IMG/VR virus record: IMGVR_UViG_3300042885_000276
Location: 1 to 61,870 of that record
Length of the DNA stretch: 61,870 nt
DNA from: a virus
Lineage: Duplodnaviria > Caudoviricetes
Direction: 5' to 3' (one strand)
Below are positions 1 to 61,870 of this stretch, piece by piece. The notes beneath the pieces were generated by a model. That model saw nothing but the letters and a program-made list of their open reading frames with translations, was not told the DNA's origin and did not search any database. The position numbers were made by a program, and so were the translations under genes. Numbering within the stretch: the first letter of the stretch is position 1; each line of letters opens with the position of its first letter.

Positions 1-252
1 GTGATTTTATCCAGCCACGCTGGCGTACCCGTCTCGCGCCTCCTGTGCGTACTCGTTAGCGTACCATTCCCAACATTCCGGCCCGCTCTCAGGCCAACAG
101 CGCCTTGCTTTTTCGTACTCACGTTCCCAGATTGCAGACGTGTCTAATCCTCTCGGCTCCACGCAGGTTTCAATCGTTTTCATGTTGCTTTTAGTTTGGT
201 TTCTCGGCGCATAATCGCGCCCTCTTGCCATCTTGGCGGCTGGCGATGCCGC
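1..252. repeat. Terminal direct repeat, left copy (circular or terminally redundant assembly overlap)
   Basis: 1-252 matches 61620-61870 except GTTCCCAG (~123-130) vs GTTCCAG (~61742-61748). Confidence 0.97.
7..183 (-). CDS. Small early-region hypothetical protein (MKTIETC...)
   Basis: ATG at 183 after an A/C-rich leader; co-oriented with the other early genes. Confidence 0.6.
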   Translation of the reverse strand: MKTIETCVEPRGLDTSAIWEREYEKARRCWPESGPECWEWYANEYAQEARDGYASVAG

Positions 253-275
253 AGAGATAGCAAGCGGGCGGGATT
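213..275 (-). other. Long imperfect intergenic hairpin (candidate RNase III-type processing site)
   Basis: Minus strand AATCcCGCCCgCTTGCTATCTctGCGGC-loop-GCCGCcaAGATGGCAAGaGGGCGcGATT, starting at the stop codon of 275-610. Confidence 0.6.
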
Positions 276-610
276 CAGGCTTTATCCGGCACGGACCATG
301 CTGGCGTTTGCTTTGAACCGCGAATCTCCGCCGCCTCGTTTGAACGCTCCGCAAGTCTGCGAACGTGGGCGCGGTGACTGTCCATTTCTTGACGGCTGGC
401 GAATCGAGATGGCAGAATCTCAAGATGCAAGCGAGCGGCCAGCGCGTACAAGTCTTCAAGGCTCATCTGCGCGATTGGTACGCGAAGCTCGCCAGCTTCA
501 TCTTTTCGGACCTCGCACGCGATTACGGCCCCACTAGGAAGCCGGTCAATTGCCAGTCCGATTATGCAGTTAACAGCACAGAATTCCTGCGCGTTGTGGT
601 TTAGAATCAT
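275..610 (-). CDS. Early hypothetical protein
   Basis: 111-aa ORF with ATG and A/C-rich leader, downstream of the hammerhead. Confidence 0.7.
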   Translation of the reverse strand: MILNHNAQEFCAVNCIIGLAIDRLPSGAVIACEVRKDEAGELRVPIAQMSLEDLYALAARLHLEILPSRFASRQEMDSHRAHVRRLAERSNEAAEIRGSKQTPAWSVPDKA

Positions 611-637
611 ATTCGTTTTCTGTTTTTGGTTATGGTT

Positions 638-698
638 TTAGCCTGTCTCATCAGTTTTCGGGAGGCTAACCCGAAAAGACCGCCGCAGCGGTTTCGAC
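638..698 (-). ncRNA. Type II hammerhead self-cleaving ribozyme with loop I pseudoknot
   Basis: Minus strand GUC-GAAA-CCGC(UGCG)GCGG-UC^-UUUUCGGG(UUAGCCU)CCCGAAAA-CUGAUGA-GAC-AGGCUAA: full catalytic core, stems I/II/III, GUC cleavage triplet; loop UUAGCCU pairs 7/7 with the 3' AGGCUAA. Confidence 0.95.
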
Positions 699-983
699 TC
701 ACATTCTTTCATTGCATACAAGGCGCGGAGAGTAGCCTTCCCCATCGTCATAAAATGACTGCAATTCAGCGTAAAGGTTCTCTAACTCGCCGGATTCATT
801 TTCAATCAGCATGTAGCCGCTTTCAAGAAAGCCAGCGTTACAAGCTCCGCCGAAAACGTAGCGATCTCCACGAATGAGCATCACTTCAAAATCGTGAAAC
901 TCTCCACGCTTGTCTTCTATTTCAAGGGTTCCCAGGTGCTCTGCTTTGCTTATGTCTGAAACTTGCCATTTTGATTCGTGCAT
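699..983 (-). CDS. Early acidic hypothetical protein (MHESKWQ...)
   Basis: ATG at 983 after an AAACCAAAAACAAAAAG leader; stop codon abuts the ribozyme. Confidence 0.7.
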   Translation of the reverse strand: MHESKWQVSDISKAEHLGTLEIEDKRGEFHDFEVMLIRGDRYVFGGACNAGFLESGYMLIENESGELENLYAELQSFYDDGEGYSPRLVCNERM

Positions 984-1015
984 AATGTGTCTTTTTGTTT
1001 TTGGTTTCTTGCTAG

Positions 1016-1070
1016 GGTTTGCGCCCTTTGCTCCCCTCGCTTGCGGCAAGGGGAGACAAGGAAGCAAATC
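1016..1070 (-). other. Long imperfect intergenic hairpin (candidate RNase III-type processing site)
   Basis: Minus strand TTTGC..CCTT..CTCCCCTTGC-loop-GCGAGGGGAG..AAGG..GCAAA directly after the stop of 1069-1353. Confidence 0.55.
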
Positions 1071-1353
1071 ACTTCGACTCTTGAACTGTATCTATGCCAG
1101 CCAGGAACGCACGCATTGCCGTTTCAAGTTCGCGTTTTGGAACGTGCCCATGGATTAGAGGCGTGGTTACTCCGCCGCCCTCGCTATGCATGCGATGGAG
1201 GCAATAGCCGCCATAAGCGCCAGATAAGTGGTAGTTTCCAACGTTAGCGCGGAAATTCCCGTTTTCGTCCTTCGTATACGGCTCCAAAGGTGAACCTGTG
1301 CGTTCGTTGATCCAACGGCATAGCGTTTCCAGCGTTTTAAGTGATGTTCTCAT
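1069..1353 (-). CDS. Early hypothetical protein (MRTSLKT...GNYHLSGAYGGYCL)
   Basis: ATG at 1353 with A/C-rich leader; protein-like composition. Confidence 0.75.
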   Translation of the reverse strand: MRTSLKTLETLCRWINERTGSPLEPYTKDENGNFRANVGNYHLSGAYGGYCLHRMHSEGGGVTTPLIHGHVPKRELETAMRAFLAGIDTVQESK

Positions 1354-1391
1354 GTTTTTGTCTTTCGTTTTTGTTTTTGGTTTCTTGATCC

Positions 1392-1541
1392 TCACAGCGC
1401 GGCGGCGGCGCATCCCGCTAGAATTCCCGCGACGGCAAAGAGCCAAAGCCATAGAAGGCACTGGCGATGGAACTGCTGGCGCTGGCGATGGCGTGAGGCT
1501 GCTAGGTAATGCAGGCGGAGGTTGTTCGGTTCTGTTTTCAT
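1392..1541 (-). CDS. Small membrane peptide (MKTEPNN...LLWLWLFAVAGILAGCAAAAL)
   Basis: Manually translated 49-aa ORF with A/C-rich leader and hydrophobic C-terminus. Confidence 0.55.
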   Translation of the reverse strand: MKTEPNNLRLHYLAASRHRQRQQFHRQCLLWLWLFAVAGILAGCAAAAL

Positions 1542-1570
1542 GTGTTTGGTTTTGGTTTATTCGTGGCGGT

Positions 1571-1621
1571 TTAGTCCACGCATGAACGCACCCATGAAGG
1601 ATGCGCTCAAGCGAGGGCTAA
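1571..1621 (-). other. Long imperfect intergenic hairpin (candidate RNase III-type processing site)
   Basis: Minus strand TTAG.CC.CGC.TGAGCGCATCC-TTCAT-GGGTGCGTTCA.GCG.GG.CTAA directly after the stop of 1622-2020. Confidence 0.6.
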
Positions 1622-2020
1622 TTATGATCCGAGGTAGAAACTGATCTGCCCATCATCGCCTTTGCTGAGATTTGAGGGAATCCGTCCCTCCATTGCCATT
1701 TCCTCGTACTCTTCCCAGTCGATCTCGTCTAACGAGTCAGCGCCTGCTTGACGAACATCACCAGCAACCCATTGAAGGAATAAAGCGTTCACTTCTTCCG
1801 CGCTCCAGGCTGCTATTTCTTCCCGTGTCCATCCGCCTGAGCTTCGCGCAAAGTCTCGCATTGCCTCCAGTTTATCTTCCGTATCGAGCAAAGGAGTTTT
1901 TTGGGCCTGCTCCTTTGATGCGTTCCAGGTGTTCCGGCCTGCGTTCTCTCCACCTTCCGCTTGAGAGTGCGAGAGGTCGAAACAATCCAATTCAAGTAGT
2001 GGCGTGATATCGATGTACAT
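1622..2020 (-). CDS. Early acidic hypothetical protein
   Basis: 132-aa ORF, ATG, A/C-rich leader. Confidence 0.8.
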   Translation of the reverse strand: MYIDITPLLELDCFDLSHSQAEGGENAGRNTWNASKEQAQKTPLLDTEDKLEAMRDFARSSGGWTREEIAAWSAEEVNALFLQWVAGDVRQAGADSLDEIDWEEYEEMAMEGRIPSNLSKGDDGQISFYLGS

Positions 2021-2040
2021 GTTGTTTTAGTGGTTTTAGG

Positions 2041-2142
2041 TTAGTGCCAGAGGATGATTGCGATTGAGATCAGAGCGATGGTTCCGAGTATCCAAGCCAA
2101 GAGCATGGCGAGCATTGCGTCTGGGGTGTCGTGTGGTGTCAT
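2041..2142 (-). CDS. Small single-TM peptide (MTPHDTPDAMLAMLLAWILGTIALISIAIILWH)
   Basis: Manually translated 33-aa ORF; first gene after the putative early promoter. Confidence 0.5.
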   Translation of the reverse strand: MTPHDTPDAMLAMLLAWILGTIALISIAIILWH

Positions 2143-2192
2143 ATTGCGTTGCGTTGCGTGTTTTGTTTTCGTTGGGTTATCCTAACACGCAT

Positions 2193-2235
2193 AGATTAAC
2201 AGAAAGCGGACAGTTAGCAAGCAGAAAAGCGGACA
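2193..2235 (-). promoter_or_regulatory. Putative early promoter with two AAAGCGGACA boxes
   Basis: Minus strand TTGCTA-N16-TAATCT (2220-2193); direct repeat AAAGCGGACA at 2203 and 2226. Confidence 0.5.
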
Positions 2236-2278
2236 CTTTGAAGAAATACTTGCGAAGTTAGGGCTTTAGCGGGATTAA

Positions 2279-2854
2279 ATGCCGATTATGGCGAACACTC
2301 CTGTAATTGATCCCGCAACCTGGGAAGCGTTAAAAGCTGCCAGCATTCGAGGCGTTCCAGATTCACAGCTTGCCGAGAGCTTTGGAGTTTGTGAGGCAAC
2401 GATCAGGATCAAACGATTCCGAGATGATGTGTGGAAAGCAGCGTTAACCAGTAAGCAGGAAAAGGCTACTGAAACGATAGGCAATGAAGAGAATGAAACG
2501 GGAATTGAAACGAAAGGCGAAAAAGTGGTAAATTTGCCAACTTCGCCACTTGCCAGCACGTCCACACTTGCGCAGAAAGTGGCTTCTACGGTGTCCGAGA
2601 ACATCTCACGACTAGGAGAGCAGAATCGTCTCCTAGCGCTTCAAATCGCAGGGAAAGGGCTAAAGCAAGCAAATGCTGCTCCGCCGGACGTGCAAAGCTG
2701 GCAAGATGTCAAAGCCCTCATGGACATTGTGGCTAAGGCCAGCGGGATGGATCAAGCCCAAGCCGTCCAAGTTAACGTGCTTAGCTCGCAGCCTATGGAT
2801 TTCTCCCCTCACTTTGAGCCGCTTGTTGAGACTGGAAACGTGGTTGAGGTGTAA
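2279..2854 (+). CDS. HTH protein, probable terminase small subunit
   Basis: N-terminal HTH (VPDSQLAESFGVCEATIRIKRFRDDW-like), helical middle, 'VQVNVL' beta tail typical of TerS. Confidence 0.5.
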   Translation: MPIMANTPVIDPATWEALKAASIRGVPDSQLAESFGVCEATIRIKRFRDDVWKAALTSKQEKATETIGNEENETGIETKGEKVVNLPTSPLASTSTLAQKVASTVSENISRLGEQNRLLALQIAGKGLKQANAAPPDVQSWQDVKALMDIVAKASGMDQAQAVQVNVLSSQPMDFSPHFEPLVETGNVVEV

Positions 2855-3250
2855 CTCACTGAGTATCAGTGATGTCCTACTTTGCATGCTCGGTGTTGTT
2901 TGTAGTTATATATTAACCCGGAATTTCTGGCCTGTTTTTTCTTTGATCCCGGCAGTGCATGGGTGGATGGACTGCTAGCTAGCGGCGGCGGTGGCTAGTA
3001 GCCAGGGTGGCGGGCGAGCGCGAGGGGTGGCAGTGAGGAGCGCAGACCACGGGTCGGGTGGCAGTGGGTAGGGCGGGGCGAGCGGCCCATGTTGTGCGTA
3101 TATTCACTCCCCTCATAAAATTCCCCCAAATAAATATCTTCTACCATTACCACCACCGGGTATGATTTATTTATTCACCCACCCCAGGGGTCTTTTCTGT
3201 AAAATCATCCTCAACAATTTCTCCCTCTAAATTATTTCTTATACCATTTG
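2851..3250. other. Non-coding region with a palindrome, G-rich strand-biased tract and AT-rich imperfect repeats (candidate packaging/terminus region)
   Basis: TCACTGA-GTA-TCAGTGA at 2856-2872; five G>=3 runs at 3051-3078; TATTCAC..TAAAAT..TACCATT motif series twice in 3101-3248. Confidence 0.4.
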
Positions 3251-3282
3251 ATTCCGTCCGTTTGTGTGTGATGTTTACCGCA

Positions 3283-4398
3283 GTGAACTACTACAATGAA
3301 TATGACAAAAAGACCGCCGCATGGCTGCGAGAACTCATCAAGGCTGGACTTATTCCAGATGGAGTTGTGGACGAGCGATCAATTACAGATGTGCGTTCAA
3401 GCGATCTCGCCGGATACACGCAGTGCCATTTCTTCGCCGGAATCGGAGGATGGAGCCTTGCTTTGCAACTCGCAGGATGGCCCTCAGATCGTCCTGTGTG
3501 GACCGGAAGCTGCCCATGCCAGCCATTCTCAACCGCAGGAAAAGGACTCGCTCAAGCCGATGAACGACATCTCTGGCCTGTGTTCTTTAATCTCATCAAG
3601 GAATGCCGACCTGAACATGTCTTTGGGGAGCAGGTTGCAAGCGCGATTGGCAAAGGTTGGCTCGATGGAATATCGGCAGACTTGGGCGAAGAAGGTTACG
3701 CCTGCGGGTCTGCCGTATTGGGCGCACACAGCGTCGGCAGTCCGCATATCAGACAAAGATTGTACTGGGTGGCCGACTCCAACAGTGGACGATTCCAGCA
3801 ATGTGACGAGGGAATCGGGAGCGTTCCAGAGCTTAACAAGAACAGCGCAGATGGCTGGATGGGCGACTCCAGTAGTGAACGACACAACGGGCAGCACTCA
3901 CTGCTACGGAAAGAAGAACCAAGACGGGACACGGGAGATATTCTACAAGCTGCCGGGTCATGCGAAGCTAGCGGGATGGGCAACGCCGAACGCCAACAAT
4001 ATGAACGACGGGGAGGGGCTGGAGACGTGGGATGCCCGCCAGATCAAGAACAAGGAGAAGCACGGCAACGGGAACGGAGCTGGGATGCCAATAGCGGTTC
4101 AGGTGAAAACGATCACGGGATGGCCGAGTCCAATGCACTTGGATGGACACATGGCTTCGACAGAAAGGACGACCAACGGGCAGAAACAGCTTCCGAATGT
4201 AGCGGCAATCTGTGGTCTGACTTCCAACTCGCCCACTGCCGAGACGGCAAAACCCGTCGCATCCCAACTGAACCCACATTTTTCCCGCTGGCTCATGGGG
4301 TTTCCGCTAGAGTGGTGCGACTGCGCGGTTACGGCAATGCAATCGTTCCCCAAATTGCGGCGGAGTTCGCCAAAGCATATTTAGAAATTTCCCAATGA
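3283..4398 (+). CDS. C5 cytosine DNA methyltransferase, alpha (catalytic) polypeptide
   Basis: Motifs [49 protein letters not shown]; motif IX absent from this frame; start uncertain (3262/3271/3283). Confidence 0.92.
3296..4384 (+). CDS. Overlapping +1-frame polypeptide, probable methyltransferase beta subunit (TRD-like repeats plus motif IX)
   Basis: 362-codon open frame nested in the MTase gene; carries [13 protein letters not shown] (motif IX-like, 4268-4306) and four GW-x-(T/S)-P repeats; real start may be internal (e.g. ATG 3665). Confidence 0.8.
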
Positions 4399-4871
4399 TT
4401 TCATCATTCCATCCCAACTTCAAAAACCTCACGGGTAAACGCTTTGGTCGCTGGACGGTTCTCTCCCATGTGCCAACGGGTAGAAAAGGATCTTCAACCT
4501 GGAGATGCCAGTGCGACTGTGGACGCATCAAGCAGAACGTGTTCTATACCGCTTTAACAACGGGCAAGTCTCTTTCCTGTGGATGCCTTAGAACCGATCT
4601 GCTGCGCGGTAAAGCAGTGGATGTGAAGCCGGAAAGCCCAACTGCTATTGAAGAGCCTATTGGCGATTTGGCTGAGCTTGAGGCGATGCTGGTTGATTCC
4701 AAGAAGCCTGTGGTATCTGAGGCTAAAAAACTCACCCTCAACGATCAACGTCTCTGGCGCTGTATAGCTCGTTGCCGGGTCAAAGGACTCACCTACAAGG
4801 GCCAGAAGCCAACGGATTTCTACGTCAAGCTGGCGATGAAGGATGAGCTTGCGATTTGGCTGAGAGGATAA
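4395..4871 (+). CDS. Protein with HNH/AP2-associated N-terminal Cys domain
   Basis: NLTGKRFGRWTV...WRCQCDCG...SCGCL; no HNH catalytic motif seen. Confidence 0.75.
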   Translation: MISSFHPNFKNLTGKRFGRWTVLSHVPTGRKGSSTWRCQCDCGRIKQNVFYTALTTGKSLSCGCLRTDLLRGKAVDVKPESPTAIEEPIGDLAELEAMLVDSKKPVVSEAKKLTLNDQRLWRCIARCRVKGLTYKGQKPTDFYVKLAMKDELAIWLRG

Positions 4872-4927
4872 ATATCTTATTGTATTTGTTGCATCGACAG
4901 AATCGGCGTGCGATGGTTGATGACGAT

Positions 4928-5266
4928 ATGAAACTAACAGAACAAGAAAAAAGAATCAAGCTGGCTAAGGCTGATGGGTGGGATGAGTCGCCGTCGGGCA
5001 AATGGAGTAATAACGGATTTATTTTGCCTGACCCTCTCAATCCACCCGACTACTTCAACGACCTCAACGCGGTGCATAAGTTGGAGCAACAAACATGGTC
5101 CAAGGAATGGAATCTGAGAGACGATTTTTGTGATCATTTGGCTTTAATCATTGACCCTGTGCATGGTTATAGAGGTCTTAAAGCTATAGATGCACTACAA
5201 GCAACCGCAGCACAACGCGCCGAAGCTCTCGGCCTAGCCCTCAAACTTTGGGAGGCATCGAAATGA
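4928..5266 (+). CDS. Phage hypothetical protein (ABA-sandwich-like)
   Basis: IKLAKADGW...PDYFNDLNAVH...ATAAQRAEAL pattern. Confidence 0.65.
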   Translation: MKLTEQEKRIKLAKADGWDESPSGKWSNNGFILPDPLNPPDYFNDLNAVHKLEQQTWSKEWNLRDDFCDHLALIIDPVHGYRGLKAIDALQATAAQRAEALGLALKLWEASK

Positions 5267-5378
5267 TTGCAAGAATCGCCATCTTAATGTTTGGAATTAC
5301 TATCGCTTCTACGACGTGCATGAACCGCTACTGCGAAATGAAAGAATGGATTCACACTCACTCAGATAAATACAGACC

Positions 5379-6011
5379 ATGAGAAACATAAACCTCCCCA
5401 AAACAAAAATATACATTCGCTGTGACGCCTTCGGTGGTCCAGAAAACGAATTTGAACTAGCTTGGCTCGTCTCTGTCAGAGCTATGCGTAACCGTCCATT
5501 CTGCTTCCAGGCATGGGTGGAGAAATACGCTGCATGCTTCGATAAGATTCCGCCGCAGTGCGTCTATTGGTATGAGCCGGAAGATGATCACAAGCCTCTT
5601 CCGCTACATAAAGTTCAGATGTGGGAATGCCTGTCTGGTTCCATTGAGCTTTGGCGCAAGGATCAGTTAAGCGACGTGCCAGTTTTGGTTAACCTTGGCA
5701 AAGGTAATCCACCGATAGGAGGCCACTACTGGTTCACCATCGACCACCTGCCAGAAGGGCAATCATCTGGCCTCCTGGACGTAGGTGACTCAGAGTTGCT
5801 TGAAGAGCATAAGGAGGGCAATGTCATCAAGCTCAGTAATGGGCAGATCGCGATCTATCCGAACAACCGCATTAAGTGGATGCCAGTTTCACTGACCGGC
5901 AAAGACGCAGCCGCAACTATTCCGCCCTGGAGCGTTGCAACAAATAGCCAATGGGACGAGTGGTGGTCTGACTCAGACGAAATCCTTGGCGATGCTAAAT
6001 GGGCGTATTGA
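5379..6011 (+). CDS. Conserved-type phage hypothetical protein
   Basis: 210-aa ORF with QMWEC, YWFTID, EHK, NGQIAIYPNNRI motifs; function unknown. Confidence 0.8.
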   Translation: MRNINLPKTKIYIRCDAFGGPENEFELAWLVSVRAMRNRPFCFQAWVEKYAACFDKIPPQCVYWYEPEDDHKPLPLHKVQMWECLSGSIELWRKDQLSDVPVLVNLGKGNPPIGGHYWFTIDHLPEGQSSGLLDVGDSELLEEHKEGNVIKLSNGQIAIYPNNRIKWMPVSLTGKDAAATIPPWSVATNSQWDEWWSDSDEILGDAKWAY

Positions 6012-6031
6012 AACAAACGTAGAACATAAAT

Positions 6032-6322
6032 ATGAACCGTTCCTCTCCATCGTCTTATTCTCCGTCGCTTGTCCCTATACTTATGAAAGACCTACACACT
6101 CCAATCGAGCCAAATCAACTGCATCCGATGTTGTTGGATGATGCGCACATAGGCGACATCGTCGCATTCGACTGCCGCGAAAGGATGCTCACCATCCAAG
6201 TCGATGAGATGCCAAGCGGCAAAAAGCCTGGACACAGGCTTGGAGCGCGGGCGATTTTGGTATTCCTGCCGGAGAACGACCCACATCAAGCGACGGCAAG
6301 CGCTGGACCATTGAAAACATAA
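6032..6322 (+). CDS. Hypothetical protein in a decayed attC-bounded cassette
   Basis: 96-aa ORF; inverted core pair TTCTCCG (6058) / CGGAGAAC (6270-6277). Confidence 0.65.
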   Translation: MNRSSPSSYSPSLVPILMKDLHTPIEPNQLHPMLLDDAHIGDIVAFDCRERMLTIQVDEMPSGKKPGHRLGARAILVFLPENDPHQATASAGPLKT

Positions 6323-6358
6323 CCAAAATCCACATTGACGCAGGAATTAAACACGGAA

Positions 6359-6607
6359 ATGAAACCCATGAAGACCAATATGGCCTTGATTCGGCTTCCT
6401 AATGACGTGGCCCGTTGCGATGGCGTAGGATTCGATGAAAACGGCAGTTGGGACTGGCGCGAAGGCTGTGAGACGTGTTTACGCCGCACTGCTCCACGTG
6501 GAGACATGATGCTCATATCGTTCATCCATCCGCCTGCGATTGTCGCTTTCGAGTGCGAGTTCCTCATTGAGCCAGACAGCAATCATCCAAACCAACTTTC
6601 CAGCTAA
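6359..6607 (+). CDS. Small Cys-rich phage protein (LPNDVARC...CETCLRR...CE)
   Basis: ORF track 6335-6607; several in-frame ATGs, start uncertain. Confidence 0.65.
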   Translation: MKPMKTNMALIRLPNDVARCDGVGFDENGSWDWREGCETCLRRTAPRGDMMLISFIHPPAIVAFECEFLIEPDSNHPNQLSS

Positions 6608-6614
6608 CAATTTA

Positions 6615-6836
6615 ATGGGACGCTCACCAAAATCACTCATCAACGAAACCTTCGGCAGCTTGATCGTTGTCGAACTCGTATCTCGCAACACCCATGGCAA
6701 TAGCCGCTGGCTGTGCCAATGCGAGTGCGGCAACAAGACCGAGGTATATTATCAAAATCTCACCTCTGGAAGTGTGCAGTCCTGTGGCTGCTTGCCGAAG
6801 GGAAGGAAGATTGGCTCCAAAAAACAATCCAAGTAA
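6615..6836 (+). CDS. Stand-alone HNH/AP2-associated Cys domain protein (paralog of the 4395 N-terminus)
   Basis: FGSLIVV...RWLCQCECG...LTSGSVQSCGCL. Confidence 0.7.
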   Translation: MGRSPKSLINETFGSLIVVELVSRNTHGNSRWLCQCECGNKTEVYYQNLTSGSVQSCGCLPKGRKIGSKKQSK

Positions 6837-7294
6837 TGACTATGAATACAGAACACGACAAACCAACGCCTCCTCCAGGATTCAAACTTGTTAAGGGGGC
6901 TGAATTAAAAGCTCCATTTGATACCAGATTGCTCGTGTTTACCGATGAAGACACATGGGATGAATCTGTTTATGCAGGTTCAAATAGAGCAATGCTCCAT
7001 GCAGACTTTTGCTCATGGTATGCGACACCAGATTCACAGCAATCCATTTCCGAGGAGGCCGCAGCAATCGTCGCTGGAGATCGCGAAGCCGACTACGGCG
7101 AAGTAAACGAATCTTTCTCCCGCATCGCAAAGCTGTGGAGTGCCTACACAGGATCGACCATTGAGCCGTGGGATGTGGCGCAAATGATGATTCTTCTGAA
7201 AGTCAGCCGAGCCAAGACGAGCAAGAAGCGAGACACCTTGGTTGACATCATTGGATATGCCGAGTGTGCAGCGAAACTTAACAAAGCTGAATGA
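6836..7294 (+). CDS. DUF6378-like protein
   Basis: GDREADYG...FSRIAKLWSAY...DVAQMMILLKVSR...DTLVDIIGYA. Confidence 0.8.
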   Translation: MTMNTEHDKPTPPPGFKLVKGAELKAPFDTRLLVFTDEDTWDESVYAGSNRAMLHADFCSWYATPDSQQSISEEAAAIVAGDREADYGEVNESFSRIAKLWSAYTGSTIEPWDVAQMMILLKVSRAKTSKKRDTLVDIIGYAECAAKLNKAE

Positions 7295-7468
7295 TATTTG
7301 GGCTATGCGGTCCTGATGCCAGACTTTGGGTGGGGAAAATGTGAAAAAGTGTAAAAGTCGAGCACATGCAGAAAACAGGCTGTAAACCATTGATGATCAA
7401 TGAGAAAAGCGCGTAAAGCTAACATAATAGAATAGACAAGTGGTTAACATAATTCGAGATAGTTCATG

Positions 7469-7497
7469 TTGACTCTTAACTATAACTAACGCATCAT
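7469..7497 (+). promoter_or_regulatory. Sigma70-like promoter, leaderless-type
   Basis: TTGACT-N17-CATCAT, 5 nt before ATG 7503. Confidence 0.5.
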
Positions 7498-7502
7498 GGC
7501 TC

Positions 7503-8174
7503 ATGTCGTTCATCAAGGCGCACTGCGAATTAGTCACTTCTTCAGTATGGGAAGGTCCGTATCACCAGAGGATTGCGTGGATGGCATTGATGGTGACTTG
7601 TAAAACTAACGGCATCAGCCCGATTACCGAGGCGTCTCTTTACCGGGTGGCGAATATCACCAAGGAGGAAGCGGATGACGCCATTCTAGCTTTTACATCG
7701 CCAGACCCAAAATCACGCACCCCAGATAATGAAGGGAGACGTATCGAGCGAGTCAGCGGTGGATTCAAAATCCTAAACTATTTCCAGTATCGAGATATAA
7801 GGACTCCAGAACAAAAAAACGCCTACATGCGCGATTACATGAAAAAGTATCGCAAGCAGAAAAAGGACAACCTTTCGTGGGAAGAGGTTTACAAGATGGA
7901 GGCAGACGATGCCATGACACTCCCAATACCGGGAGAGTTTGATGCCTCAGTCGAGGCTGCAATAATCGACTTTCTCAATATGCGCTATGAGCTAGCGACA
8001 GCACCAAAGCGTAAGCAGGATCGAGTTCGTTTCTCTGCCTCCATGGCAAAAGCCCTTTTTGACGAAACCCGTGTAGCACTCATAACTCTAACGGCAGCCG
8101 AAGTGGCAGCTAAACTGCGTAATACAGCAATCAGCGGATATCGCTCACCGCGCTTCAACTCGATCTACCGATGA
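7503..8174 (+). CDS. Phage replication-organiser-like HTH protein
   Basis: SSVW...PDPKSRTPDNEGRRIERVSGGFKILNY..YR followed by a basic helix. Confidence 0.6.
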   Translation: MSFIKAHCELVTSSVWEGPYHQRIAWMALMVTCKTNGISPITEASLYRVANITKEEADDAILAFTSPDPKSRTPDNEGRRIERVSGGFKILNYFQYRDIRTPEQKNAYMRDYMKKYRKQKKDNLSWEEVYKMEADDAMTLPIPGEFDASVEAAIIDFLNMRYELATAPKRKQDRVRFSASMAKALFDETRVALITLTAAEVAAKLRNTAISGYRSPRFNSIYR

Positions 8175-8404
8175 ATATTCCAGAAACATTCAGGTTACCA
8201 GCAGAAGCCATGGCTGCTAGAAGACTAACTGGGATAACAGACGACAGCCAGCGCCAAAAGATCATCAATGAGATTTCGGAAGATGAGTGGAAGATCGACA
8301 GAATTGAATGGCGCAACTGGATGGAAATGATGAGGAGTAAATTTGCTAGAATGCACACAACACCACAAGAACGAGTAAATTATGAACGAAGAAACAGAAG
8401 ATGA
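8171..8404 (+). CDS. Hypothetical protein
   Basis: 77-aa ORF, ATGA overlap with the upstream gene. Confidence 0.6.
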   Translation: MNIPETFRLPAEAMAARRLTGITDDSQRQKIINEISEDEWKIDRIEWRNWMEMMRSKFARMHTTPQERVNYERRNRR

Positions 8405-8657
8405 ATGGGAAGAAAAATGCCGCAAAGAAGTTGCTGTCAGAGATGAGAAAACAAAGATTTTTGGTGTTTTGAGCGACAGGAATTTGCGCGGATACATGAC
8501 AAACTACGGAATACTTATCAGTATTGATAATGAACATGAGGATTGGTCGAAAGTATTAAGCGCCTCAATTTATGCTGAAAAAGTCAGAGAACTTATTGGT
8601 CTTGAGTCGCCTGATTATTCAAGAGATGAAATTCCAGCCACATCCACAATGGATTAA
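8382..8657 (+). CDS. Hypothetical protein
   Basis: 91-aa ORF within the operon. Confidence 0.6.
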   Translation: MNEETEDEWEEKCRKEVAVRDEKTKIFGVLSDRNLRGYMTNYGILISIDNEHEDWSKVLSASIYAEKVRELIGLESPDYSRDEIPATSTMD

Positions 8658-8686
8658 AAAAATTACCAGCTAACAAAAACAACCAC

Positions 8687-8715
8687 TTGCCTCCACCCAA
8701 GAAACAGCATAAGAT
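8687..8715 (+). promoter_or_regulatory. Sigma70-like promoter
   Basis: TTGCCT-N17-TAAGAT. Confidence 0.5.
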
Positions 8716-8756
8716 ATCCAATGGGAAACATTACCCACTGCTAAACCTAAAAATAT

Positions 8757-9215
8757 ATGAGAATCATTGACCCAACATGTACGATTGGACATCTAGCCAA
8801 AAATCCTGAGATAAGCGCAGCAAAACTTGCGTCTTGGTCATCAAAAGGCGTGGAGATTTGCAATGATAGTAAACTGTGGCGCTTGTATAGTGGAGATGAG
8901 CCATGCAGCAAAATGATCTCCGCTACTGTGATGGAGGCTTCCGCATGGAATAAAAATGCCAGAGCCTTTGCAGGATGGCAAGCGTCACTTGGACGAGTGG
9001 CCCTACCCATCTTTGAACTTCGTGAAGAAGATGACCCTGAAAAAACATCAATGTGGAAAATCACCTTCAAAGAAGGCAGCGTTGAAGATGTTGAACTTGT
9101 GTGTGCAGAAACAAAAGCGGAGGCTCGCCGTCAGTTTGACAAAATGGCAAGAGTTACTTGGGTTGTAAAAAGCATTGACAAGGTAGAGAAGAAACAAGTA
9201 AATATAAATCAATAA
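8757..9215 (+). CDS. Hypothetical protein
   Basis: 152-aa ORF. Confidence 0.7.
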   Translation: MRIIDPTCTIGHLAKNPEISAAKLASWSSKGVEICNDSKLWRLYSGDEPCSKMISATVMEASAWNKNARAFAGWQASLGRVALPIFELREEDDPEKTSMWKITFKEGSVEDVELVCAETKAEARRQFDKMARVTWVVKSIDKVEKKQVNINQ

Positions 9216-9219
9216 CCAT

Positions 9220-9453
9220 ATGGAAAAGAAGTTCTCTAAAACGATCAAGAATCCTGATACTGGCCGTGAAAAGACGGTGAAATACGGCCAAAAAGGCAGC
9301 AAAATTGGTCCTATTGGCAGCAAGCGTGCTGATGCGTATTGCGCTCGCAGCAACAATATCGCTGGCGATTGGCGCTCTGATTCCAATTCGCCAAATTCCT
9401 TGTCGCGTCGGAAATGGGGATGTTCGGGATCTAAAAGCGTAAAGAAGAAATAA
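9220..9453 (+). CDS. Small basic protein (DUF6321-like)
   Basis: KTVKYGQKG...RADAYCARS...SLSRRKWGC. Confidence 0.75.
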   Translation: MEKKFSKTIKNPDTGREKTVKYGQKGSKIGPIGSKRADAYCARSNNIAGDWRSDSNSPNSLSRRKWGCSGSKSVKKK

Positions 9454-9573
9454 CACCATGAATACTGAAACAGTCTGGATGTCAGTCATTATTCTTTTGA
9501 TGTCAGTCATTAATCTTTGCATTCTATTGGTCAAATGCCTGACTTAAATCGGAAAACATAATCTCAATCTACC

Positions 9574-9912
9574 ATGAAGGACTCCTGCTACAAAAAAGTC
9601 AAAGCAAGCTACGACGTGTTTCCATCGGCTCGCGCTTCTCAAGCCATTGCCAAGTGCCGCAAGGAAAGTGGCAATGTTCGCAAGACTGAAGCTGGCTCCA
9701 ATCTCAAGCGATGGGAGAAGGAGAACTGGAAAGACCAACGCACTGGCAAACCTTGCGGATCAGGTGGCGATAACGAGTATTGCCGACCAACGAAGCGAGT
9801 TTCATCCGATACGCCTAAAACGGCTAGCGAATTAGGGCGCAATAAGGTTCAGGCCAAGATGCGCGAAAAAGCCCGTGTTGGCATGGGTGCTAAAGTCAGT
9901 GCAGCTAAGTAA
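9574..9912 (+). CDS. Small basic protein (DUF5872-like)
   Basis: PSARASQAIAKCRK...LKRWEKENW...CG...YCRP..RVSSDTPKT. Confidence 0.75.
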   Translation: MKDSCYKKVKASYDVFPSARASQAIAKCRKESGNVRKTEAGSNLKRWEKENWKDQRTGKPCGSGGDNEYCRPTKRVSSDTPKTASELGRNKVQAKMREKARVGMGAKVSAAK

Positions 9913-9917
9913 CAATT

Positions 9918-10064
9918 TGCCCGCCGTGCCTGTGCTGGCCGAAGTACCTCGCCAAATCAGATTGGTAATTACCGACGAGAAAGTAGTGGTCGAAAAGCGC
10001 AAGAGAGCACACAACTTATGTGAAGAGGTTCAGCCTCGGATCGAGACTCTTGCGGCGGCGGGCA
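9918..10064 (+). ncRNA. Candidate structured non-coding RNA
   Basis: Closing 9-bp stem TGCCCGCCG/CGGCGGGCA; internal 8-bp CGCAAGAG/CTCTTGCG enclosing CACA/TGTG and GAGG/CCTC hairpins. Confidence 0.45.
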
Positions 10065-10084
10065 GCTAATTTCAATATATCAAT

Positions 10085-10678
10085 ATGGACGAAATGACAA
10101 AATCCCACAAGTGCCGAGTCAGGCATGGAGACTATCAGTTTATTAAAGGATCAGTCCTTGATATTGGCTGTGGTCCAGACGCCATCAAACTTAATCCACC
10201 ATCAACCGTTCGAGGTTGGGACTTGCCTGATGGAGACGCGCAATATCTGACCGGCGTTAATGACAAGTCGTTTGATTGTGTAGTGAGCGCCCATTGCCTG
10301 GAGCACATGAACGATCCAGAAGTAGCTCTTCAAAACTGGAGCCGAGTTCTCAAAGAGGGCGGATATGTGTACATTCTAGTTCCGCTCTACAGTGCTTATG
10401 AGAAGTTCCGCGACTTCCGCTTTGGCAGTTCTCATCAAGCACGTTTTAATCCAGATCACAAAACATCATGGGATATTGTTAGCGTGGACAAGCCGATGAA
10501 CCACGATCACTACGACTACAAACGCATCGTGCAAATGGGAAAAGATGCTGGATTGCACCTTGTTGATCTGCGTATGGAACTAGACGGCTTCCATTGGGAC
10601 AAGTGGAACGATCCTGATTTTGACTCGACTATGCACAATGGGCTAGCTCAGTTGTGCATTGTGTTCAATAAGATTTAG
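10085..10678 (+). CDS. Class I SAM-dependent methyltransferase (Methyltransf_11-like)
   Basis: VLDIGCG, FDCVVSAHCLEH, RVLKEGG..ILVP. Confidence 0.9.
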   Translation: MDEMTKSHKCRVRHGDYQFIKGSVLDIGCGPDAIKLNPPSTVRGWDLPDGDAQYLTGVNDKSFDCVVSAHCLEHMNDPEVALQNWSRVLKEGGYVYILVPLYSAYEKFRDFRFGSSHQARFNPDHKTSWDIVSVDKPMNHDHYDYKRIVQMGKDAGLHLVDLRMELDGFHWDKWNDPDFDSTMHNGLAQLCIVFNKI

Positions 10679-10682
10679 CATT

Positions 10683-12359
10683 ATGAATTTACTCCCGGTA
10701 GTCCTCAATATCGCGCCTCACGAAAAACGTCAGGCTGAACGCTTGGCGAAATATTTGAAGGAACTAGATGGCACCGAGGTAATTACGATGTCGTTTCAAG
10801 ACCCTCCTGGCATGCGTTATCCAGAGGTGGCAAATTTAGCGTTCAAGCAGTGCGCTAAAACGATGCGTGGTAAGGCTTTTATGTGGATTGAGTGTGACTC
10901 TATTCCAATCCAGAAGGGATGGCTCAAAGCGATTACTGATGAGTATGTGAAGCAGGGCAAGCCGTATCTTTATCCAAAGACTCGCAATCCACCATTTGAT
11001 AATTTTACGGGCATTGGCGTACAAGGACCGGACGCATACGAGCAAGCTCCAGTTGGATATACTACGGGCGGATTTGATGAGTGGATTTCTACCAATTTTC
11101 CAGATCAAATTGGACTCACTGATTTGATTCAACACTCGTATGGCTTCTATGATTCTAGGGGTGATGTCACACTCCACGAGTTCCCGCGTGATTTGCATAT
11201 TCTGCGAGATGATTCTGTGATCTTCCACAAAGATAACGCTCAGAGTTTAATCGACCACATCATGCCATCCATGAAGCGTGATGAGATTATTGGAGTCTCT
11301 GGAGTTGGTGATTTGGGTGATGCGGTGGTGAGCTTAGCAACACTCAAGCACCACGGCGGCATATTCGATTATTACGCCCGCGACAATGGATCAACCAAGG
11401 GATTTGTTGCAAGACTGCCGCTAATCAGGCCGCTGATCGAATCCCAACCATACATCAACTCTGTAAAAATCTGGAAGCGAGAGCCTATTGCTTGGGCATC
11501 AGAAGGCTTCAGGCCAAGTTGGCATGACAGAAGACGTAATCTTGCTACCTGCCATGCTCAGCATGCTCTTGACACGCACTTCATCGACACGCTACCAGAC
11601 ATGAGCAAGCCGTGGCTGACAGTTGAGCAAAACAAGAAGTTCAACGGCCTCATAGTCATCAATCGCAGTCCTCGCTACAATAATCCACATTTTCCATGGA
11701 GAGAGGTAGTTGAACACTATGGAAATCTTTTGTGCTTCATTGGATTGCCGCAGGAGCACGCTGATTTTGAGTATCATTTTGGCAAGGTTCGCTACATCGT
11801 CACACGCGATATGCTGGAAGTTGCACAGGCGATTGCCGGAAGTGAGTTGTTTATAGGCAACCAAAGCTCGTGCATGACAATTGCCGAAGGATTGAAACAT
11901 CCTCGAATCCTTGAGGGATCACTCATCATTCCAGACTGCATTTATCCAAAAGCGCATAACGCTCAGTATGTCTTTGATGGAACGGTTACTCTTCCAGCCG
12001 TCGCTCATGTTCCAGCAAAAAGCCTCAAGTCTAACGCCATTCATTGGTCAAATTTCGACACAACGATTGTGCCAAAAGTTGGACGTGGATACGGTTGGAT
12101 ATATGACCATGGAGGCATTCGGATTCAAGAAGGCACCGTGAGAAAAGTGGCATCCAAGGTATCCAAGCTACTTGGAATCAGCCATGAGCAGGCCGAAGCA
12201 GAGGTTGTTAAAGCCACTGTTAAAGCCGCGCCAAACTCTTTTAGTGGCAATCTACGCATGTCAAACATGACTGCTGCAATGGATGCCCTTCGTGAGAATG
12301 GCTACACAGATCATCCAATCTTTACTCTCATGAGTGGAAATATTGGAGATTTGCTTTGA
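10683..12359 (+). CDS. Two-domain glycosyltransferase-like protein (GT-A-like plus GT9/heptosyltransferase-like)
   Basis: N-domain WIECDSIP..GWL; C-domain GDLGDAV and AIAGSELFIGNQSSCMTIAEGL. Confidence 0.7.
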   Translation: MNLLPVVLNIAPHEKRQAERLAKYLKELDGTEVITMSFQDPPGMRYPEVANLAFKQCAKTMRGKAFMWIECDSIPIQKGWLKAITDEYVKQGKPYLYPKTRNPPFDNFTGIGVQGPDAYEQAPVGYTTGGFDEWISTNFPDQIGLTDLIQHSYGFYDSRGDVTLHEFPRDLHILRDDSVIFHKDNAQSLIDHIMPSMKRDEIIGVSGVGDLGDAVVSLATLKHHGGIFDYYARDNGSTKGFVARLPLIRPLIESQPYINSVKIWKREPIAWASEGFRPSWHDRRRNLATCHAQHALDTHFIDTLPDMSKPWLTVEQNKKFNGLIVINRSPRYNNPHFPWREVVEHYGNLLCFIGLPQEHADFEYHFGKVRYIVTRDMLEVAQAIAGSELFIGNQSSCMTIAEGLKHPRILEGSLIIPDCIYPKAHNAQYVFDGTVTLPAVAHVPAKSLKSNAIHWSNFDTTIVPKVGRGYGWIYDHGGIRIQEGTVRKVASKVSKLLGISHEQAEAEVVKATVKAAPNSFSGNLRMSNMTAAMDALRENGYTDHPIFTLMSGNIGDLL

Positions 12360-12367
12360 AATTCTAT

Positions 12368-12396
12368 TTGACCACTTTCAATCAAACCCTTATAAC
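12368..12396 (+). promoter_or_regulatory. Sigma70-like promoter
   Basis: TTGACC-N17-TATAAC, 11 nt before ATG 12408. Confidence 0.6.
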
Positions 12397-12407
12397 CAAG
12401 AAATCTT

Positions 12408-13454
12408 ATGCTCTTAGCTATTCCTGTTAGTGCCAGTGACGCCAAAAACCTGCCTCATACGGCGGAAATCTTCAAGAAGTTCGGTCCTTACGCTGGTTTC
12501 CAGTGTGCAATCTTTGCCCGTTTAGAAATTGAGAATGAAGCTCGCGTGTTTGCTGAGCAGATTAAGCCTTTATTCTCCAACCTAGACATTCACATTATCG
12601 ACTTCCACTCCAATGGAGCTACGGAAGCTGCCGCTAAGCATTTCCGCGCTGTTGCTCAGACGGTAAGCGAGAAATATACCGCTGGACCTTGGTACTTCTA
12701 TGAGTTGGATAATACGCCAATTCAAATTGGCTGGCTGAGTAAGCTCCAACGTGAGCATCACGAATCTGGTAAGGCTCACATGGGGGCAATCGTTCCAACT
12801 CGTGGATTTTCTATCATGCCAGACGGATCACTCAAGCCGTCATTTGGCGATCCTCACATGGTTGGCACCGGCATCTACCATCATGCAATGGGTGCTCTTT
12901 CGCCAAACATTGGTCAACTTGACCGTTCCATGCCTTGGGCTGGTCCGCTTGAGCCTTTTGACATCCGACTTCGTTATGAGGTTGTTCCACACGCTCACAA
13001 TACGATTCTCATCCAGCACAACTGGAACACGGGCAACTACCGAGTAGAAAATGGACAAATTGTCTGTGATGATCTTTCTGGCGATGTGAACCTTAGCCAT
13101 GCCAAGCCTTATGACGGTCACGCAGTAGTCGTTCACGGTTGCAAAGATGGAAGTCTCGCGAAACTGGTTTTGGCTGACAAGATCACCACTAAGGCTTCCG
13201 AAGCTAATAAGGTTGAACCAAAAACGGTGGTTGAAGAACCCAAAAGCCTTACTGGACAAGAGGGCCAGCTTCCATCTGTTGGATTCCTCGCCTTCCGCAT
13301 CAAGGGAGTTGTGGAAGCTAGTAAAGATCGCCTAACAGCCAAAAAGATTGCAGAGCAACTCGGCGTTAAGATTGAAGAGATCGTTTCAGCATGTTCCGAA
13401 AATGGAAGTGGATTGAAGGTTGCGGGACCGCCTAAATGGGTTAGCCTCGCATAA
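12408..13454 (+). CDS. Glycosyltransferase-like protein with C-terminal HTH-like segment
   Basis: FYELDNTPIQIGWL parallels WIECDSIPIQKGWL of the upstream gene; VVHGCKDGSL; LTAKKIAEQLGV. Confidence 0.5.
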   Translation: MLLAIPVSASDAKNLPHTAEIFKKFGPYAGFQCAIFARLEIENEARVFAEQIKPLFSNLDIHIIDFHSNGATEAAAKHFRAVAQTVSEKYTAGPWYFYELDNTPIQIGWLSKLQREHHESGKAHMGAIVPTRGFSIMPDGSLKPSFGDPHMVGTGIYHHAMGALSPNIGQLDRSMPWAGPLEPFDIRLRYEVVPHAHNTILIQHNWNTGNYRVENGQIVCDDLSGDVNLSHAKPYDGHAVVVHGCKDGSLAKLVLADKITTKASEANKVEPKTVVEEPKSLTGQEGQLPSVGFLAFRIKGVVEASKDRLTAKKIAEQLGVKIEEIVSACSENGSGLKVAGPPKWVSLA

Positions 13455-13456
13455 TT

Positions 13457-15733
13457 ATGGCTGATTCCACAAATACCCTTGAGTCTTATAATCCTCCCGT
13501 CGTAGATGACCGGGGCAAATTCCTTGACGAGCGAATCAAAGATGTTGGCGCTGCTCGAAGCCTTTGGTTCCGCCTCCAACAGGCTGATTTGAAATCGAAT
13601 CAGCAAATGGCAAAGGTTCAAGCAATGGTTGATGGCGCTCCTCCATTAGACCAAATGCAGCTTGCCAAGCAGGGTCTGGCATACATGTCCAACTTCAATC
13701 CAGGCGATGCTAAAGCTGTTCTGGATACGTCTCTTGCTGCGTTCTATGACCTCATTTCTGGCACCGAAAGCCTAATTGACCTTCGCACTAAATATGGTTC
13801 CGAACAGGAACGTCAAGAATGGTCGCAGAAGATGAGCCTGAATATGAGCCGCGTCATTCGTCGCTGGCCTCAGTTCAACTTCAAGTACAGCTACATACCG
13901 CACTACATGGTGCTACACGGTGTTGGTATTGCTTACTTCCAAGACCCTCTTAATTGGGAATGGGACGTAACGAATCTCGCCTACTTCAAGATTCCTCGTC
14001 AGACACGCGCCAACGAAGCTGAAATCCAATACGCCTGCCTCAAGAAGCTAGAGAATCCTGCTGACTTGATGAAGTACATCAATATGGGCGATATTGCTGA
14101 TGAGCAAGGATGGGATCGCGATCAACTCAAGAAGGCAATCATGAACGCCTCTGAGCAGATTCCAGACATGCTCAACTGGATGGAATGGGAAGCTCGCTGG
14201 AAAGACAACGACATCACCTATGGCGAGACGAGTCCGTCTATCTCTGTGATTTACATGTGGGTGCAGGAGCTTGATGGAAGCTACTCTATGTACGCTTTTG
14301 CCGAGAATGGTTACCCGATTACCGATGGAGTTCCTGAGAACTTCCTCTTCAAGCGTCGTCACCTTTATCGCAATGCTAGCGAGGCGTTTACCTTCTTCAC
14401 TCGCGGCATTGGCACCAATGGCAACTATCATGGTATTCGCGGACTTGGCTCTGACATGTTCAATGCCTTCCAGCAGTTGATGCGCTTGGAAAACAAGAAG
14501 GTGGATGTCGCTCAAACCGCTGGCCCACACTGGCAGGTTGAAAGCGAAGAAGCAGTCGAAAACTTCCGCATCGTTCCGTATGGCGCTGGCTATCTTGTGA
14601 CTCCTGGAGCAAACTTCGTCCAGGTTCAGCAGCCGAATATCATTCAGAACATTGAGCCAGCCGTTCAAAGTCTGCGTCAGACTTTCTACAACAATATTGC
14701 TCAATACACGAGCAGCAAAACGCTCGATACCGGCAGGGAGCTTTCCAAGTTTGAGGCGATGTCTCGAATGGAAATGGCATCGCAGCTTTCTGTGACTTCC
14801 ATCAACCTGTTCATGCAGCCGTTTGACCGCCTGATGAATGAAGTTGGTCGCCGCTTCTTCCGTCCTGGATACCAACGTGGTGAGCCTGGAGGAGAGGAAG
14901 TTTGGCAGTTCCGCCAAATGTGCCTTGAAGATGGCATTCCAGAAGAAGCATTGAAGAACATGGACTTGCGCTACACGCGAGCCAGCCGCTCCATTGGATT
15001 TGGTAGTCCTTCCGCACGTCGCTTGGCATACGAGAACCTGATGCCAATGTACCCGTATTACGATGAATACGGCAAGCAGACTCTCATCCGCAACTTCACT
15101 GGTGCTATCGCTGGCTGGCAGATGGCTGATGAGCTTACAACTCCTGCTGGAGCCAACCAGCGTCCACCGATTGATGCTGCAATTGCAGATGCTCAGAATG
15201 CAATTCTTGCTCAGGGTGCCACTCAGGCAATCCTGCCAAACGAAAACAAGAGCGTTCACTTGCAGGTTCATATTGCCAAGCTGACTGAGTTTTATCAGCA
15301 GTTTGACCAAGCGGGTCAGAATCCTGAGATGTATGCTCAGATCGTTCCGCCAATGGCAAACATCTTTGATCATGCCGCTCAGACTCTTGAGCAGTTCACT
15401 GGTCCAGAAGCTCCTCAATACCGCCAGCAACTCCAACAGTTCAATGAGATCATTGTCAATGGCTCGCGACACCTACAGAAACAGCAGGCGATGGAGGCGG
15501 AGGCATCTGGTCAACCTCAAGAAGATCAAGGACCGTCTGAGATTGAAATGAAGATGGCGGAGTGGCGTGCAAAAATGGATCAACGAGCCGAGGAGTTCCG
15601 TATGAAAATGGAACAACGCCAAGCCGATGCTGCTCAAGCTCGCGCTCTCAAAGATACCGCTGCCGCTGCCGCTATTGCCTTGAAGGGCGCTTCATATCAA
15701 GCGCAACAGGCATCCATTAGAAGTTCTCTATGA
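13457..15733 (+). CDS. Portal protein
   Basis: 758 aa, heads the head module, Q/A-rich helical C-terminal barrel-like tail; assigned by size and synteny. Confidence 0.65.
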   Translation: MADSTNTLESYNPPVVDDRGKFLDERIKDVGAARSLWFRLQQADLKSNQQMAKVQAMVDGAPPLDQMQLAKQGLAYMSNFNPGDAKAVLDTSLAAFYDLISGTESLIDLRTKYGSEQERQEWSQKMSLNMSRVIRRWPQFNFKYSYIPHYMVLHGVGIAYFQDPLNWEWDVTNLAYFKIPRQTRANEAEIQYACLKKLENPADLMKYINMGDIADEQGWDRDQLKKAIMNASEQIPDMLNWMEWEARWKDNDITYGETSPSISVIYMWVQELDGSYSMYAFAENGYPITDGVPENFLFKRRHLYRNASEAFTFFTRGIGTNGNYHGIRGLGSDMFNAFQQLMRLENKKVDVAQTAGPHWQVESEEAVENFRIVPYGAGYLVTPGANFVQVQQPNIIQNIEPAVQSLRQTFYNNIAQYTSSKTLDTGRELSKFEAMSRMEMASQLSVTSINLFMQPFDRLMNEVGRRFFRPGYQRGEPGGEEVWQFRQMCLEDGIPEEALKNMDLRYTRASRSIGFGSPSARRLAYENLMPMYPYYDEYGKQTLIRNFTGAIAGWQMADELTTPAGANQRPPIDAAIADAQNAILAQGATQAILPNENKSVHLQVHIAKLTEFYQQFDQAGQNPEMYAQIVPPMANIFDHAAQTLEQFTGPEAPQYRQQLQQFNEIIVNGSRHLQKQQAMEAEASGQPQEDQGPSEIEMKMAEWRAKMDQRAEEFRMKMEQRQADAAQARALKDTAAAAAIALKGASYQAQQASIRSSL

Positions 15734-16083
15734 TACCAGCAAATACACAAAAAACGCGACTCGAAAAATTCAGAGATGGAGATGGTCCTGGGCGTCTTTC
15801 TGCACTGCTCAAAGACCCAGTGATGATTGAAGCTCTAGCGATTATTGAAGAAAAGACCGAGCCTAACGACTCGATTCTGACTGGCCTTGTGCGCGATTAC
15901 AAGGCGGAAGCTCCTATGGTTATCTCTATGATCCACGCCGGACAGGCTGGCATTCGTCGCACGTTGCGATTGTTGAAAGCGTTGGCATTTAGACCTCAAG
16001 CTGACAACCAACACATGGACGCATTCACTCTTGAAGCGTACAGCCACATTGACGAAAAATATCTCGAACAGACCCATCAGTAA
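15730..16083 (+). CDS. Small helical protein between portal and scaffold
   Basis: 117 aa; typical podovirus gene position. Confidence 0.7.
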   Translation: MIPANTQKTRLEKFRDGDGPGRLSALLKDPVMIEALAIIEEKTEPNDSILTGLVRDYKAEAPMVISMIHAGQAGIRRTLRLLKALAFRPQADNQHMDAFTLEAYSHIDEKYLEQTHQ

Positions 16084-16088
16084 AATAT

Positions 16089-17252
16089 ATGGACACCGAA
16101 AACACACAGCCACCAGAATACGACGCAACAGCAGAAGCTCAAGCCATGTGGGATCGCGCCCAATCGTTCCTTCCAAAAGAGGAAGAAAGCGCCAAGGTTG
16201 AGGAGAAAGTTGCACCCACTGATCCAGAGCCATCCAAGGAAGATGTGAAGCGTGATGAGCCAGGGGAAAAGATCGAGGAAGTCACTGAAAACGATCTTCC
16301 AAAAGGATCTAAAGCTACTCCTGAAGCCATTTCCACATGGAAGGACATGAAGGCTGAGTTGAAACAGCTTCGTGAAGAACGCGACAGCTTGAAGAACACG
16401 CTTCCTGAAAAGGACAAGACTGTTCAGGAGAAGATGATCGAAATCGAAGAGATGCGGAAGAAGATTGCCGAGTTTGAGGGCAAGGATATTTCCGCATACG
16501 AGAGACGCATTTCTGAGATGGAATCTAAACTTGGTGAGCATGAGCAGTTCCGCTCCATTCACGATGTTCAGAACTCCACTGCCTACTATGAGTCCATCCT
16601 TGAACCTGCTGCCGCTATTGGTCAGGCAATTGAAGTGCTGGCAGGAGCAAATGATGTTGATGCAAAGACGCTTCAAGGCGTTTTGGAGATTAGCGATCCT
16701 ATTGAGCAGCGTAAAAAACTGCGTGAAGTGACCGAAGGCTGGCACCCAACAGATGCCGCTGAACTCATGGAGCATGCTCGCAATACTCAGACGCTTCTCA
16801 GGAAGTCGTCCGAGATGCTTGAGAATGCTGACAGGGCTAAGCAAGAGCTTTCATTCATGGAGCAAGAGAAAGCTCGCAGAGCCAAAGAGGATGAAGACAA
16901 GCAATTCTCGTCTGCTACCGAAGCTGCAAATAAGCTGCTCCAAGAGAAGATTCCTTTTCTCAAAGATAACAAAGATCTCATGGAGGCAGTCTCAAAGGCT
17001 GAGATCAGAAAAGACCCTGCTAGCATGGCTGTAGCAGCGCGTGCAAGCGTGATTCTTCCACATTTGTTGCGTCAGCTTGACGAGCGTAATGCCAAGATTT
17101 CCGAACTTGAGACTTCGCTAAAGTCACGCATTGCAGCTTCACCGCGTCCTTCTAGCACTTCTACGCCTGCGAGCACGAGCGATAACCTGCCTACTGGCTA
17201 CGACATGGATTCGATTATGGCTCGATTCCAAGCGCACCAGCGGCAAGGGTGA
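16089..17252 (+). CDS. Capsid scaffolding protein
   Basis: Acidic disordered N-terminus, long coiled coils, upstream of the MCP. Confidence 0.65.
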   Translation: MDTENTQPPEYDATAEAQAMWDRAQSFLPKEEESAKVEEKVAPTDPEPSKEDVKRDEPGEKIEEVTENDLPKGSKATPEAISTWKDMKAELKQLREERDSLKNTLPEKDKTVQEKMIEIEEMRKKIAEFEGKDISAYERRISEMESKLGEHEQFRSIHDVQNSTAYYESILEPAAAIGQAIEVLAGANDVDAKTLQGVLEISDPIEQRKKLREVTEGWHPTDAAELMEHARNTQTLLRKSSEMLENADRAKQELSFMEQEKARRAKEDEDKQFSSATEAANKLLQEKIPFLKDNKDLMEAVSKAEIRKDPASMAVAARASVILPHLLRQLDERNAKISELETSLKSRIAASPRPSSTSTPASTSDNLPTGYDMDSIMARFQAHQRQG

Positions 17253-17255
17253 TGC

Positions 17256-17555
17256 TTACGGCATAATAATTAACGGGGCATCGTCAGGTTTCACTTCCTG
17301 ACTTTGCTTGTTGAGAATATGAAGGTCTTCAACAGTTGCCCTTTTCTTGAAGTCGCGCACCTGAAGAAGCGCCTGCGTGATTCGCTGCATCATGCCAACG
17401 AATGGCTCATGCTCGTCTTCTGACTCAAATACGGGAGATTTGAAGCCTGCCACTTGGCCTGTTTCGTCGTCGCCAATAACGAGTTGTGCCTCGAAGCGAG
17501 AGTTTGAGCCGACTGGCAGTTGGTCGATGCGGATGTAGATGGATGGGGTTGTCAT
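17256..17555 (-). CDS. Hypothetical protein inserted antisense in the head module (MTTPSIYIR...)
   Basis: ATG at 17555; own putative promoter TTGACG-N16-CGATGT near 17650-17677. Confidence 0.65.
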   Translation of the reverse strand: MTTPSIYIRIDQLPVGSNSRFEAQLVIGDDETGQVAGFKSPVFESEDEHEPFVGMMQRITQALLQVRDFKKRATVEDLHILNKQSQEVKPDDAPLIIMP

Positions 17556-17776
17556 ATAGGATTGAAATTGGCAACGCCGTGGGAGCAACCAACTCGCCAC
17601 GGCGTCTGGCACTAGGGACACATGAAAACAAAACCTTGTGCGTGAGAAAACATCGCAGATGGATTTGGATTCGTCAAGAATCTCTTGAAAAGAGAGCGAT
17701 CCTGGGTTAAAAAAGCAATGCCGCTGGAATTGGCGTTCCGAGCGGCATCTATCAACATCAACTGAACACACAGCTA

Positions 17777-18505
17777 ATGCCGAATATATTTATTATCCGT
17801 GATAAGGACGAGTCCGTCAAGAGATCAAGGGGAGACGTTGGGCTGGACGGGCTTATTTTTTGGTCGTATTTTAAAGATGCCGGTAAACGTAAAGGTGAAA
17901 TCAGAGAGCGATGGTTGAATCAAAATGATTTCGATATTCGCAAGGAGAGGGCGATGATATCTGGTAGCAAGTCCTACCAAAAAGCACTGACGGAAAATCC
18001 ACAAAAGCTGAAGGATCGGTTTAAGTCATTTAGGGATAGGAATAAAAAAAGCGAGATTCAACGGTGTCGAGAATGGAGAAAAAACAATCCACAAAAGCAA
18101 CGGGAGGCATGCAAACGGTGGAATGATGCCAACCCAGACGCATGCCGAGAGCATAGAAGAAAAGCTCAAAAGAAGGCAATAGCCACGGCTAGCCTGACTT
18201 ATTTCAAGTCGCGAATGAGGCATCGCGTTAGAGAGGCAATGAAGAGGGGGCAGTTTAAAAAGACATCATCAACTCGCGATATGATCGGATGCAATTGGGA
18301 TGAATTACGCTCTCATATTGAAAATAAATTCTTACCCGGAATGTCGTGGGAAAATAAATCCGAATGGGAGATAGATCATATCATTCCGCTATCGTCTGCT
18401 TCTTCGGAAGAGGAAATTAAGAAGCTGTGTGCATGGCATAATCTTCAGCCACTCTGGAAAGCAGACAATAGGAGCAAGGGTGATAAAATGCCTTACTCCG
18501 CATAA
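17777..18505 (+). CDS. HNH/Endo VII-like homing endonuclease
   Basis: IGC...L..HIE.KF.PGMSWEN..EWEIDHIIPLS...WHNLQPLWKADNRSKG. Confidence 0.9.
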   Translation: MPNIFIIRDKDESVKRSRGDVGLDGLIFWSYFKDAGKRKGEIRERWLNQNDFDIRKERAMISGSKSYQKALTENPQKLKDRFKSFRDRNKKSEIQRCREWRKNNPQKQREACKRWNDANPDACREHRRKAQKKAIATASLTYFKSRMRHRVREAMKRGQFKKTSSTRDMIGCNWDELRSHIENKFLPGMSWENKSEWEIDHIIPLSSASSEEEIKKLCAWHNLQPLWKADNRSKGDKMPYSA

Positions 18506-18521
18506 TTTCAGTAAAATAATC

Positions 18522-18549
18522 TTGACTGTTGAGCTTATGGTGCCATCAT
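18522..18549 (+). promoter_or_regulatory. Putative capsid-gene promoter
   Basis: TTGACT-N16-CATCAT with TG extension; same hexamers as at 7469. Confidence 0.45.
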
Positions 18550-18750
18550 CGCCATGAGCTAAAAAGCGTGTATCAACGCTCCTAGGAGGCTCTCTAGGTG
18601 AAATGGTGACTGAGCGCCCTACACGGGGCAAACCCAGCAATGGGGCATTCCAGGCTCAAGAATGGAAGTAGAGCAAGCGTCATGGCATTCAGCCAATGGC
18701 ATCTTCTTGTTCAAACAAACAACCCGTTCCAACACCCGCCTAATAGGCAA
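18549..18750 (+). ncRNA. Highly structured 5' leader of the major capsid gene (candidate cis-regulatory RNA)
   Basis: Two three-way junctions and a long bulged hairpin; GCAA tetraloop at 18637-18640. Confidence 0.5.
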
Positions 18751-18773
18751 AACAACTAAACTCACCTACGACT

Positions 18774-19952
18774 ATGGCATGTACAGATATTAATCAATTC
18801 TTGGAGTCTGAGAGCCAGAGGATCGTCGACGATCCTTCCGAAAAATCATTCATCAGCAATCCTTGGCAGAACGATTCTATCGTTCCGCGTTCCCGCTGGC
18901 CCAATGGTATGGGCGATACCCCGAACTTCCTGACATTTGAGCGTGCGATGCCGTTCGGTTCCGATGTCACGTTCACCACCTACGGCTTCAATGACGGCGG
19001 TAGCGGTGACGAAGGCGGTTCTTGCCAGCCTCCTGTGTCCACAATCTATCCTTCGCAGACTCGTCGCTCGATGGAACTCAAGATTGCGGCTGTCGAAAGC
19101 CCTCCCTTCTGTATTGAAGATGCTCGTATGAGCTACAACATCGTTCAGCAGGCTGCTGCCTTCATCCGTAACCTTCGTGGATACTCCCGCTACCTGTGGG
19201 AAAATCAACGCCGCGATCAGTTCACGTCCATCTGCTCCAACAAGTACGTCGCTGACGCTGGCCTTACGGTCAACTCCGCTTCGTTCGCCACTGGAACGAT
19301 TGGCACCCTGAAGCGCGAGATGCTTGATTACATCCGCTACAGCCTCATCCGTAATGGAGCAGACATTCAGAACGGCCTCTCCGTCAACAAGATGGGTCAG
19401 CCTCTTCTGCCACTCGTCCTCTCCGATGAAGCTCAGCAGACGCTCGCTACTGATGGCGTGACCATCCAGAACATCCGCTGGGACTCCGAAAAGGTCCGTG
19501 CGCTCAACAATGCCCCTGGTTCCTTTGACAGCCTCAACGGCTTCAAGATGACCATCGACATCGCTGCTGCTCGCTGGAATCTTGTCGGTGGTGCTTGGGT
19601 GCGCGTTCCCTTCATGCTCCCTGCTACCAACAAGGGTGATCCTGCGAACGTCAATCCAGCCTACTTCACGGCTCAATACGAAGATGCGATCATCGCTACC
19701 AAGCAGGTTGTGAAGTTTGCGATTCCTGATTCTCAGCTTGCCGCTGGGGAAATGAAATTCGCTCCTCAGGACTACCTTGGCCGATTCAACTGGATCAACA
19801 AGTATGACCGCACTTGCAACGTGGACGAAAACATTGGCTTCTTCCGTGGCAAGTTCGCCTACGGTGCTCAGCCAGTGATTCCTGAATACGGCGCAATCCT
19901 CCGCTTCCGTCGCTGCCCAACCAACTGGGTTGTGAACACCGCTTGCTCTTAA
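18774..19952 (+). CDS. Major capsid protein
   Basis: 392 aa after the scaffold, strong codon bias, followed by a terminator. Confidence 0.8.
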   Translation: MACTDINQFLESESQRIVDDPSEKSFISNPWQNDSIVPRSRWPNGMGDTPNFLTFERAMPFGSDVTFTTYGFNDGGSGDEGGSCQPPVSTIYPSQTRRSMELKIAAVESPPFCIEDARMSYNIVQQAAAFIRNLRGYSRYLWENQRRDQFTSICSNKYVADAGLTVNSASFATGTIGTLKREMLDYIRYSLIRNGADIQNGLSVNKMGQPLLPLVLSDEAQQTLATDGVTIQNIRWDSEKVRALNNAPGSFDSLNGFKMTIDIAAARWNLVGGAWVRVPFMLPATNKGDPANVNPAYFTAQYEDAIIATKQVVKFAIPDSQLAAGEMKFAPQDYLGRFNWINKYDRTCNVDENIGFFRGKFAYGAQPVIPEYGAILRFRRCPTNWVVNTACS

Positions 19953-19969
19953 TTGAGTAAAACCACTTG

Positions 19970-20008
19970 AGGCGGGGTTAGTCTAAAAAACTAGCCCCGC
20001 CTTTCTTG
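19970..20008 (+). terminator. Rho-independent terminator
   Basis: AGGCGGGGTTAGT-loop-ACTAGCCCCGCCT then TTCTT. Confidence 0.8.
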
Positions 20009-20044
20009 CATACACACCAAAACTCTGCTAATAGCTAATTGCTT

Positions 20045-20317
20045 ATGAAACTCTCTTTTACCTCACCTGAAGGCTGGCAAATGCCAGAAGACGCAACACC
20101 TGGACAGCCTTTTCAAGCTGTTGGAACATTCCTCGCCGATGAAGACGGCAATCTCACTCTGACAGCCATTGATGGAACCGAAATTCCAATGATGGAAGAC
20201 GACGAGATGGAGATGGAAGATGAAGGAGTTGAAGTCGAAGTGACGATGCCTGAAAAAGAAATGTCTGAAGAAGAAGACATGATGGATCGCGCTAAGAAAA
20301 TGGGCGTCTTCAAATAA
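20045..20317 (+). CDS. Small acidic protein
   Basis: E/D/M-rich C-terminus. Confidence 0.7.
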   Translation: MKLSFTSPEGWQMPEDATPGQPFQAVGTFLADEDGNLTLTAIDGTEIPMMEDDEMEMEDEGVEVEVTMPEKEMSEEEDMMDRAKKMGVFK

Positions 20318-20329
20318 CCATCTCATCTT

Positions 20330-20695
20330 ATGAGGCCAGCATTTTCTGATGAAGTAAACGCAATGGTTGTCTTCGTTGCCGGAGACACATGGAATGGATT
20401 TCCGTCCATCACCGTGTCCAATCGTATTGCGCCTGGAAATCTGGCCTCAGTTAAGATGGCATTCAAGCTCAACCCCAAGAGCACAATGCCAACACTGGAA
20501 CTCACCAGTGGCACAGACATCACCATTAGTGATCCGGTGAATTGGGTATTCACCATCAATCCAGGTCGATATGAATTGCCAATTGGGCAATATGTCTGGC
20601 AGATTGAAACCACCGACACTAGCTCGCCAGCTTATGTCGAAACATTGATGGAAGGCATCGGAGAAGTGCTCTCCAACTACACGACTACAACCTGA
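20330..20695 (+). CDS. Beta-rich virion protein (BppU-N-like fibre adaptor)
   Basis: AGDTW...GQYVWQIE...TLMEG pattern; precedes the fibre gene. Confidence 0.6.
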   Translation: MRPAFSDEVNAMVVFVAGDTWNGFPSITVSNRIAPGNLASVKMAFKLNPKSTMPTLELTSGTDITISDPVNWVFTINPGRYELPIGQYVWQIETTDTSSPAYVETLMEGIGEVLSNYTTTT

Positions 20696-23394
20696 TGAGC
20701 CAGACAAACATTTCCGTTAATTCCACGCTTGGTCCAACGATTGAGGTTCTAAGTGACGGAGGCATTGTAATCAATGTTGCCACTCCTGTCAGTGGAACTG
20801 GAGATGTGACTAGCTCAAGCTCTTCGGTAGATAACCAGATTGTCCGTTTTGATGGGACAAGTGGCAAAATTATCCAGAACTCTGGAATCACGATTGCTGA
20901 TGGCGCTACTGGAACGCTTTCTGGCACGAATACCGGAGATCAAAACCTTTTCGGCACGTTTGCTGTTGCAGGCCAAAGCAATGTAGTGGCAGATTCCACC
21001 AGTGATACACTCACACTTGTTGCTGGTAGCAATATTACCATCACGACGAATGCCTCAACGGATTCGATCACGATTAACTCGACAGCCAGTGGCTCAGGTG
21101 ATGTTGTTGGACCAGCTTCGGCAACTGATAATGCGATTGCTCGTTATGATCAAACCACTGGCAAGTTGATTCAAAACTCAGGGATTACTATTGCTGATGG
21201 TGCGTCAGGAACACTCAGCGGAACTAATAGCGGTGACCAAAACCTATTTGGAACCATCGCTGTAGCTGGACAGTCAAATGTTGTGGCTGATTCTACGAGC
21301 GACACGTTGACATTGGTAGCTGGGACCAACATTACAATTACCACTAATGATGCTACTGACAGCATCACGATTAACAGCACTGCATCTGGTGGAGGAACAC
21401 CCGGCGGGTTAGATACTCAGGTTCAGTTTAACGATGGCGGTAATTTCGGTGGTGATTCAGGACTGACGTACAACAAAACTACAGACACGCTTTCAGCGAC
21501 AAATCTGACCGTTAGCGGCCTTTCGACATTGGCTCACATCCATGGTTCTATTGCTGGCAATCTTTACATCCATGTCAAGAATACCAGTGGAGTTACCATA
21601 GCAAAAGGAACGCCAGTTTATGCGACAGGTAGCGTTGGAGTTAGTGGCAGAATTGAAGTATCAGCGGCTGACTATACCAACTCAGCCAAGATGCCAGCTA
21701 TCGGGATCACTGATGCTGAATTAATCGCAAACGCACAGGGTAACGCCGTCATAGTTGGCGAAGTCACAGGACTAGCAACTAACAGCTACGCAATCAATCA
21801 AGAGCTTTTTGTTGGAACATCTGGACTGCTTGGAGCACTACCAACAACTGGAGAAGCCCAATCAATTGCTGTTGTTTCTCGCGTTCATGCTTCCACTGGC
21901 ATCATTGTTGTTAATTCTCAGGCTAGGCTATCAAATGGAGCAATAACCAACGCAAGGCTAGCCAACATGGCTGCTAACACGATCAAAGGTCGTGTTACCG
22001 CATCAACAGGCGCTCCTGAAGATATTACGCCAGCTTCGCTAACCGAAGAAACAACTCCGGCAGCAGGAGATTTCTTATTAGGCTGGGAATCAGGAGGCGG
22101 TATTCGCAAGTTTGACGTTGGTGATTTGCCAGGAGGAGGCGGAACACCTGGAGGTGTTGACACTGAGTTGCAATTCAACAACTCAGGAACCTTTGGAGGT
22201 GCGGATATTCGCTGGGTTGATCCGTATCTTGAAATGCCAATTGACGGCACTTTTGCGACAAGGGCAAAAATTGGAATGCAGTCTGGGGCTAATGCTGATA
22301 TTTATACAGCAAACGCCGGAAGTTTACTGACTTATGGTGGGAATGCTGGCGCTACTCCACAAAGTCCAGGAGGCGGGTCTGGTGGTAGCGGAGGATACAT
22401 TCAAACCTTTGGTGGTTCTGGTTTTACAAGTGGCGAACCCGGTGGAGATTACAGTGGAGGATCTGGTGGTTATATTGACACAACTGGTGGTGGAGCATCA
22501 GATGGTCAAAATGGTTCTCCAGGTGGAAATATTATTACGACCAACGGTGGCGGAAATATCGACACTAACCAAGGCTTCATTGAGCTAGGTCAATTCGGTA
22601 GTAGAACTACCATTGATAGTGGTGCAGTTGGTGGAGATTATACACTCATCACACCAACAGGTCCAGGTACCGCTGGTCAATTGCTAAATATTGCAAGCGT
22701 ATCAAGCGGACTTGTTCAACTTGGTTACCTCTCTACACCCATTGCTATCGCCAACGGCGGCACAGGTCAAACCACCGCAGTCGCAGCGTTTGACGCGCTT
22801 GCGCCAACCACGACAAAAGGCGATCTTATTGCTCACAATGGCACCGATAATATCCGAGTTGCTGTAGGTGCTACTAACGGCCATGTGCTTACGGTAGATA
22901 GCGCCGAGGCAAGTGGAATCAAATGGGCTGCGGCTAGCAGTGGGAAACTAGCCCAAGCGGTTACTGCATCGTCTGTAACATCTGGATCAACTACAGCAAA
23001 CATACCATTTGACGACACCATTCCGCAAAACACGGAAGGACTTGAAATATTAACGCTAGCAATAACGCCAACAAATGCCAGCAGCACGCTCCAAATTACT
23101 GCGACCGTGACGGTTTCTGGCGGCGGACTAGTGAGTGTGGCTGGGGCATTGTTTGTTGATTCAACGGCTAACGCAATTGCGGCAAACCTTAACACTGTTG
23201 GAGGTAATGGGTATTTCAGTTTTTTAACTGTCGCAGCATCCATTTCAGCAGGCTCAACCTCCGCTCGAACCTATAAATTTCGTATAGGTAATTCAACCAG
23301 CGGCACTGTTTATTACAATAGATGGGCGACTGGTGACTTATACTCAACTGCTGGACCAGAGACTAGAATAACAATTCTCGAAATATTACCATGA
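20695..23394 (+). CDS. Tail fibre protein
   Basis: 899 aa, G/S/T-rich, fibre motifs GDVVGPASATDNAIARYD..TGKLIQNS, TQVQFND.G.FGG, IANGGTG. Confidence 0.85.
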   Translation: MSQTNISVNSTLGPTIEVLSDGGIVINVATPVSGTGDVTSSSSSVDNQIVRFDGTSGKIIQNSGITIADGATGTLSGTNTGDQNLFGTFAVAGQSNVVADSTSDTLTLVAGSNITITTNASTDSITINSTASGSGDVVGPASATDNAIARYDQTTGKLIQNSGITIADGASGTLSGTNSGDQNLFGTIAVAGQSNVVADSTSDTLTLVAGTNITITTNDATDSITINSTASGGGTPGGLDTQVQFNDGGNFGGDSGLTYNKTTDTLSATNLTVSGLSTLAHIHGSIAGNLYIHVKNTSGVTIAKGTPVYATGSVGVSGRIEVSAADYTNSAKMPAIGITDAELIANAQGNAVIVGEVTGLATNSYAINQELFVGTSGLLGALPTTGEAQSIAVVSRVHASTGIIVVNSQARLSNGAITNARLANMAANTIKGRVTASTGAPEDITPASLTEETTPAAGDFLLGWESGGGIRKFDVGDLPGGGGTPGGVDTELQFNNSGTFGGADIRWVDPYLEMPIDGTFATRAKIGMQSGANADIYTANAGSLLTYGGNAGATPQSPGGGSGGSGGYIQTFGGSGFTSGEPGGDYSGGSGGYIDTTGGGASDGQNGSPGGNIITTNGGGNIDTNQGFIELGQFGSRTTIDSGAVGGDYTLITPTGPGTAGQLLNIASVSSGLVQLGYLSTPIAIANGGTGQTTAVAAFDALAPTTTKGDLIAHNGTDNIRVAVGATNGHVLTVDSAEASGIKWAAASSGKLAQAVTASSVTSGSTTANIPFDDTIPQNTEGLEILTLAITPTNASSTLQITATVTVSGGGLVSVAGALFVDSTANAIAANLNTVGGNGYFSFLTVAASISAGSTSARTYKFRIGNSTSGTVYYNRWATGDLYSTAGPETRITILEILP
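20800..21393 (+). repeat. Tandem 297-nt (99-aa) duplication in the tail fibre
   Basis: Units start at 20800 and 21097; near-identical protein, synonymous divergence. Confidence 0.9.
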
Positions 23395-23768
23395 AACATA
23401 TAGAATTAATCGGTAACATGGTTACATCAGTGCGATCTGCTCCATATCCAATCGAATCACCAACAACCATTGAAGCGCCTAATGAAGTTGAGTGTGGTTG
23501 GATTAAAAACGGTGACGAGTGGATTGCCCCCGTGGTACCAGTAGTCGTCAGTTTCCGCTCCTTGGCATTCGCTCTCTTGCAAACCGGACTTTACCAACAG
23601 GTTAAATCCGCTGCTTTAGCAACTCCTGAGGGGGAAATTTGGTGGAGCACCGCACAAAGCACCACCGTCCATCGCGATCATCCTTTCGTCATTGCACTTG
23701 GCGCTGCTATCGGTCAAACACCTGAGCAGTTGGATGCTATTTTCGCATCGGCATTGGCTTCTCAGTGA
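23391..23768 (+). CDS. Tail fibre-associated protein
   Basis: VHRDHPFV..LGAAIGQTPEQLDAIF motif; follows the fibre. Confidence 0.65.
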   Translation: MKHIELIGNMVTSVRSAPYPIESPTTIEAPNEVECGWIKNGDEWIAPVVPVVVSFRSLAFALLQTGLYQQVKSAALATPEGEIWWSTAQSTTVHRDHPFVIALGAAIGQTPEQLDAIFASALASQ

Positions 23769-23817
23769 GAATTGAATTTTGATTGATTTGTGAACTAAAC
23801 ACTACAATTTATCCACA

Positions 23818-24021
23818 ATGCCTGGACAATTACAAACACTGTCGGTTCCGCCTCCTGTTAGCGTTCCAACGCTGCTGAATGCTATTCGTGTGGGATTGGT
23901 AAACCTTAATAATCCAGGAACGATCACTTATGATCCACTGGCTGTTCCGCCGCCTCCAGTGAGCGAGCAGACGCTTTACTACGCCATCTACAATGCAGCA
24001 GGAGGGGAAATTCAATCCTAA
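23818..24021 (+). CDS. Small protein made of two LxVPPPVS modules
   Basis: QTLSVPPPVSVPTLL and PLAVPPPPVSEQTLYYAIY. Confidence 0.65.
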   Translation: MPGQLQTLSVPPPVSVPTLLNAIRVGLVNLNNPGTITYDPLAVPPPPVSEQTLYYAIYNAAGGEIQS

Positions 24022-24023
24022 TT

Positions 24024-24926
24024 ATGGCTGGCGTCCCACAGACATTGCAGATACCACCACCTGTGAGCATTCAGACGATGCTTTACAATACCTATTTGCA
24101 GATTATTGGCGGTGGAAATGCGCCATTTGTTGGACCGCTTGATGCACTGGTGGCGCAGGGTGCAATGATTCGTCATGCCTCCTCAGTTCGTAGGCTGCGC
24201 TCCGCTTACACTGGCCCAGCTTGTCGGCTACGAGGTAACGGTGCCAATGCTGAAGCTGATATTGCCTTTTTGCCTGATGGCACACTTGATCTGACTGCCG
24301 CCGCAGCCATAGCCGCTGATAGCGGTGGGACACAGGCAAATTGGGTCACTGCGTATGATCAATTTCAAAATACGGATGCCACGCAGCTAACGACTGGCAA
24401 TCAAATGCAGTTTGGAACTACATTCCAAAGCCGTGGTGAAATGGGTGGATCAGCAGCTTCCAATCGAACTCTTGGACTTGATTTACAGGCTTTGCCGCAA
24501 CCTACATTTTTCTCTATCGTTGCAAATCAATCTTCTATCACTGGAACTAGAGTATTACTTGGAACATCTTCAAATTCATTAAATAGGTTTACTCGAATGA
24601 GTGGCACATTGCCACAGCAAAACTGGGGAACTACACTTGCTGGCACAAGCATTTCACCAGGAAAACATGTCTATGGTTTTTTGAGCAATGGCTCCAGCTC
24701 ACAAATTTATATCGACGGAAACTTGAATGCAACTGGTGACGCCGGTAATACACAGCTTGAAATGCCCAGTGCTCGCATTGGCGGAAATCAATCAACAACC
24801 AGCAATTGGAATAATACAGCAGGCAATACTATTTCAGAAGTCATTGTTTTTTCCAGTAACCCAACAACGCTTCCTGGGTGGCCCGCTTTCGTAGCCGCTC
24901 AGAAGACGTACTTTGGCATTCCATGA
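24024..24926 (+). CDS. Concanavalin A/LamG-like lectin-fold virion protein
   Basis: SVRRLRSAYTGPACRLR, WVTAYDQ, IYIDG, ISEVIVF. Confidence 0.75.
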   Translation: MAGVPQTLQIPPPVSIQTMLYNTYLQIIGGGNAPFVGPLDALVAQGAMIRHASSVRRLRSAYTGPACRLRGNGANAEADIAFLPDGTLDLTAAAAIAADSGGTQANWVTAYDQFQNTDATQLTTGNQMQFGTTFQSRGEMGGSAASNRTLGLDLQALPQPTFFSIVANQSSITGTRVLLGTSSNSLNRFTRMSGTLPQQNWGTTLAGTSISPGKHVYGFLSNGSSSQIYIDGNLNATGDAGNTQLEMPSARIGGNQSTTSNWNNTAGNTISEVIVFSSNPTTLPGWPAFVAAQKTYFGIP

Positions 24927-24959
24927 TTATCTACATTTAATCACACTTCAGAATAAACC

Positions 24960-25271
24960 ATGAGCCACGACGAATCTCTCGCCATTGACGAACTTCGCAA
25001 AACAATCCGATGGCTCATTGGTGGCGTCATTGGACTTTTAAGTGGTGCCGCTGCCGTGGGCGGATGGGTAGCAACGCAAGAAGGCCGGATCTCCAGTCTT
25101 GCTGATGCTGATCGAATCTCCAGCACAGACCGCTCTGAAATGCGAGGAGAACTGAGGGCACACTCATCCATCATCAATGCGATCCAAAAAGATTCAGCCG
25201 TTCAATCACGCGACTTGCAATACATCCGTGAGGCAGTAACCGAGATTAAGGACTCCATGAAAAAGCCCTGA
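24960..25271 (+). CDS. Single-TM coiled-coil protein (holin/spanin-like)
   Basis: TM WLIGGVIGLLSGAAAVGGWV then coiled coil. Confidence 0.55.
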   Translation: MSHDESLAIDELRKTIRWLIGGVIGLLSGAAAVGGWVATQEGRISSLADADRISSTDRSEMRGELRAHSSIINAIQKDSAVQSRDLQYIREAVTEIKDSMKKP

Positions 25272-25274
25272 CTT

Positions 25275-25727
25275 ATGTGGCCGTTCACCTCCAAGCCAAA
25301 GCTACCTCGCCGTCAACTTCGAGGAGATACCGTGCAAGCCATGGTTGTATTGGCTCTGAAAGGTAAGACGCAGCCGAATTTCCGCCTATTCATGCAAAAG
25401 GGCATTATGGCTTGTCCGCCAAAAACAATGCTGCGTAAAGCCGCAGATCAAGCATATAAACCTTGGCAAGAAAACTTGTGGGAGTGCGAAGATCAAGCCC
25501 GTGCAGTAGTGCATCACGCGCAACTACTCGCCGCCAAGGAAGGTTGTTCTTGGGCTGTTGGAACACTGCGTGCCAATGCACCTGAAGGCTCAAGCCACGA
25601 TCTCCATGTGTTCGTTTGGGCTATCCTTGATTTGCCAGAAGGCTTGCAATTTACCTTGTTCGACCCAACTGCCGACGACTGGGCAGATGTGCCAGACCTA
25701 TCTGGCGTTGATTACGCACTCACATGA
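25275..25727 (+). CDS. Putative papain/transglutaminase-fold protein
   Basis: WECEDQA...HVFV...FDP resembles the DCDDFA/HA.N/EPQ pattern. Confidence 0.5.
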   Translation: MWPFTSKPKLPRRQLRGDTVQAMVVLALKGKTQPNFRLFMQKGIMACPPKTMLRKAADQAYKPWQENLWECEDQARAVVHHAQLLAAKEGCSWAVGTLRANAPEGSSHDLHVFVWAILDLPEGLQFTLFDPTADDWADVPDLSGVDYALT

Positions 25728-26203
25728 ATATGGAACCAAACATGAAGCCTCGCATTGCCCTATTCAATGGCGATGGAGTGGTGTCCTGGCTTATCAAAAA
25801 GCAGACGCGCTCAAAGTATTCACATGCGGCGATGCTTATTCCAGGCACCACAAATCGCATTATTGAATCGCGAGAGTTCAAGGGCGTCAGACTCCACACT
25901 CTGGACGAATCAGATAACCGGTTGATCGACTGGTTTGCCATCCCAAGCATGAGTGATGAGGATTACGACTATGCTATCAGCTTGTTCTTGGGGCAGCTTG
26001 GAATGCCATACGACTACTGGAGCGTGGCTCGATTCGTCACCAAAAAGCCAGCGCGAGAGAATGGCAAATGGTTCTGCTCAGAGGCAGTTCACAAGATGCT
26101 AGCGGATGCCGGAACTCGTCTTCTTCTGCGCATTCCATCGGCAGAAGTTTCTCCTGCTCATTTAGGAATCTCACCACTACTTGTTCAAGTTGCCGCACCA
26201 TGA
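25724..26203 (+). CDS. Permuted papain-like NlpC/P60 enzyme (YiiX/YaeF, C92)
   Basis: YSHAAM...IIES...G.PYDY...WFCSE. Confidence 0.85.
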   Translation: MNMEPNMKPRIALFNGDGVVSWLIKKQTRSKYSHAAMLIPGTTNRIIESREFKGVRLHTLDESDNRLIDWFAIPSMSDEDYDYAISLFLGQLGMPYDYWSVARFVTKKPARENGKWFCSEAVHKMLADAGTRLLLRIPSAEVSPAHLGISPLLVQVAAP

Positions 26204-26394
26204 AATACATCTCACTTATCTTTGTCGTCTCAACACTGTCTTCCTGCTCGATTACAGACTCATCCAACGTAAAGCGCATCGCTGTGGCTGGAGGAGTCGG
26301 TTATCTCACTGGAGGTCAAGCTGGCGCTATTTCCGCCGCCACTGCCGAGTTTAGCAGAACCAGCGCAAAATCCCCTCGCAATATTCAACCATGA
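26200..26394 (+). CDS. Small lipoprotein
   Basis: MKYISLIFVVSTLSSC lipobox-like signal; glycine-zipper. Confidence 0.6.
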   Translation: MKYISLIFVVSTLSSCSITDSSNVKRIAVAGGVGYLTGGQAGAISAATAEFSRTSAKSPRNIQP

Positions 26395-26640
26395 GTTTAT
26401 ATTTAAACGCTAATGAGTTTATAGGATTCAGTTTTGCAGTGGTATCCATATCAGTCTGGGCGCTAATAGTTTCAGTAAAACCATAAAATATACCAAATGA
26501 AAAAACCAACAAAGCCAGCCAAAACAGTCAAGAAAGCCGTCAAAACACAAGGCAAAGATACACTATCCTTCCTTGGAATCCCATTTGGGAAGATCCCCAA
26601 AGGAATGAAGAAGTAAACCATCAACACCTATCCTCGCGAT

Positions 26641-27639
26641 ATGAAAAACTGGTCCACCGCTGTTCATGAAACCCAAGAGATTCGCCACAAGAAGACTGTG
26701 GCCGACTTTGAGAGTGAGCGTAAAAAGCTGCTCAACGTCATTTCAGAAAAGGACAATCAGCTTAATATCGCACTTGGAATCGGTGGCGTGAAGCCTGTTG
26801 CATCCAAGATTAATGCGGTCAGCGATTTTGACTCCGAAGCAACTTTTGTAGCCGTCGCATCAGATTGGCATGTCGAAGAGACGGTTGAAGGAAAAACCAT
26901 CAACAACCTCAACGAGTTCAATCTTGATATTGCTGAACAACGAATCAACCGCTTTTGGAACTCGATTATTCGCATGGCGAAGATTCAACGCCATGGTGCC
27001 AAAATTGATCGCCTCGTACTGATCTTGGGTGGCGATTTAATGACTGGATACATCCACGAGGAACTGTTGGAGAATAACGCTCTGTCTCCAACGCAGACAG
27101 TGTTGTGGCTTCAAGATCAGATCGCCAGTGGGGTTGAATTGCTTTCTAAGCACTTTGGAGAAATTGTGATTCCATGTTGCTACGGGAATCACGGACGCAA
27201 CACTCGCAAGCCACGTCATGCTACAGGCGCTGCCAACAGCTATGAGTGGATGCTTTACAAAACAATGGCAAAGCATCTTGCCAACAAGGCTTCTTGGCAT
27301 GTTTCTGACGGCTACCATTTGCTTCTGGACCTCTATGGCAAAACACTCCGTATTCATCACGGAGACGGCTTGCAATACCAAGGTGGAGTTGGTGGGTTGA
27401 CCATCCCAGTTGAGAAGGCCATTTCCTCGTGGAACAAAGGTGTTCCAGCAGACCTAGACATCTTTGGTCATTGGCATCAAAGCCAGCAAAATCCTAAGTG
27501 GGTATGCAACGGGAGCTTGATTGGCTTCAATGCTTACTCCATCGCTATCAAGGCACCTTACGAGCCACCATCACAGACTGGCTTTATCTTTGACAAGCGA
27601 TACGGAAGAACGGTCACGTTCCCAATCTTTGTCGATTAA
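26641..27639 (+). CDS. Calcineurin-like metallophosphoesterase
   Basis: SDWH, GGD, GNHG, HHGD, GHWH, NGSL. Confidence 0.9.
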   Translation: MKNWSTAVHETQEIRHKKTVADFESERKKLLNVISEKDNQLNIALGIGGVKPVASKINAVSDFDSEATFVAVASDWHVEETVEGKTINNLNEFNLDIAEQRINRFWNSIIRMAKIQRHGAKIDRLVLILGGDLMTGYIHEELLENNALSPTQTVLWLQDQIASGVELLSKHFGEIVIPCCYGNHGRNTRKPRHATGAANSYEWMLYKTMAKHLANKASWHVSDGYHLLLDLYGKTLRIHHGDGLQYQGGVGGLTIPVEKAISSWNKGVPADLDIFGHWHQSQQNPKWVCNGSLIGFNAYSIAIKAPYEPPSQTGFIFDKRYGRTVTFPIFVD

Positions 27640-27659
27640 CAACCATACCACAAAACCAA

Positions 27660-28028
27660 ATGAAATGGCAAAAGGCTATCGACAAGATCAATGCTGAAAA
27701 GTATTGCATTCCACATGGCTGGGATACCAAGGAGCATATTGCCGAAGAGCTTCAATGTTCTCCCGAAAGGGTACATGATATGCTGAAAAACGGTGTCTCA
27801 TCTGGAGCATTTGAGGCGCAAGACTTCCCAGTTTGGGATGCTAAACGTCGCATGACAATTCGCGTTCGTTGTTACCGACAGAAGGAAGAAACCAATGCTG
27901 ATTCTTCACTTGAAGATCGAATCAAGGCTTCACTTGCTCGCAACCCGAATAAAACAAGCTATCAAATCAAAAACAATATTCGTGGGGCCACCATATCAAT
28001 GGTTGATAGCATCCGCCAAAAACAGTGA
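27660..28028 (+). CDS. Hypothetical HTH-like protein
   Basis: GWDTKEHIAEELQCS. Confidence 0.65.
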   Translation: MKWQKAIDKINAEKYCIPHGWDTKEHIAEELQCSPERVHDMLKNGVSSGAFEAQDFPVWDAKRRMTIRVRCYRQKEETNADSSLEDRIKASLARNPNKTSYQIKNNIRGATISMVDSIRQKQ

Positions 28029-28282
28029 AGGTTACTTCAATAACCGTTAAAAAGCGAAAGCTAGGCCGTCACAAGGCTTTAGGTCTTGCTTACGGCAACG
28101 GTAATATTGAGATTGACGAGCGTTTATGCGGGCAGCATCATCTCCGCATTCTCATCCATGAATTCCTCCATGAGTGGGAATGGATTCTGCCAGAGGAAGT
28201 TGTTGATACACTCAGCAGCGATCTGGCTAAATTCCTTCACAAGCACAACACCCGTATGATTGAGGAAGACAAATATCCATGA
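28025..28282 (+). CDS. Small HExxH metallopeptidase-like protein
   Basis: IEIDERL...ILIHEFLH...EEVV. Confidence 0.7.
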   Translation: MKVTSITVKKRKLGRHKALGLAYGNGNIEIDERLCGQHHLRILIHEFLHEWEWILPEEVVDTLSSDLAKFLHKHNTRMIEEDKYP

Positions 28283-28380
28283 TCCAAGATTTCTCTATCG
28301 CGCAAGTTTCTATTCTTGCGATAACCGCCATCTGCCTGCTTGTTTGGGGCATCATCATTGTTAGCTCTCCAAAAGTATGA
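28279..28380 (+). CDS. Single-TM peptide overlapping the endolysin start (holin candidate)
   Basis: Manual translation MIQDFSIAQVSILAITAICLLVWGIIIVSSPKV; ATGA overlaps at both ends. Confidence 0.5.
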   Translation: MIQDFSIAQVSILAITAICLLVWGIIIVSSPKV

Positions 28381-28871
28381 AACTATCAGAAGCACTCGTT
28401 CAAGTAGCACTCAAAGAAGTCGGAGTCACAGAGATCAATGGCACAAATTGCGGACCTCGCGTTGATGAGTACAAGGCGTCTACTTGGCTTAATCCTAAGG
28501 TTGGTTGGCCGTGGTGTGCAGCTTACGTTTGTTGGTGCTTCCGTGAGGCTCTGGCGCTAGCTGGAATCAAGGAAACCAAGACATTTAAGCGTCCAAGGAC
28601 AGCTGGAGCATGGGACTTCGAGAATTGGAGTCGTGAACAAGACGAATCAACACACACGAAGAAGCCGCATAAAGGCGACATTCAGGCTGGTGATATTTTG
28701 ATTTTTACATTCAGCCACATTGGAATTGCTCTCTCATCTCCTGACAAAAATGGCAACATCAAAAGTATTGAGGGGAATACAGATGGTGCTGGAAGCCGTG
28801 AAGGTGGCGCTGTTCTCAAAAAGACTCGCCACATCTCAAAGATTCGCAGTCGAATCCGCATCATGGTATGA
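28377..28871 (+). CDS. CHAP-domain endolysin
   Basis: PWCAAYV...GDILIF..SHIGI...SIEGNT. Confidence 0.85.
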   Translation: MKLSEALVQVALKEVGVTEINGTNCGPRVDEYKASTWLNPKVGWPWCAAYVCWCFREALALAGIKETKTFKRPRTAGAWDFENWSREQDESTHTKKPHKGDIQAGDILIFTFSHIGIALSSPDKNGNIKSIEGNTDGAGSREGGAVLKKTRHISKIRSRIRIMV

Positions 28872-29062
28872 CCGACTTTGAAGTCATCAAAAACCAGTTT
28901 GAGTCACGCGCTAAGTGCCGTCATGGCAACTCGCCCAAGATCAATCACGACGGCTGCACCTGGATTGAATGCAAGCCAGAAGGCTGCAAGTGCATGATGG
29001 CAGATGGAGATGGCATTCCACTTAGCCGTTTTCTAGCTGAGTGGGTAGAGAAGTTTGGTTAA
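28868..29062 (+). CDS. Small Cys-containing hypothetical protein
   Basis: 64 aa, ATGA overlap. Confidence 0.55.
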   Translation: MTDFEVIKNQFESRAKCRHGNSPKINHDGCTWIECKPEGCKCMMADGDGIPLSRFLAEWVEKFG

Positions 29063-29290
29063 TCACTCCAGACCTTCGTGCTTCCCAAGATATTTCGGTT
29101 TGTAGGAAGGAGTTATTTTCGCTGTCATGCAGACGCCATTCTGCCCCTTAAAGAACTGAATCTCATAGTTTGAACAAAGCCCGTGTTCAATATTTCGCCT
29201 GATCAAAGGAGCGGCAAACTCTGGCTCAAATACAGTCGCTTGCAGCATCGTCAGCGCATCTTCAATAGTCTCAACTTCATGGTTTATCAT
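29063..29290 (-). CDS. Hypothetical protein
   Basis: 75-aa ORF. Confidence 0.55.
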   Translation of the reverse strand: MINHEVETIEDALTMLQATVFEPEFAAPLIRRNIEHGLCSNYEIQFFKGQNGVCMTAKITPSYKPKYLGKHEGLE

Positions 29291-29327
29291 ATTTCAGATA
29301 TGACATCGTAAATTGACTTATCGCAAG

Positions 29328-29537
29328 TCACTTCTGCAACCGCTGCCCAAAGACCGGTCTTGGCTTTCTAAAGACCACCTGCTTTACCTCAATCTTTGGT
29401 TGAGGTATATCGTGATGAACCCTGCGAGTTGCGTTCCAAGCGTGGAATTGGCTGGATGTCATCACGTCTTTGCTGCATAGACAACAACCTTGCCACAGAG
29501 ATCGCCCGTTTTTATAACAAGTTTGGCAGATGTTCAT
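29328..29537 (-). CDS. Small CxxC protein
   Basis: CQTC...CCLC. Confidence 0.55.
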   Translation of the reverse strand: MNICQTCYKNGRSLWQGCCLCSKDVMTSSQFHAWNATRRVHHDIPQPKIEVKQVVFRKPRPVFGQRLQK

Positions 29538-29588
29538 AGATCATATAATATTGAAACTTACCAGTTCTGAACTACCCATTCAACAGAT

Positions 29589-31397
29589 ATGAAGCAGAAG
29601 CCCCAAAAATCTCGCGTCGTCCAACTAACGCGAGGACCAATCGAGACGTATGGCATCAAGTTTGATCATCAATTTGGCAATCAACTGGATGTCGAGTTGA
29701 TCTTCCTCAAGTGTCCAACGGGTTCGTTATTCGGTTGGAAGGGCGATAAAAACCCACAAGGAAAGCCTGCGTGGATTCATTTCGTCAACGCGGTGAACCT
29801 CATCTGGAACTACCCAGGAAGTAGGACTCCTTTCATGTGGCACCCTTGGGCGATCAAGATGGCAAAAGCCGCATTTGAGAATAAGCGTCTAGCGATCTCG
29901 TCTGGTGGTTCTGGCGGCAAGACTGGTTTGTTCGCTGTTTACTGTCTCGTTTGGTGGTTGGCAAATCCATACAAGAACGTCGTTCTCGTCAACACCACGA
30001 CCATCAAGGACTCGATGGGGCGTATTTGGGGCCAGATTACTCGTTACTTCAATGGCATGGCTGGAGCACCTCCTGGAAAGCTGGTAGAATCCTCGCACTG
30101 TATCAAGTCTATGGACTTAAATACCGGCGTTGTAATGGATGAGTACGGCATCCGTTTGTTTCCAGGTGAGCAAAGCAAAGCCGCTGAATCATCACGCGCC
30201 ATTCGAGGTCAGAAGCATGGCCCCGGCGGTAAGCTCATCGTTGTTCTGGACGAGTGCGCTGAACTTTCGCCATCCATCATCAATACGTTCGAGGAAAACT
30301 TGACGCAGAATCCGAATGTCCAGCTTATCGCGCTAGCCAACGCCAATTCGCCATTCGATACCTTTGGGCAGCTTTGTGAGCCTATTCCTGGAGGGTGGGA
30401 CAGCTACAACCCAGATTGGGATGAGTGGAAAGGAAAAGGCGCTCACGTCATCCGCATCAATAACGAAACATCACCAAACATCATTGAGGGAAAGGTGATC
30501 TACCCTTTCTTGATGACTCGTGAGATGTTGGAAGAAAAGCGAGAGAAGCTAGGTCAGCATACAAGAGCTTACTGGCGAGGTGTTCTTGGTGCGTTCTTGC
30601 TTGATGGAGACGATGACAATATTTATTCGGCATCTGAAGTTCTTCAAATACCGCCAGATTGTGTATGGCAGGGAATACCAACCAAGGTTGCTGGATTTGA
30701 TATTGCTCACACAGTAGGTGGAGATAAATCAGTTTTGATGATTGGCAGTATCGGTGTTTGTACTGATGGCAAGAAACGTCTTAAGTTTGAAAAATCGTAT
30801 TATTTAAACGAAGACTTATCTAAAAAAGACATTGATAGAACGACGCAAATGGTATCTCAATTAAAGGACATTTGCCAGAAGGAGGGAGTTAAAATTGAAA
30901 ACTTGGCAATAGATAGTTCAGCCGGTGGTGGAAAGACATTCTCTGACGCAATTTGGTCACAGTGGTCTAATGGCTTTTTGAGAGTGGACTTTGGTGGAAG
31001 ACCAAGTGATAGACCTGTTTCATCTGCCGACAGGGAGAAATCTAGCGTGAGATTTCATAACAAAGTGTCCGAAATTTGGGGGATCGGTAAAGAACTTCTT
31101 CGATGCGACCAATTGCGATGTATCCCAAAAGGAATGGCCGAAGACATGACGGCTAGAAAGTACAAGGACAATAAAGCGCAAGATGGTGGATCAAAGATTC
31201 GAGTTGAGTCAAAGATTGAAATGAAGCGCAGAACAGGCAAGTCTCCAGACGAAGGCGACTCTGGCTTTATTTTGATCGACTTGTGCCGAGAGAGGCATGG
31301 CTTATCTGGTTTGGATAAGCCTGGAAATCACACACCCGGCAAACCGAATCCATTGCAGAAGAGATTCAAGCAGTTGGCTGGCTTGTGGGCTGCTTAA
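29589..31397 (+). CDS. terL: Terminase large subunit
   Basis: Walker A SSGGSGGKT, Walker B IVVLDE, motif III LANA, nuclease GFDIA..GGD, AIDS, KSPDEGD. Confidence 0.9.
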   Translation: MKQKPQKSRVVQLTRGPIETYGIKFDHQFGNQLDVELIFLKCPTGSLFGWKGDKNPQGKPAWIHFVNAVNLIWNYPGSRTPFMWHPWAIKMAKAAFENKRLAISSGGSGGKTGLFAVYCLVWWLANPYKNVVLVNTTTIKDSMGRIWGQITRYFNGMAGAPPGKLVESSHCIKSMDLNTGVVMDEYGIRLFPGEQSKAAESSRAIRGQKHGPGGKLIVVLDECAELSPSIINTFEENLTQNPNVQLIALANANSPFDTFGQLCEPIPGGWDSYNPDWDEWKGKGAHVIRINNETSPNIIEGKVIYPFLMTREMLEEKREKLGQHTRAYWRGVLGAFLLDGDDDNIYSASEVLQIPPDCVWQGIPTKVAGFDIAHTVGGDKSVLMIGSIGVCTDGKKRLKFEKSYYLNEDLSKKDIDRTTQMVSQLKDICQKEGVKIENLAIDSSAGGGKTFSDAIWSQWSNGFLRVDFGGRPSDRPVSSADREKSSVRFHNKVSEIWGIGKELLRCDQLRCIPKGMAEDMTARKYKDNKAQDGGSKIRVESKIEMKRRTGKSPDEGDSGFILIDLCRERHGLSGLDKPGNHTPGKPNPLQKRFKQLAGLWAA

Positions 31398-31469
31398 TGT
31401 CCAAAAGCCTCAAGCGTGTGCCTGAATGGATTGCCTCGATCAATTCTGTTTTGTTGTTCATTTTTTTAA

Positions 31470-31727
31470 TCAAAATCCGTTCACTTTTGGCATCAGCAAA
31501 ACCTCTATCGCTTCTTCTCCAATAAGCTGATCAAGAGTTACTTTATACATCCTTGCTATTTTTAATGCGGCATCAACAGTCAGTTCAAAGCAGTCTTTTT
31601 CTAGCTGCGAACACCAACTGGAAGCACGTCCCATGTGCTCATTCACTGCCTGCTGACTCAAACAGTTGATCTCTCGGAGGATACGATAGCGTTGACCTTG
31701 CGTAGTTTTTACTTGTATTGGTTTCAT
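31470..31727 (-). CDS. XRE-family HTH regulator
   Basis: LSQQAV...SQLEK...LKIARMYKVTLDQLI. Confidence 0.8.
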   Translation of the reverse strand: MKPIQVKTTQGQRYRILREINCLSQQAVNEHMGRASSWCSQLEKDCFELTVDAALKIARMYKVTLDQLIGEEAIEVLLMPKVNGF

Positions 31728-31739
31728 ATATGGTCACCA

Positions 31740-31768
31740 ATCTTATCACGTTATTTAACGAGATGCAA
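31740..31768 (-). promoter_or_regulatory. Sigma70-like promoter
   Basis: Minus strand TTGCAT-N17-TAAGAT, 12 nt before ATG 31727. Confidence 0.55.
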
Positions 31769-31946
31769 ATTATTTCGCTTTTACGACTTCAACTTTAACG
31801 AATGGAAGCATGAGGACGCTGATGGTCTTATTCTTCCCAAGTGCGAATGAGTGCGTCACCGCCTTGAATATAGACTTCTTGAGCATCATGACGCCGTGAT
31901 AGCGAAAGATTGAACCGTTGGTGAGTCGATAGTAGCGGATCATCAT

Positions 31947-32171
31947 TTATTCAGTTGGGATACATGGCTTTTTCCATTGGGCTTTTGGCAATCCTGATGG
32001 CCTTCGACCTTTGCAGGCAATCAGTTCAGCATAAAGAGCCTCGCTGATTTCTATTCCGATAAGGCGCTGCATCCAGCCCTTTGTTTGGCGTATTCTCAGT
32101 GTTGCTAGCTGGCGTGAATTTGGCGATCCACAGTTAAAAAGGGCTTCAATGGTTTTCTTGGTCAGGATCAT
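31947..32171 (-). CDS. Small hypothetical protein (MILTKK...QLATL...KGWMQRLIG)
   Basis: Likely ATG at 32171 rather than the TTG at 32300. Confidence 0.6.
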   Translation of the reverse strand: MILTKKTIEALFNCGSPNSRQLATLRIRQTKGWMQRLIGIEISEALYAELIACKGRRPSGLPKAQWKKPCIPTE

Positions 32172-32179
32172 AACGGGAT

Positions 32180-32545
32180 TGGCTTCAGTCTCAGTTGGGA
32201 ATCCTCTCTCAGGCACAACCCCTCCCACCTCCCCATGCACAAAGCAATGGTTAGGTATGGGAGGGCAACCCGGCAGTCTTGTTTTAATTCGCACCGCCAA
32301 CTCTGATGATTACTCATTTTGAGCTAGACCCCCACGAAATCCCCCGTTTTGGCGCTACGGGGAGCACATGACGTTCTCACGGCCTGCATGTCGAGCGTTT
32401 CATTCCTCTCGGTTTGAGTAGCCTCTTTTGCTGAGTAGGCTAAAAATCAGAACATGAAAAAGCCCGAACTCCGGGGTGCAGGCGGAAATTCGGGCTTTTG
32501 CTTCGGATTACCGTGGATTGCTCCAGTTGCACCCGAAGCCAGCTT
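32180..32545 (-). ncRNA. Candidate long structured non-coding RNA with attenuator-like 5' part
   Basis: At least seven hairpins in ~360 nt; terminator-like stem 32458-32499 whose loop TGCACCC complements upstream GGGTGCA. Confidence 0.45.
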
Positions 32546-32560
32546 TTTCAAGCTGTGATA

Positions 32561-32601
32561 ACCATAATCCCACTTGCGCCATTCCGTCAAGCGGATATGG
32601 T
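32561..32601. promoter_or_regulatory. Overlapping divergent promoters
   Basis: Plus TTGCGC-N16-TATGGT (7 nt before ATG 32609); minus TTGACG-N18-TATGGT. Confidence 0.45.
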
Positions 32602-32608
32602 AAAAAAT

Positions 32609-33358
32609 ATGCAAGACGTTTATCTTTATCGAAAGGACCGCCGCTGGCAGAAAGCCTCCAAAGTCATTGAGGTGACGATGACCAGCAATCAGACTGCCTA
32701 TGCTGGCATCACTGGTGTTGCTTCAACCAACATTGTTACGGTTACCGGAGCGACCTTGGCTGACGGGCAAATCCTCACGTTGAGCGCCAAAACAGGCGGA
32801 AGCGGCCTCTCTCTTGGAGTCGGCTACTACATTATCAATGCTAGTGGAGCGGCTGGACAGCTTTCACTCACTCCAGGAGGCTCAGTTGTTGCACTCGGCA
32901 CCAACATTACCGCACCTTCATCTGGCATTGTCAGCCAGCCTGAGCTTAGCGTGTGGTCGTCTGAGTATCGGGATACGTTTAATTACTCAAATGGATTGCT
33001 TCAACAAGCATCAACATACAATAGCGGCGGACCATCTCCAGAAGATGTAACCACTAACACAAGGCCAGCTAACATTAGTAATTCTGAAGGCATTACTTTG
33101 ATTCCAAAAGGACCAGTAACGATTGCTCAGAGTGAATCAACATTTCGTGGCACGATCACCAACACTGGACCTTTTCAAAGCGTTGCTGGATTTGATGTTT
33201 CTATAACAGATGAAATGGCCCACGCCCCACTCCGTCAAACATTCCTAAAGAAGTCATTCTGGAAATTCGACCGAGGTGGAAGTATTGCCCCGCGATACCT
33301 TTATGCTGAGTATATGCAAGGAGATCAAATTCTGGATAACCCTCCCGAAACCCTCTAA
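32609..33358 (+). CDS. Probable virion/tail protein
   Basis: G/T/S-rich beta protein; GLSLGVGYYII...LSLTPGG module. Confidence 0.6.
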   Translation: MQDVYLYRKDRRWQKASKVIEVTMTSNQTAYAGITGVASTNIVTVTGATLADGQILTLSAKTGGSGLSLGVGYYIINASGAAGQLSLTPGGSVVALGTNITAPSSGIVSQPELSVWSSEYRDTFNYSNGLLQQASTYNSGGPSPEDVTTNTRPANISNSEGITLIPKGPVTIAQSESTFRGTITNTGPFQSVAGFDVSITDEMAHAPLRQTFLKKSFWKFDRGGSIAPRYLYAEYMQGDQILDNPPETL

Positions 33359-34206
33359 TGGCTAGCAATTTCCAACTGTTACCGACTCCGCATGAAGAGG
33401 AGTTCATGTTCTCTGTGCGAGTGCCACAGGACTACATTGGTCCTGAATTGGTGTTTCCAGATGGCTCGACGTTGATTTCTGCCCAAAGCGCATCGCTTAT
33501 TGGTGCGCGTCCAACTTCATTTAATCAGTGTGGCTGGACGGTGGGACGTGAGATGCTTTCAAAGTTCCCAGCCTACGGTAACTATGTTTACCTGAAGTCT
33601 GATAAGCAGAGAGATCCAGATTACATCACATTATTTTTTGGCAGGCCGAGAACTCCGGCACAGCGCAGGGTGCCGTTCAACAGCTACTATGATACAAGGC
33701 AATACACTTGGCCTTCTGTGCTTGAAGACCTGTTTGCAGCTAAAGCAGTTGGATTCCCGCAAGTGGTCAACAATGGAGCAAATACAGAGACGGCTGACAG
33801 GCTTATGCCAAGGTATCGTTACCGTCCTGGCATCTCGTATAATAGCACCATCTTGGTTGAGCAGTTTTTGTCAGATGTGGCTTATTCCGCTGGTGAATTG
33901 ACGCACATTCAGCCTGTTCCAACAGATGTTGATGGCAATTACATTGGTTTGAGCATGAGATTCGAGAGGTGCTTGCATCCAACTTGCGTGTTTCCGAAGG
34001 TTCAGCCAGAGACGCCAGTTTTTGGCGTTGGCATATATCCGGCACCACTAAATCGAAATTCTTCCGTGCAGATTTTCCCAGCTACAAACTTCCTAGATTG
34101 GGCACCGTTCATCATTGAGGACCGCCAACAGAACACTAACGGTCTTTGGTTGAGAGAACGAATCACGATCTATCCTCCATCACCTCCAGACGAGGTTATT
34201 CAATGA
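33358..34206 (+). CDS. Probable virion/tail protein
   Basis: 282 aa, translationally coupled within the structural operon. Confidence 0.6.
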   Translation: MASNFQLLPTPHEEEFMFSVRVPQDYIGPELVFPDGSTLISAQSASLIGARPTSFNQCGWTVGREMLSKFPAYGNYVYLKSDKQRDPDYITLFFGRPRTPAQRRVPFNSYYDTRQYTWPSVLEDLFAAKAVGFPQVVNNGANTETADRLMPRYRYRPGISYNSTILVEQFLSDVAYSAGELTHIQPVPTDVDGNYIGLSMRFERCLHPTCVFPKVQPETPVFGVGIYPAPLNRNSSVQIFPATNFLDWAPFIIEDRQQNTNGLWLRERITIYPPSPPDEVIQ

Positions 34207-34793
34207 TTAATACTGGCAACGGAGACTTTGCACCTGAGAACAGCCCATTTGCTCAACGAAATTGGGCATGGGGAATGTCTGGCATTAGCGCAAATGTGAG
34301 CCGCGACGGAAGCTCTACGGTGATTGCAAATCTGCCAAGGTCGAATGTGCAGATGGAGAGCATCAATAACTCCGGTCCACCATTTGCAGCTGGATCAAAT
34401 ATTCAAGTCACTGGAACTTTTGTTGGAGGGGTATTTACTGGCAGTGTTCTTTTTGTTGGACCAGGAACTCCACCCACAACATCAACGACGACAACTCCGC
34501 CACCAACAACATCATCAACGACGACGAGCAGCAGCACAACAACAAGCAGCAGCACCACGACAAGTAGTACCACAACCAGTACCAGCAGCACCACTACAAG
34601 TAGCAGCACTACTTCGTCCACAACGACTAGTTCATCAACTACCACTTCTTCTACAACGACTACACCGCCTCCAACCACTTCTTCTACAACTACAACTAGC
34701 ACGACGACAACGACCACGCCTGCGCCAACCACTTCATCAACTTCATCAACTTCATCAACAACTACAAGCACAACCACTACAGCACCGCCATAA
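34203..34793 (+). CDS. Mucin-like protein with a 108-residue Thr/Ser/Pro C-terminal tract
   Basis: ATGA-coupled; 34467-34790 encodes only T/S/P plus two A using mixed codons. Confidence 0.85.
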   Translation: MINTGNGDFAPENSPFAQRNWAWGMSGISANVSRDGSSTVIANLPRSNVQMESINNSGPPFAAGSNIQVTGTFVGGVFTGSVLFVGPGTPPTTSTTTTPPPTTSSTTTSSSTTTSSSTTTSSTTTSTSSTTTSSSTTSSTTTSSSTTTSSTTTTPPPTTSSTTTTSTTTTTTPAPTTSSTSSTSSTTTSTTTTAPP

Positions 34794-34796
34794 TTC

Positions 34797-35375
34797 ATGC
34801 TTACAATACCAGAGGCCAGACCGTATGATGAGCGAAGTGCTGATGCAATGCCTTGGCACACAACTCTGCTTGGAAACTACATGCAGCACAATTTCTGGAT
34901 GTATGCAATTATTGAAAGAGTGATGCTAGCAAATCCACAAATTCAATCCGTTATTGAAATTGGAACTGGCTCTGGGTGCGTAACTACAATTTTTGGTCTA
35001 TGGGGAATTCATCGTGGAATACCCGTTGTTAGCATTGATCATGTGCATCGTCATCACGATCATATTCTCAAAACACTTGGTGTGGAGTTTTTGCAAATTG
35101 ACGAAGAGCTTCCATCCACTCAAGATACAATCCTGAATCGAATTGGAGACAAGCCAACATGGTTGTTTTGCGATGGTGGATGCAAAAGTAGAGAGTTAAA
35201 GCAATTTGCTCCACTGCTTCCAAGCGGTTCTATTATTTCAGCCCATGATCTAGGAACTGAATTCCGTCATCATATTGATGCTAAAAAATTGTGCGACGAT
35301 GGAATCATTCAACCATACAAACCTGAATGGTGGATGGAATTCAACGTGCAATTAGCACTGTATATCAAGTCATGA
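34797..35375 (+). CDS. SAM-dependent O-methyltransferase-like (CmcI/Methyltransf_24-type)
   Basis: VIEIGTGSG, VVSID, LFCDGG, ISAHD. Confidence 0.75.
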   Translation: MLTIPEARPYDERSADAMPWHTTLLGNYMQHNFWMYAIIERVMLANPQIQSVIEIGTGSGCVTTIFGLWGIHRGIPVVSIDHVHRHHDHILKTLGVEFLQIDEELPSTQDTILNRIGDKPTWLFCDGGCKSRELKQFAPLLPSGSIISAHDLGTEFRHHIDAKKLCDDGIIQPYKPEWWMEFNVQLALYIKS

Positions 35376-36031
35376 TTGATAGCGTGCTCTACGTTGGAAG
35401 TGGTCTATCAGCACTCCAAGCAAATGAGTACAGGAGTAAGGTAGATGTTTGCTGTTCGGTAAACAACGCATGGCGTGCATTAATGCCAACTGGTTCTGAT
35501 TATTGGATTTATCCAGGAGACTTCCCGCCTGAAAATTTTCCACCAAATGAATTTAAGCACCAGAGGATCAGTTACGATGATTTTCAAAACTCAGCAGAAC
35601 GAGTTTTTGCCAGATTAGGCCAAAAACATATCTTACCTCAACATAAAGCTGGATACACTATATTCTTCCAAGGGCTGTATTGGATATTTGATAATTTGAA
35701 GCCAAAGAGGATTTACACCATTGGATTCGACCATGATTACTCGGCTGAAAAAGTGCGTAAATGGATTGAGCACAAATGTCCAGCGCCTAATAATAAGTTC
35801 AATGGAGAGTCTCCAGCATCTGTAAAAGATTGGTCCGACAACTTTTTTAGCAATTGCCCAGAGGATTCAATCTACGGTCATGGAACACCCGATCCATTAA
35901 GGCTTGGCGTTGATGAGCTTACTGAATTTTTTAATCGCGCATTGGAGTGCTCGTCGCAACTTGGCATTGCATTATTTAATGCGTCAGGTATAATTAATGG
36001 TCTAAATAATTTCCCTCAAGGGAAACCATAA
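35372..36031 (+). CDS. Maf/DUF115/sialyltransferase-like glycosyltransferase
   Basis: VLYVGSGLSA, SVNNAW, IYTIGFD, LFNAS. Confidence 0.6.
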   Translation: MIDSVLYVGSGLSALQANEYRSKVDVCCSVNNAWRALMPTGSDYWIYPGDFPPENFPPNEFKHQRISYDDFQNSAERVFARLGQKHILPQHKAGYTIFFQGLYWIFDNLKPKRIYTIGFDHDYSAEKVRKWIEHKCPAPNNKFNGESPASVKDWSDNFFSNCPEDSIYGHGTPDPLRLGVDELTEFFNRALECSSQLGIALFNASGIINGLNNFPQGKP

Positions 36032-36041
36032 ATATGAAACT

Positions 36042-36932
36042 ATGACATCGCCATCTCTAACCATTTCAATGGCAACCTTCGACGATTTCGATGGAATTTT
36101 TTTCACGAGTCAGGCCATCCGAATCTACCAAGAACTTCCAGAGAACACAGAATTCCTGATTCTCGACAATAATCCCGACAGTGATCATGGGAGGCAGATC
36201 AAGCACTTCGCTAAGGACGTTCCAAATATGCGGGTGGTTGATGTCACTGATCGCCAAAGCAGCTTCGTTAAATATGACGCATTCAGTCTTGCTACTGGCG
36301 ATGTAATCCTTGGCCTTGATTGCCATGTTCTGCTCCAACCTGGATTTATCGCTTCCATGATGGAATACTGGTCACGCAATCCAGACTCCAAAAATATGCT
36401 TACAGGGCCACTGCTATATGACAGTCTAAAAGCCACAAGTGAGCAAATCGACCCCGTGTGGCGAGGTCACGACTTTGGAATTTGGGGCGATAATAAGGAG
36501 GGCTTGAAGTCAGGTGAGCCTTTTGAGATTCCAGCCCAAGGAATGGGATGCTTTTCGTTTATTCGCGCCAACGCTCCTGTAATCAATCAAGGATTCCGAG
36601 GCTTTGGTGGTGAAGAATGGTATATGGCTGAGATGGTTCGTCACAATGGTGGTAAGGTTATCTGCCATCCAAAGATGGGTTGGAATCACCGTTTTAACTG
36701 GCCGAAGCGAACATTCCCACTCACGATTGATGACAAGTTGCACAACTACTACACGGGTTGGCTGGAGATTTACCGCAACATTAATCACCCGATGATGGTA
36801 GAAATGACACAGCATTGGATTTCTGAGCTTGGTGAGGATGTGGTCAAGCTGGCTATTTTCAAAGCCGTTCTTGGTAATGCGTTTACGCTGCCAACAAATC
36901 CGCCAAAATCCCCCTTGCCCATCCAGCCATAA
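36042..36932 (+). CDS. Glycosyltransferase family 2
   Basis: TISMATFD, ILDNNP, LGLDCH (DxD-like), GFGGEE. Confidence 0.85.
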   Translation: MTSPSLTISMATFDDFDGIFFTSQAIRIYQELPENTEFLILDNNPDSDHGRQIKHFAKDVPNMRVVDVTDRQSSFVKYDAFSLATGDVILGLDCHVLLQPGFIASMMEYWSRNPDSKNMLTGPLLYDSLKATSEQIDPVWRGHDFGIWGDNKEGLKSGEPFEIPAQGMGCFSFIRANAPVINQGFRGFGGEEWYMAEMVRHNGGKVICHPKMGWNHRFNWPKRTFPLTIDDKLHNYYTGWLEIYRNINHPMMVEMTQHWISELGEDVVKLAIFKAVLGNAFTLPTNPPKSPLPIQP

Positions 36933-36942
36933 CGGTTAGAAT
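36915..36942 (+). promoter_or_regulatory. Sigma70-like promoter
   Basis: TTGCCC-N16-TAGAAT, 8 nt before ATG 36951. Confidence 0.45.
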
Positions 36943-36950
36943 CGGTGGAG

Positions 36951-37913
36951 ATGTCCACCGGCCTAACAGTTGCGGATGTCAGGTCAATGATTGGCAATGC
37001 CATCTTCCCTGGCAATCCTAATTCAGAGCTTTTCCTACCGATTCTCAATCAGGGAGTCGAGAGGATCATCAACTCTGGTTTGTGGAAGAATATGTACGGC
37101 CAAGTGGATTATCCTTCCACCACTGGCTACATCACTCTTCCGAGGCGCTACGAGTCAATCGTTGGCGTAACTCGCGTCAACTGGCCCACGATGCCATTCT
37201 CGCGCATGCAGGAGTTTATGACTTCTGGCCCTGGCTATATTGACGAGACAACGAGAGATCTTCGCATCATCTTGGATCAAGGTGATGTTTGCACGCAGGA
37301 ATATCAAGCTGACGCTGGATTGATTCGCCTCACTATCGCTGACGCAAACGATGTTGGTCAAGTTGTGCGACTATATGGTCAAGATGCAAACGGCAACACT
37401 ATTTTCGATGCTAACGGTGTAGAGGGTATTGACCTAACGCTCGCTAATCCAACGGCAACCACCGCTGTTCAGATGTTCGTTACTCAAGTAGTCAAGCCTC
37501 TCACCACTGGCAATGTCACGCTGTCAGTCGTTGTTTCTGGCACTCTGACTGAGCTTTCCGTCTATGAGCCTAGTGAAACGAATCCTATTTATCGTCGTTA
37601 CAAGGTTGGCACAATCGAGGCTAGTCCAGACAATAAGCCAGTGCTTCGATGCCTTTGTAAGCGTCGTTTTGTTCGACTCATTCAAGAGACTGATTTAATC
37701 TGGCCTGACAACATTGGTGCGCTGAAATTCGCAATGAAGGCTACTCAATTGGAAGACAGTGGAGGAGCAACAGAGTTTCAACAATCGCAGATTTTCTGGC
37801 AAAAGTGCTACGAAGTTCTCAACCAAGGGCTGAAACAAAACCGAGGAGCCATCCGTCCTAAAATGGCGATGGACTGGTCTTTCTCAGCCGGACAAACTCC
37901 GCAAACTCGATAA
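36951..37913 (+). CDS. Head-tail adaptor / tail tubular protein A-like
   Basis: LTVADVR...LNQGVERI...YITLP...ALKFAM helical-beta-helical layout. Confidence 0.55.
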   Translation: MSTGLTVADVRSMIGNAIFPGNPNSELFLPILNQGVERIINSGLWKNMYGQVDYPSTTGYITLPRRYESIVGVTRVNWPTMPFSRMQEFMTSGPGYIDETTRDLRIILDQGDVCTQEYQADAGLIRLTIADANDVGQVVRLYGQDANGNTIFDANGVEGIDLTLANPTATTAVQMFVTQVVKPLTTGNVTLSVVVSGTLTELSVYEPSETNPIYRRYKVGTIEASPDNKPVLRCLCKRRFVRLIQETDLIWPDNIGALKFAMKATQLEDSGGATEFQQSQIFWQKCYEVLNQGLKQNRGAIRPKMAMDWSFSAGQTPQTR

Positions 37914-37916
37914 ATT

Positions 37917-38510
37917 ATGGGATATCCAAATAGGCAAGATAATATTATGGCCGCCGCATTCGACGGCACCCTAGAAGACAAAATCAATGCCTACAATAAG
38001 GCGGGTCTTGCTTCTGGTTACAGAATGGATTCTGAAGGAAATATCATCGCTCCTTCTGCCAATGCCAAACCAAGCGGACGTCTCATTCCTGGCAGCAGCC
38101 CCGGCTCATACATTTGGAAGCCTTACGATACGCCAAATCAATCACCTTTGGATCAATCCAAAATGCAGTCCAGCGGAATGTCGCAGCCGCAAAAAATGTC
38201 TCAAAGTTCCGTTTTTGGCGCTATGCGGTCAAATAACGCTACACAACGAGAATACCCTAATCAACGCTTGTCAGGCATTGATACCTTTAGGATGAGGCAA
38301 AATCGTCCATCAGCATACAGTCTCAATACAGGACAAGCTGGCCCTGATGCTTTGGCTGAGATGCAGGAGAATTATAATGAGTTGCTTCCACCATCTCTTC
38401 AAAGATCAACTCCAGTTGGACGCTCTCGTCATTCTCCAGCAAGAATAGCTGAACGCGAATTGCGAGCAAAATCTCGCCAGCTTGACCGCATACTTTCACC
38501 ATTCTATTAA
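37917..38510 (+). CDS. Probable internal virion protein
   Basis: Low-complexity 197 aa in the ejection module. Confidence 0.55.
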   Translation: MGYPNRQDNIMAAAFDGTLEDKINAYNKAGLASGYRMDSEGNIIAPSANAKPSGRLIPGSSPGSYIWKPYDTPNQSPLDQSKMQSSGMSQPQKMSQSSVFGAMRSNNATQREYPNQRLSGIDTFRMRQNRPSAYSLNTGQAGPDALAEMQENYNELLPPSLQRSTPVGRSRHSPARIAERELRAKSRQLDRILSPFY

Positions 38511-38513
38511 GCC

Positions 38514-38922
38514 TATGAGGATGCCAAATTACTCTTCTCTACTAAGTGGATATAATACATCGTTGCAGAACGCTACGACGAATTATGGCAATCAACTACA
38601 GAATGCCACAACGAATTATAACAACATGCAGAGAGATGTCATGACTGAGCATGGCAATGCTATGGCTCGCATGCAAGGAGGCATGCACGAGCCTGGTCGT
38701 TACAACATGCTTCATGGTGCTGGTAGCCGTCCTGGTTTGACTGCTGGTGCGCCAATCATGACTAATGTTTCCTTCGGAGGATTCCGTGAAAAAGGCGGGC
38801 CAGTAACTCCAGGTAAGGCTTACATTGTCGGCGAGAAGAAACCGGAGCTTTTTATTCCAGATGAACCTGGGATGATCGTGAATATTTCTCGCAAGTCAGT
38901 TTTCGATGCGATGAAGCGTTAA
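38514..38922 (+). CDS. Probable internal virion protein with GGPV..G..Y.VGE..PELF.P motif
   Basis: LQNATTNY twice; FGGFREKGGPVTPGKAYIVGEKKPELFIPD; start approximate. Confidence 0.6.
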
Positions 38923-38947
38923 ATTAACCAATTACTATCTACTGATT

Positions 38948-39799
38948 ATGAATCAATACAACGATGGACTTGCTGATGCGCGTAGAAACATTGAGCAATA
39001 CAACGCAGTTCGTGTCGGCATGGCTAATATGCTCCTAAATAAGATGGCTCAACCTGAATTTGAATTCGGTGGCTTCCGTGAAAATGGTGGTCCCGTTACT
39101 CCTGGAAAAGTCTATGTAGTTGGAGAGAAGAGGCCGGAATTATTTGTTCCAGATGCGCCTAGAGAGGTCGCTCCAATGTATGAATCTTTAGGCGGAGCAT
39201 CCAGGCTCACTCCAAGGTTCCAGGACATTTTTCTCAATACGAGGCCACGAATCTCAACCGCCGAACAGCTTCTACAGGCTGCTCGTGAAAAGTTGATGAA
39301 CGCTGGTGCTGCCGCTCGAATGAAGATGCGTGAGCAGGAAGAACGGGGCATGCGTTCGTATGTGCCTGCAAATCCAGAAGCGGCGGATTTGGAACTCACG
39401 AAGCGCATGCTAGTAGCTGGAAATCTTCCAATGCCATTAGCCACACCAATGCCAACGCAGCTTCAACAACGTCCAACAGGCGGAGTCATTGCCTCCTACG
39501 GTCCTCAAGAGCGCGTTGTTACCAGTCGATACGGAACCGGAACAGCAACTTCCAATACCAGAAAACCAGCCACCTTTGATGGAAAAACCAAAGCTCAATT
39601 CTTTGGTCAAGCTGCTGCTCGCCAATGGGTGGACAACAAATATGCGCGTGCTGAGAAGACTGGTAAGATTGATCAGAAAACAGGCAAGCCGATCTACACA
39701 AGTAAGCCCATTCCAAAAGGCTCAGACGCAGGCACGGAACGAGTCCTTGAAGCCATGAAAAAAGGTGGAGAAAAGGAAAAGAAGAAAAAAGCCGTTTAA
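38948..39799 (+). CDS. Probable internal virion protein with a second copy of the GGPV motif
   Basis: FGGFRENGGPVTPGKVYVVGEKRPELFVPD. Confidence 0.65.
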   Translation: MNQYNDGLADARRNIEQYNAVRVGMANMLLNKMAQPEFEFGGFRENGGPVTPGKVYVVGEKRPELFVPDAPREVAPMYESLGGASRLTPRFQDIFLNTRPRISTAEQLLQAAREKLMNAGAAARMKMREQEERGMRSYVPANPEAADLELTKRMLVAGNLPMPLATPMPTQLQQRPTGGVIASYGPQERVVTSRYGTGTATSNTRKPATFDGKTKAQFFGQAAARQWVDNKYARAEKTGKIDQKTGKPIYTSKPIPKGSDAGTERVLEAMKKGGEKEKKKKAV

Positions 39800-39802
39800 T
39801 TT

Positions 39803-40594
39803 ATGCCAGTTCAAAGTAAGTATCCAACTAACACTCGTATCTCTCCCAAAGAGATGATGGATGAGCTATCAACGCCCAAGAGGTCTTTGCCAGCCACTCC
39901 ATCTATGGATCAACTTGCAAACATTGCTAAATATGAATACGAAAGACAACGTGGGAATTTTAATCGCCCTGCTCTACTTCCTAATAGCGGCAATTATAGA
40001 CAGGAAGAATTTCTCAATTGGTGGAACAATTTGGTCAAGGATTATCAAATTAAGCAGGAGGCGTTGATGCGCTCTAAAGAAACTCTTGATATGGAGAAAG
40101 AGCTTGGTTTGAGGCCATTGACTTCTATGATGTCTGGAAGTCCATCGTCTGATTTGGATGAAGCAATTATTGGCGCTGAACAAGGCGGAACCGGAATTGG
40201 TCAATTGGCGGCTGGCCTTGGATCAGTAGTTGGAGTTCCAGGTTCAGAAATTCGCAGGAAAATGTACAAAGAGAGGGCTGATGTCATGTCTGATTACAGG
40301 GGCAGGCGCAATCCAGGCATTACCGTTGGAGATATTGCTAATAAAGCCATTGTAATGCTTCCAGAAGTGTATAATCCAGTAAACAAACCAGGGATTACCG
40401 CAAAAAGCGCAAATGCCATTTGGCAAGCAATTCGAGGATACCTTCCAAATAAATCGCTTGAAGACGCTGCTGTTTCAGCTGGTTCCAGTGTTATTGGTGA
40501 GAAAGCAGAAGATTTAGCCACAAAGGGCAAAGGACTTATTGGAAATACAGTTGGCGCTACTTTTGAGGAGGCTTATAACCGTTTATTTAAATAA
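39803..40594 (+). CDS. Hypothetical protein (ejection module)
   Basis: 263-aa ORF. Confidence 0.65.
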   Translation: MPVQSKYPTNTRISPKEMMDELSTPKRSLPATPSMDQLANIAKYEYERQRGNFNRPALLPNSGNYRQEEFLNWWNNLVKDYQIKQEALMRSKETLDMEKELGLRPLTSMMSGSPSSDLDEAIIGAEQGGTGIGQLAAGLGSVVGVPGSEIRRKMYKERADVMSDYRGRRNPGITVGDIANKAIVMLPEVYNPVNKPGITAKSANAIWQAIRGYLPNKSLEDAAVSAGSSVIGEKAEDLATKGKGLIGNTVGATFEEAYNRLFK

Positions 40595-40596
40595 TC

Positions 40597-42114
40597 ATGC
40601 CAGTCATTGACCTTGCCGACTACCTTGGAATGCCTGCTCAGGCACCCGCAGAACCGCTTTTTTACCAAAATCAGCGCGATGCTGCCTATGAGCAAGATGC
40701 GGCAGACTTCAACCGACAAGTTGCGGCACGAGGCGAGCTTCGCAGGCTTCAGCGCCTAGCTCCAGTATTTGAATCCCAAAAAGCTCAACTTGCCTACGAC
40801 GACATCGCGCAAAAAGCCAACGACTTGCGAAAGAAGCAGGAGATTGAGGCGCAGGTTGAACGTGCGGCAAGTGAACTAGCTGGCGGCAATCTAAATCCTG
40901 AGAGCGATGATTTTGCGGTGAAATATCGCGATCTGGCGACTCGCAATCCCTTGGCATTTAGTGATCCTCGATTCAGCACCGTGGCTGGACTGTATGAAAA
41001 TCAATACAAGGGCTATCAGCAGGCGAAGCAGCAGAGGGCGGAAGCTGAAGCAAGGGCTGCTCAAGAAATCATTGACGCCAGAAATCGAGCAATAGCTTTT
41101 GGTGTTCCTCCTGAAAAACTTCCTAGCAATGCGGGCCTGGAGCAAATTGCGATTGAGGAAGGTAAGGTTAAAGTGGCAGGCAAAGGAACTCGTAGTGGTT
41201 CTACCTCCGAAGAAGGACGCAGGTTAAAGAACATTTTGGATGCCAATAAGGATGAACTGGATTATCTCGAAAAACAAATTGATGCTTTCAAATTAGAAGA
41301 TACAGATCAAAAATATCTTGATGTTCAAGATGCTGTAAATAAATCCCGCGCAGAATGGATTGCATTCAATAGAACCGGAGGAGTTCCAGCCGCACCAGCC
41401 GCACCAGCCACTCAGCAGCAGGTAAGTCCATCTGCCGCAGCCGCAAGTTCGGCGCTTACCGGAATGGCATCTGCCGCAACTCCATTCTCGCCAGCAGCAT
41501 TGCCAGCTTCGATATTGGCTAGCGCGTTGCCACAGGCTCAGGCTCCGGTTCAACAGCCAACCGCTCCAAGCGTTCCAGATTTCAACACGCAGCTTGCTAA
41601 TATTCCATACGCTCAACAGCAGCAGTTTATTCAAGTGGCACAAGCTCAAGAGGCTTCCAATAAAGCCATTGCTCCTGCGTGGGAAAATGCCAAGCAAGAT
41701 ATTGGTAGCAAAATTGCCAAAGTGGTTCCAGATAAGGTTTATCCAGGCACATCAGTCAATCAATTGGAGTCTTTTGCCAAAGCCGTCCTCAAACCAAGCG
41801 AAAACATCATCAATAATCCTGAGTATGGAACCATTCCAGCTACTTGGGAAGTTTTGCAAAAAGCTGGCATTCCAATTGGTGAAATGATGAGCAATAGAAC
41901 AGTTTTCAGGGAGCCTGGAGAAAATCGCAGATTGCTTGGATTTTTGGGAACTCAGCAAGTTGGTTATCAGGAGCTTCTTCAAGAATGGGCTAAGGATTTC
42001 TTAAGCAAAAGAGGCTTGGTTCAAACAAATGTTCAGAACAACGCCAATGTTCCGCGTGAAGAGGTTGATAAAGCTGTAAACTTCTTGAACAAGAAAGTTC
42101 CGGTGCCACAGTAG
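40597..42114 (+). CDS. Probable DNA ejection/internal virion protein
   Basis: 505 aa, A/Q-rich helical. Confidence 0.65.
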   Translation: MPVIDLADYLGMPAQAPAEPLFYQNQRDAAYEQDAADFNRQVAARGELRRLQRLAPVFESQKAQLAYDDIAQKANDLRKKQEIEAQVERAASELAGGNLNPESDDFAVKYRDLATRNPLAFSDPRFSTVAGLYENQYKGYQQAKQQRAEAEARAAQEIIDARNRAIAFGVPPEKLPSNAGLEQIAIEEGKVKVAGKGTRSGSTSEEGRRLKNILDANKDELDYLEKQIDAFKLEDTDQKYLDVQDAVNKSRAEWIAFNRTGGVPAAPAAPATQQQVSPSAAAASSALTGMASAATPFSPAALPASILASALPQAQAPVQQPTAPSVPDFNTQLANIPYAQQQQFIQVAQAQEASNKAIAPAWENAKQDIGSKIAKVVPDKVYPGTSVNQLESFAKAVLKPSENIINNPEYGTIPATWEVLQKAGIPIGEMMSNRTVFREPGENRRLLGFLGTQQVGYQELLQEWAKDFLSKRGLVQTNVQNNANVPREEVDKAVNFLNKKVPVPQ

Positions 42115-42117
42115 GTT

Positions 42118-45100
42118 ATGGCTACTTGGCACGAGATTACACGCGATCCAGAATATCAAGAACTTTCCGAACAGGGAAAGGCTTTGGTTAAGCAGGGATT
42201 TTTTGAACGAGAAATATCCTCTGATCCTGAATTTAAAGCGTTCTCGCCACAGACACAAAAGGCTGTTTTTGATGACTTTTGGCAAACTCCAGACGATTCG
42301 GGTCAAGGAATAGTTACCTCCACACTCGGAAGTGCTGCCCGTGGATTCGGTGAAATTGTTCCAGGCACATTGGAAGGTGTTGGCGCTCTGACCGGCATCA
42401 CACCTATCAGCGATCTTGGCGAATCTGCTCGCGAAGGGCTGGAATACATTGCGCCAGTCAATCCAATTTACGAGCAAGGCATTCCTGCCAAAGTGGCAAA
42501 TGTGGCTGGTAATGTGGCTAGCATCATCGGCACAAGCGGCGTTGGTGGACTTGCTGGTAAAGCTCTAGGTGCTGAGCGTGCTGCCGCTGCTGGTTCTGCT
42601 GCTGCTAGGCAAGCTCTCACAAATCAAGCCATTCAAGCTGGTGCTAAATCTGCCCTATACGGCACAGGGTTTGCTCAAGGCGCTGCTGCTAAAGCTGCCG
42701 AAAATGAGCGTCTTGGCATCACTGGCGCTGAAGGGTATTTGAATCTTCTTGGCGGTGGCATATCTGAGCTTGCCCCAGAAATGCTTCCATTCGGCTCTGC
42801 GCTTGAAACGTCTGCCGCCCGTCGCTTGCTTGGAGGAGTTGATGATGCTGCTGGTAGAGTAATTCCAGGTATCCGCATGAGCGCAGCGCAAGAAGCTGCC
42901 GAAGGTGGTTCCACGCAAGTTCTCAGTAATCTCTCAACTCAGCTTACTGCTCCCACTGGCGTTGAAGCTCCAGGTTTGTTTGAGGGCGCTGGTGAAGCTG
43001 CTCTTTGGGAGGGCGTTGGTGGCGCAATGTTTGGCGCGATCAACAAACTTGGCCGAACACCTCCAGAGAGGCAGACTGACATCCAAAAAGCGTTCGTTGC
43101 GGAAGATAATGTGGATGCTGTTGATAAAGTTCCAGATCAGACAGACGACGAAAAGCTCGTCAACATGAACGCTGGCGGCACCACAGTGGTTGATCCACAG
43201 GGGAAAACAGCGGTTATTGCGCCACCAGCGCCAAAGACTCCAAGCCAAGTCATCGCTGAAAATCTGGCAACGGCTGCTGAAAATACATCCAACGATGCCA
43301 GTAAAGCTGTTGCAGCGGCGAGGGCTGTGACGCAACAAGTTACCACAACAAATGAGCCGATCACTCAAGAAGCCTTACCGCCAGAGCCGGAGATTCGACA
43401 GGACATGCAGGAATCACGGCAGTTGCCCTTGGTGCCAGAGCAACCGCTTGCACAAGAACCACAAGCGCCCGTTGAGTTGCCAGTTCCAACTGTTGAGCCT
43501 ACCGTAGAAACGCCAATCCAAAATCCAGCAGAAATTCATCGAAATCGCAATGCAGAATCTGAATCGTATATAGTGAGGGATGCCGAAGGGTTTGCCGACC
43601 GAAAAGCAACCAGGGAGGTGGTTGAGGTGGCTGCTAAAGCTGCGGGAATGACTGTGGATGAATGGGCGGCAGATCAGGCAGCCAAAAACATCAAGGCTAA
43701 TAAAGATTTCTTCGATGCCCTGAACGATGGGGACACTTTGGAGTGGATCGACAACAACGGGAGAAAAGGAACTGGACGCGTAGAAATCGGATTGGATGGA
43801 GAGAAAACGGTGCGCAATACCACCGAAGGTTCTCCCTCAGAAGACTACCAGTACACAAATCGGTCTGGCATTTTCGCCCAAGTTGCGGATTCCTTGAAGA
43901 TCACACCCAAAAGAAAAGAAGCCGCCCCCGCAACCGAAGCCCCCGCCCCCACTGCCGAAACTCTTGGTGTCACAGCGCCACCGGCCCCGACGCTGGAAAC
44001 CCCCGAAGGCGCGGCACGCAACGCCGACATGCTCCGTCAAGCCCAAGCCCGTTTGGCTGGCACCGAGCAAGGCCCGCGCATCGGCTTTCTCCAACCTTCA
44101 GAAGTTGCTCCCGCAACCGAAGCCCCACCAATCACTCCTACCAAGGAGACGCCGACGCCCGCTACCGAAGGCACGGTCATGCCGGGAGGCAGCGCCATGG
44201 AGCGGGATGTGACTAAGCCGGAGCAGATGACGCCGGAGGAACACTTGAACGCTTGGAATCAATTAAACATTGATGCTCAAAAAGCGAGGGAAAAGGCAAA
44301 CGCTGCTAAAGCGAAATTGCTTCCTAAAAATCCTGCGTCGCAAATTAGGCAAATGGAGAAAAACGCCAAACTAGAGCAAGAAGCAATTACTCTAGAAAAT
44401 TTGAGAGATGAATTTCCTCCAACTCCTAGTTTTGCAATTGAGAATGCGGTAAAAGAAGGAAAGCCATTCTCGGTAGATCTCCATAAAGCATCAGGATATG
44501 CCTATATTCCCTCTGGCTACACCCGCCAAGGCGACCTCTACGTATTCCAACCGGGGGTAACTGGCGAATTAGTTCAGGTAGCGCCTTCTGCTGCACAGGC
44601 CGTGACGAAGCCAGCTACAGTCAAATCTACAGAGTTGCGAGTTGGTGATGAAGTGTCGTTCAAGGGAAATACATACCGTGTAAAGAGCAAGTTACTTGAT
44701 GGCAGAGTTCGAGCCGAGTTCACAAATCCAGAAGGCATCGCCAAACTTCCAGCGGGTTCTGTTAACATCACAACCCTACCTCGTAACGTCAATCTCACAC
44801 GCATTGAAAAACCATCTCCCCAAACCACAACGGTAGCCACACCAACAGAAACCGCCGCTCCCTTGGCTAAGGAAGCGGCGGTAGCCAGTGTTGTTCAACA
44901 ACCAGCAGAGGGGTCGATCCCTGCTGTTGAGCAAGAATCTGCTATAACTCCCATAGAGTCAAATGAAAAAGCGGACATTGCAGATGCCGCAATGGCATTC
45001 TTGGAAGAGGATTTGACCGAGAGCAAAAGGCAATGGAGTCCAGAAAAGATCGCTGCTGCAAAAGCCTACTTCGCTAGCGGTGGCAAAGACATGGATGTGC

Positions 45101-48100
45101 TTCGTGCTGCATTTCCCAAACTCGTTGGCTCTCGTCCGATTGTTCAAGCCTATCTCAAGGCTGATAAGGAAGCGTCAGAAGCTCAAGCTAAGCGTGATGC
45201 AGCCGATGCTAAGCTCGCCAAAGAAATCGAGCGTGACGAGAAGGAGCAAGCCAAAGCAGAAGAGGCACAAAGGAAACGTGAAGAGCTAAACATTAAGACG
45301 CTCAACTCGCTCATTCAGAAAACGCGCACGAACGTCGTTCAAGGCACCGTCAAGCCAACCGATGCCAATCAAGCTGTCGCGATTCTCAACAGTTCAGGCG
45401 AGATTCCAAATGTGCTATTCACCTGGATTGGCACCTCAAAGGACTTCCTTGCTGATCCTGCGAATCGCGTTCGTTATCCTGAGACTTGGAAAGCCATCAG
45501 TAGTAATCCGAACATTGAGGGAGCGTCTGATAATGGACAGCCGATTGTCTTCACGGACAACATTGGCGTATCCGATCTTGACCGTAAGCTAGCCAATCTT
45601 CAAGGCACTACGCCAGAAGTGGCGGCAGTTCGTCGCGTCATCCTTCATGAGAACATCCATAAAGGCATATTCTTCTTATCAAAGAAGGAGAAGATGCAGA
45701 TCTTCTCGTTATTGCGCCGGATGTACTCTCCAGAGGAGCTTGATTCGCTTGCTAAGTCCTATAGCAAATACTCTGACTGGCGCACGAATCGAGATAACTA
45801 TTTCAGCTTATTAGAAGAAGCGATGATTCGTGACTTCGACTCAATGGCGGAAATTCCGCGTGATGGCATTTGGGCAGAGTTCATGCAATTTCTGCGTGGC
45901 ATCTGGCAGAAGATCACTGGCAAGACGAGCGAGCCTACGCTAAAGGACTACAAGGATGTTTTCCGCTTGATTCGCAATAGCCTGAAGAACTCGGAGAAGG
46001 CTAATGCTGACATGCTGGTGAATGGTGGTGGCGTGCGGATTGGCATTGCATCCAAAGTCGAATACGATTCCCCAAACGATGCCGCATTCAACAGTGGCGC
46101 TGAAGTAGCTCGCAACACTGATTACGACGAACGCGACAAGGAAGTGCGTTCTACTATTCGTGCAGCATACGATATTGCTCCGAAGACAAATGGCCCATCG
46201 GTGCCGCTAGACGAGCTTTTCAGCATCGTGCAGCAGTCGATGCCTGATCTGACGGAAACCGAGTTCAGCCGTATCTTGCAAGGGCTGTATGAGGACAGTG
46301 GGGCACTGTTGATTGAAGGTGAGGTTGCTCCATCCTATACTTCAGAAGAAGAGGCTAGACATGCCGAACTTGAGGCCAAGTTCAACGCTGGCACCATCAC
46401 GCCAGAAGATACGGCAGAGGCGCAGGCTTTGGTGGATGAACGGGCGAAGGCGGCGGGGTATGATGGCGGTATAGTGTGGCATGGAGATCGTAATGAGGAG
46501 TTTGTAGATAATTACTCTCCATTTACCGAGCCTAAGATTCCATTTTTTACAACACCATCAAAAAAATCCGCTAGTTGGTATGGAAATCCTCGCTCATATT
46601 ACAGCAAAAAAAGTAAAGTTGCTGGAATATCTGATATTTTCAATGCGGCTAACGCGCTTGGTATTACCAAAGATAAATCCGATCCATATTATGAATTTTG
46701 GCCTGAAATAAAAAAATATTCAGAATACGATGGGGTTAACGATAATGATCTTGTTTATGTTCCGTCTATCCGAGAAGAGTTGGTAAAACGTGGATTCACA
46801 AGAGTCCGAGTTTTGGATCAGTTAGAGAATCAAGAAATAACTGCTGATATTTTTATTGATTCACCCTCTCAAATCAAATCCGCAGACCCATTCACAGGAG
46901 TCCCACTCAACCAGCGTTTCGATACTGGTAACGATATTCGCGGCAACATCAACACCTTCACCACCGAAGGCGAACGCGCTGGATCTGTCATCGTTATGCC
47001 ACCGTCTGGATTCCAGACAAGAGCGATGGCGTCAATGATTGATCCTAAAGACGCTGCAACCAAACAGTTCGCGAAGAATATTAAGGACATCAACAGTGGC
47101 ACAGCTAAGGCTGCATTCGACGGCGTGCAGTTTGTTGACTTCGAGCCAGTTGATCACATTGTTAAGCCAAACAAGTCATACGAAAAGATAGCCATTGACT
47201 ATGTAGATGGACTTCTTGGTGAGGGTAAATCCATTGAGGATATTGCCACATCTATTATGACTCCTATGTTCTTCGATAGCATTGGTATCAGCAATGATGT
47301 CAAGGCTCGTCAGGCTCTCACATCAGAAGTTCTTCGTCGCGTCACCGATCTAAACGGCCTATCTAATACTCGTCTAGCATCCAAGCGATTACAGAAGTTG
47401 GAAGACTTAATCAGTGCATTCTGGCAAGGTCTTGGAACTGAGAGCGGTGGAAACCAAGGCCAGCGTGCTTTCATTATCGGAAGCCCTCGTTATTCATGGA
47501 TGTTTTTGAAGGACTCCGTGAAGAAGGAGATGAAGGAACGCCGAAACAACATTCTCACTGTTCAGTTTGGCAATAATAACGCTACCAGCTTCACTCAGAA
47601 CTCGTATGAGAATGCGGATAAGGCTTCCACCATGTCTGCGGATGAGATTGCCAGTGACATTGAAGACTTCAAGATTGATCAAGATTTGCTCGATGGAGAG
47701 GCAACACTAACTGGCAAACTTGCGAAGATGTATGAAGAGTTGAAGGACTTACTTCGTGAGAATGGAATCTTGGCTCGACTTGACGCTCAAGAAAACATCA
47801 CGGCAAAAGCATCTATTTCACCAGCGCGGAGAGAGGAACTTGCTGCTTTGAGCAAGGATGAGCGTGCAAAATTGCGCGACAAAAACAATAAGCGCATTGA
47901 GCAAATCCTGAACACTCTACTTGGAAAAGAAGAGGATGCCGATACGACAGAGAAAAAGACCGTGCGTAAGAAGCGTGAGAAGATGGTCGATGCTGTGAAG
48001 AAGCGCGTTGAGCAGGGTAAACCTATTGAGCCTACTGACTACGTTCCAATCATCACCGAGAATCCACAACGCGATGAGATTATTGATGATGTTTCTAATG

Positions 48101-51100
48101 CTTTGCTACAAGCGGCAAAGAAGCGCGGAGTCAAGCCTTCTCAAAAAACCGCATTGGCAGACTTAGTTGCCAGTATCAAATCTCTGCTCAAGAGGAATAT
48201 AAAAGGTGAAGATTTAAAAGCTGACGAAGCTCCATTGGGTCAATTGCTGGCGAGGACATATCTCGACAACCTCACGGCAACTGAAGCTAAGTTGTTTACT
48301 GAAAGCTGGAATGATGGACGTAAAAAGGTTCGTGCTATGCTTACAGAGATGGGTGTTGAAGGCACTCAACTTGAGGCTGAACTGAATGCCATCATGCCAG
48401 CAACTCCAACGATTGCATACAATCCATCGGCAGTTCGCAAAGCAATCACACGCGCATTGCGTGAAGCCGGTCTTGATGCCAATGACCTTTTGGCTAACAC
48501 GCAGTCAGTTAAATCCGAAATTCTCAAAGTTTGGGATAATGCCGCTGTTGATGCTGGCTTAACACCTTCTGTTTGGCAAGAAGGGCGCAAACTTGCTGAG
48601 AAGTCTATTGATGAGTTTGTTATTGAGCGCAAGGCATCCAAGGAAAAGGCAAAGAAAATTGCCAAAGTGGTATCTGAGCAGGCTAACAATCCAGTTTCAC
48701 TAGCTGATTTCAGCAACTCACTGTCTCAATACAAACTCAATGATGGCAAGGTTAAAGAGCTTTTCGACAAAGCTAAAGTTCTTGCGAATAAGAAGGTTCA
48801 AATTGCCTACGACATGGCTGTTCGAGTCCTTCTTGTATCAGAGAATAATCTAGCTCAAAGCGCATTCTTTAATTCCGCCACCAAGCCAGACACCATCGTT
48901 AAGGCTTTCCGTCAGCAAGTGAGTGATCCAATGAGTCGTCAGGATTTCAAGGATCGCATGGAAGCAATGAAAGTCAGTGGAGAATTGGCCGATAGGCTTT
49001 TCGACAGGGCTGCTCGTGAAAAAGACAATGCACAGTGGAAGCGTGCTCAAGACATGCTTGAAGGGCCAAATGCTCTGCGTAACATTCTTCGCGAGATCAA
49101 TCGCGCACGTCCAGGTAATCAAGCGCCATTGTCTGAGCAGATTCCTTGGCGTCAGCTTCTTTCGCAAAGCTCAAAGACAGTTGAAGAATACCGCCAGCGT
49201 ATCCTTGACGCAATCTCTGCCAACGAATCACTCAAGAACGCAACGCCAGAGCAAAAGGCACGTCTCGCAGAACTATTCACTGAAGCATGGGAAACCAAGC
49301 GTAAACGCATTCTCGACAGCATGCAGGAGCGATTGATCCGTGAGCAAGAGGCAAAAGGTAATCTCAGCAAAAAAGCTGCTAAAGCTCTTCAGGAAAATCG
49401 CATGCGTATAGTTGAGGACATCAACCTTGGCATTTTCGACAACGATGAAATCGCGAAGATCATAGCTGAGAAATTCGGCATCAAGTCCGAGTTCACTGAT
49501 GAAGAGCGCCAGAAAATTGAGTCGCTGATTGCAATCTTGCAGGATGAAAAACTCAACCGCGTAAAGCGCAACAAAGCAGCTTACGAGTTGCTGGAAACGC
49601 TCAGCGCACAGACTGGTATTTCAATTGCTAAGTTGTTGGCAAACTTCTGGGTGTCTAGCGTGCTTTCTGGGATGAACACGGTGTTCTCTATCGGCATGTC
49701 TGTCTTTAGTGGTATGGGCGAGCTCACCACTGCCCTGTCTCGCATCTTTTCTGCTGCATTCTCAAATCCAAAACAGCTTTCGTCTGAAGTTGCAGCGGCA
49801 TTTAAGACTCTGGCAAGAGTAATATCTGCCGTCCCTCGTCAAGCCAACAGAGCTTGGCAATACCTCGTCACAGGAGATCAAGCATTCCTTGATCCATCTA
49901 TGAACGATGCGCTCAAAAACATGGATTACGCATCCATCGGTAAGAATAACCAGCTTGCTGAGCAGATGGCGAAGTCTGATAAGATTCTCGAAAAGAGCAT
50001 GGGTCTTTTCATGCGAACAGTTAGCCGACTACTTACCGCTCTCGATTTGTTTAATAGTGGACTCACCAAAGAAGGCTCGCTTTCTATTGTGTTCCGCCAG
50101 CTTGATCTTGATCCTGTTAAAATCCAAATGCTTGAGAAGAAGTCTGACTTGAAGGCATATAAGGATCAGGTGATTCGAGACTATTTCAACAATGTGCAGC
50201 CAAAAACTCTCAACGAAAAAGCACTCGTTGAATCCTACGCCATGGCTGAAATGATGAAGGCTCTGGATGAAATTGGCAACGTGTCTGAAAACGCTGACCA
50301 AATGGCAATGCAGGGTGCGATGACGCTCGATCCTTCTGGCCTTGGTGGATATGGCTACCGTTTCGTTAAATCAATGATGAAGAGTGCTGAATCTGGCACC
50401 GATAAATTGTTGGAACGAAACCTTCGCAAATGGGATGAGGCAGTCGGTGTAGATGAGAAAGCGGAAGCTGGCGTGAAGTTGGTTTTGTCTTATATCTTCC
50501 AATTCGCTGCCTACAACGCTGCAAACTTGGTAGGTGTCCGATTTGCTCGCTTCGCTGGTAACAAGTTCAACCAGAGTCTTAGCTTCTTGCCTTTAATTGG
50601 CGCTTTGAGGCTGTATGAGGCCGAGTTTGATTCTGACCGCATTCGTGGCAAGGAGGCGTTCACAGATATGATCAAGCGTAACCAACTCACGGGCGTAATT
50701 GCTGCTGTGATTGGATACTATGTTCTTAAAGCTATCGCAGAAGAACCGGATGATGAGAAGCGAGGCGCATTCATCAATGGTGGTTGGAGCAACTTGACCC
50801 CAGAAAAGAAACAGCAAAAGATAGCTTCTGGACAAAAAGAATACACGCTTGGCTTTGGGGATACGGTGATCAATTATGGCAACTGGCCTGGATCTGGCAT
50901 CCTAGCAGCCATCGGTGGATTATCAGATTTGATCCGCTTCTCGCCTGACCAATGGAATGATAAGACTGTTGCCAACAAACTACTGTCTGCAACCACGTCT
51001 GGCGTGTTTTCAGCTATGGAAGTTCCAGCCCTGTCTCAGTTCCAAGAACTGTTTGGTAGTAGCTTGTCCAGCAAAGATCCGAATGAGCAAAAGCTCACAA

Positions 51101-51630
51101 AATTTGCTCGCGTCATAGGAAACTATGTGGGCGGTTTCGTTCCTCGTATCCTCAAAGATATTGATTATATATCCGATCCAAACTTCAGGAAATACGAAAC
51201 GCTGTGGGAGAAAACAGCCTCGCACATCCCTGTTTATCGTCGTTACGAAGGCAAGGAGTACTACGACATCTTGGGCCAGCAAATCCAACGCAATGTGTAT
51301 CCTGGAAGCCGCGAGTTCATGGTGAAGCCAACTGATCCAGCCTATAAGGTTCTCGGCGCTCTCAATTCCCGTGGAATCTGGCTGACTCCTGCTAATGCTG
51401 AACACCGCATGGTTGGCAAGGGCGCTCGTCGTCGCTCCCTCACGCAGGAAGAAGCTGACAACTACAGCCTTGAAACCGGCAAAGGCTATAAGCAGATGCT
51501 TCTGCGATACGGTCAGCGTGCGCTCCAGATGCCCACAGAACGCGCCAAAGCATTCTTGTTGGACAAAGCTGACGAAGTGCGCGACAGGGCGCTCAAGAAG
51601 GTCTATAGGGGCTATCAACCTGCAACGTGA
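42118..51630 (+). CDS. Giant ejection/polyvalent protein with zincin HExxH and ADP-ribosyltransferase-like (ART-PolyVal) domains
   Basis: 3170 aa; G/A-rich N-terminus; ILHENIH at ~45640; AKAAGY..VWHG..FFT..A..YG..QIKSADP..RFD at ~46440-46930. Confidence 0.8.
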   Translation: MATWHEITRDPEYQELSEQGKALVKQGFFEREISSDPEFKAFSPQTQKAVFDDFWQTPDDSGQGIVTSTLGSAARGFGEIVPGTLEGVGALTGITPISDLGESAREGLEYIAPVNPIYEQGIPAKVANVAGNVASIIGTSGVGGLAGKALGAERAAAAGSAAARQALTNQAIQAGAKSALYGTGFAQGAAAKAAENERLGITGAEGYLNLLGGGISELAPEMLPFGSALETSAARRLLGGVDDAAGRVIPGIRMSAAQEAAEGGSTQVLSNLSTQLTAPTGVEAPGLFEGAGEAALWEGVGGAMFGAINKLGRTPPERQTDIQKAFVAEDNVDAVDKVPDQTDDEKLVNMNAGGTTVVDPQGKTAVIAPPAPKTPSQVIAENLATAAENTSNDASKAVAAARAVTQQVTTTNEPITQEALPPEPEIRQDMQESRQLPLVPEQPLAQEPQAPVELPVPTVEPTVETPIQNPAEIHRNRNAESESYIVRDAEGFADRKATREVVEVAAKAAGMTVDEWAADQAAKNIKANKDFFDALNDGDTLEWIDNNGRKGTGRVEIGLDGEKTVRNTTEGSPSEDYQYTNRSGIFAQVADSLKITPKRKEAAPATEAPAPTAETLGVTAPPAPTLETPEGAARNADMLRQAQARLAGTEQGPRIGFLQPSEVAPATEAPPITPTKETPTPATEGTVMPGGSAMERDVTKPEQMTPEEHLNAWNQLNIDAQKAREKANAAKAKLLPKNPASQIRQMEKNAKLEQEAITLENLRDEFPPTPSFAIENAVKEGKPFSVDLHKASGYAYIPSGYTRQGDLYVFQPGVTGELVQVAPSAAQAVTKPATVKSTELRVGDEVSFKGNTYRVKSKLLDGRVRAEFTNPEGIAKLPAGSVNITTLPRNVNLTRIEKPSPQTTTVATPTETAAPLAKEAAVASVVQQPAEGSIPAVEQESAITPIESNEKADIADAAMAFLEEDLTESKRQWSPEKIAAAKAYFASGGKDMDVLRAAFPKLVGSRPIVQAYLKADKEASEAQAKRDAADAKLAKEIERDEKEQAKAEEAQRKREELNIKTLNSLIQKTRTNVVQGTVKPTDANQAVAILNSSGEIPNVLFTWIGTSKDFLADPANRVRYPETWKAISSNPNIEGASDNGQPIVFTDNIGVSDLDRKLANLQGTTPEVAAVRRVILHENIHKGIFFLSKKEKMQIFSLLRRMYSPEELDSLAKSYSKYSDWRTNRDNYFSLLEEAMIRDFDSMAEIPRDGIWAEFMQFLRGIWQKITGKTSEPTLKDYKDVFRLIRNSLKNSEKANADMLVNGGGVRIGIASKVEYDSPNDAAFNSGAEVARNTDYDERDKEVRSTIRAAYDIAPKTNGPSVPLDELFSIVQQSMPDLTETEFSRILQGLYEDSGALLIEGEVAPSYTSEEEARHAELEAKFNAGTITPEDTAEAQALVDERAKAAGYDGGIVWHGDRNEEFVDNYSPFTEPKIPFFTTPSKKSASWYGNPRSYYSKKSKVAGISDIFNAANALGITKDKSDPYYEFWPEIKKYSEYDGVNDNDLVYVPSIREELVKRGFTRVRVLDQLENQEITADIFIDSPSQIKSADPFTGVPLNQRFDTGNDIRGNINTFTTEGERAGSVIVMPPSGFQTRAMASMIDPKDAATKQFAKNIKDINSGTAKAAFDGVQFVDFEPVDHIVKPNKSYEKIAIDYVDGLLGEGKSIEDIATSIMTPMFFDSIGISNDVKARQALTSEVLRRVTDLNGLSNTRLASKRLQKLEDLISAFWQGLGTESGGNQGQRAFIIGSPRYSWMFLKDSVKKEMKERRNNILTVQFGNNNATSFTQNSYENADKASTMSADEIASDIEDFKIDQDLLDGEATLTGKLAKMYEELKDLLRENGILARLDAQENITAKASISPARREELAALSKDERAKLRDKNNKRIEQILNTLLGKEEDADTTEKKTVRKKREKMVDAVKKRVEQGKPIEPTDYVPIITENPQRDEIIDDVSNALLQAAKKRGVKPSQKTALADLVASIKSLLKRNIKGEDLKADEAPLGQLLARTYLDNLTATEAKLFTESWNDGRKKVRAMLTEMGVEGTQLEAELNAIMPATPTIAYNPSAVRKAITRALREAGLDANDLLANTQSVKSEILKVWDNAAVDAGLTPSVWQEGRKLAEKSIDEFVIERKASKEKAKKIAKVVSEQANNPVSLADFSNSLSQYKLNDGKVKELFDKAKVLANKKVQIAYDMAVRVLLVSENNLAQSAFFNSATKPDTIVKAFRQQVSDPMSRQDFKDRMEAMKVSGELADRLFDRAAREKDNAQWKRAQDMLEGPNALRNILREINRARPGNQAPLSEQIPWRQLLSQSSKTVEEYRQRILDAISANESLKNATPEQKARLAELFTEAWETKRKRILDSMQERLIREQEAKGNLSKKAAKALQENRMRIVEDINLGIFDNDEIAKIIAEKFGIKSEFTDEERQKIESLIAILQDEKLNRVKRNKAAYELLETLSAQTGISIAKLLANFWVSSVLSGMNTVFSIGMSVFSGMGELTTALSRIFSAAFSNPKQLSSEVAAAFKTLARVISAVPRQANRAWQYLVTGDQAFLDPSMNDALKNMDYASIGKNNQLAEQMAKSDKILEKSMGLFMRTVSRLLTALDLFNSGLTKEGSLSIVFRQLDLDPVKIQMLEKKSDLKAYKDQVIRDYFNNVQPKTLNEKALVESYAMAEMMKALDEIGNVSENADQMAMQGAMTLDPSGLGGYGYRFVKSMMKSAESGTDKLLERNLRKWDEAVGVDEKAEAGVKLVLSYIFQFAAYNAANLVGVRFARFAGNKFNQSLSFLPLIGALRLYEAEFDSDRIRGKEAFTDMIKRNQLTGVIAAVIGYYVLKAIAEEPDDEKRGAFINGGWSNLTPEKKQQKIASGQKEYTLGFGDTVINYGNWPGSGILAAIGGLSDLIRFSPDQWNDKTVANKLLSATTSGVFSAMEVPALSQFQELFGSSLSSKDPNEQKLTKFARVIGNYVGGFVPRILKDIDYISDPNFRKYETLWEKTASHIPVYRRYEGKEYYDILGQQIQRNVYPGSREFMVKPTDPAYKVLGALNSRGIWLTPANAEHRMVGKGARRRSLTQEEADNYSLETGKGYKQMLLRYGQRALQMPTERAKAFLLDKADEVRDRALKKVYRGYQPAT

Positions 51631-52271
51631 TGCAAGAACTCATTCGCAAGAACACCATCCCAAAGGAATTCAACCACGCGAAGCTGCGTGAGCTATTTCC
51701 AACGGCTATCATCACTGGCGATACATACGGCTTCTTCTACCACGTTGAAGCTACAAACACGGTATTCGTCAGATACGGCTGGCGTGATCTAGCGAAATCC
51801 GTTCAAGAGCACCTGGAGGGAAATGGCATTGAGATTCCAGCGAATCTTGGCCTTATCATGCAGGAGGCATTCTGCCAGCATCGTCCTGATTTATGCGTTG
51901 ATCGCGATCCTGACAGCGAGGCAAAGATTGGAGCATTTCAGATGATGAAGCGGTTCTACAATTCTGCCGTGAAGCCCTACCTTGCTGGACAGCTTGTGGA
52001 TCAAGAGGAGGCTAATCGAAGAGCGGCTATTTGTGCGACCTGCCCGAAGAACACGGACAAAATTGTGGAGTTCTGCGTTAGTTGCTCAACTCGTAGCCTT
52101 GTTGGGCATATCAACCAGTTCTTGACGAGTCGGCATACGCCTAGCGATCCTCTGTTGAAGAACTGCGCCGTGTGCCATTGCCTACTGCCAATGAAAATAT
52201 GGATAAGAAAAGATGATATGGACGAGCCTGAGCTTCGTGAAAAGTGGCCTGAGCACTGTTGGATGAAGTAG
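51627..52271 (+). CDS. Cys-rich hypothetical protein
   Basis: EANRRAAICATCPKN, CVSC, CAVCHC.L..K, CW. Confidence 0.75.
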   Translation: MMQELIRKNTIPKEFNHAKLRELFPTAIITGDTYGFFYHVEATNTVFVRYGWRDLAKSVQEHLEGNGIEIPANLGLIMQEAFCQHRPDLCVDRDPDSEAKIGAFQMMKRFYNSAVKPYLAGQLVDQEEANRRAAICATCPKNTDKIVEFCVSCSTRSLVGHINQFLTSRHTPSDPLLKNCAVCHCLLPMKIWIRKDDMDEPELREKWPEHCWMK

Positions 52272-52559
52272 TTAAAATTCCGCTGGAGTATTCGCTTGAT
52301 TGTCAGTCGGACAAAATTGTAGTTCATCTAGCATATCAGAAGGTTCGGCCTTCCCGTTTGCCATTGCTTCAATCCAGCGTGCAGGGTCAATGGTTGCTGT
52401 ATGCTTCCATCCAACATCCAACATCGCAGATTCAAACTGGCAGATTTCGTCAGCGGATAAGCATTTAATCACTCCGTTAAGCGCATAGACAAAAAGCATC
52501 CGGCCCAACAAGGTTTCTGATGAAACACTGACAACATCGTTCTTGGATTTGGTATTCAT
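52272..52559 (-). CDS. Cassette gene D, hypothetical
   Basis: 95 aa; starts inside attC 52503-52589. Confidence 0.7.
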   Translation of the reverse strand: MNTKSKNDVVSVSSETLLGRMLFVYALNGVIKCLSADEICQFESAMLDVGWKHTATIDPARWIEAMANGKAEPSDMLDELQFCPTDNQANTPAEF

Positions 52560-52589
52560 TCGCGGTGAGTCTACACTTGATTGTTTGGC
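52503..52589 (+). mobile_element. Degenerate attC site
   Basis: GCCCAAC-aaggt...ttgatt-GTTTGGC; L boxes eroded. Confidence 0.55.
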
Positions 52590-52858
52590 ACAAAATAAGA
52601 CACGACTTCTAGCCCGTCATCGCGCCAATCTTGAGCAATGTCTTTTTGATCGGTCACAAACTCCTCGTCTCCTACCGTGCATTTCCACTCTTTTCGCTGA
52701 GACATTAGAGATTCGATCTGTGTCGCAGCATCTGCCATTATTGCAGATATTTCATCCGCGTAAGGTGTCCATCCAGAACGAAGAAGCCGAACGAGGCGCT
52801 GCATGGAATGCCGAGGGGCATCCTGCGCGAGTCCAGGCGTTAATTGGTCGGCATCCAT
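52571..52858 (-). CDS. Cassette gene C, hypothetical
   Basis: 95 aa; N-terminal ...MQRLVR and C-terminal PNNQV are attC-encoded. Confidence 0.7.
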   Translation of the reverse strand: MDADQLTPGLAQDAPRHSMQRLVRLLRSGWTPYADEISAIMADAATQIESLMSQRKEWKCTVGDEEFVTDQKDIAQDWRDDGLEVVSYFVPNNQV

Positions 52859-52875
52859 GAGCTTATGCGTTCTCC
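52786..52875 (+). mobile_element. Canonical integron attC site
   Basis: R'' GCCGAAC-5nt-L'' GCTGCATG-gaATGCCGA..TCGGCATc-L' CATGAGC-6nt-R' GTTCTCC; two extrahelical bases on the R''/L'' arm. Confidence 0.9.
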
Positions 52876-53180
52876 GTTGGACGCATCCGGCGGTTGATCG
52901 CGTTGATTAGACGCAGGTGATTGCTTTGGGATTTATCGACAGCATATCCCAACGTGTCGATCACATGCGTCAGGTTTGCCGCAAGGCGCTGGAACTCTTT
53001 GAGCATCAGCCGGACATCTTCCACATGCACGGCTTCAACCTCGCCACCGTGAACGGGATCAATCAGCCGTTGAGTGATTTCATCCAACTTGAACGGAGAA
53101 CAAAACGATGGACGACGACACCCACCAGTCTGCTGCGGTTGAAAGGGTTTTGGCTTCGGCGTGGATTTCTTCTTGGGCAT
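52863..53180 (-). CDS. Cassette gene B, hypothetical
   Basis: 105 aa; start inside attC 53095-53226, stop inside attC 52786-52875. Confidence 0.7.
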   Translation of the reverse strand: MPKKKSTPKPKPFQPQQTGGCRRPSFCSPFKLDEITQRLIDPVHGGEVEAVHVEDVRLMLKEFQRLAANLTHVIDTLGYAVDKSQSNHLRLINAINRRMRPTENA

Positions 53181-53226
53181 AGCGTGGGGTGGTTAGTGGT
53201 GGGCGCTCGTCATCTTATCGTTCGGC
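53095..53226 (+). mobile_element. Integron attC site
   Basis: R'' GGAGAAC-5nt-L'' GATGGACG..CACCCACCA..TGGTGGGCG..L' CGTCATC-5nt-R' GTTCGGC. Confidence 0.85.
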
Positions 53227-53414
53227 AGCACAATCTTTCTCCAATGCGTTGCGTGATCATATCCACGGTCATACGCACCCTCCCAGATGTCATCGCCATC
53301 AGACCAATCTACATCGCCGTATTTGTTGGCGTCTTCTTTGGTTGGCAGGCGATCATCAACTAGAACCCATGAGAGTTCGAGTAGAATCTTTTGCAGTTCA
53401 TCAATGGTTTTCAT
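53193..53414 (-). CDS. Cassette gene A, DUF551-like small protein
   Basis: WVLVDDRLP...ATHWR; C-terminal LPNDKMT is attC-encoded. Confidence 0.7.
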   Translation of the reverse strand: MKTIDELQKILLELSWVLVDDRLPTKEDANKYGDVDWSDGDDIWEGAYDRGYDHATHWRKIVLPNDKMTSAHH

Positions 53415-53427
53415 ATTCGGTATCTAA

Positions 53428-53997
53428 CTATACGTCCGTTTTTGGTTGAGATGCAAGTGGGATTTTTCTTTTTGGTCTTTCACTCACAGGAACAGGAAAT
53501 GCTGTTTGTGTCTTATTTATAATAAATGAAAGCGTCCCTTTGCTGCTCAATCCAAACTCAATCATGGTTTTATTGAATCCATTCTCTTTATAGTATTCAA
53601 TAATTTTTACATGATCGTGTTTCATGGCATGCCTAGAAGTTGCAAATGCGTGAGCATGTCTAGCTTCAGCAGGTCGATCCATCATGTTTTGTGATGATGT
53701 TCCAGGTATGATATTATCAATGTGATTATTCAATGAGTTTCCATCTAGGTGGCGGCATACGATATTAGGCTGGTAGATTTCATCGCCAAATTTAAACCAA
53801 GCATTGAAGCGGTGAACAAGGCACTTACAACGCTTTGTTTTTGGGCCGAATGAAAACACTCGATAACCATTACTTAGTGATTGACCAACAATCGAACCGT
53901 CTGGTTTTGTGATTGTTTTGCCATCAGGTGTTATGCGGAATCCCATGTTGGCAGCTAATTCCTCATTTCTGTTTGGTGTATAGAATGGTTTTTTCAT
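53428..53997 (-). CDS. HNH endonuclease (HNH_3-type)
   Basis: LVHRF...VCRHLDGNSLNNHIDNI...SQNMMD. Confidence 0.85.
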   Translation of the reverse strand: MKKPFYTPNRNEELAANMGFRITPDGKTITKPDGSIVGQSLSNGYRVFSFGPKTKRCKCLVHRFNAWFKFGDEIYQPNIVCRHLDGNSLNNHIDNIIPGTSSQNMMDRPAEARHAHAFATSRHAMKHDHVKIIEYYKENGFNKTMIEFGLSSKGTLSFIINKTQTAFPVPVSERPKRKIPLASQPKTDV

Positions 53998-53998
53998 A

Positions 53999-55366
53999 TT
54001 ACTCATTTTCTCTTGCTGGATCAAAGCGGAAGAACCTTCCATTGAGCGTTGCCTTAACGATTTTCAGCCTCTCTCCATTTCTATTCTTCTTGATAAAAAG
54101 GTTCCTCTCGTAATTCGGCTCATCCTCTTTCTTTTTCTCCCATGCCTTTGCCTGCTTCTCAAAGGGCTTTTGGATGATTATCAAATTGTCTGAATCTTGC
54201 TCGATGGCTCGCGACTCGCGAACCTTTCCATCCTCATTAAGCTGTGACGGCATGATGATGTGAGCGCCAGTCATTTTAGCACACTGCTTTGCTGTGGCCG
54301 TGATATGGGCAACTTCTCGCTCACGGTTTCCACCATTGGTTTTAGATGTCAGGCAGAGTTGAATGTAATCAATGGAGGCCACTAATTTCTGCCCCTGCTT
54401 TAATCGCTTTGAGCGCCTAGCAATATCTCGGCAGATTTGTTCAATGGTCTTGCCAGCGACATCCACGATGGAAATCGGCCACTTGGATAGACGCATCGTT
54501 TTGACGCCAATGCTTTGATGCTCAACACGAGTCAGCATCCCATGTTTCAAATTACTAGAATCAATACCGGCTTGTGAGCAAATCAACCTTCCAGCCTCTT
54601 CTGTGTCTCGCATCTCGTAGGTGTAGATCACGCCAACATGATCCTGAAGGCATGCGGATTCCACAAATTGACGAGCAAGGCAGCTTTTACCGTCACTGGA
54701 TTCACCAGCGATAACAGTTAGTCGTCCATCTTCCAGACCACCAAGGTATTTATCGAAACCAGCAAACCCAGTGGAGATGCCTGGAATCTTGCCTGGATTG
54801 GCGCAACGCTCCTCAATTCCATTCAAAACGTCTGTTAAAAGCTCTCCAATTTGACGACATGGCAAATCTGCGCTGGAATCATCGTTTACAGCCTCACAGA
54901 CGAGCTTGGTGACGTGCTGGATGGCATCAGTAGCGGAAACACCATCGGCCTCTTGAAACGCCTGCAAATGGGCAATACCAGCAGCCATGGCACCGATCAT
55001 CTGGCGGAACGCAAATTTGTCCCGCAAGATGGTTAGGTAATACTGATAATTTGAAGCAGACGGAATCAGTGTGAAAAGCTCACTGATGAACGCAGGTCCA
55101 CCAACGATAGTCAGCTTATTCGCATTTCTGAGAGCATGAGTGAGTGAGATTTGATCAATCGGCTTACCTGCTGCGAATAGACCGATAATTGTTGTGAGGA
55201 TGATACGATTTGCCTCATGATACATGATCTCGGCATGAGGCGCTTCATCACACAGCGATGGTCGTTGAAGCAAGCATGAGAGGATCGCTTGCTCCGTATC
55301 ATCGTCATACGGAAGCTGTTTGTTGAGAGAGGCTAGAAGATCCTCGGTTGTTGGTGGTTGTGTCAT
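53999..55366 (-). CDS. dnaB: Replicative DNA helicase
   Basis: EQAILSCLL, GISTGF..FD, AGESSDGKS, IDYIQL, SQLN, RESRAIEQDSD, KNRNG. Confidence 0.95.
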   Translation of the reverse strand: MTQPPTTEDLLASLNKQLPYDDDTEQAILSCLLQRPSLCDEAPHAEIMYHEANRIILTTIIGLFAAGKPIDQISLTHALRNANKLTIVGGPAFISELFTLIPSASNYQYYLTILRDKFAFRQMIGAMAAGIAHLQAFQEADGVSATDAIQHVTKLVCEAVNDDSSADLPCRQIGELLTDVLNGIEERCANPGKIPGISTGFAGFDKYLGGLEDGRLTVIAGESSDGKSCLARQFVESACLQDHVGVIYTYEMRDTEEAGRLICSQAGIDSSNLKHGMLTRVEHQSIGVKTMRLSKWPISIVDVAGKTIEQICRDIARRSKRLKQGQKLVASIDYIQLCLTSKTNGGNREREVAHITATAKQCAKMTGAHIIMPSQLNEDGKVRESRAIEQDSDNLIIIQKPFEKQAKAWEKKKEDEPNYERNLFIKKNRNGERLKIVKATLNGRFFRFDPARENE

Positions 55367-56169
55367 TGTTGTTTCTGAGCCTCCACGATAATCTTCGGCC
55401 AATTTTGGCAAAAGTCGAAAATTGTAGATGCCCTAACAAAAGCTGGGCAAAACTTGTCTTTTGATCGCTCCCAGCACCAAGAAACAATGTGGATCAGTTC
55501 TTGGATGTCTTTATCACAGATGCGGAGGAATCCTTGAAGCTGCTTGGCATCCTTTGGCTGGAAATAGTACTTTTCACCAAATGTCTTGATGTAGCCATCT
55601 GAATAGGCGGTGATGAATGGATGGAATCTGGGGTCTGCCGGAAGTGAAGGTCTGCCACGCCTTTTGGGTATTGGCATTGAAGAATTAAGCCTCAAAACCT
55701 CTCCGGCATTTATTGCCGGTAATGGTGTATTCTCTGATGTACTCTCTGTACATATAGTAGTTTGGCTAAAACAGCCTTCCAAGTTTGGCGTTTTTGTGCA
55801 TTCCAGTATGGCGCTTTCCGCCATACTGAGGGAATTAATTTTGGCAATATATGTCAGTTTAGCCTCTAAAGCACTCAAGTTGAGACGATAATAAAGCTGC
55901 GCTGGAATCCCAATTAATTTCTCCTCCCAGCAACCTAAATCCTTGAGATTTCTCCTAGCACTCTCCTGCTCACGTCGAGAGAGACACGTCTCCTCTTCCC
56001 ACTCTGCTTGAGTTTTATAAAACCATCCACCAGGGTCTTTTGTTCGACTGCTCCAGTAAAATGCCTGACTAAGCATCACACCAGCATTGACTGATCCTGC
56101 CATTTTTGCAAAAATTCGGTGGTATGCAATTGGCCTGTCTAAAAGTTGGATAAAAAGAGATTGATTCAT
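55363..56169 (-). CDS. Replication initiator (lambda O-like) containing the origin
   Basis: HTH N-terminus (GWFYKTQAEWEEETCLSRREQESAR), iteron-bearing linker, coupled to dnaB; ATG at 56169. Confidence 0.8.
   Translation of the reverse strand: MNQSLFIQLLDRPIAYHRIFAKMAGSVNAGVMLSQAFYWSSRTKDPGGWFYKTQAEWEEETCLSRREQESARRNLKDLGCWEEKLIGIPAQLYYRLNLSALEAKLTYIAKINSLSMAESAILECTKTPNLEGCFSQTTICTESTSENTPLPAINAGEVLRLNSSMPIPKRRGRPSLPADPRFHPFITAYSDGYIKTFGEKYYFQPKDAKQLQGFLRICDKDIQELIHIVSWCWERSKDKFCPAFVRASTIFDFCQNWPKIIVEAQKQQ
55759..55863. repeat. Putative origin iterons
   Basis: AGT(T/A)TGGC at 55759, 55782, 55805 (23-bp spacing), variants at 55838 and 55856; palindrome CAGTATGGCG-N5-CGCCATACTG at 55804-55828. 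Confidence 0.65.
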
Positions 56170-56171
56170 AA

Positions 56172-56334
56172 AAACAAAAAGGCCGCTCAGGTTGCTCCCC
56201 CGGTTGCGGCCCGGTTTTACCCGGCGAGGAAGCGGCCTGAACGGCCAATGATTGATAAAGCATCTGGTTCTATATGGACGCAACTCCCAAGAACTTCGAC
56301 ACACCAACGCTACTGCATCAAAAAATACAGTCAA
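56172..56334 (-). promoter_or_regulatory. Promoter plus C4/CI-like structured attenuator before the replication genes
   Basis: TTGACT-N16-TAGCGT; GTTGCG site; branched stem 56181-56246 exposing CGCAAC, then U-tract. Confidence 0.5.
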
Positions 56335-56340
56335 CAAAAA

Positions 56341-56715
56341 CTACCCAATCGCGGCCAGTTCTTCGTGTTGAGCCAGCACATTCTGCACATAGGCAATTTC
56401 CAAGGCTTCGCCAAATTGAGCTTCGAGTAGGCAATTGTAAAGCCTGTCTGCATCCTTGCGCGATTCGACCAGCTTACCACGCCATATATCCTCAATGCGG
56501 ATCAGTTGCGCCTGGAAGCTCTCCTGGCGTTCTTGAAGGCGTTGGTTTAACTCGGTGATCACCTCACCTATTTTGAGGCATTTAAGCTCCAATTCGGCAG
56601 ATTTCGTGATAAGACTGTTCCGTTCTAGTACAATTTTTCGGGCAAATTCTGTAGAAACCATGTATTTTTGAGAGAAAGCCATTTTCTCAGCCGCATCTGT
56701 CTCTGGTGTATTCAT
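56341..56715 (-). CDS. Hypothetical coiled-coil protein (TPETDA...FARKLE-type)
   Basis: 124-aa ORF. Confidence 0.7.
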   Translation of the reverse strand: MNTPETDAAEKMAFSQKYMVSTEFARKIVLERNSLITKSAELELKCLKIGEVITELNQRLQERQESFQAQLIRIEDIWRGKLVESRKDADRLYNCLLEAQFGEALEIAYVQNVLAQHEELAAIG

Positions 56716-56717
56716 AT

Positions 56718-56960
56718 TCAGTTATTGATAAAGTGTACGTCGATCTCTGCTGCGATGTCCTCAACCATGTCGTCCAGTGTATCGACAGCGCATTCCCAAA
56801 CTGCATCGCGCATCAATGGGTCGTAGCTGGCGATTTGAACGGCTAGCAGGTGAATGAGAACTTGTGTAGTCTCGTCCTTGGATGCCTTAGTGCTATTAAG
56901 TGTGCGAGCCAATTGATTGTGTAGGCGGCATTCCGCGGATGGTTGTTTTGAGTTTGCCAT
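56718..56960 (-). CDS. Hypothetical protein
   Basis: 80 aa, coupled to the resolvase gene. Confidence 0.65.
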   Translation of the reverse strand: MANSKQPSAECRLHNQLARTLNSTKASKDETTQVLIHLLAVQIASYDPLMRDAVWECAVDTLDDMVEDIAAEIDVHFINN

Positions 56961-57409
56961 TATTTGATTGTTCTCCGGCAGTATTCAGCAATGAGCAGAC
57001 CGTCCGCAATTGCATGTGTAATCTTCAGATGTGGAAACAACTGCTGAGATTTGGCCTTGCTCACGTTCTTATCGCCTTTTGTTAAGCATCCAAGCTCTTT
57101 CTGCCATCTTTGTGGAGTGACGTAGGTGTATGGGATGCGTGCCGCAGTGAGTGCCATCTCTAGGTTTCCAAATCCACGTCCAAATTTGAAGGACGATGAA
57201 ACTCCCTGCCCCGGCATGGAATGCACAGATTCAAGACAACAGTGAATCGTGTCACGCTTAAAATCGTCTGGATTCCATTCATCAAACACTTCCCACAAAT
57301 CAGTCAGAGTCTCAGGCATTTTTACAGCCCAAGCCTTCGCTGGATTATTGTCAGGAATGAAGGCGATGCTACCAGACTGTCCTGGGTCCACTCCGATAGA
57401 CAGCTTCAT
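56960..57409 (-). CDS. RuvC-like Holliday junction resolvase
   Basis: IGVDPG..G, LESVHSMPGQGVSSSFKFG, VTPQRWQK, ADGLLIA. Confidence 0.9.
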   Translation of the reverse strand: MKLSIGVDPGQSGSIAFIPDNNPAKAWAVKMPETLTDLWEVFDEWNPDDFKRDTIHCCLESVHSMPGQGVSSSFKFGRGFGNLEMALTAARIPYTYVTPQRWQKELGCLTKGDKNVSKAKSQQLFPHLKITHAIADGLLIAEYCRRTIK

Positions 57410-57545
57410 GATCCCTCCATTTCTAATTCCATCACGCGAATCCTAGCCCACTCAATCCACTCGGATTCAGCCTTGCTGATTTCCTCTTTGCAGGAGTGAT
57501 AGACAATCGCATCGTCAAACAGTGCGATCTTTTCTTTGTTTGGAT

Positions 57546-57740
57546 TCATAGGTCGATCTCGTCTGTATTGAAATAATTACGCACGTTGCTACTTGGGTAT
57601 GCAGCATTGAGCAATGGAAACACCAAGTCCATAATTGTGGCTCGGCATGTCATGTCATCATCTGGAATCTCAATCGAGATCGTTGGTGATGGTATGCCTT
57701 CTCGCGGAGGATTGATTGTTGGTTCAAGAGTAAGTTTCAT
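57546..57740 (-). CDS. Hypothetical protein
   Basis: 64-aa ORF. Confidence 0.55.
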   Translation of the reverse strand: MKLTLEPTINPPREGIPSPTISIEIPDDDMTCRATIMDLVFPLLNAAYPSSNVRNYFNTDEIDL

Positions 57741-57742
57741 AT

Positions 57743-57775
57743 AAAAAGTGTGGCCGATATTTTAACCCTCGGCCA
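57743..57775 (-). terminator. Putative terminator after the SSB-like gene
   Basis: TGGCCGA-loop-TCGGCCA then CACTTTTT. Confidence 0.45.
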
Positions 57776-57794
57776 ACGGGCTTGTTGATTTAGA

Positions 57795-58172
57795 TTACCA
57801 GGGAATATCAGTGGTATCTTCGTCCTTCATCAGTGGATGCTCTCTCGCTGGTGTTGCTGTTTTTGGAGCAGAACGAGATCCGCCATCGAAGATGAACTCC
57901 TTTCCATTGCCAATAAATGGAGTGTACTTTTTGGCTTGGCGTTCTTCCTTGGTGGTGCTCTCAGAGACACTGTGAGTTTTGCCAAACTTGTCTTCACCAT
58001 CACGGTTGCTTTTCACATCCAGGGATAGGTAGCACTTGCCATTTGCATGTGCGTTGATGCGGCTCTCTGGGATGCAGATCGCGACATACTCTTTGCCGTC
58101 TTTTCCGGTGATTTTCTTTGCGCCCTGAAGAGCGAGAAGGTCGAAACTGATGTTGATTGTGCTATTTGCCAT
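57795..58172 (-). CDS. Single-stranded DNA-binding protein-like
   Basis: Beta-rich core, FIGNGK, acidic-aromatic tail DEDTTDIPW; next to RecET. Confidence 0.65.
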   Translation of the reverse strand: MANSTINISFDLLALQGAKKITGKDGKEYVAICIPESRINAHANGKCYLSLDVKSNRDGEDKFGKTHSVSESTTKEERQAKKYTPFIGNGKEFIFDGGSRSAPKTATPAREHPLMKDEDTTDIPW

Positions 58173-58181
58173 ATTGTTGTG

Positions 58182-58814
58182 TTATTTTGATTTACATTTA
58201 GCTCTTTTTCTGTGTGAGCAGTTGTCGCATAATCCATGACGAACGTGCTTACAAGATGTGGTTCCGCATTGGATGCAATTTTTGTGTTTTCTTGACCACT
58301 GTCCACATGTTTTGTGAAGTGTTGCGTGCTGAGATTGCGTCATAACTTCAAGATTCTCTATACTATCGCCAGTGCAATCTCCGTTTTTATGATGAATGAT
58401 CTCATTCGGCAATAAATACCTACCAAGATGATTCTCCATAACTAATCTGTATCGCAATACATGCGATCCTCCAGAGTGAGATGGATATGGATGGTTTGGA
58501 GTATAAATCAGCGTTCTGTTATCATGTATTTTAATTTCTCCACCTTTCCACTTTGGATTATAAGATCCAGTTTTGCAGTTAATTGGCCTATCTGCTTGCA
58601 AGTTTCCATTATTCTTTAGTCGTTGGTAATGAGGTCCACACAATCCACGATTAGCTACTTTTCTTTGGCAATTTCTAATTGGGCATGCTTCTCCTTTTTT
58701 GCGATAGCCATCTTCTTTGCTTGCTCGGTTGTCAGAGTTCTTTTGGATTTCTTCCCACCAATCGAACCCATTGACGCCAAGTATTTTTTGATTTCTTGAT
58801 TCATTTAAATTCAT
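58182..58814 (-). CDS. HNH endonuclease
   Basis: NPKWKGG, RLVMENHLGRYL...HHKNGD...IENL...H...H; Cys clusters. Confidence 0.85.
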   Translation of the reverse strand: MNLNESRNQKILGVNGFDWWEEIQKNSDNRASKEDGYRKKGEACPIRNCQRKVANRGLCGPHYQRLKNNGNLQADRPINCKTGSYNPKWKGGEIKIHDNRTLIYTPNHPYPSHSGGSHVLRYRLVMENHLGRYLLPNEIIHHKNGDCTGDSIENLEVMTQSQHATLHKTCGQWSRKHKNCIQCGTTSCKHVRHGLCDNCSHRKRAKCKSK

Positions 58815-58841
58815 AATTGACTACCAATAAACGTAAGCCGT

Positions 58842-59639
58842 TTACGTTGCAAGCCATTTCTTTTTCTCCCATACAGGAATATCCAAACTGAGTACTCCCT
58901 TAGAATATCCAGGCCAATTTCCAGTAGCAAGACAAGTCGAGTATGTGTCAATGCAGCGATTCATCTGTGCCCTTCCAATTTCTAAAGCCTCTTCCGGTGG
59001 TTGATAAAAAACAACATCGTGAGGCTCTTGTGTCTCTACAACCATCCATAGCCATAATGGTGGCTCCTCTAAACCCAGTTCTAATGCTAGAAGAGTTTGA
59101 TACCAAGCGCATTGAGCCGTATATTTTAGTCCAAATACCTTTCGACCAAAATCATCTGGGTCGGCTGATGATGTAGTTTTTAGGTCCAGTATCATAGGCT
59201 TACCACTTTCATCCTGGCCGTATGCGTCAAGCCGCCCCTTGATCTCGACGCCCTTGTAATTGTTCACAATGCCTACTTCGCGCTGCTTGCACAGGTTGAG
59301 CATGTATTGAGCGTCAGGGCTATTGCGGACAGCCTCAACAGTGCGGACAACTGTTGCATGCTCAGCCAGAGACAGGATGGTCATGCCAGCGTGTTTATCG
59401 CGCCATGCCTTGCCCTCTTTGGTCCGAAGATCAATATCAACAGGCTTAACGGTATGGCTGTATGGTTTGCCTTCGAGCACAGTTTCGTGAACGATGGTTC
59501 CAATAGTCATCTCAATTGAAGGCTCAAATGTCTTTTTGAGCGATGACTGATAATGCTTTGGGGACTTGAGGATGGTCTTTAGGCTACTGAAATTAGCAGC
59601 CGGATGCGACCTATAAGTTTGTTCGTCTAGGATAATCAT
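58842..59639 (-). CDS. RecE/ExoVIII-like PD-(D/E)XK exonuclease (DUF3799)
   Basis: S.LK, GTIVH..VLE, KGRLD, DLKT, Y..Q.AWY, WPGY. Confidence 0.9.
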   Translation of the reverse strand: MIILDEQTYRSHPAANFSSLKTILKSPKHYQSSLKKTFEPSIEMTIGTIVHETVLEGKPYSHTVKPVDIDLRTKEGKAWRDKHAGMTILSLAEHATVVRTVEAVRNSPDAQYMLNLCKQREVGIVNNYKGVEIKGRLDAYGQDESGKPMILDLKTTSSADPDDFGRKVFGLKYTAQCAWYQTLLALELGLEEPPLWLWMVVETQEPHDVVFYQPPEEALEIGRAQMNRCIDTYSTCLATGNWPGYSKGVLSLDIPVWEKKKWLAT

Positions 59640-60373
59640 TCTGCCACCTCCTGCATCGAAGGAAGCGCAAGGCTTGCGGTTGGTTTTGGGGTTATGTCGC
59701 GCTCAAGAACGACATCGCCATCTTTCTCGATGTGCTCTGCGATTTCACTAGCAAGCGGCAGCAGTTTGCACAGTCGGCGCAAACTTGTCTTCTTCGCCAT
59801 TTCGCCGTAATCCGTAGCCCATGGACCAGAGTTACCAGAGCGTGAACGCTTGCGGATAGCATCAACCTCATCCTTTGTCATGGTAGCGGTTTGAGTTTCG
59901 CCAGACTTGAGAACGGCTTCTGCATATACAGCTTGGATTTCTCCACGAGGTTTACGCCACTCGACCTTGTGCGTGATTTTGCCATTTTCCCATACGAACT
60001 CATCATTCTCACAAACGAGTTCAGAGCGAATGCTGACAACATCGCCGGAGCGACGAACAAGCTCGATCATGCCCATATATGACAAAATCAGAGTGCATTC
60101 AGATCCGTAAGGAATCAGATAGGCACGTCGTCCATCTGGCTCAAGACCTGCGGCAGAAAGGTCTAGCAAGCATTTGAATAGACTTGCCTGAGTGCAATCC
60201 TGCAACTTTGGTGTTCGCTGCAATGCTGTGAGAGCAATGCGCGAGAACCGCTCAGGAGTCATGTGCTTTGGCAGCGCCAATGCTACTTGCTCGCGGAACT
60301 TTTCTCCGCCGATCATCTCTTTGAGAGTCGGTTGCTTAATCGTTGGTTTTGTTTCTGTATTGTTGTCGCTCAT
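59636..60373 (-). CDS. recT: RecT recombinase
   Basis: ALPKHMTPERF, GLEPD..AYLIPY, YMGMIELVRRSG, PW.TDY.EMAKKT.LRRLCK.LP. Confidence 0.95.
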   Translation of the reverse strand: MSDNNTETKPTIKQPTLKEMIGGEKFREQVALALPKHMTPERFSRIALTALQRTPKLQDCTQASLFKCLLDLSAAGLEPDGRRAYLIPYGSECTLILSYMGMIELVRRSGDVVSIRSELVCENDEFVWENGKITHKVEWRKPRGEIQAVYAEAVLKSGETQTATMTKDEVDAIRKRSRSGNSGPWATDYGEMAKKTSLRRLCKLLPLASEIAEHIEKDGDVVLERDITPKPTASLALPSMQEVAE

Positions 60374-60554
60374 GTGTTTTGTATGTGGGTGAGAAATTAA
60401 CTGAACCTAAGTTTTAATGCGGCAATAATGCTTTTCCAGTTATCCGGTTTGCGCTTTGGAAATGGATGGTTAGTGCGGCCAATGACTGGCATGGTGCCAA
60501 CATCAATGCCGAGGTAATCAAGTGCGGCGATGACGCCAGGAGTGCGATCTACAT

Positions 60555-60905
60555 TCATGCCAGTTTTCCGTGCATATATTCGCGGCTCGCGTTGTAAGCC
60601 ATCTTCAATTCGACGGCTTTGCCAATGTCGATGCCACGTGCTTTAGACGAATCCAAAACACGGATAATGATGTCTGCGAATTCTTCTTCTTCGCAGGTAA
60701 GCGGGCAATCTTTGTCGCACTGGCTTTCAAGGTGGCCCTTGCGTGCTGCCTCCCAAAGTTCGCTCACTTCTCCGTGAAGGTTTGCTGTCCATTTGGAGTA
60801 GAGTTCGACGGAAGAGTATTCGTAATCCGCGTCATGGAATCCCTTGTCTGATGCGTTTTTATAGGCTGCATCGGCCAGTTCATTTAGTGCTTCTCTTGTA
60901 TTCAT
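60555..60905 (-). CDS. MazG-like NTP pyrophosphohydrolase
   Basis: HGEVSELWEA.RK...EEEFADIIIRVLD...KMAYN..R. Confidence 0.85.
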   Translation of the reverse strand: MNTREALNELADAAYKNASDKGFHDADYEYSSVELYSKWTANLHGEVSELWEAARKGHLESQCDKDCPLTCEEEEFADIIIRVLDSSKARGIDIGKAVELKMAYNASREYMHGKLA

Positions 60906-60926
60906 ATTTTATCGGGTTGAGTTGTA

Positions 60927-60955
60927 ATGTTAGTCCGATTTGTCCGCTTTGTCCA
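60927..60955 (-). promoter_or_regulatory. Putative promoter with an AAAGCGGACA box in its spacer
   Basis: TGGACA-N17-TAACAT. Confidence 0.5.
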
Positions 60956-61148
60956 GTTGCTTTTTCGGCGCTTTTAACGATTGCAAATATTCCACAATTG
61001 TTGGCACCGTTTCTTTGCGCGGCTTCACTTTGCCACTGGCCCATTCGTAAAGGCGCTGGCGATCAGTTCCGATCAGTCGAGCCATTTTAGTTGCTGATCC
61101 GTGCGGACCTTCATCAAGGTGTTTTTTGAGTAGTGCTGCGAGGTTCAT
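60930..61148 (-). CDS. Cro-like HTH protein
   Basis: HGSATKMARLIGTDRQRLYEWASGKVKP. Confidence 0.75.
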   Translation of the reverse strand: MNLAALLKKHLDEGPHGSATKMARLIGTDRQRLYEWASGKVKPRKETVPTIVEYLQSLKAPKKQLDKADKSD

Positions 61149-61153
61149 ATTTT

Positions 61154-61375
61154 TTAGTGTGTTGCGAGATATTCGAGAGATTCCATACACTCAGGCTCAC
61201 GAGCGGCCCAGCGCATGATGATGGCTTTCATGGTGCCGATTTTGGCGACTCTTCGGGAAGCTCCGTCTTTGTATTGTTTTGCGGCGCTTTCAAGAATGGT
61301 TTCGAGCAGTTTTTCGGCTCGTTCATATCGTTCGGTGAATGTCGTCACCAGTTCTGGGTCTGCTTCGGTTGTCAT
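61154..61375 (-). CDS. Hypothetical protein (MTTEADP...)
   Basis: ATG at 61375; the longer 231-aa call arises from the terminal indel. Confidence 0.6.
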   Translation of the reverse strand: MTTEADPELVTTFTERYERAEKLLETILESAAKQYKDGASRRVAKIGTMKAIIMRWAAREPECMESLEYLATH

Positions 61376-61446
61376 ATTTTGGGTTGTTAACTTTGGTCTA
61401 ATCGTCCGTTTTGTGCAAATGGTTTTTCGGCCCTTAGAAATGATTT

Positions 61447-61593
61447 TCACGGCTCCTGCCACCAGGGCTTGAGCTTGGCGAGTTTGCGGTCTTCCGCCTC
61501 GCGTCTTTCCTGCGCTTGCCGCGCTTCCTGCTCCCGCTGGCGCTGTGCTAGGAGAGCGAAGAAAGCGGCGAGCTTGTCGGTGTTTGCGGTCAT
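61447..61593 (-). CDS. Small charged helical peptide (MTANTDK...PWWQEP)
   Basis: Manual translation, 48 aa, A/C-rich leader. Confidence 0.5.
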   Translation of the reverse strand: MTANTDKLAAFFALLAQRQREQEARQAQERREAEDRKLAKLKPWWQEP

Positions 61594-61619
61594 GGTCGTG
61601 CGTTTTTGTGTTATTTTTG

Positions 61620-61870
61620 GTGATTTTATCCAGCCACGCTGGCGTACCCGTCTCGCGCCTCCTGTGCGTACTCGTTAGCGTACCATTCCCAACATTCCGG
61701 CCCGCTCTCAGGCCAACAGCGCCTTGCTTTTTCGTACTCACGTTCCAGATTGCAGACGTGTCTAATCCTCTCGGCTCCACGCAGGTTTCAATCGTTTTCA
61801 TGTTGCTTTTAGTTTGGTTTCTCGGCGCATAATCGCGCCCTCTTGCCATCTTGGCGGCTGGCGATGCCGC
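61620..61870. repeat. Terminal direct repeat, right copy
   Basis: Matches 1-252 with one C missing. Confidence 0.97.

Follow-up and report, generated by a model that had tools for sequence, protein, structure and literature searches.

A predicted type II hammerhead ribozyme occupies an intercistronic slot that sister phages fill with other RNA elements

What is a hammerhead ribozyme doing between two small genes of a phage? The question was raised by a ~61.6-kb lake-water phage (IMG/VR record rated 100% complete), in which a complete type II hammerhead had been predicted from the letters of the DNA. We analyzed the whole record as a single stretch of 61,870 nucleotides, hereafter termed the window; the 24 sequencing runs that carry the locus are all lake-water metagenome DNA. 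The type II consensus comprises a pseudoknot of at least 4 bp between loop I and a tail located just 3′ of stem II, and the text that defines it also reports that hammerheads often flank prophage genes and that polycistronic constructs of 2 kb undergo cleavage in vitro (Perreault et al., 2011; PMC3088659). The kind of ribozyme, its place in phage gene blocks and the hypothesis that it processes long or polycistronic phage transcripts were thus all published there in 2011. Cleavage in vivo is described for three type II copies of D. vulgaris (Olzog et al., 2021; PMC8782182), and in the relevant passage of a 2019 review (PMC6765202) the function of genomic hammerheads in bacteria and phages is still called open.

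The core, stem I (8 bp), the open stem II (3 bp), stem III and the 7-bp pseudoknot were all listed in the original prediction, and every detail of this anatomy matches the sequence (Table 1). The elements follow each other in the order stem II 5′ strand, GAAA, stem III hairpin, C17, stem I hairpin, CUGAUGA and stem II 3′ strand. Loops cap stems I and III, and both the 5′ and 3′ ends lie in stem II, as in the type II permutation. A692 pairs with U679, and the cleavage triplet GUC (680-678, N-U-H type) is invariant in 14 of 14 copies. The hammerhead consensus puts the predicted cut exactly where it was first proposed. The placement between the genes was also read correctly: the upstream TGA occupies 701-699, at the end of the gene 983..699, the ribozyme 5′ end is the next base, and the spacer 637-611 leads to the ATG at 610. 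When the region was folded in context, stems I and III were retained and the leader was predicted to be open. The fold energy is ordinary when compared with shuffles (z = −1.24 for 65 nt and z = −0.48 for 221 nt).

Table 1. Coordinates of the RNA elements and flanking genes (window positions unless a locus is named).
Feature	Position	Strand	Basis or remark
Complete pseudoknotted type II hammerhead ribozyme, 61 nt	638..698	(-)	Sequence reading, Rfam and own model
Stem II, 3 bp	GUC 698-696 with GAC 647-645	(-)	Open helix, the type II hallmark
Core GAAA (G12 A13 A14 A15.1)	695-692	(-)	Invariant in 14/14 copies
Stem III hairpin ACCGC/GCGGU, 5 bp including A15.1-U16.1, loop UGCG	692-679	(-)	
Predicted cleavage site, 3′ of C17 (base 678)	678/677	(-)	Position from hammerhead consensus; new 5′-OH end would be U677
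Stem I hairpin, 8 bp	655..677 (677-670 with 662-655)	(-)	Sequence reading; compensatory changes in 5/8 pairs
Loop I UUAGCCU	669-663	(-)	
Core CUGAUGA (C3 to A9)	654-648	(-)	Among 14 copies only N7 varies (U, C or A)
3′ tail AGGCUAA	644-638	(-)	Perfect 7-bp complement of loop I (pseudoknot)
Leader, 27 nt, A/C-rich, without Shine-Dalgarno-like run	611..637	(-)	Predicted unpaired; between tail and ATG at 610
Gene D, 111 aa	275..610	(-)	Downstream of ribozyme; 68 invariant columns in 13 sequences
Gene Y, 94 aa	699..983	(-)	Upstream of ribozyme; its TGA abuts the ribozyme
B1, long irregular hairpin (1068-1018) plus conserved tail	1011..1068	(-)	Its first base directly follows the TGA of gene 1353..1069
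B2, putative H-type pseudoknot	L008:2937-2979; equivalents in L006, L014, L020-L022, L145, L148-L155		~20 nt before the ATG of D
L003 hammerhead	L003:6042-6107		11-bp stem III, no obvious pseudoknot; an ATG with a purine-rich run follows after ~50 nt
L158 hammerhead	L158:1037-1098		One gene upstream of D, before another gene; leader similar to that of L162

An Rfam Hammerhead_II search had been proposed as a check on the prediction. RF02276 matched at 637-699 with 38.5 bits, 1.5 bits above the gathering cut-off of 37 (E 2.7e-4, whole window against all families), and it was the sole Rfam family to reach its gathering score in the window. The E-value mode returned one further row, STAXI, at a sub-threshold E of 0.43, and a search of the RF02276 type matched 0 of 14 control genomes. 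With our own covariance model (R1) the window copy scored 96 bits. A short motif with a near-threshold score may be a chance resemblance. Against this stand the E-value over the whole window and, as described below, conservation with covariation in phages whose D proteins are ~60-96% identical; chance is already contradicted, and what probability it retains is negligible. Of nine hammerhead-bearing loci submitted to Rfam only four passed the RF02276 cut-off and five were missed, and none of the copies in L143, L144, L158 and L162 passes it. Since most copies of the relatives fall below the cut-off, the Rfam type II model is insensitive for this lineage and overlooks clear family members.

Relatives were sought with both flanking proteins, which gave 3 + 18 viral loci and 21 metagenome loci (some contigs are present under two names), and the occupant of the slot was read locus by locus from the 150-180 nt upstream of gene D. 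A hammerhead was found in 9 loci of the viral set of 18 and another element in the other 9. The metagenome set (21 loci) held 4 hammerheads, 14 other elements, 2 loci with nothing and 1 without upstream sequence. A covariance model built on the first 10 copies and run against 32 sources recovered 14 copies, the divergent ones being those of L143, L162, L158 and L003. A wider search of viral contigs for this hammerhead lineage returned 25 pattern matches, made up of 9 known contigs and 16 unrelated sequences.

The core bases are unchanged in the 14 copies except for N7, a position that is free in the consensus. A MAFFT alignment of the divergent hammerheads lost the register of stem III, and a model-based alignment (A5) was used instead. 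In that alignment, which is fitted to the model and therefore favours pairing, 98.9% of cells are paired, compared with 36-51% when the partners are slid by 1-3 columns. Compensatory changes on both sides were observed in 8 of 16 nested pairs (3 of 5 in stem III and 5 in stem I). The covariation score was reached by 0 of 500 shuffles and the number of covarying pairs by 1 of 500, with covariation drawn from few lineages, perhaps four or five events. Stem II shows a single G-C to G-U change (partner GAU in L015, L016 and L017). The pseudoknot also covaries: the window type UAGCC/GGCUA is replaced by UGCUC/GAGCA in L162 and L158, with three internal pairs compensatory. The stem I region of L003 is 17 nt long, and this copy was left out of the pseudoknot and placement counts; in the 13 parsed copies the pseudoknot measures 7 bp in 8, 6 bp in 3 and 5 bp in 2. 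We take conservation and covariation, both read from aligned copies, as good but not overwhelming evidence for a ribozyme.

The 13 parsed copies obey a common placement rule. Each begins 0-3 nt past the stop codon of the gene before it (in L143 one base, the first G, is shared with the stop), and the following ATG lies 18-27 nt beyond its 3′ end. Conservation of the block sets in exactly at the ribozyme 5′ end, behind at least four different upstream genes. A gapped descriptor with the same core and stem II, run over bacterial and archaeal genomes, matched 76 stretches, where by our own estimate about 3 are expected by chance. In 81 distinct bacterial copies the median gap is 5 nt from the stop codon to the ribozyme and 21 nt from the ribozyme to the next ORF start, and neither gap exceeds 60 nt in 49 of the 81 copies on the sense strand, compared with 7 of 81 in the antisense control. 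Stem I of the bacterial copies is mostly 6-7 bp, and a pseudoknot of ≥5 bp is present in 58 of 81, vs. about 25% when the tails are swapped between copies. Many copies of the same hammerhead design occur in genomes of the methanotrophic gill symbiont of Bathymodiolus japonicus (L167-L168, L179, L189, L192-L193, L209, L234-L236) and of the B. platifrons symbiont (L177, L230, L232); these include arrays of 2-3 hammerheads, ~250-480 nt apart, on one contig.

The RF02276 hammerheads, as described in PMC3088659, resemble the window copy in their core, open stem II, capped stems I and III, pseudoknot and intergenic site in phage or prophage blocks. The window copy differs in lying at the long end of the range for stem I and the pseudoknot (lengths found in 8 and 6 of the 81 bacterial copies, respectively), with a stem II of 3 bp and a score just over the cut-off. 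Lengthening such stems can slow cleavage, as noted in PMC3088659, and long stems with a marginal Rfam score are what a non-cleaving structural RNA or a decaying relic might display, its hammerhead-like fold being kept for, e.g., protein binding. We regard this reading as very improbable, because all 14 copies keep the catalytic-core bases and differ at N7 and in stems, loops and flanks, the pattern expected under selection for catalysis. The preferred reading is that the element is a genuine self-cleaving hammerhead that processes a leftward polycistronic mRNA, to which we assign a probability of roughly 70%.

The genes on either side offer few clues. Gene D matched nothing in Pfam or PHROG, its best hit in a PDB profile search had an E of 0.7, and Foldseek with its AlphaFold model (pLDDT 72.8) against PDB returned nothing at E ≤ 0.001 (best 0.032). 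Gene Y likewise lacks a Pfam or PHROG match and has only 3 related loci in viral contigs. The ribozyme lies on the sense strand within a run of small co-oriented minus-strand genes (~2141 to 7), and no terminator-like site was found on the minus strand of positions 1-2600. The first 252 nt of the window are repeated at 61620-61870 with 99.6% identity, in a record rated ‘linear’, and in G001, a relative with direct terminal repeats at its ends, the sequence of the window end runs straight into that of the window start. The repeat and this junction imply that the record is circularly permuted; judging by them, it is a circular or terminally redundant assembly, permuted when compared with relatives that have direct terminal repeats. 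By continuity with G001, the leftward run extends to genes of recombination and replication: RecT, exonuclease, resolvase, replication initiator and DnaB. Such a co-oriented run fits the ‘early operon’ of the original prediction, the early timing of expression being inferred.

Sigma-70-like sites in the region (3 found) were not above shuffles (mean 1.9). A weak one inside gene Y (826 to 798) has 9 of 12 consensus matches; if it were a real promoter, some transcripts would start ~100 nt upstream of the ribozyme. A promoter candidate picked by eye near 2215-2185 has 7 of 12 matches, was absent from the scan and was dropped. The leaders of the minus-strand genes at 2141, 2020, 1541, 1353, 983, 610 and 183 are all A/C-rich (AACCAAAAAC type) without a Shine-Dalgarno-like purine run, and this suggests a host or an initiation mode that relies on open leaders. 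As for the host, 25 pattern matches to protein D in 185,579 species genomes yielded no confirmed relative, the window holds no tRNA gene, and the bacterial hammerhead scan hit diverse taxa and gave no pointer. A phage database megablast with window 1-6000 returned only short methylase pieces. Elsewhere in the window, a single ORF of 3,170 aa (42118-51630, plus strand) has no PHROG match at E ≤ 1e-5, and most of the large plus-strand ORFs are likewise without a family.

Across the phage group the slot upstream of D holds the ribozyme, or a long hairpin (B1) followed by an H-type pseudoknot (B2), or nothing, and the flanks are homologous. The exchange is clearest when L016 is compared with L008. 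Their homology (85-87%) stops at L016:2916 and resumes at 2983, the hammerhead being 2922-2982; the boundaries thus fall 5 nt before the ribozyme and 1 nt after it, and L008 carries a 108-nt B1+B2 unit instead. In L011 a leader, another gene and the hammerhead stand in place of B2 alone. Two complete genomes are of the hammerhead type, with one copy each, and two are of the B type, with none at E ≤ 0.01. Since two complete sister genomes lack a hammerhead, it is dispensable as such.

In the window itself, B1 is located one gene upstream of the ribozyme slot, and its fold (−30.6 kcal/mol, z = −3.8) is predicted to contain ~20 pairs. Among relatives the lower stem of B1 is conserved in sequence and the tip covaries. 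When B1 was sought beyond the phage group, 80 of the 94 pattern matches were examined, and the paired 5′ strand was present in 5, all from this phage group. Based on its predicted fold, B1 may be a processing site for a double-strand RNase of the RNase III type. RNase III processing hairpins lie between the early genes of phage T7. B1 and the long hairpin of more distant relatives recall them in that both are predicted irregular hairpins of ~20 bp that directly follow stop codons in an early-type operon; the parallel concerns the B1 module, not the hammerhead. In those relatives (L150-L155, L157, L160, L161) a different long hairpin, with the closing stem GUGAC/GUCAC, lies ~100-50 nt upstream of D; it stands right after the stop codon, replaces B1 and is followed by B2, so that the architecture is the same with another sequence.

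The B2 hairpin occurs with at least five different stem sequences, each copy having been folded on its own. In all 12 folded copies the loop carries UGCCC and GGGCA follows 7-9 nt downstream, and neither motif varies. With no change in any of the 5 pairs, covariation does not prove the pseudoknot pairing. In sister phages B2 is followed by the same kind of A/C-rich leader. A permissive Rfam scan of L008:2840-3010, which spans B1 and B2, gave 13 rows at E ≤ 10 and no ribozyme family; the best row, CRISPR-DR10, reached 19.9 bits against a cut-off of 39. B1 and B2 are outside all Rfam families. Another intergenic stretch of the window that looks structured (1545-1620, minus strand; two hairpins by eye) separates gene 2020..1622 from a 49-aa ORF (1541..1392); its likeness to B2 is confined to the ends (UAGCC... 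and ...GGACUAAACCG).

How would cleavage act at this site? RNA would be transcribed through the site as part of the leftward polycistronic mRNA, stems I and III would fold locally, and the pseudoknot between loop I and the tail would dock stem I against the 3-bp stem II. The stop codon of gene Y abuts stem II, and a ribosome terminating there would sit on the 5′ portion of the ribozyme and might hold back its folding. Self-cleavage 3′ of C678 would then separate gene Y from gene D. The upstream product would be closed at its 3′ end by the stem III hairpin, from which a single C bearing a 2′,3′-cyclic phosphate overhangs. The first base of the downstream product would carry the 5′-OH and would already be paired in stem I; an H-type pseudoknot and then the open A/C-rich leader would come after it. 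Most likely, the mRNA of D and of the recombination and replication genes would in this way gain a 5′ end that is defined, nuclease-resistant and independent of context, made without host RNases.

RNase E/J and the 3′ exonucleases are end-dependent RNases, and structured ends resist them. After the predicted cut, the first base of the product would already belong to stem I, and the leader is modelled as open. Resistance to end-dependent decay is proposed because of this general knowledge and because of two accounts of engineered or ribozyme-made ends: 5′-OH ends made by ribozymes are described as slowing end-dependent decay (bioRxiv 10.1101/2020.07.22.216051), and insulation by RiboJ is described as raising transcript about 2-fold (PMC6206723). 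Protection of the end or insulation is therefore a plausible benefit.

B2 bears on the same issue. In the predicted 3′ cleavage product of the ribozyme, a hairpin of 7-8 bp with its loop is followed by a 10-nt linker, and the loop pairs with the tail over 5-7 bp; the modelled B2 appears to mimic this product in shape and position, sharing its topology and its distance from the start codon. This parallel fits the structured, protected 5′ end of the original prediction and does not prove it. The idea of such an end thereby gains indirect support, and the original interpretation as a whole is supported in part. Cleavage may alternatively serve differential decay, in which one half of the transcript, e.g., the upstream small genes, is lost faster and the ratio of early proteins is set in this way. 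The cut would uncouple Y from D, and processing into transcripts of differing stability or translation efficiency is among the suggestions for bacterial hammerheads and twisters in PMC6765202. On what is generally known of RNases, however, helices at both new termini would argue for protection rather than exposure, and the B2 parallel points to a structured 5′ end that is kept; we hold differential decay to be improbable.

A further alternative overlaps the protected-end explanation and differs in the selective benefit, which would be modularity: the ribozyme would be a portable insulator at a hot spot of gene shuffling, where it cuts off variable upstream RNA and renders expression of D independent of the inserted gene, stabilization being secondary. 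The same ribozyme-leader-D unit stands behind at least four different upstream contexts, and recombination boundaries coincide with the ribozyme ends. Between B1 and the ribozyme, the inserted gene is one in the window/L002 and another in L005/L011/L012/L013/L143, in L158 the ribozyme and a similar leader precede another gene, and RiboJ is described as being used for exactly such a purpose (PMC6206723). Against this, the gene order is the same in sister phages whose slot holds the non-catalytic B2, or is empty (in L158/L159, directly upstream of D), and the leaders are all alike in the phage group, so that movement of a unit is inseparable from a common style. We consider this reading unlikely, though better placed than differential decay.

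More tentatively, and with odds that we put below even, the hammerhead and B1+B2 may be functionally interchangeable modules that make mRNA ends: B1 would be cut by a host double-strand RNase and B2 would cap the 5′ end of the D message, while the ribozyme would do both alone, independently of host enzymes. A bolder variant, in which B1+B2 is itself an unrecognized self-cleaving RNA, is less likely.

Comparison with known systems places the self-cleaving ribozyme, as preferred here, among several partial parallels. HHphage of the haloviruses HF1 and HF2, as described in PMC3088659, lies 13 nt upstream of the start of an early gene, and a mapped 5′ end falls within 3 nt of its cleavage site. 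It is a core variant of an archaeal virus, whereas the window copy has the canonical core and a distance of 27 nt. The prophage arrays of PMC3088659 (the A. tumefaciens ardA locus, C. scindens and A. caulinodans) and the D. vulgaris copies of PMC8782182 are alike in being on the sense strand, intercistronic and beside small phage genes. They are reported there to cleave in vitro or in vivo, whereas cleavage of the window copy is predicted. The arrays described often hold two or three hammerheads per block flanking a gene, whereas this phage group has a single copy per genome. RiboJ, according to PMC6206723, works alike in that upstream RNA is removed and a hairpin is left at the new 5′ end before the translation start, and transcript and protein rise. 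It is an engineered plant satellite-RNA ribozyme with an added hairpin and bears no family relationship, whereas the window copy would retain its own stem I and pseudoknot.

What is new here is the natural cassette swap and the previously undescribed elements B1 and B2. We found no paper on such a swap; the literature was not queried on that point, and we make no claim of its absence from print.

These data suggest that (i) the window copy itself is nothing new in kind; and (ii) the phage group offers a natural comparison for asking what intercistronic hammerheads are for. Since the same slot holds the ribozyme, B1+B2 or nothing between homologous flanks, the hypothesis of stabilization or insulation is directly testable with swapped cassettes. 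If the interchangeable-module proposal is true, the phage group would be a natural experiment, in which intercistronic type II hammerheads make pseudoknot-capped 5′ ends and hairpin-capped 3′ ends, and B2 would represent an undescribed class of 5′-leader pseudoknot.

Follow-up and report, generated by a model that had tools for sequence, protein, structure and literature searches.

Genome and gene order

The window, by which we mean the whole stretch of 61,870 nucleotides that was analysed, is a complete phage genome of about 61.6 kb from lake water (CheckV 100%), with positions 1-252 repeating positions 61620-61870 at 99.6% identity as a terminal redundancy. A first-pass annotation of this DNA had proposed an integron-type cassette array without an integrase. 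Neither the integron integrase model TIGR02249 nor Phage_integrase (PF00589) matched anywhere in the whole record, as that annotation had it, and because the record is complete by its terminal repeats and its CheckV value, the absence of intI is real. The DNA of the region 51600-55500 had no match in the deposited phage collection.

The four small minus-strand genes of the proposed array are present as ORFs at 52272-52559, 52571-52858, 52863-53180 and 53193-53414, separated by gaps of only 11, 4 and 12 nt. Upstream of them in the same operon are a DnaB helicase (53999-55411, minus strand) and an HNH endonuclease (53428-54042, minus strand), both with Pfam and PHROGs matches. Gene D (53193-53414, minus strand, 73 aa) is the conserved gene preceding the array, and its C-terminal tail past an Asn codon, AAC, varies with whichever cassette comes next. 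Gene A (52272-52559, minus strand, 95 aa) is the conserved final gene of the array and was found in every related locus that reaches that far, with some relatives inserting more genes after it. Between them are two cassettes on the minus strand. Cassette C (52870-53220, 351 bp) has predicted attC crossovers at both ends and carries gene C (ORF 52863-53180, 105 aa), the final two codons and stop of which fall within the next cassette. Cassette B (52584-52869, 286 bp) is located between attC site 1 and an eroded site, and carries gene B (ORF 52571-52858, 95 aa).

None of genes A, B, C and D had a significant match in Pfam or PHROGs, the DUF551 match of gene D being weak (E 0.054). In the protein atlas the best scores were 0.83 for B and 0.78 for C, the structure matches of C were under the bar, and no function could be named. 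Gene C had no relative in the viral contig collection. The distal end of the array (52254-52267, minus strand) lies within the 3' end of a convergent gene (51627-52271) and carries CATCCAACAGTG, which resembles AACAGTGAT, an attI-like word found beside intI in other contigs; the resemblance is weak, since the 7-mer AACAGTG is present six times on that strand of the window.

Candidate attC sites

attC site 1 (52786-52875, plus strand) has its R'' box at 52786-52792 and its R' box at 52869-52875, with the predicted G|TT crossover between 52869 and 52870. It reads as previously described, with GCCGAAC, 5 nt and GCTGCATG on one side and CATGAGC, 6 nt and GTTCTCC on the other. attC site 2 (53095-53226, plus strand; R'' 53095-53101, R' 53220-53226, predicted crossover between 53220 and 53221) runs from GGAGAAC to GTTCGGC and had been called nearly canonical, a description that our analysis bears out. 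In both sites the inverted outer boxes R'' and R' hold AAC and GTT cores. The sequence preceding gene A (52503-52589, plus strand), annotated as an eroded site, retains the boxes GCCCAAC and GTTTGGC and has no stem, so that the boxes of that proposal stand and the hairpin does not. A half site proposed at about 52285-52308 was not supported by any test.

The candidate sites are 87-100% within ORFs, with a narrower figure of 91-96% also obtained, which is atypical for attC. Within attC site 1, gene C stops and gene B begins (start codon at 52858), the first 24 codons of B lying inside the site. attC site 2 takes in the final nine codons of gene D with its stop, and gene C begins there (53180), its first 28 codons lying inside the site.

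When the whole 61.9-kb window was scanned on both strands for anchored stems, only two physical sites scored at least 9, 52786-52875 (score 11) and 53095-53226 (12/9.5), and these alone show the complete attC architecture. Among 300 dinucleotide shuffles, 18 had any match of 11 or more, a mean of 0.09 per window. We then scored the window with R2, a covariance model trained on elements of other contigs without any window sequence. On the minus strand, R2 found attC site 1 with 88.8 bits (E 9.2e-21) exactly at 52786-52875. It placed attC site 2, which has no sequence relative in the training set, exactly at 53095-53226 with 38.2 bits (E 1.5e-7). The eroded site was aligned exactly at 52503-52589 with a score that is not significant (10.2 bits, E 3). 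R2 was bootstrapped from elements chosen by our own scanner and by a model called R1, and its E-values are rough. R1, which was made from B-type elements only, did not find the site at 53095-53226 at E up to 10, whereas the broader R2 did.

R2, built from phage-contig elements, is a proxy for the curated attC model of IntegronFinder/HattCI, the check that the first-pass annotation had put forward. Besides matching both sites of the window, it recognizes canonical class 1 attC sites: in the class 1 integron L073 it found four of four, on the bottom strand, with 29.0, 25.7, 25.6 and 17.4 bits (E 4e-5 to 0.04). The scanner detects the L073 sites as well; relative to the genes, their longer arm is on the other side.

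Simpler measures did not separate the sites from background. For DNA folding energies of single sequences, the two good sites had z-scores of -1.0 to -1.6, within the shuffle range, and the eroded site had -0.24/+0.22; across both strands of the three claimed sites the range was -1.57 to +0.50, not significant. Thermodynamic stability is thus not the signal. A loose R/L-box grammar matched five sites in the window and 3.56 +/- 1.98 in 110 shuffles, four of which had a close same-strand pair, so that this grammar discriminates poorly. The left-box word of attC sites is RYYYAAC. The box word GTTRRRY is quoted in a survey of phage integron components (PMC9892861), and only one of the six R boxes tested fits these strict words. 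Boxes that depart from them are found in the class 1 control too (for example GTTACTT and TTCTAAC). At position 4 of the box, G is found mostly on the left and C mostly on the right, as in GCCGAAC and GTTCGGC. An Rfam search of the window at gathering thresholds returned no attC family. The sole Rfam match was a hammerhead ribozyme elsewhere in the window.

A CALIN is defined as at least two attC sites with no nearby intI (Cury et al. 2016, NAR, PMC4889954). The window has two sites 220 nt apart and no intI in the record. The intI and attI beside the array that mark a complete integron are not present in the window.

Architecture of elements in related loci

Across 62 viral loci the gene strand carried 88 non-overlapping elements with a score of at least 9, and only three scan matches were confined to the other strand; many of these loci possibly trace back to a single lake campaign, and they are not independent. 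Among 42 sequence-distinct elements, the 5' arm has no bulge in 41, and the 3' arm has two or three bulged bases in 38, fixed at 9-10 and 16-17 nt from the GTT box. The spacers between R and L are 4-6 nt and unpaired. AAC and GTT cores occur in all 42 by construction of the scan, and are confirmed by the model alignment. The stem of attC site 1 has 15 pairs, which are 99.2% paired among 17 variants; both sides have changed in six pairs, and in none is there a one-sided change. The class 1 control shows the same one-arm bulge asymmetry on its bottom strand.

Complementarity of cassette ends

Two matches between cassette ends that had been reported from the sequence hold. GTTCTCCGTT (52869-52878) and AACGGAGAAC (53092-53101) are exact reverse complements of each other, and GTTTGGC (52583-52589) pairs with GCCGAAC (52786-52792) at six of seven positions. 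The end boxes of cassette C, GTTCTCC and GGAGAAC, are thus complementary over 7/7 positions, or 10/10 with the adjoining bases, and those of cassette B over 6/7.

The same relationship holds in the related arrays. In 23 of 35 non-redundant cassettes the right box of one element is the perfect complement of the left box of the next; a perfect match between the two boxes within a single element is limited to 3 of 56. The cassette ends agree at 113 of 140 positions in total, a value that none of 5000 permutations reached. Most of the 12 imperfect pairs among the 35 span long intervals in which the model later found weaker elements.

Gene turnover and breakpoints

The interval from gene D to gene A has at least ten gene arrangements in about 24 related viral loci, and the flanks are about 90-100% identical among loci with differing arrangements. 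Gene B is present in some relatives and absent from others, and cassette C is absent from all related loci. The comparison suggested by the first-pass annotation supports its proposal: relatives show gene swaps, and their breakpoints are at the AAC/GTT core of R'. The sequence AAC-GCATAAGCTC-ATG leading into gene B is preceded by six different upstream genes, each of which abuts attC site 1 at AAC. After the AAC of gene D there are seven different tails, six of which diverge right past AACG. Since AACG is common to both sides of the junctions, they do not resolve the exact phosphodiester bond of the crossover. Not every junction is clean; the B|A and D|A junctions differ in the 5 nt past AAC.

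In other lake-water runs, contig branch points or loose ends occur at 52871 and 53219, and one also at 52790. The assembled contigs of four runs contained no joints and no circle junction. Rare forms are invisible in assemblies, and since only assembled contigs were covered, the lack of a circle junction in them is not evidence against excision.

Integron integrases in other contigs and a possible link to hosts

The five nearer relatives of this phage (56-67 kb) also had no integrase in our search, so that any recombination here needs a helper, and none was observed. In distantly related viral contigs (L067 and L069-L072), intI and an attI-like word are present together with one common attC type. 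The protein encoded at L067:4524-5516 scores 329.4 bits on TIGR02249 (cut-off 265), and the closest protein of solved structure is VchIntIA (2a3v, full-length match, E 8.8e-61). Its gene directly follows a five-element array. A truncated IntI remnant adjoins another array, and a conserved attI-like word adjoins intI or its remnant in six of six loci examined. The association of this attC type with IntI is one of adjacency in these other contigs. A tyrosine integrase in a further viral genome (G004, locus L063) was not counted as IntI; it lies about 9 kb from the array and its best matches are to XerD/XerC-type models. A peptide-pattern search of genome contigs for the phage-type IntI gave no close relative.

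Six MAG contigs carry the same attC type, four of them from PVC phyla; four of the six are only 1.2-3.1 kb long and are possibly misbinned phage DNA. The Lentisphaerae contig CAISWQ010000016.1 (L077/L089) is 130.9 kb long and has a site of this attC type (R2 68.2 bits) located 1.3 kb from an IntI of 358.8 bits, in the geometry seen in the phage contigs; an attI-like word accompanies the IntI there too. An IntI beside the same attC type in both viral and Lentisphaerae contigs fits the proposal of a PVC-group IntI acting in trans, whose source may be the host or a co-infecting phage with its own IntI. The common attC type suggests a path along which cassettes may pass between phages and bacterial chromosomes. 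It also provides a testable host link to the Lentisphaerae, Verrucomicrobiota and Kiritimatiellae, for which few phages are known to us.

Cassette cargo

We scanned 18 cassette ORFs of related arrays. Eight match DNA-modification families (Dam, Mom, C5, N4/N6 and MT-A70), two of them weakly, one below and one at the Pfam cut-off, and ten had no match. If this pattern holds, integron cassettes would supply phages with an interchangeable anti-restriction kit. Such a kit would mirror the defence-system cassettes that have been reported in bacterial integrons.

Interpretation

Early tests argued against an integron, since the sites are coding, fold no better than shuffled sequence and have no integrase; the comparative data reversed this assessment. 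We consider it highly probable that the replication operon ends in a CALIN, an array of integron-type cassettes that lacks an integrase of its own, and that its cassettes are exchanged by an IntI supplied in trans. Two intact attC sites and one eroded site would delimit the cassettes. The gene-sense strand, which is the minus strand of the window, would be the attC bottom strand and would fold into an imperfect hairpin, with the crossover falling between A and C of the 5' AAC, that is, at G|TT on the plus strand. An integron integrase from elsewhere would excise and insert cassettes at this point, and could come from a PVC-group host with a chromosomal integron or from a co-infecting phage that bears one. 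We infer that the enzyme at work on this phage is IntI, and cassette turnover is probably ongoing in this lineage.

The cassette ORFs would be on the bottom strand, with translation running through the attC sites, and AAC would usually encode Asn in the frame of the upstream ORF. The next cassette would then give that ORF a short tail and a stop, along with its own start codon in the hairpin loop. With tail, stop and start supplied in this way, the array could stay gap-free and be read from the phage operon. Such an architecture would allow attC hairpins to fit into phage genomes that are coded without gaps.

The initial reading was that these are chance inverted repeats in tightly packed phage accessory genes. 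It drew on the coding position of the sites, the fold z-scores, loose-grammar counts near shuffle level, and our own arithmetic, by which 1.1 kb should contain about 0.6 inverted matches of 10 nt. Scores from a model that had seen none of this sequence and the comparative breakpoints refute this reading, and the window scan with its shuffles, the permutations of the cassette ends, the fixed bulges and the stem covariation also speak against it; its likelihood is now close to negligible. The elements could instead be structured linkers, hairpins whose function is in the RNA, as translational coupling or attenuation of packed genes, and which are shuffled by recombination of similar linkers, as described for the promoter-stem-loop cassettes of T4-type phages. 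They are transcribed within the operon, each covers the upstream stop together with the start and first codons of the next gene, and the start codon of B is within the stem. A role in RNA leaves unexplained the two-base bulge asymmetry, the AAC/GTT cores, the complementary cassette ends and the adjacent IntI and attI-like word, and does not account for R2 detecting the bottom strand of class 1 attC sites too. Most of the elements are moreover unrelated in sequence. Sigma-70-like sites, the one promoter type scanned, numbered five in 5 kb, compared with 6.8 in shuffles, and none is in 52272-53430. We regard linkers of this kind as very improbable.

The array might also be a relic, built by IntI in an ancestor or donor and now inert, its variation being due to homologous recombination of co-infecting phages across conserved flanks. 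This would suit the missing intI of the window and of the five nearer relatives, the eroded site, and the contigs without joints or circle forms, and genes D and A offer homology at both sides. It is difficult to reconcile with at least ten arrangements between such similar flanks, with AAC breakpoints that join sequence-unrelated elements and give homologous recombination nothing to pair, and with the full architecture and compensatory stem changes kept in both intact sites. A relic therefore seems improbable to us, if less so than linkers. Under the preferred reading of a CALIN served in trans, phage populations preserve here a natural record of how cassettes turn over, the breakpoints falling at the recombination core.

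A broader proposal, to which we lean only slightly, is that of a phage-adapted integron in which the following features belong together. The attC sites would be fully translated, with in-frame splicing at the Asn codon AAC, and the array would be read from the phage operon towards intI. PVC chromosomal integrons and several unrelated phage lineages of lakes would draw on one cassette pool, rich in DNA-modifying (anti-restriction) enzymes. Some of the lineages, with genomes of about 40 kb, would encode an IntI clade of their own; others, such as this 61.6-kb phage, would be without an integrase and dependent on IntI in trans.

Comparison with known systems

Integrons are known as gene-capture devices of bacteria. 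In the class 1 control, ORFs are on the top strand, upstream of mostly non-coding attC sites. In the phage arrays, by contrast, ORFs are on the bottom strand, start within one attC site, end in the next and are read towards intI. The Lentisphaerae contig is similar to the phage arrays in that a bottom-strand cassette ORF starts inside attC and reads towards intI, and in having complementary cassette ends. It differs in its bacterial context (GC content 0.58-0.69, and 60 kb examined without a further match to a phage protein), and in a second cassette ORF on the top strand. The two IntI proteins, that of this contig and that of the phage contig, share only 44% identity.

PeSL (promoter-early stem-loop) cassettes in the hyperplastic regions of T4-type phages also have small accessory genes between repeated structured elements, which mediate modular shuffling. 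The elements described here differ in having no promoter-like sites, in being unrelated in sequence while sharing attC architecture, and in their association with an integron integrase. Several features agree with canonical integrons as described in PMC4889954, namely R and L boxes, unpaired spacers, a variable loop, extrahelical bases on one arm and chimeric sites. An intI that diverges from the top-strand direction of attC, with attI beside it, is likewise canonical.

The closest precedent is a 2023 survey in Front Microbiol (PMC9892861) of 10,705 NCBI phage genomes, which used predictions and an E. coli assay; before that year integron components are not known to have been reported in phages. 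It described attC clusters without intI in virulent phages, and five of six phage attC sites recombined with attI1 under IntI1 in that assay. Those phages and ours have in common at least two attC sites without intI, a proposed access to the cassette pool, and DNA methyltransferases among the cargo. The nearest IntI in the deposited phage collection is about 41-42% identical to the phage-type IntI of our contigs. Cassette gain and loss at G|TT in natural populations, translated attC sites and bottom-strand ORFs are not found in the available sections of that survey, and phage arrays of translated attC sites with genes on the bottom strand did not turn up in the parts of the wider literature accessible to us. 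Phage attC clusters without an integrase are already published; what appears to be new here is that the attC sites are translated, that the genes are on the bottom strand and that natural turnover is visible.

Genome and array position

The window spans an entire IMG/VR virus record (61,870 bases), rated 100% complete by CheckV, and positions 1-252 and 61620-61870 form a 252-nt direct repeat of 99.6% identity, which supports a complete genome that is terminally redundant or circularly permuted. The record is nevertheless classed as linear and free of end repeats. The array stands at the end of a minus-strand replication operon whose genes have family matches to an O-like initiator (55363-56337), DnaB (53999-55411), and an HNH endonuclease (53428-54042). 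Four small minus-strand ORFs follow, D (53193-53414), C (52863-53180), B (52571-52858), and A (52272-52559), separated by gaps of 12, 4, and 11 nt, and the A end meets a convergent late-strand gene (51627-52271). No significant match to a Pfam or PHROGs family was found for A, B, C, or D.

Several features of the surroundings were also recorded. The HNH endonuclease is free-standing and its gene shares 44 nt with the end of dnaB; an unrelated ORF of 179 or 167 aa occupies its slot in many relatives (L018-L025 and others). Some relatives (L007:3000-3470; L009 and L010:5422-5867) have a dnaB broken between alignment residues ~31 and 15 by about 450-470 nt, perhaps an intein, intron, or mobile insertion. 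Within a variant of the initiator gene (L001:4339-4391, L002, L003, L007) lies a 53-nt hairpin with GAAAAAC and GTTTTTC at its ends, which recurs where the initiator is 77% identical to that of the window; this hairpin may represent an origin-type structure and not an attC. The late strand ends with a single 3170-aa ORF (42118-51630, plus strand), the C-terminal 500 residues of which are 73% to 99% identical among otherwise close relatives. Among the small minus-strand genes at the left genome end, positions 637-699 (minus strand) match the type II hammerhead ribozyme (38.5 bits, Rfam gathering score 37).

attC-type sites in the window

The first-pass annotation had proposed an integron cassette array with attC sites at 52786-52875 and 53095-53226, an eroded site at 52503-52589, and a half site at about 52285-52308. 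Initial tests spoke against this proposal. The three longer sites overlap ORFs over 87-96% of their length and the half site lies wholly within one, their fold energies fall within the range of shuffled sequences (z -1.57 to +0.50), only one of six R boxes fits the strict consensus words, and a loose R/L-box grammar gave 5 sites in the window against 3.6 expected. Neither an integron integrase nor any gene of the Phage_integrase family was found in the record. A chance origin was rated probable after these tests and was overturned by the comparative data.

A stricter scan accepted only elements of 50-150 nt in which an anchored imperfect stem is separated by a spacer of 4-6 nt on each side from xxxxAAC in front and GTTxxxx behind. 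Over both strands of the whole window, a score of at least 9 was reached only by 52786-52875 and 53095/53100-53226; in 300 dinucleotide shuffles of the window, 18 had any match at a score of at least 11. Two covariance models were made, R1 from B-type elements only (the attC-like site in front of gene B) and R2 from 39 elements of 11 other loci, with the window sequence excluded. R2 gave 88.8 bits for 52786-52875 and 38.2 bits for 53095-53226, with rough E-values of 9.2e-21 and 1.5e-7. The presence of these two attC-type sites, as first proposed, is confirmed. The eroded site was matched at exactly the coordinates first annotated, with a nonsignificant 10.2 bits (rough E-value 3), and neither it nor the half site is supported as a functional site. 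Far from the array, a 40-nt match at 25900-25939 (plus strand; R2 18.1 bits, rough E-value 0.025; R1 12.4 bits) is probably an unrelated hairpin.

Element architecture in related loci

Searches of a viral contig collection with DnaB, D, and B gathered 62 loci (444,530 nt). The strict scan gave 88 non-overlapping matches on the gene strand, with 49 distinct inner sequences among them, and only 3 matches that were restricted to the opposite strand. Architecture is constant in the 42 distinct elements that score at least 10, which are 87-135 nt long with spacers of 4-6 nt. The 5' arm is free of bulges in 41 of them, and in 38 the 3' arm carries two or three bulged bases, placed 9-10 and 16-17 nt away from the GTT box. 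The 15-pair stem of the B-type element is 99.2% paired across 17 variants, with six pairs changed in both partners and none in just one partner.

Cassette turnover and breakpoints

The interval from D to the convergent gene has at least ten different gene contents in relatives whose flanks are about 90-100% identical: D-A, D-B..., D-X72-B-A, D-B-x190-A, D-A with one additional gene, three long arrays containing other genes, and a D::B fusion. Gene C has no relatives in the viral contig collection and is unique to the window. The segment from AAC through the stop codon and spacer to the start codon of B was found after six different upstream genes. Seven different sequences follow the AAC near the end of D, six of them parting directly past AACG, and one tail is common to D in two loci and to an unrelated gene in a third. 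The downstream module thus provides the C-terminal tail and stop codon of the preceding gene. The junction is the complement of the G|TT named in the first-pass annotation, and the gene swaps it anticipated are borne out by sharp junctions at the AAC/GTT core.

Circularisable cassettes recombined at this core predict complementary ends, according to Cury et al. 2016 (PMC4889954). Of 35 non-redundant cases, 23 have a right-end GTTyyyy box perfectly complementary to the left xxxxAAC box of the element that follows, as against 3 of 56 for the two boxes of one element, and the total of 113 complementary positions in 140 was reached by none of 5000 permutations. Imperfect pairs mostly span long intervals, inside which the covariance model found weaker elements. 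In the window, the ends of cassette C (52870-53220, 351 bp) are complementary at 7/7 positions, or 10/10 with adjoining bases, and those of cassette B at 6/7.

The stretch is present in 24 lake-water metagenome runs. Loose ends in assembled contigs of four runs coincide with the two crossovers (52871 and 53219) and with the inner edge of the site at 52786-52875 (52790 and 52780). No joints were found in these contigs, although rare forms would escape assemblies.

In L039:2415-2912, D (residues 1-65) is fused in frame to B (residues 14-95) as one 165-aa ORF, which looks like a deletion within the B-type attC. Between A and the convergent gene of L003 (8565-9344; L029 is on the same contig) is a second ORF for an HNH-type endonuclease, of 259 aa, flanked by a duplicate of the 3' end of the convergent gene; in L038 the second HNH-type ORF is split in two.

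Translated elements and cassette cargo

In 32 of the 42 distinct elements, an upstream ORF of 40 codons or more has the AAC in its reading frame, and in all 42 the frame of the AAC ends within the element, with a tail of 1-22 codons before the stop. The start of the following ORF is usually in the loop or the first arm (B starts 17 nt into the element, C 46 nt), and GTT is an in-frame codon of that ORF in 20/42. A scan for one promoter type found no promoter-like sites within the elements.

Eight of 18 cassette ORFs from related arrays match DNA-modification families, namely Dam (one clear, one below cut-off), Mom, C5 methylase (three, one at cut-off), N4/N6 methylase, and MT-A70; the other ten have no match. 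Several cassette ORFs share a 23-residue leader encoded by the B-type attC. Outside the array, a 378-aa ORF of the window (3262-4398, plus strand) shows 40-52% identity with the C5-methyltransferase cassettes of L054 and L067.

Integrase

Ten larger related records were searched, and no tyrosine recombinase was found in the five nearest of them (56-67 kb). Three array-bearing records of 36-41 kb that are nearly complete have none either. Adjoining the array of one contig is a 146-aa remnant, with integron integrase as its best family. In another, G011, a five-element array is directly followed by a 331-aa protein that scores 329.4 bits against TIGR02249 (cut-off 265) and aligns over its full length to VchIntIA (2a3v; E 8.8e-61). 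The end box of the last G011 cassette is complementary to its own start, and the cassette abuts a conserved word running into the intI start codon; this word stands beside intI or an intI remnant in all six loci examined. The G011 integrase has thousands of metagenomic relatives, many of the closest on contigs of 39-44 kb, and among deposited phages the closest IntI has 41-42% identity. DnaB of the IntI-bearing contigs is distant from that of the window phage (25-35% identity), and yet the B-type element is nearly letter-for-letter the same in both.

The interpretation as an integron-type cassette array is supported. For the mechanism, we infer from adjacency in other genomes that IntI would be supplied in trans to the integrase-less phage.

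Relationship to bacterial integrons

The B-type stem pattern matches six MAG contigs, assigned to Kiritimatiellae, Verrucomicrobiota (two), Lentisphaerae, Rhodoferax, and Acidobacteria. Apart from the Lentisphaerae contig, these measure 1.2-3.1 kb or 17 kb and may have been misbinned. The Lentisphaerae contig (CAISWQ010000016.1) is 130.9 kb long with a GC content of 0.58-0.69, and no other phage-protein match was found within the 60 kb examined. An IntI scoring 358.8 bits is found 1.3 kb away from its B-type attC, with the geometry of the phage contigs, and the cassette ends there are complementary. A 321-aa cassette ORF with the B-type leader (L077:1513-2478, minus strand) is on the attC bottom strand and overlaps the 5' end of the 449-aa IntI ORF, which has a long N-terminal extension; a 190-aa cassette ORF with a signal-peptide-like start (L077:2465-3037, plus strand) is on the attC top strand.

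A class 1 integron on plasmid NZ_OW849085.1 (L073) served as control, and the strict scanner recovered all four of its known attC positions. On the gene strand of the control the longer arm is the 5' arm, and the phage elements show the reverse, so that the phage gene strand corresponds to the canonical bottom strand. The covariance models confirm this assignment: the best three R1 matches in the control are three known attC sites, all on the bottom strand, and R2 gave 29.0, 25.7, 25.6, and 17.4 bits for sites 1 to 4 (rough E-values 3.7e-5, 2.7e-4, 2.8e-4, and 0.038).

Qi et al. 2023 (PMC9892861) report integrons or CALINs in 21 of 10,705 NCBI phage genomes and recombination by IntI1 of five of six attC sites from virulent phages, so the kind of array is already known. 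What is new here is the uncultured lake phage lineage, the natural cassette turnover at G|TT, a cassette pool probably common to this lineage, a PVC-group bacterial integron, and IntI-bearing phage contigs, and the translated, bottom-strand cassette arrangement, of which no published account was found in the literature searched, supplements excepted. The attC-attI-intI geometry of the phage arrays is like that of canonical integrons, but their cassette ORFs are inverted.

Follow-up and report, generated by a model that had tools for sequence, protein, structure and literature searches.

A probable integron-type cassette array, read from the bottom strand of its attC-like sites, at the end of a phage replication operon

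Introduction

Where the replication operon of a lake phage ends, four short genes run across hairpins that are bounded by AAC and GTT triplets, and the question raised by this locus is whether such hairpins can be integron recombination sites and, at the same time, carry the start and stop codons of the genes around them. The integrase of integrons prefers the bottom strand, and promoterless cassettes are thereby kept in an orientation away from intI, which allows their expression from Pc. A sequence-only reading of positions 52272-53414 proposed a different layout, in which the genes are inverted relative to attC, genes B, C and D start inside their own sites, each gene finds its stop in the site of its neighbour, and the core triplet is read as a whole codon at the 3' end of every gene and in any of three frames at the 5' end. 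It listed a gene at 6032 as a fifth example and predicted that homologs would share sequence up to the Asn encoded by the core and differ after it. Here we follow up these claims. The window is the whole stretch of 61,870 nt, which is the full 61.9-kb record IMGVR_UViG_3300042885_000276 (CheckV completeness 100).

Results

The array and its sites

Read directly from the sequence, the minus strand of 52272-53414 carries an anchor gene, A, with cassettes B, C and D behind it, and the operon ahead of them is ordered O-like initiator, DnaB, HNH. Substitutions among relatives concentrate at the third codon positions of the minus-strand frames (positions 1/2/3: 5/1/20 in A, 15/6/26 in D and 1/2/10 in C), which identifies the minus strand as the coding strand. 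The locus is very probably the 3' end of the minus-strand replication operon of the phage, occupied by an integron-type cassette array without integrase, i.e. a CALIN (a cluster of attC sites without an integrase). Its parts are as follows.

53193-53414, minus strand: gene A, 73 aa, conserved anchor at the promoter-proximal end of the array
53099-53222, minus strand: attC-like site of cassette B, 124 nt, from AAC to GTT on the gene strand
52870-53220, minus strand: cassette B, 351 nt, composed of C, the site, GTTCTCC, the gene B body and GGAGAA
52863-53180, minus strand: gene B ORF, 105 aa, 3' end GAG-AAC-GCA-TAA, stop within the hairpin 52790-52871
52790-52871, minus strand: attC-like site of cassette C, 82 nt
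52584-52869, minus strand: cassette C, 286 nt, composed of the site, GTTCGGC, the gene C body and GCCAAA
52571-52858, minus strand: gene C ORF, 95 aa, 3' end CCA-AAC-AAT, stop within 52507-52585
52507-52585, minus strand: attC-like site of cassette D, decayed, 79 nt, AACAA/TTGTT ends kept, no stem
52303-52583, minus strand: cassette D, about 281 nt, with the degenerate core GAC at its end
52272-52559, minus strand: gene D ORF, 95 aa, reading ACT-GAC-AAT across the degenerate core at 52302-52304 (GTC on the plus strand)

The 3' end of gene A reads CCG-AAC-GAT, where AAC (53222-53220) is the codon of Asn65, and its final eight codons and stop (53193-53195) come from the cassette B site, which also contains the ATG of gene B (53180). 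The same arrangement recurs downstream, with the gene B stop TAA (52863-52865) and the gene C ATG (52858) in the cassette C site, and the gene C stop (52571-52573) and the gene D ATG (52559) in the cassette D site. The sequence-only reading was therefore right in placing the starts of B, C and D inside attC-like sites and the stops of A, B and C in the hairpins of their neighbours, and also in the three frames of the inner GTT, which is read as TGT-TCT in B, CTC-GTT-CGG in C and TTG-TTG-GGC in D. Its statement that the core is always one whole codon holds for the AAC of A, B and C and for the degenerate GAC of D, but the word “every” needs an exception for cores read as TAA|C, which make up 22 of 28 phase-1 cases in the wider count given below. 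Gene 6032 (GAG-AAC-GAC) had to be dropped as a fifth example: it differs from relatives by an indel, but the breakpoints lie at ATTGA repeats near 6012 and 6340 and not at the AAC at 6273, and it was rejected as a cassette boundary. Within the array the stops sit 4-40 nt ahead of the next ATG, no Shine-Dalgarno motif was seen by eye before the four ATGs, and no cassette signature was found upstream of gene A.

An AAC/GTT-bounded hairpin with a paired R box is present in the B site (124 nt) and the C site (82 nt), and the D site has the triplets only. The gene strand of the B site folds as DNA at -16.2 kcal/mol (z -2.1, with 5 of 200 shuffles equally good), and its opposite strand gives a z of +0.1. 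The C site consists of a 4-bp R box, a 5x4 internal loop, a 15-bp stem and a 33-nt variable loop, with two single-base bulges (C and T) seven nucleotides apart on the 3' arm, and so has the unpaired central spacer, the extrahelical bases opposite AAC and the variable loop of an attC site. The fold of the D site reaches -4.3 kcal/mol (z +0.7).

The core at each boundary matches the site of its own cassette over that of the neighbour. The inner core of B, GTTCTCC(GT), is the exact complement of the far end of gene B, (AC)GGAGAAC (7/7, or 9/9 with flanks); the far end of cassette C, GCCAAAC, agrees at 6/7 positions with the complement of its inner core, whose heptamer GCCGAAC occupies 52786-52792 on the plus strand; and the far end of cassette D agrees with the expected GCCCAAC at 4/7 positions in the window and at 5/7 in the relative L003. 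The D core is followed by AATCAAG, which resembles the start of a D-type site. Only GCCCAAC (52503-52509, plus strand) fits the strict consensus RYYYAAC / GTTRRRY; GCCGAAC, GGAGAAC, GTTCTCC, GTTTGGC and GTTCGGC deviate from the consensus heptamers at one or more positions, with the AAC/GTT triplets invariant, and the inner cores GTTCTCC, GTTCGGC and GTTGGGC show no strict fit to GTTRRRY.

Judged by the window alone, the pattern could have arisen by chance, and the case rests on the comparison with relatives. An in-frame AAC lies within the last 15 codons of 18 of the 86 greedy ORFs of the window, strict RYYYAAC..GTTRRRY pairs number 7 per strand, which is about the chance level, and the DNA-fold z values range from -2.1 (B site, gene strand) through -1.3 to -1.8 (C site) to +0.7 (D site). 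When AAC..GTT hairpins with bulges on the 3' arm were sought in the window by structure alone, 25 matches were obtained, versus 67 in reversed-sequence controls. The repeat finder returned no repeat family corresponding to the proposed sites in 52100-53600, and in the whole window only the terminal repeat and coding repeats; the shared motifs CGTTCTCCG (2 matches, 0.38 expected) and CTTGATTGT (2 matches, 0.8 expected) are not significant on their own. Genes A-D have no Pfam or PHROG matches, the best ESM Atlas feature scores of genes B and C (0.78 and 0.83) lie under the lead threshold, and every structural row for gene B is flagged “name no family”. A distant DNA search of the phage GenBank collection gave a single 91-nt match and nothing more, and the Rfam scan of the window contained no attC-like family.

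Breakpoints among relatives

In the alignment with five near-identical relatives, which vary in whether B, C or other cassettes are there or have been replaced, every indel edge falls directly after AAC. The aligned joints are A|B, B|C and C|D in the window, A|C in L007, and A|D in L003, L005, L002 and L006; cassette B is missing from all of these five, and the breakpoints are its two AAC triplets. Sequence comparison thus shows breakpoints immediately after the in-frame AAC (Asn) codon and, with them, gain, loss and replacement of whole cassettes.

The gene A homologs, 91-98% identical across loci, bear this out in a wider set. Directly after the AAC of gene A follows a B-type site in the window, a C-type site in L007 and L021, a D-type site in L003, L005, L006 and L002, and other cassettes in L018-20, L023, L025 and L035, so that at least four different sites follow the same gene, each with the matching downstream body. 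Agreement among the homologs extends to residue 65-72, beyond which the sequence depends on the neighbour, and tblastn matches to gene A end at residue 65 (Asn) in seven loci on six contigs (L007; L021 and L072, which share a contig; L022; L023; L025; and L066). The divergence that had been predicted to begin after the Asn is found where it was expected.

Eight array variants were seen between the anchor gene A and a 214-aa gene. The upstream neighbour of the C site and C body is any of four (A, B, X1 or X4), that of the D site and D body is A, C, X2, C'' or X5, and cassette D closes the array in every relative but L022. The phage occurs in a lake series with 24 listed runs. Contigs from lake metagenomes again show the A|D joint, and in one of them (X14) positions 52874-53218 are replaced by 822 other letters, a replacement of cassette B that falls within 3 nt of both cores; uncovered stretches in runs X8, X14, X20 and X24 were left out of the interpretation. 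Gene B has no relative in viral_contigs, so the argument for its mobility draws on its absence from relatives and on this one replacement contig.

A widespread site family

Copies of the C-type site, which share about 90-100% identity along its 82 nt, were found on 43 viral contigs; they represent 34 distinct instances, 33 of them preceded by AAC, and the flanks on both sides are unrelated. The variant of its loop tracks the downstream gene body across different upstream neighbours. Across the family 99.6% of cells are paired, and two pairs show compensatory changes. In run X20 the site forms a high-depth unitig of its own (52790-52872), and it is a repeat node in assembly graphs. In a set of one genome per species for 185,579 species, the site is restricted to three short MAG contigs; these belong to bins of three phyla and are 1.2, 1.8 and 17 kb long, and they were set aside as evidence on the host.

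Behind C-type sites, the 4 nt after the inner GTT are the exact complement of the 4 nt before the terminal AAC in 22 of 29 complete ORFs, 18 of them in phase 0 and 4 with TAA|C. A generic detector found 132 unique pairs of this kind versus 55 in reversed-sequence controls, the excess lying in phase 0 (81 vs 22). Of 84 related sites, 49 have a stem of at least 14 bp, and one-sided bulges lie on the GTT arm in 104 cases and on the AAC arm in 40; at the first bulged base, C is commoner than the canonical G.

Reading phase at the core

The phase rule holds across more than 100 cassettes. At cassette ends the AAC falls in phase 0/1/2 in 87/25/5 cases, counted for ORFs with exact inverted repeats that lie upstream of and co-oriented with intI in 80 loci from an integron-integrase query, a set in which some IMG/VR contigs may be non-viral; three background classes give 12/10/15, 4/1/6 and 10/2/4. 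A related count, which took in the whole plus strand of those 80 loci, has TAA|C in 22 of its 28 phase-1 cases, the stop of the cassette itself lying over the core, and distributes the inner GTT over the phases as 38/23/30. The phase is fixed at R' and free at R'', as the sequence-only reading had it. In 37 structure-defined sites, a reader entering in phase 0 meets a stop inside the site in 36, one in phase 1 in 20 and one in phase 2 in 13.

Integrases and orientation

The whole 61.9-kb record has no tyrosine recombinase, serine recombinase or Y1 transposase, and no match to TIGR02249, the integron integrase profile (cut-off 265), at E up to 0.001 or to PF00589 at E up to 0.1. The array is for this reason classed as a CALIN and not as a complete integron, and any recombination in it must act in trans. 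In related viral contigs, by contrast, bona fide integron integrases adjoin such arrays, as found at L045, L079, L027 and 9 further viral loci; the integrase-bearing contigs number 146. The protein directly downstream of the array and on the same strand scores 207 bits against TIGR02249 in L045 and 260 bits in L079, a complete 59.6-kb phage with terminal repeats, and 10 of 10 further viral proteins in this position score 284-474 bits. The viral IntI fall into at least two clades of a quick tree, none nested within the 20 sampled bacterial IntI; their placement is unsure owing to the long branches of L045 and L079. Integron integrases occur in 60 of 151 sampled genomes, including the unpublished G038, from the order of one of the three MAG bins with the site.

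Nivina et al. (2016, PMC5027507) place the cleaved AAC of R' on the bottom strand, with the extrahelical bases on the arm that faces it. In the set ascertained by integrase, the bulges lie on the GTT arm rather than the AAC arm by 130 to 21 (57 sites vs 4), whereas the same code applied to 20 classical bacterial integrons gives 12 versus 65 (1 site vs 29). In these bacterial controls the ORFs are on the strand opposite intI (7/52/3 vs 3/7/2), GTT precedes the start codon in 42 of 62 and AAC lies at or after the stop in 45 of 62. A top-strand ORF that is followed by its attC and points away from intI is not what the present arrays contain: their ORFs are on the bottom strand, have the site ahead of them and, in relatives, are co-oriented with intI. 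The array is accordingly classed as a variant of integron gene cassettes rather than a standard example of them. Since the hairpin is tied to the downstream gene, the bulges are opposite AAC and intI is downstream on the same strand, the genes are assigned to the bottom strand of attC; the proposed inversion agrees with the linkage of site and downstream gene, with the bulged arm, with the position of intI and with the classical control.

Discussion

Proposed mechanism

Our data indicate a cassette that, on the gene strand, consists of C, an attC-like hairpin, GTTNNNN, the gene body and N'N'N'N'AA, and in which the probable crossover point splits the 5' AAC after its second A. A crossover within the 5' AA|C implies that the gene strand is the attC bottom strand and that the hairpin lies upstream of its own gene. 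The hairpin then supplies the ATG and first codons of this gene as well as the last few codons and the stop of the upstream gene, whatever that gene may be, and with the AA|C core read as an Asn codon or as TAA|C, any neighbour would terminate the gene before it. An integron integrase supplied in trans, by the host or by a co-infecting phage, would catalyse recombination, probably through a circular form of the cassette; transcription may proceed by read-through from the operon promoter and translation by termination-reinitiation, and selection for free shuffling may be what keeps the phase rule.

On a wider scale it seems reasonably plausible, although far from certain, that such arrays represent a class of integrons native to phages and present in viruses of lakes and other environments, with bottom-strand arrays read through toward attI/intI, termination-reinitiation via the hairpins, a convention by which AA|C is an Asn codon with an in-frame stop at the opening of every site, and a role as a platform for shuffling counter-defence genes (methyltransferases, Lar). 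If this is true, cassettes need neither a stop nor a ribosome-binding site of their own, and new cassettes enter at the promoter-distal end, opposite to the classical rule that the first cassette is best expressed. The recombinogenic strand would moreover be the non-template strand, which is left single-stranded by transcription, and expression and shuffling could in this way be coupled.

Alternative explanations

The hairpins could instead be conserved intergenic linkers or regulatory stem-loops, like the promoter/stem-loop (PeSL) modules of T4-type phages, exchanged by homologous recombination and without a site-specific recombinase. The C-type site, about 90-100% identical over 82 nt in 43 contigs and a repeat node in assembly graphs, offers enough homology for such exchange, and the window has no recombinase. 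We nevertheless consider this unlikely, because it leaves unexplained the own-end complementarity (22/29, and an excess of about 60 phase-0 pairs), the one geometry with one-arm bulges across unrelated site families and the integron integrases beside such arrays, and because the B-, C- and D-type sites differ in sequence and yet join gene A at the same AAC. It is very unlikely that the hairpins act mainly on RNA (by coupling translation, as RNase sites or through weak termination), with AAC/GTT incidental and the gene content due to ordinary phage mosaicism, since own-end complementarity, integrase adjacency and the exact AA|C breakpoints would have no place in such a scheme. The starts in or beside stems and the stops 4-40 nt before the next ATG could couple translation, and the compensatory changes fit RNA as well as single-stranded DNA, so a role on RNA may coexist with recombination, but it does not replace it.

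A classical orientation, with crossover at the GTT end, the hairpin belonging to the upstream gene and the genes merely overlapping the sites of their neighbours, would produce the same linear pattern GTTNNNN..ORF..N'N'N'N'AAC, and the inverted-repeat test alone therefore cannot discriminate between the two. What decides is that gene A joins at least four sites with matching downstream bodies and diverges right after AAC, and that intI is downstream of the array on the same strand, whereas the ORFs of the control are on the strand opposite intI; we regard the classical orientation as most improbable. Almost no weight can be given to chance, i.e. to AAC/GTT triplets and short complementarities chosen after the fact in tightly packed phage genes. 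The weak in-window figures (18/86 ORFs, 7 core pairs per strand, z from -2.1 to +0.7) speak for it; the comparative breakpoints, the 43 contigs with the site, the phase counts of 87/25/5 against background and the mirror image in the classical control speak against it.

Comparison with known systems

An array of bottom-strand genes of this kind has much in common with classical integrons and CALINs: imperfect AAC/GTT hairpins with an unpaired central spacer, extrahelical bases and a variable loop, a crossover placed at AA|C, a core complementary to the far end of its own cassette, and integron integrases beside the arrays of relatives, the window being a cluster without integrase. It differs from them in having its ORFs on the attC bottom strand, co-oriented with intI and read toward attI/intI from a promoter at the far end, in having the site upstream of its own gene, with the start of that gene and the stop of the neighbour, and in the one fixed phase of the core. 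The 20 sampled bacterial chromosomal integrons, in contrast, have top-strand ORFs between GTT and AAC that diverge from intI, mostly with TAA inside R''.

Sedentary chromosomal integrons are known for homogeneous attC families, such as the Vibrio cholerae repeats. The C-type family is similar to these repeats as one near-identical site on many unrelated cassettes, but is spread over different phage genomes and not within one chromosome. Inversions are known as well: inverted toxin-antitoxin cassettes in Vibrio arrays are exceptions with promoters of their own, and in inverted-integrase integrons of the Treponema type it is intI that is reversed, upstream of cassettes in the normal orientation. 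In both, as here, the usual map is altered by the reversal of an ORF or of intI; here, however, the geometry of intI and attC is the usual one and a whole promoterless ORF array is on the other strand.

On either side of small variable genes of T4-type phages, Arbiol et al. in 2010 reportedly described PeSL modules, which have an early promoter and recombine by homology. The present hairpins resemble PeSLs as short conserved stem-loops between small ORFan genes in hyperplastic phage regions, for which modular shuffling is proposed, and are unlike them in the AAC/GTT cores, the cassette-specific terminal complementarity, the one-sided bulges and the associated integron integrase.

Clusters of attC in phages (17 CALINs) were published in 2023 (Qi et al., Front Microbiol, PMC9892861). 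According to the main text of that article, which used an attC x attI suicide-conjugation assay, IntI1 recombines phage attC sites other than the present ones, and two virulent-phage arrays are oriented “as most typical of bacterial arrays”; a term search of the same main text finds no mention of start codons or of an opposite orientation, and stop codon once, in an unrelated context. No description of the inverted, phase-locked layout was found in the literature searched. DNA methyltransferases are a shared cargo, with 20/119 here and 5 methyltransferases in PMC9892861, and the cargo of the cassette family leans to counter-defence genes, mainly DNA methyltransferases (20/119).

Taken together, such arrays would break the integron rule wholesale, through co-orientation with intI, translation signals in the recombination site and a phase convention that makes cassettes interchangeable. 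If confirmed, recombination sites can evolve under constraints of DNA structure and coding at once, and such arrays give phages a compact means of exchanging accessory genes, those for anti-restriction among them. Integron finders that expect top-strand ORFs would then mis-describe such arrays, gene callers would give cassette proteins C-termini that depend on the neighbour, and the direction of gene flow between phage and bacterial integrons would become testable.

Two minor observations lie outside the array itself. The sole match of the Rfam scan of the window was a hammerhead ribozyme, located elsewhere. On the plus strand, GTTGGAT at 52258-52264 marks the position where L003 and L002 have an extra HNH-like gene; it was considered as a possible true end of cassette D, although an insertion of a homing endonuclease between short direct repeats is the simpler explanation.

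The cassette array and its sites

The record is a complete viral genome of 61,870 nt (CheckV completeness 100). A terminal direct repeat of 252 nt (1-252 and 61619-61870; two exact blocks with a one-base offset near position 127) fits a full-length genome of about 61.6 kb, terminally redundant or circularly permuted, the record class nevertheless being 'linear'. The anchor gene A and the cassette genes B, C and D form the 3' end of an operon that is convergent with the late genes.

Features around the array, with the attC-like sites read from AAC to GTT on the gene strand
Ends at 52271, plus strand: late gene block, the last genes of which encode a 3170-aa protein and then a 214-aa Cys-rich protein
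42118-51630, plus strand: 3170-aa protein, a single ORF closing the late gene block
51627-52271, plus strand: 214-aa Cys-rich protein, with only a weak PHROG match, to a function-unknown family
52507-52585, minus strand: site before D
52790-52871, minus strand: site before C
53099-53222, minus strand: site before B
3' end of the operon, minus strand: genes A-D, four small ORFs
53428-54042, minus strand: HNH endonuclease, between DnaB and gene A
53999-55411, minus strand: DnaB, same operon
55363-56337, minus strand: O-like initiator, same operon

None of A, B, C and D gave a Pfam or PHROG match. Their coding strand is the minus strand, on which the ORFs tile and have ATG starts, and substitutions among relatives at codon positions 1/2/3 (5/1/20 in A, 15/6/26 in D and 1/2/10 in C) are in excess at the third position. 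All codon strings that the sequence-only reading quoted for A-D were found in the sequence, and its claim that the sites carry start and stop codons is confirmed, the three proposed sites holding the ATG of each of B, C and D and the stop of each of A, B and C. Taken alone, however, this pattern is weak evidence, since an in-frame AAC occurs in the last 15 codons of 18 of the 86 ORFs in the window, strict core pairs are at chance level there, the fold z-scores of the sites are modest (-2.1 before B, about -1.3 to -1.8 before C and +0.7 before D), and no recombinase was found in a search of the whole record. On such evidence it was very probable that A-D were merely ordinary, tightly packed phage genes, a view that was changed by the array differences among relatives. 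The site before D no longer has a hairpin, and D itself, with a degenerate far core, appears to be a fixed terminal cassette.

A gene at 6032-6322 (plus strand) had been proposed as a fifth example. It is variable among relatives, being present in the window and in genome G006 and absent in G003, G008 and G009, but the indel (6012-6340) is bounded by ATTGA repeats close to positions 6012 and 6340, and not by the AAC at 6273. These repeats include the stop of the upstream gene, and the indel differs in kind from those of the cassettes.

Array variants among relatives

Among 17 related viral loci gathered with a DnaB query, relatives with DnaB about 99.6-100% identical differ in the array, A being joined to D in L003, L005, L006 and L002, and to C in L007. 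Every breakpoint among these relatives lies directly 3' of AAC, and the L007 sequence after the AAC of A is letter for letter the window sequence after the AAC of B. With further relatives added, the stretch from the conserved anchor A to the 214-aa gene was found in eight array forms. In seven loci on six contigs, matches to A end at residue 65, an Asn, and homologs are thus alike up to the Asn and divergent after it, as had been anticipated.

The window stretch is also present in 24 lake-water metagenome runs, and contigs of four runs were aligned on it. One contig of run X24 joins 52569 to 53221 (the A-to-D form) and another covers the C-to-D junction, while a contig of X14 has 822 other letters replacing 52874-53218 (cassette B). 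In X20 the C-type site, the hairpin preceding gene C (52790-52872), is a unitig of its own at about 30x versus 3-6x in the flanks.

Many loci match only the first 23-26 codons of gene C. The unit common to them is an 82-nt element, exactly AAC to GTT. Its two flanks are unrelated between loci, and no fewer than four unrelated gene bodies follow it. A pattern search for the C-type site gave 43 viral contigs with 34 distinct instances, all but one preceded by AAC; in genomes representing 185,579 species, one per species, only three MAG contigs had it (1.2, 1.8 and 17 kb). In its fold, a 5x4 internal loop separates the 4-bp R box from a 15-bp stem, the 3' arm of which has two single-base bulges, and a variable loop caps the stem. 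In the alignment 99.6% of cells pair, with changes on both sides at two pairs, a figure that adds little alone because the search pattern preset most stem positions.

Reading phase and the integrase

For each C-type instance, the four nucleotides following the inner GTT (the 3' end of the site) were taken, and their reverse complement, followed by AAC, was sought. Of the 29 complete ORFs that start in a site, 22 have it at their end, 18 with AAC as a whole Asn codon (phase 0) and four with the stop of the cassette overlapping the core (TAA|C). A generic detector applied to 721 kb of loci returned 132 ORFs of this kind, compared with 55 in reversed-sequence controls; it is AAC phase 0 that is enriched (81 versus 22), with the inner GTT in all three phases.

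An alignment of three integrases (L045, L079 and L027) retrieved 146 viral contigs, of which the best 80 were analysed; all ten sampled proteins exceed the curated integron-integrase cut-off (284-474 bits). In these 80, cassette-type ORFs cluster upstream of the integrase gene intI and in the same orientation, where their AAC phases 0/1/2 are 87/25/5, as compared with 12/10/15, 4/1/6 and 10/2/4 elsewhere. Of the 61 loci with 1.5 kb or more of upstream sequence, 35 contain one or more such ORFs; nine occur in a single locus. On the whole plus strand of the integrase loci the AAC phases are 91/28/11, TAA|C accounting for 22 of the 28 phase-1 cases, and the inner GTT phases 38/23/30. The predicted fixed phase at the AAC end and free phase at the GTT end are both seen, while the stronger statement that every gene crosses the core in one frame holds as a phase-0 rule that needs the TAA|C exception. 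Among 37 sites chosen by structure only (twelve of C-type), reading AAC as a codon gives an internal stop in 36, and the other two phases give one in 20 and 13. Sites most often open with AAC-NNN-stop.

Downstream of the cassette array at L026:4510-4836 (the same as L039:9712-10038) there are only two short integron-integrase gene fragments. These fragments suggest that the integrase has decayed in some lineages, and the lineage of the window may be another.

Orientation of the genes

The linear pattern cannot separate an inverted from a classical cassette, because both models place GTTNNNN and N'N'N'N'AAC around the same body. Three independent lines of evidence do separate them, namely linkage, bulge asymmetry and the integrase. 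B-, C- and D-type sites each accompany their downstream gene behind differing upstream genes, and gene A has at least four different sites 3' of it among the loci. On the attC bottom strand, as described in Nivina et al. 2016 (PMC5027507), the cleaved AAC is in R' and the extrahelical bases are on the opposite arm; on the gene strand of the phage sites the bulges are opposite the 5' AAC in 104 versus 40 cases, and in 130 versus 21 in a second set. In L045, L079 and L027 an integron integrase gene directly follows the array in the same orientation; with the gene strand taken as the bottom strand, this is where intI and attI normally lie. The positive control comprised 20 bacterial integrons, examined on their attI side and all from one order (IntI was above cut-off in 60 of its 151 sampled genomes, a count that includes the unpublished G038, which supplied none of the integrons). 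In these integrons GTT precedes the start codon and AAC lies at or after the stop, control ORFs on the strand opposite intI count 7/52/3 versus 3/7/2, and the same code places bulges on the AAC arm in 65 versus 12 cases. The method sees both orientations, and the phage genes are therefore inverted relative to attC, the opposite of the classical picture, as the sequence-only reading had held.

Clusters of attC sites in phages are already known: Qi et al. 2023 (PMC9892861) report 17 CALINs and a few integrons, methyltransferase cargo, and activity of IntI1 on phage attC sites, and a term search of their main text gave no mention of start codons or opposite orientation. No description of an inverted, phase-locked layout was found in the full-text literature searched, most subscription journals being outside its scope.

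Cargo and proposed mechanism

Of 119 non-redundant cassette ORFs, 20 encode DNA methyltransferases (N6_N4_Mtase 11, C-5 4, MT-A70 4, Dam 1), two RNA ligases, one an RNA-repair HAD domain and one a Lar restriction-alleviation protein; most of the remainder had no Pfam match at 1e-5.

The anatomy, the site-gene linkage, the breakpoints and the phase rule were observed, as was an integrase beside the array in relatives. Beyond this, we propose that exchange would be catalysed by an integrase supplied in trans to this integrase-less phage, as attC x attC or attC x attI, with the cassette passing through a putative circular intermediate. The array would be transcribed by read-through and the cassette genes probably translated by termination-reinitiation, since no Shine-Dalgarno motif was seen by eye before the four ATGs. 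Selection for interchangeability may keep the phase rule.

Other features of the genome and its relatives

The HNH gene (53428-54042, minus strand) is missing in several relatives, the conserved sequence of which begins only about 52 nt before the ATG of A, and in L003 (8500-9326) and L002 a second HNH-like gene, some 830 nt long and with short direct repeats at its flanks, separates D from the 214-aa gene. These genes look like homing-endonuclease insertions beside the array. In three relatives DnaB is interrupted after about codon 31-35 by some 450-470 nt (L007:3000-3470; L009 and L010:5422-5867), which may represent an intron, an intein or a mobile insertion. A 96-nt direct repeat of 74% identity (38773-38868 and 39065-39160) in two adjacent plus-strand genes is probably a duplicated protein domain. 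In the early region, 637-699 (minus strand) matches the Rfam type II hammerhead ribozyme with 38.5 bits against a gathering threshold of 37 (E 2.7e-4).
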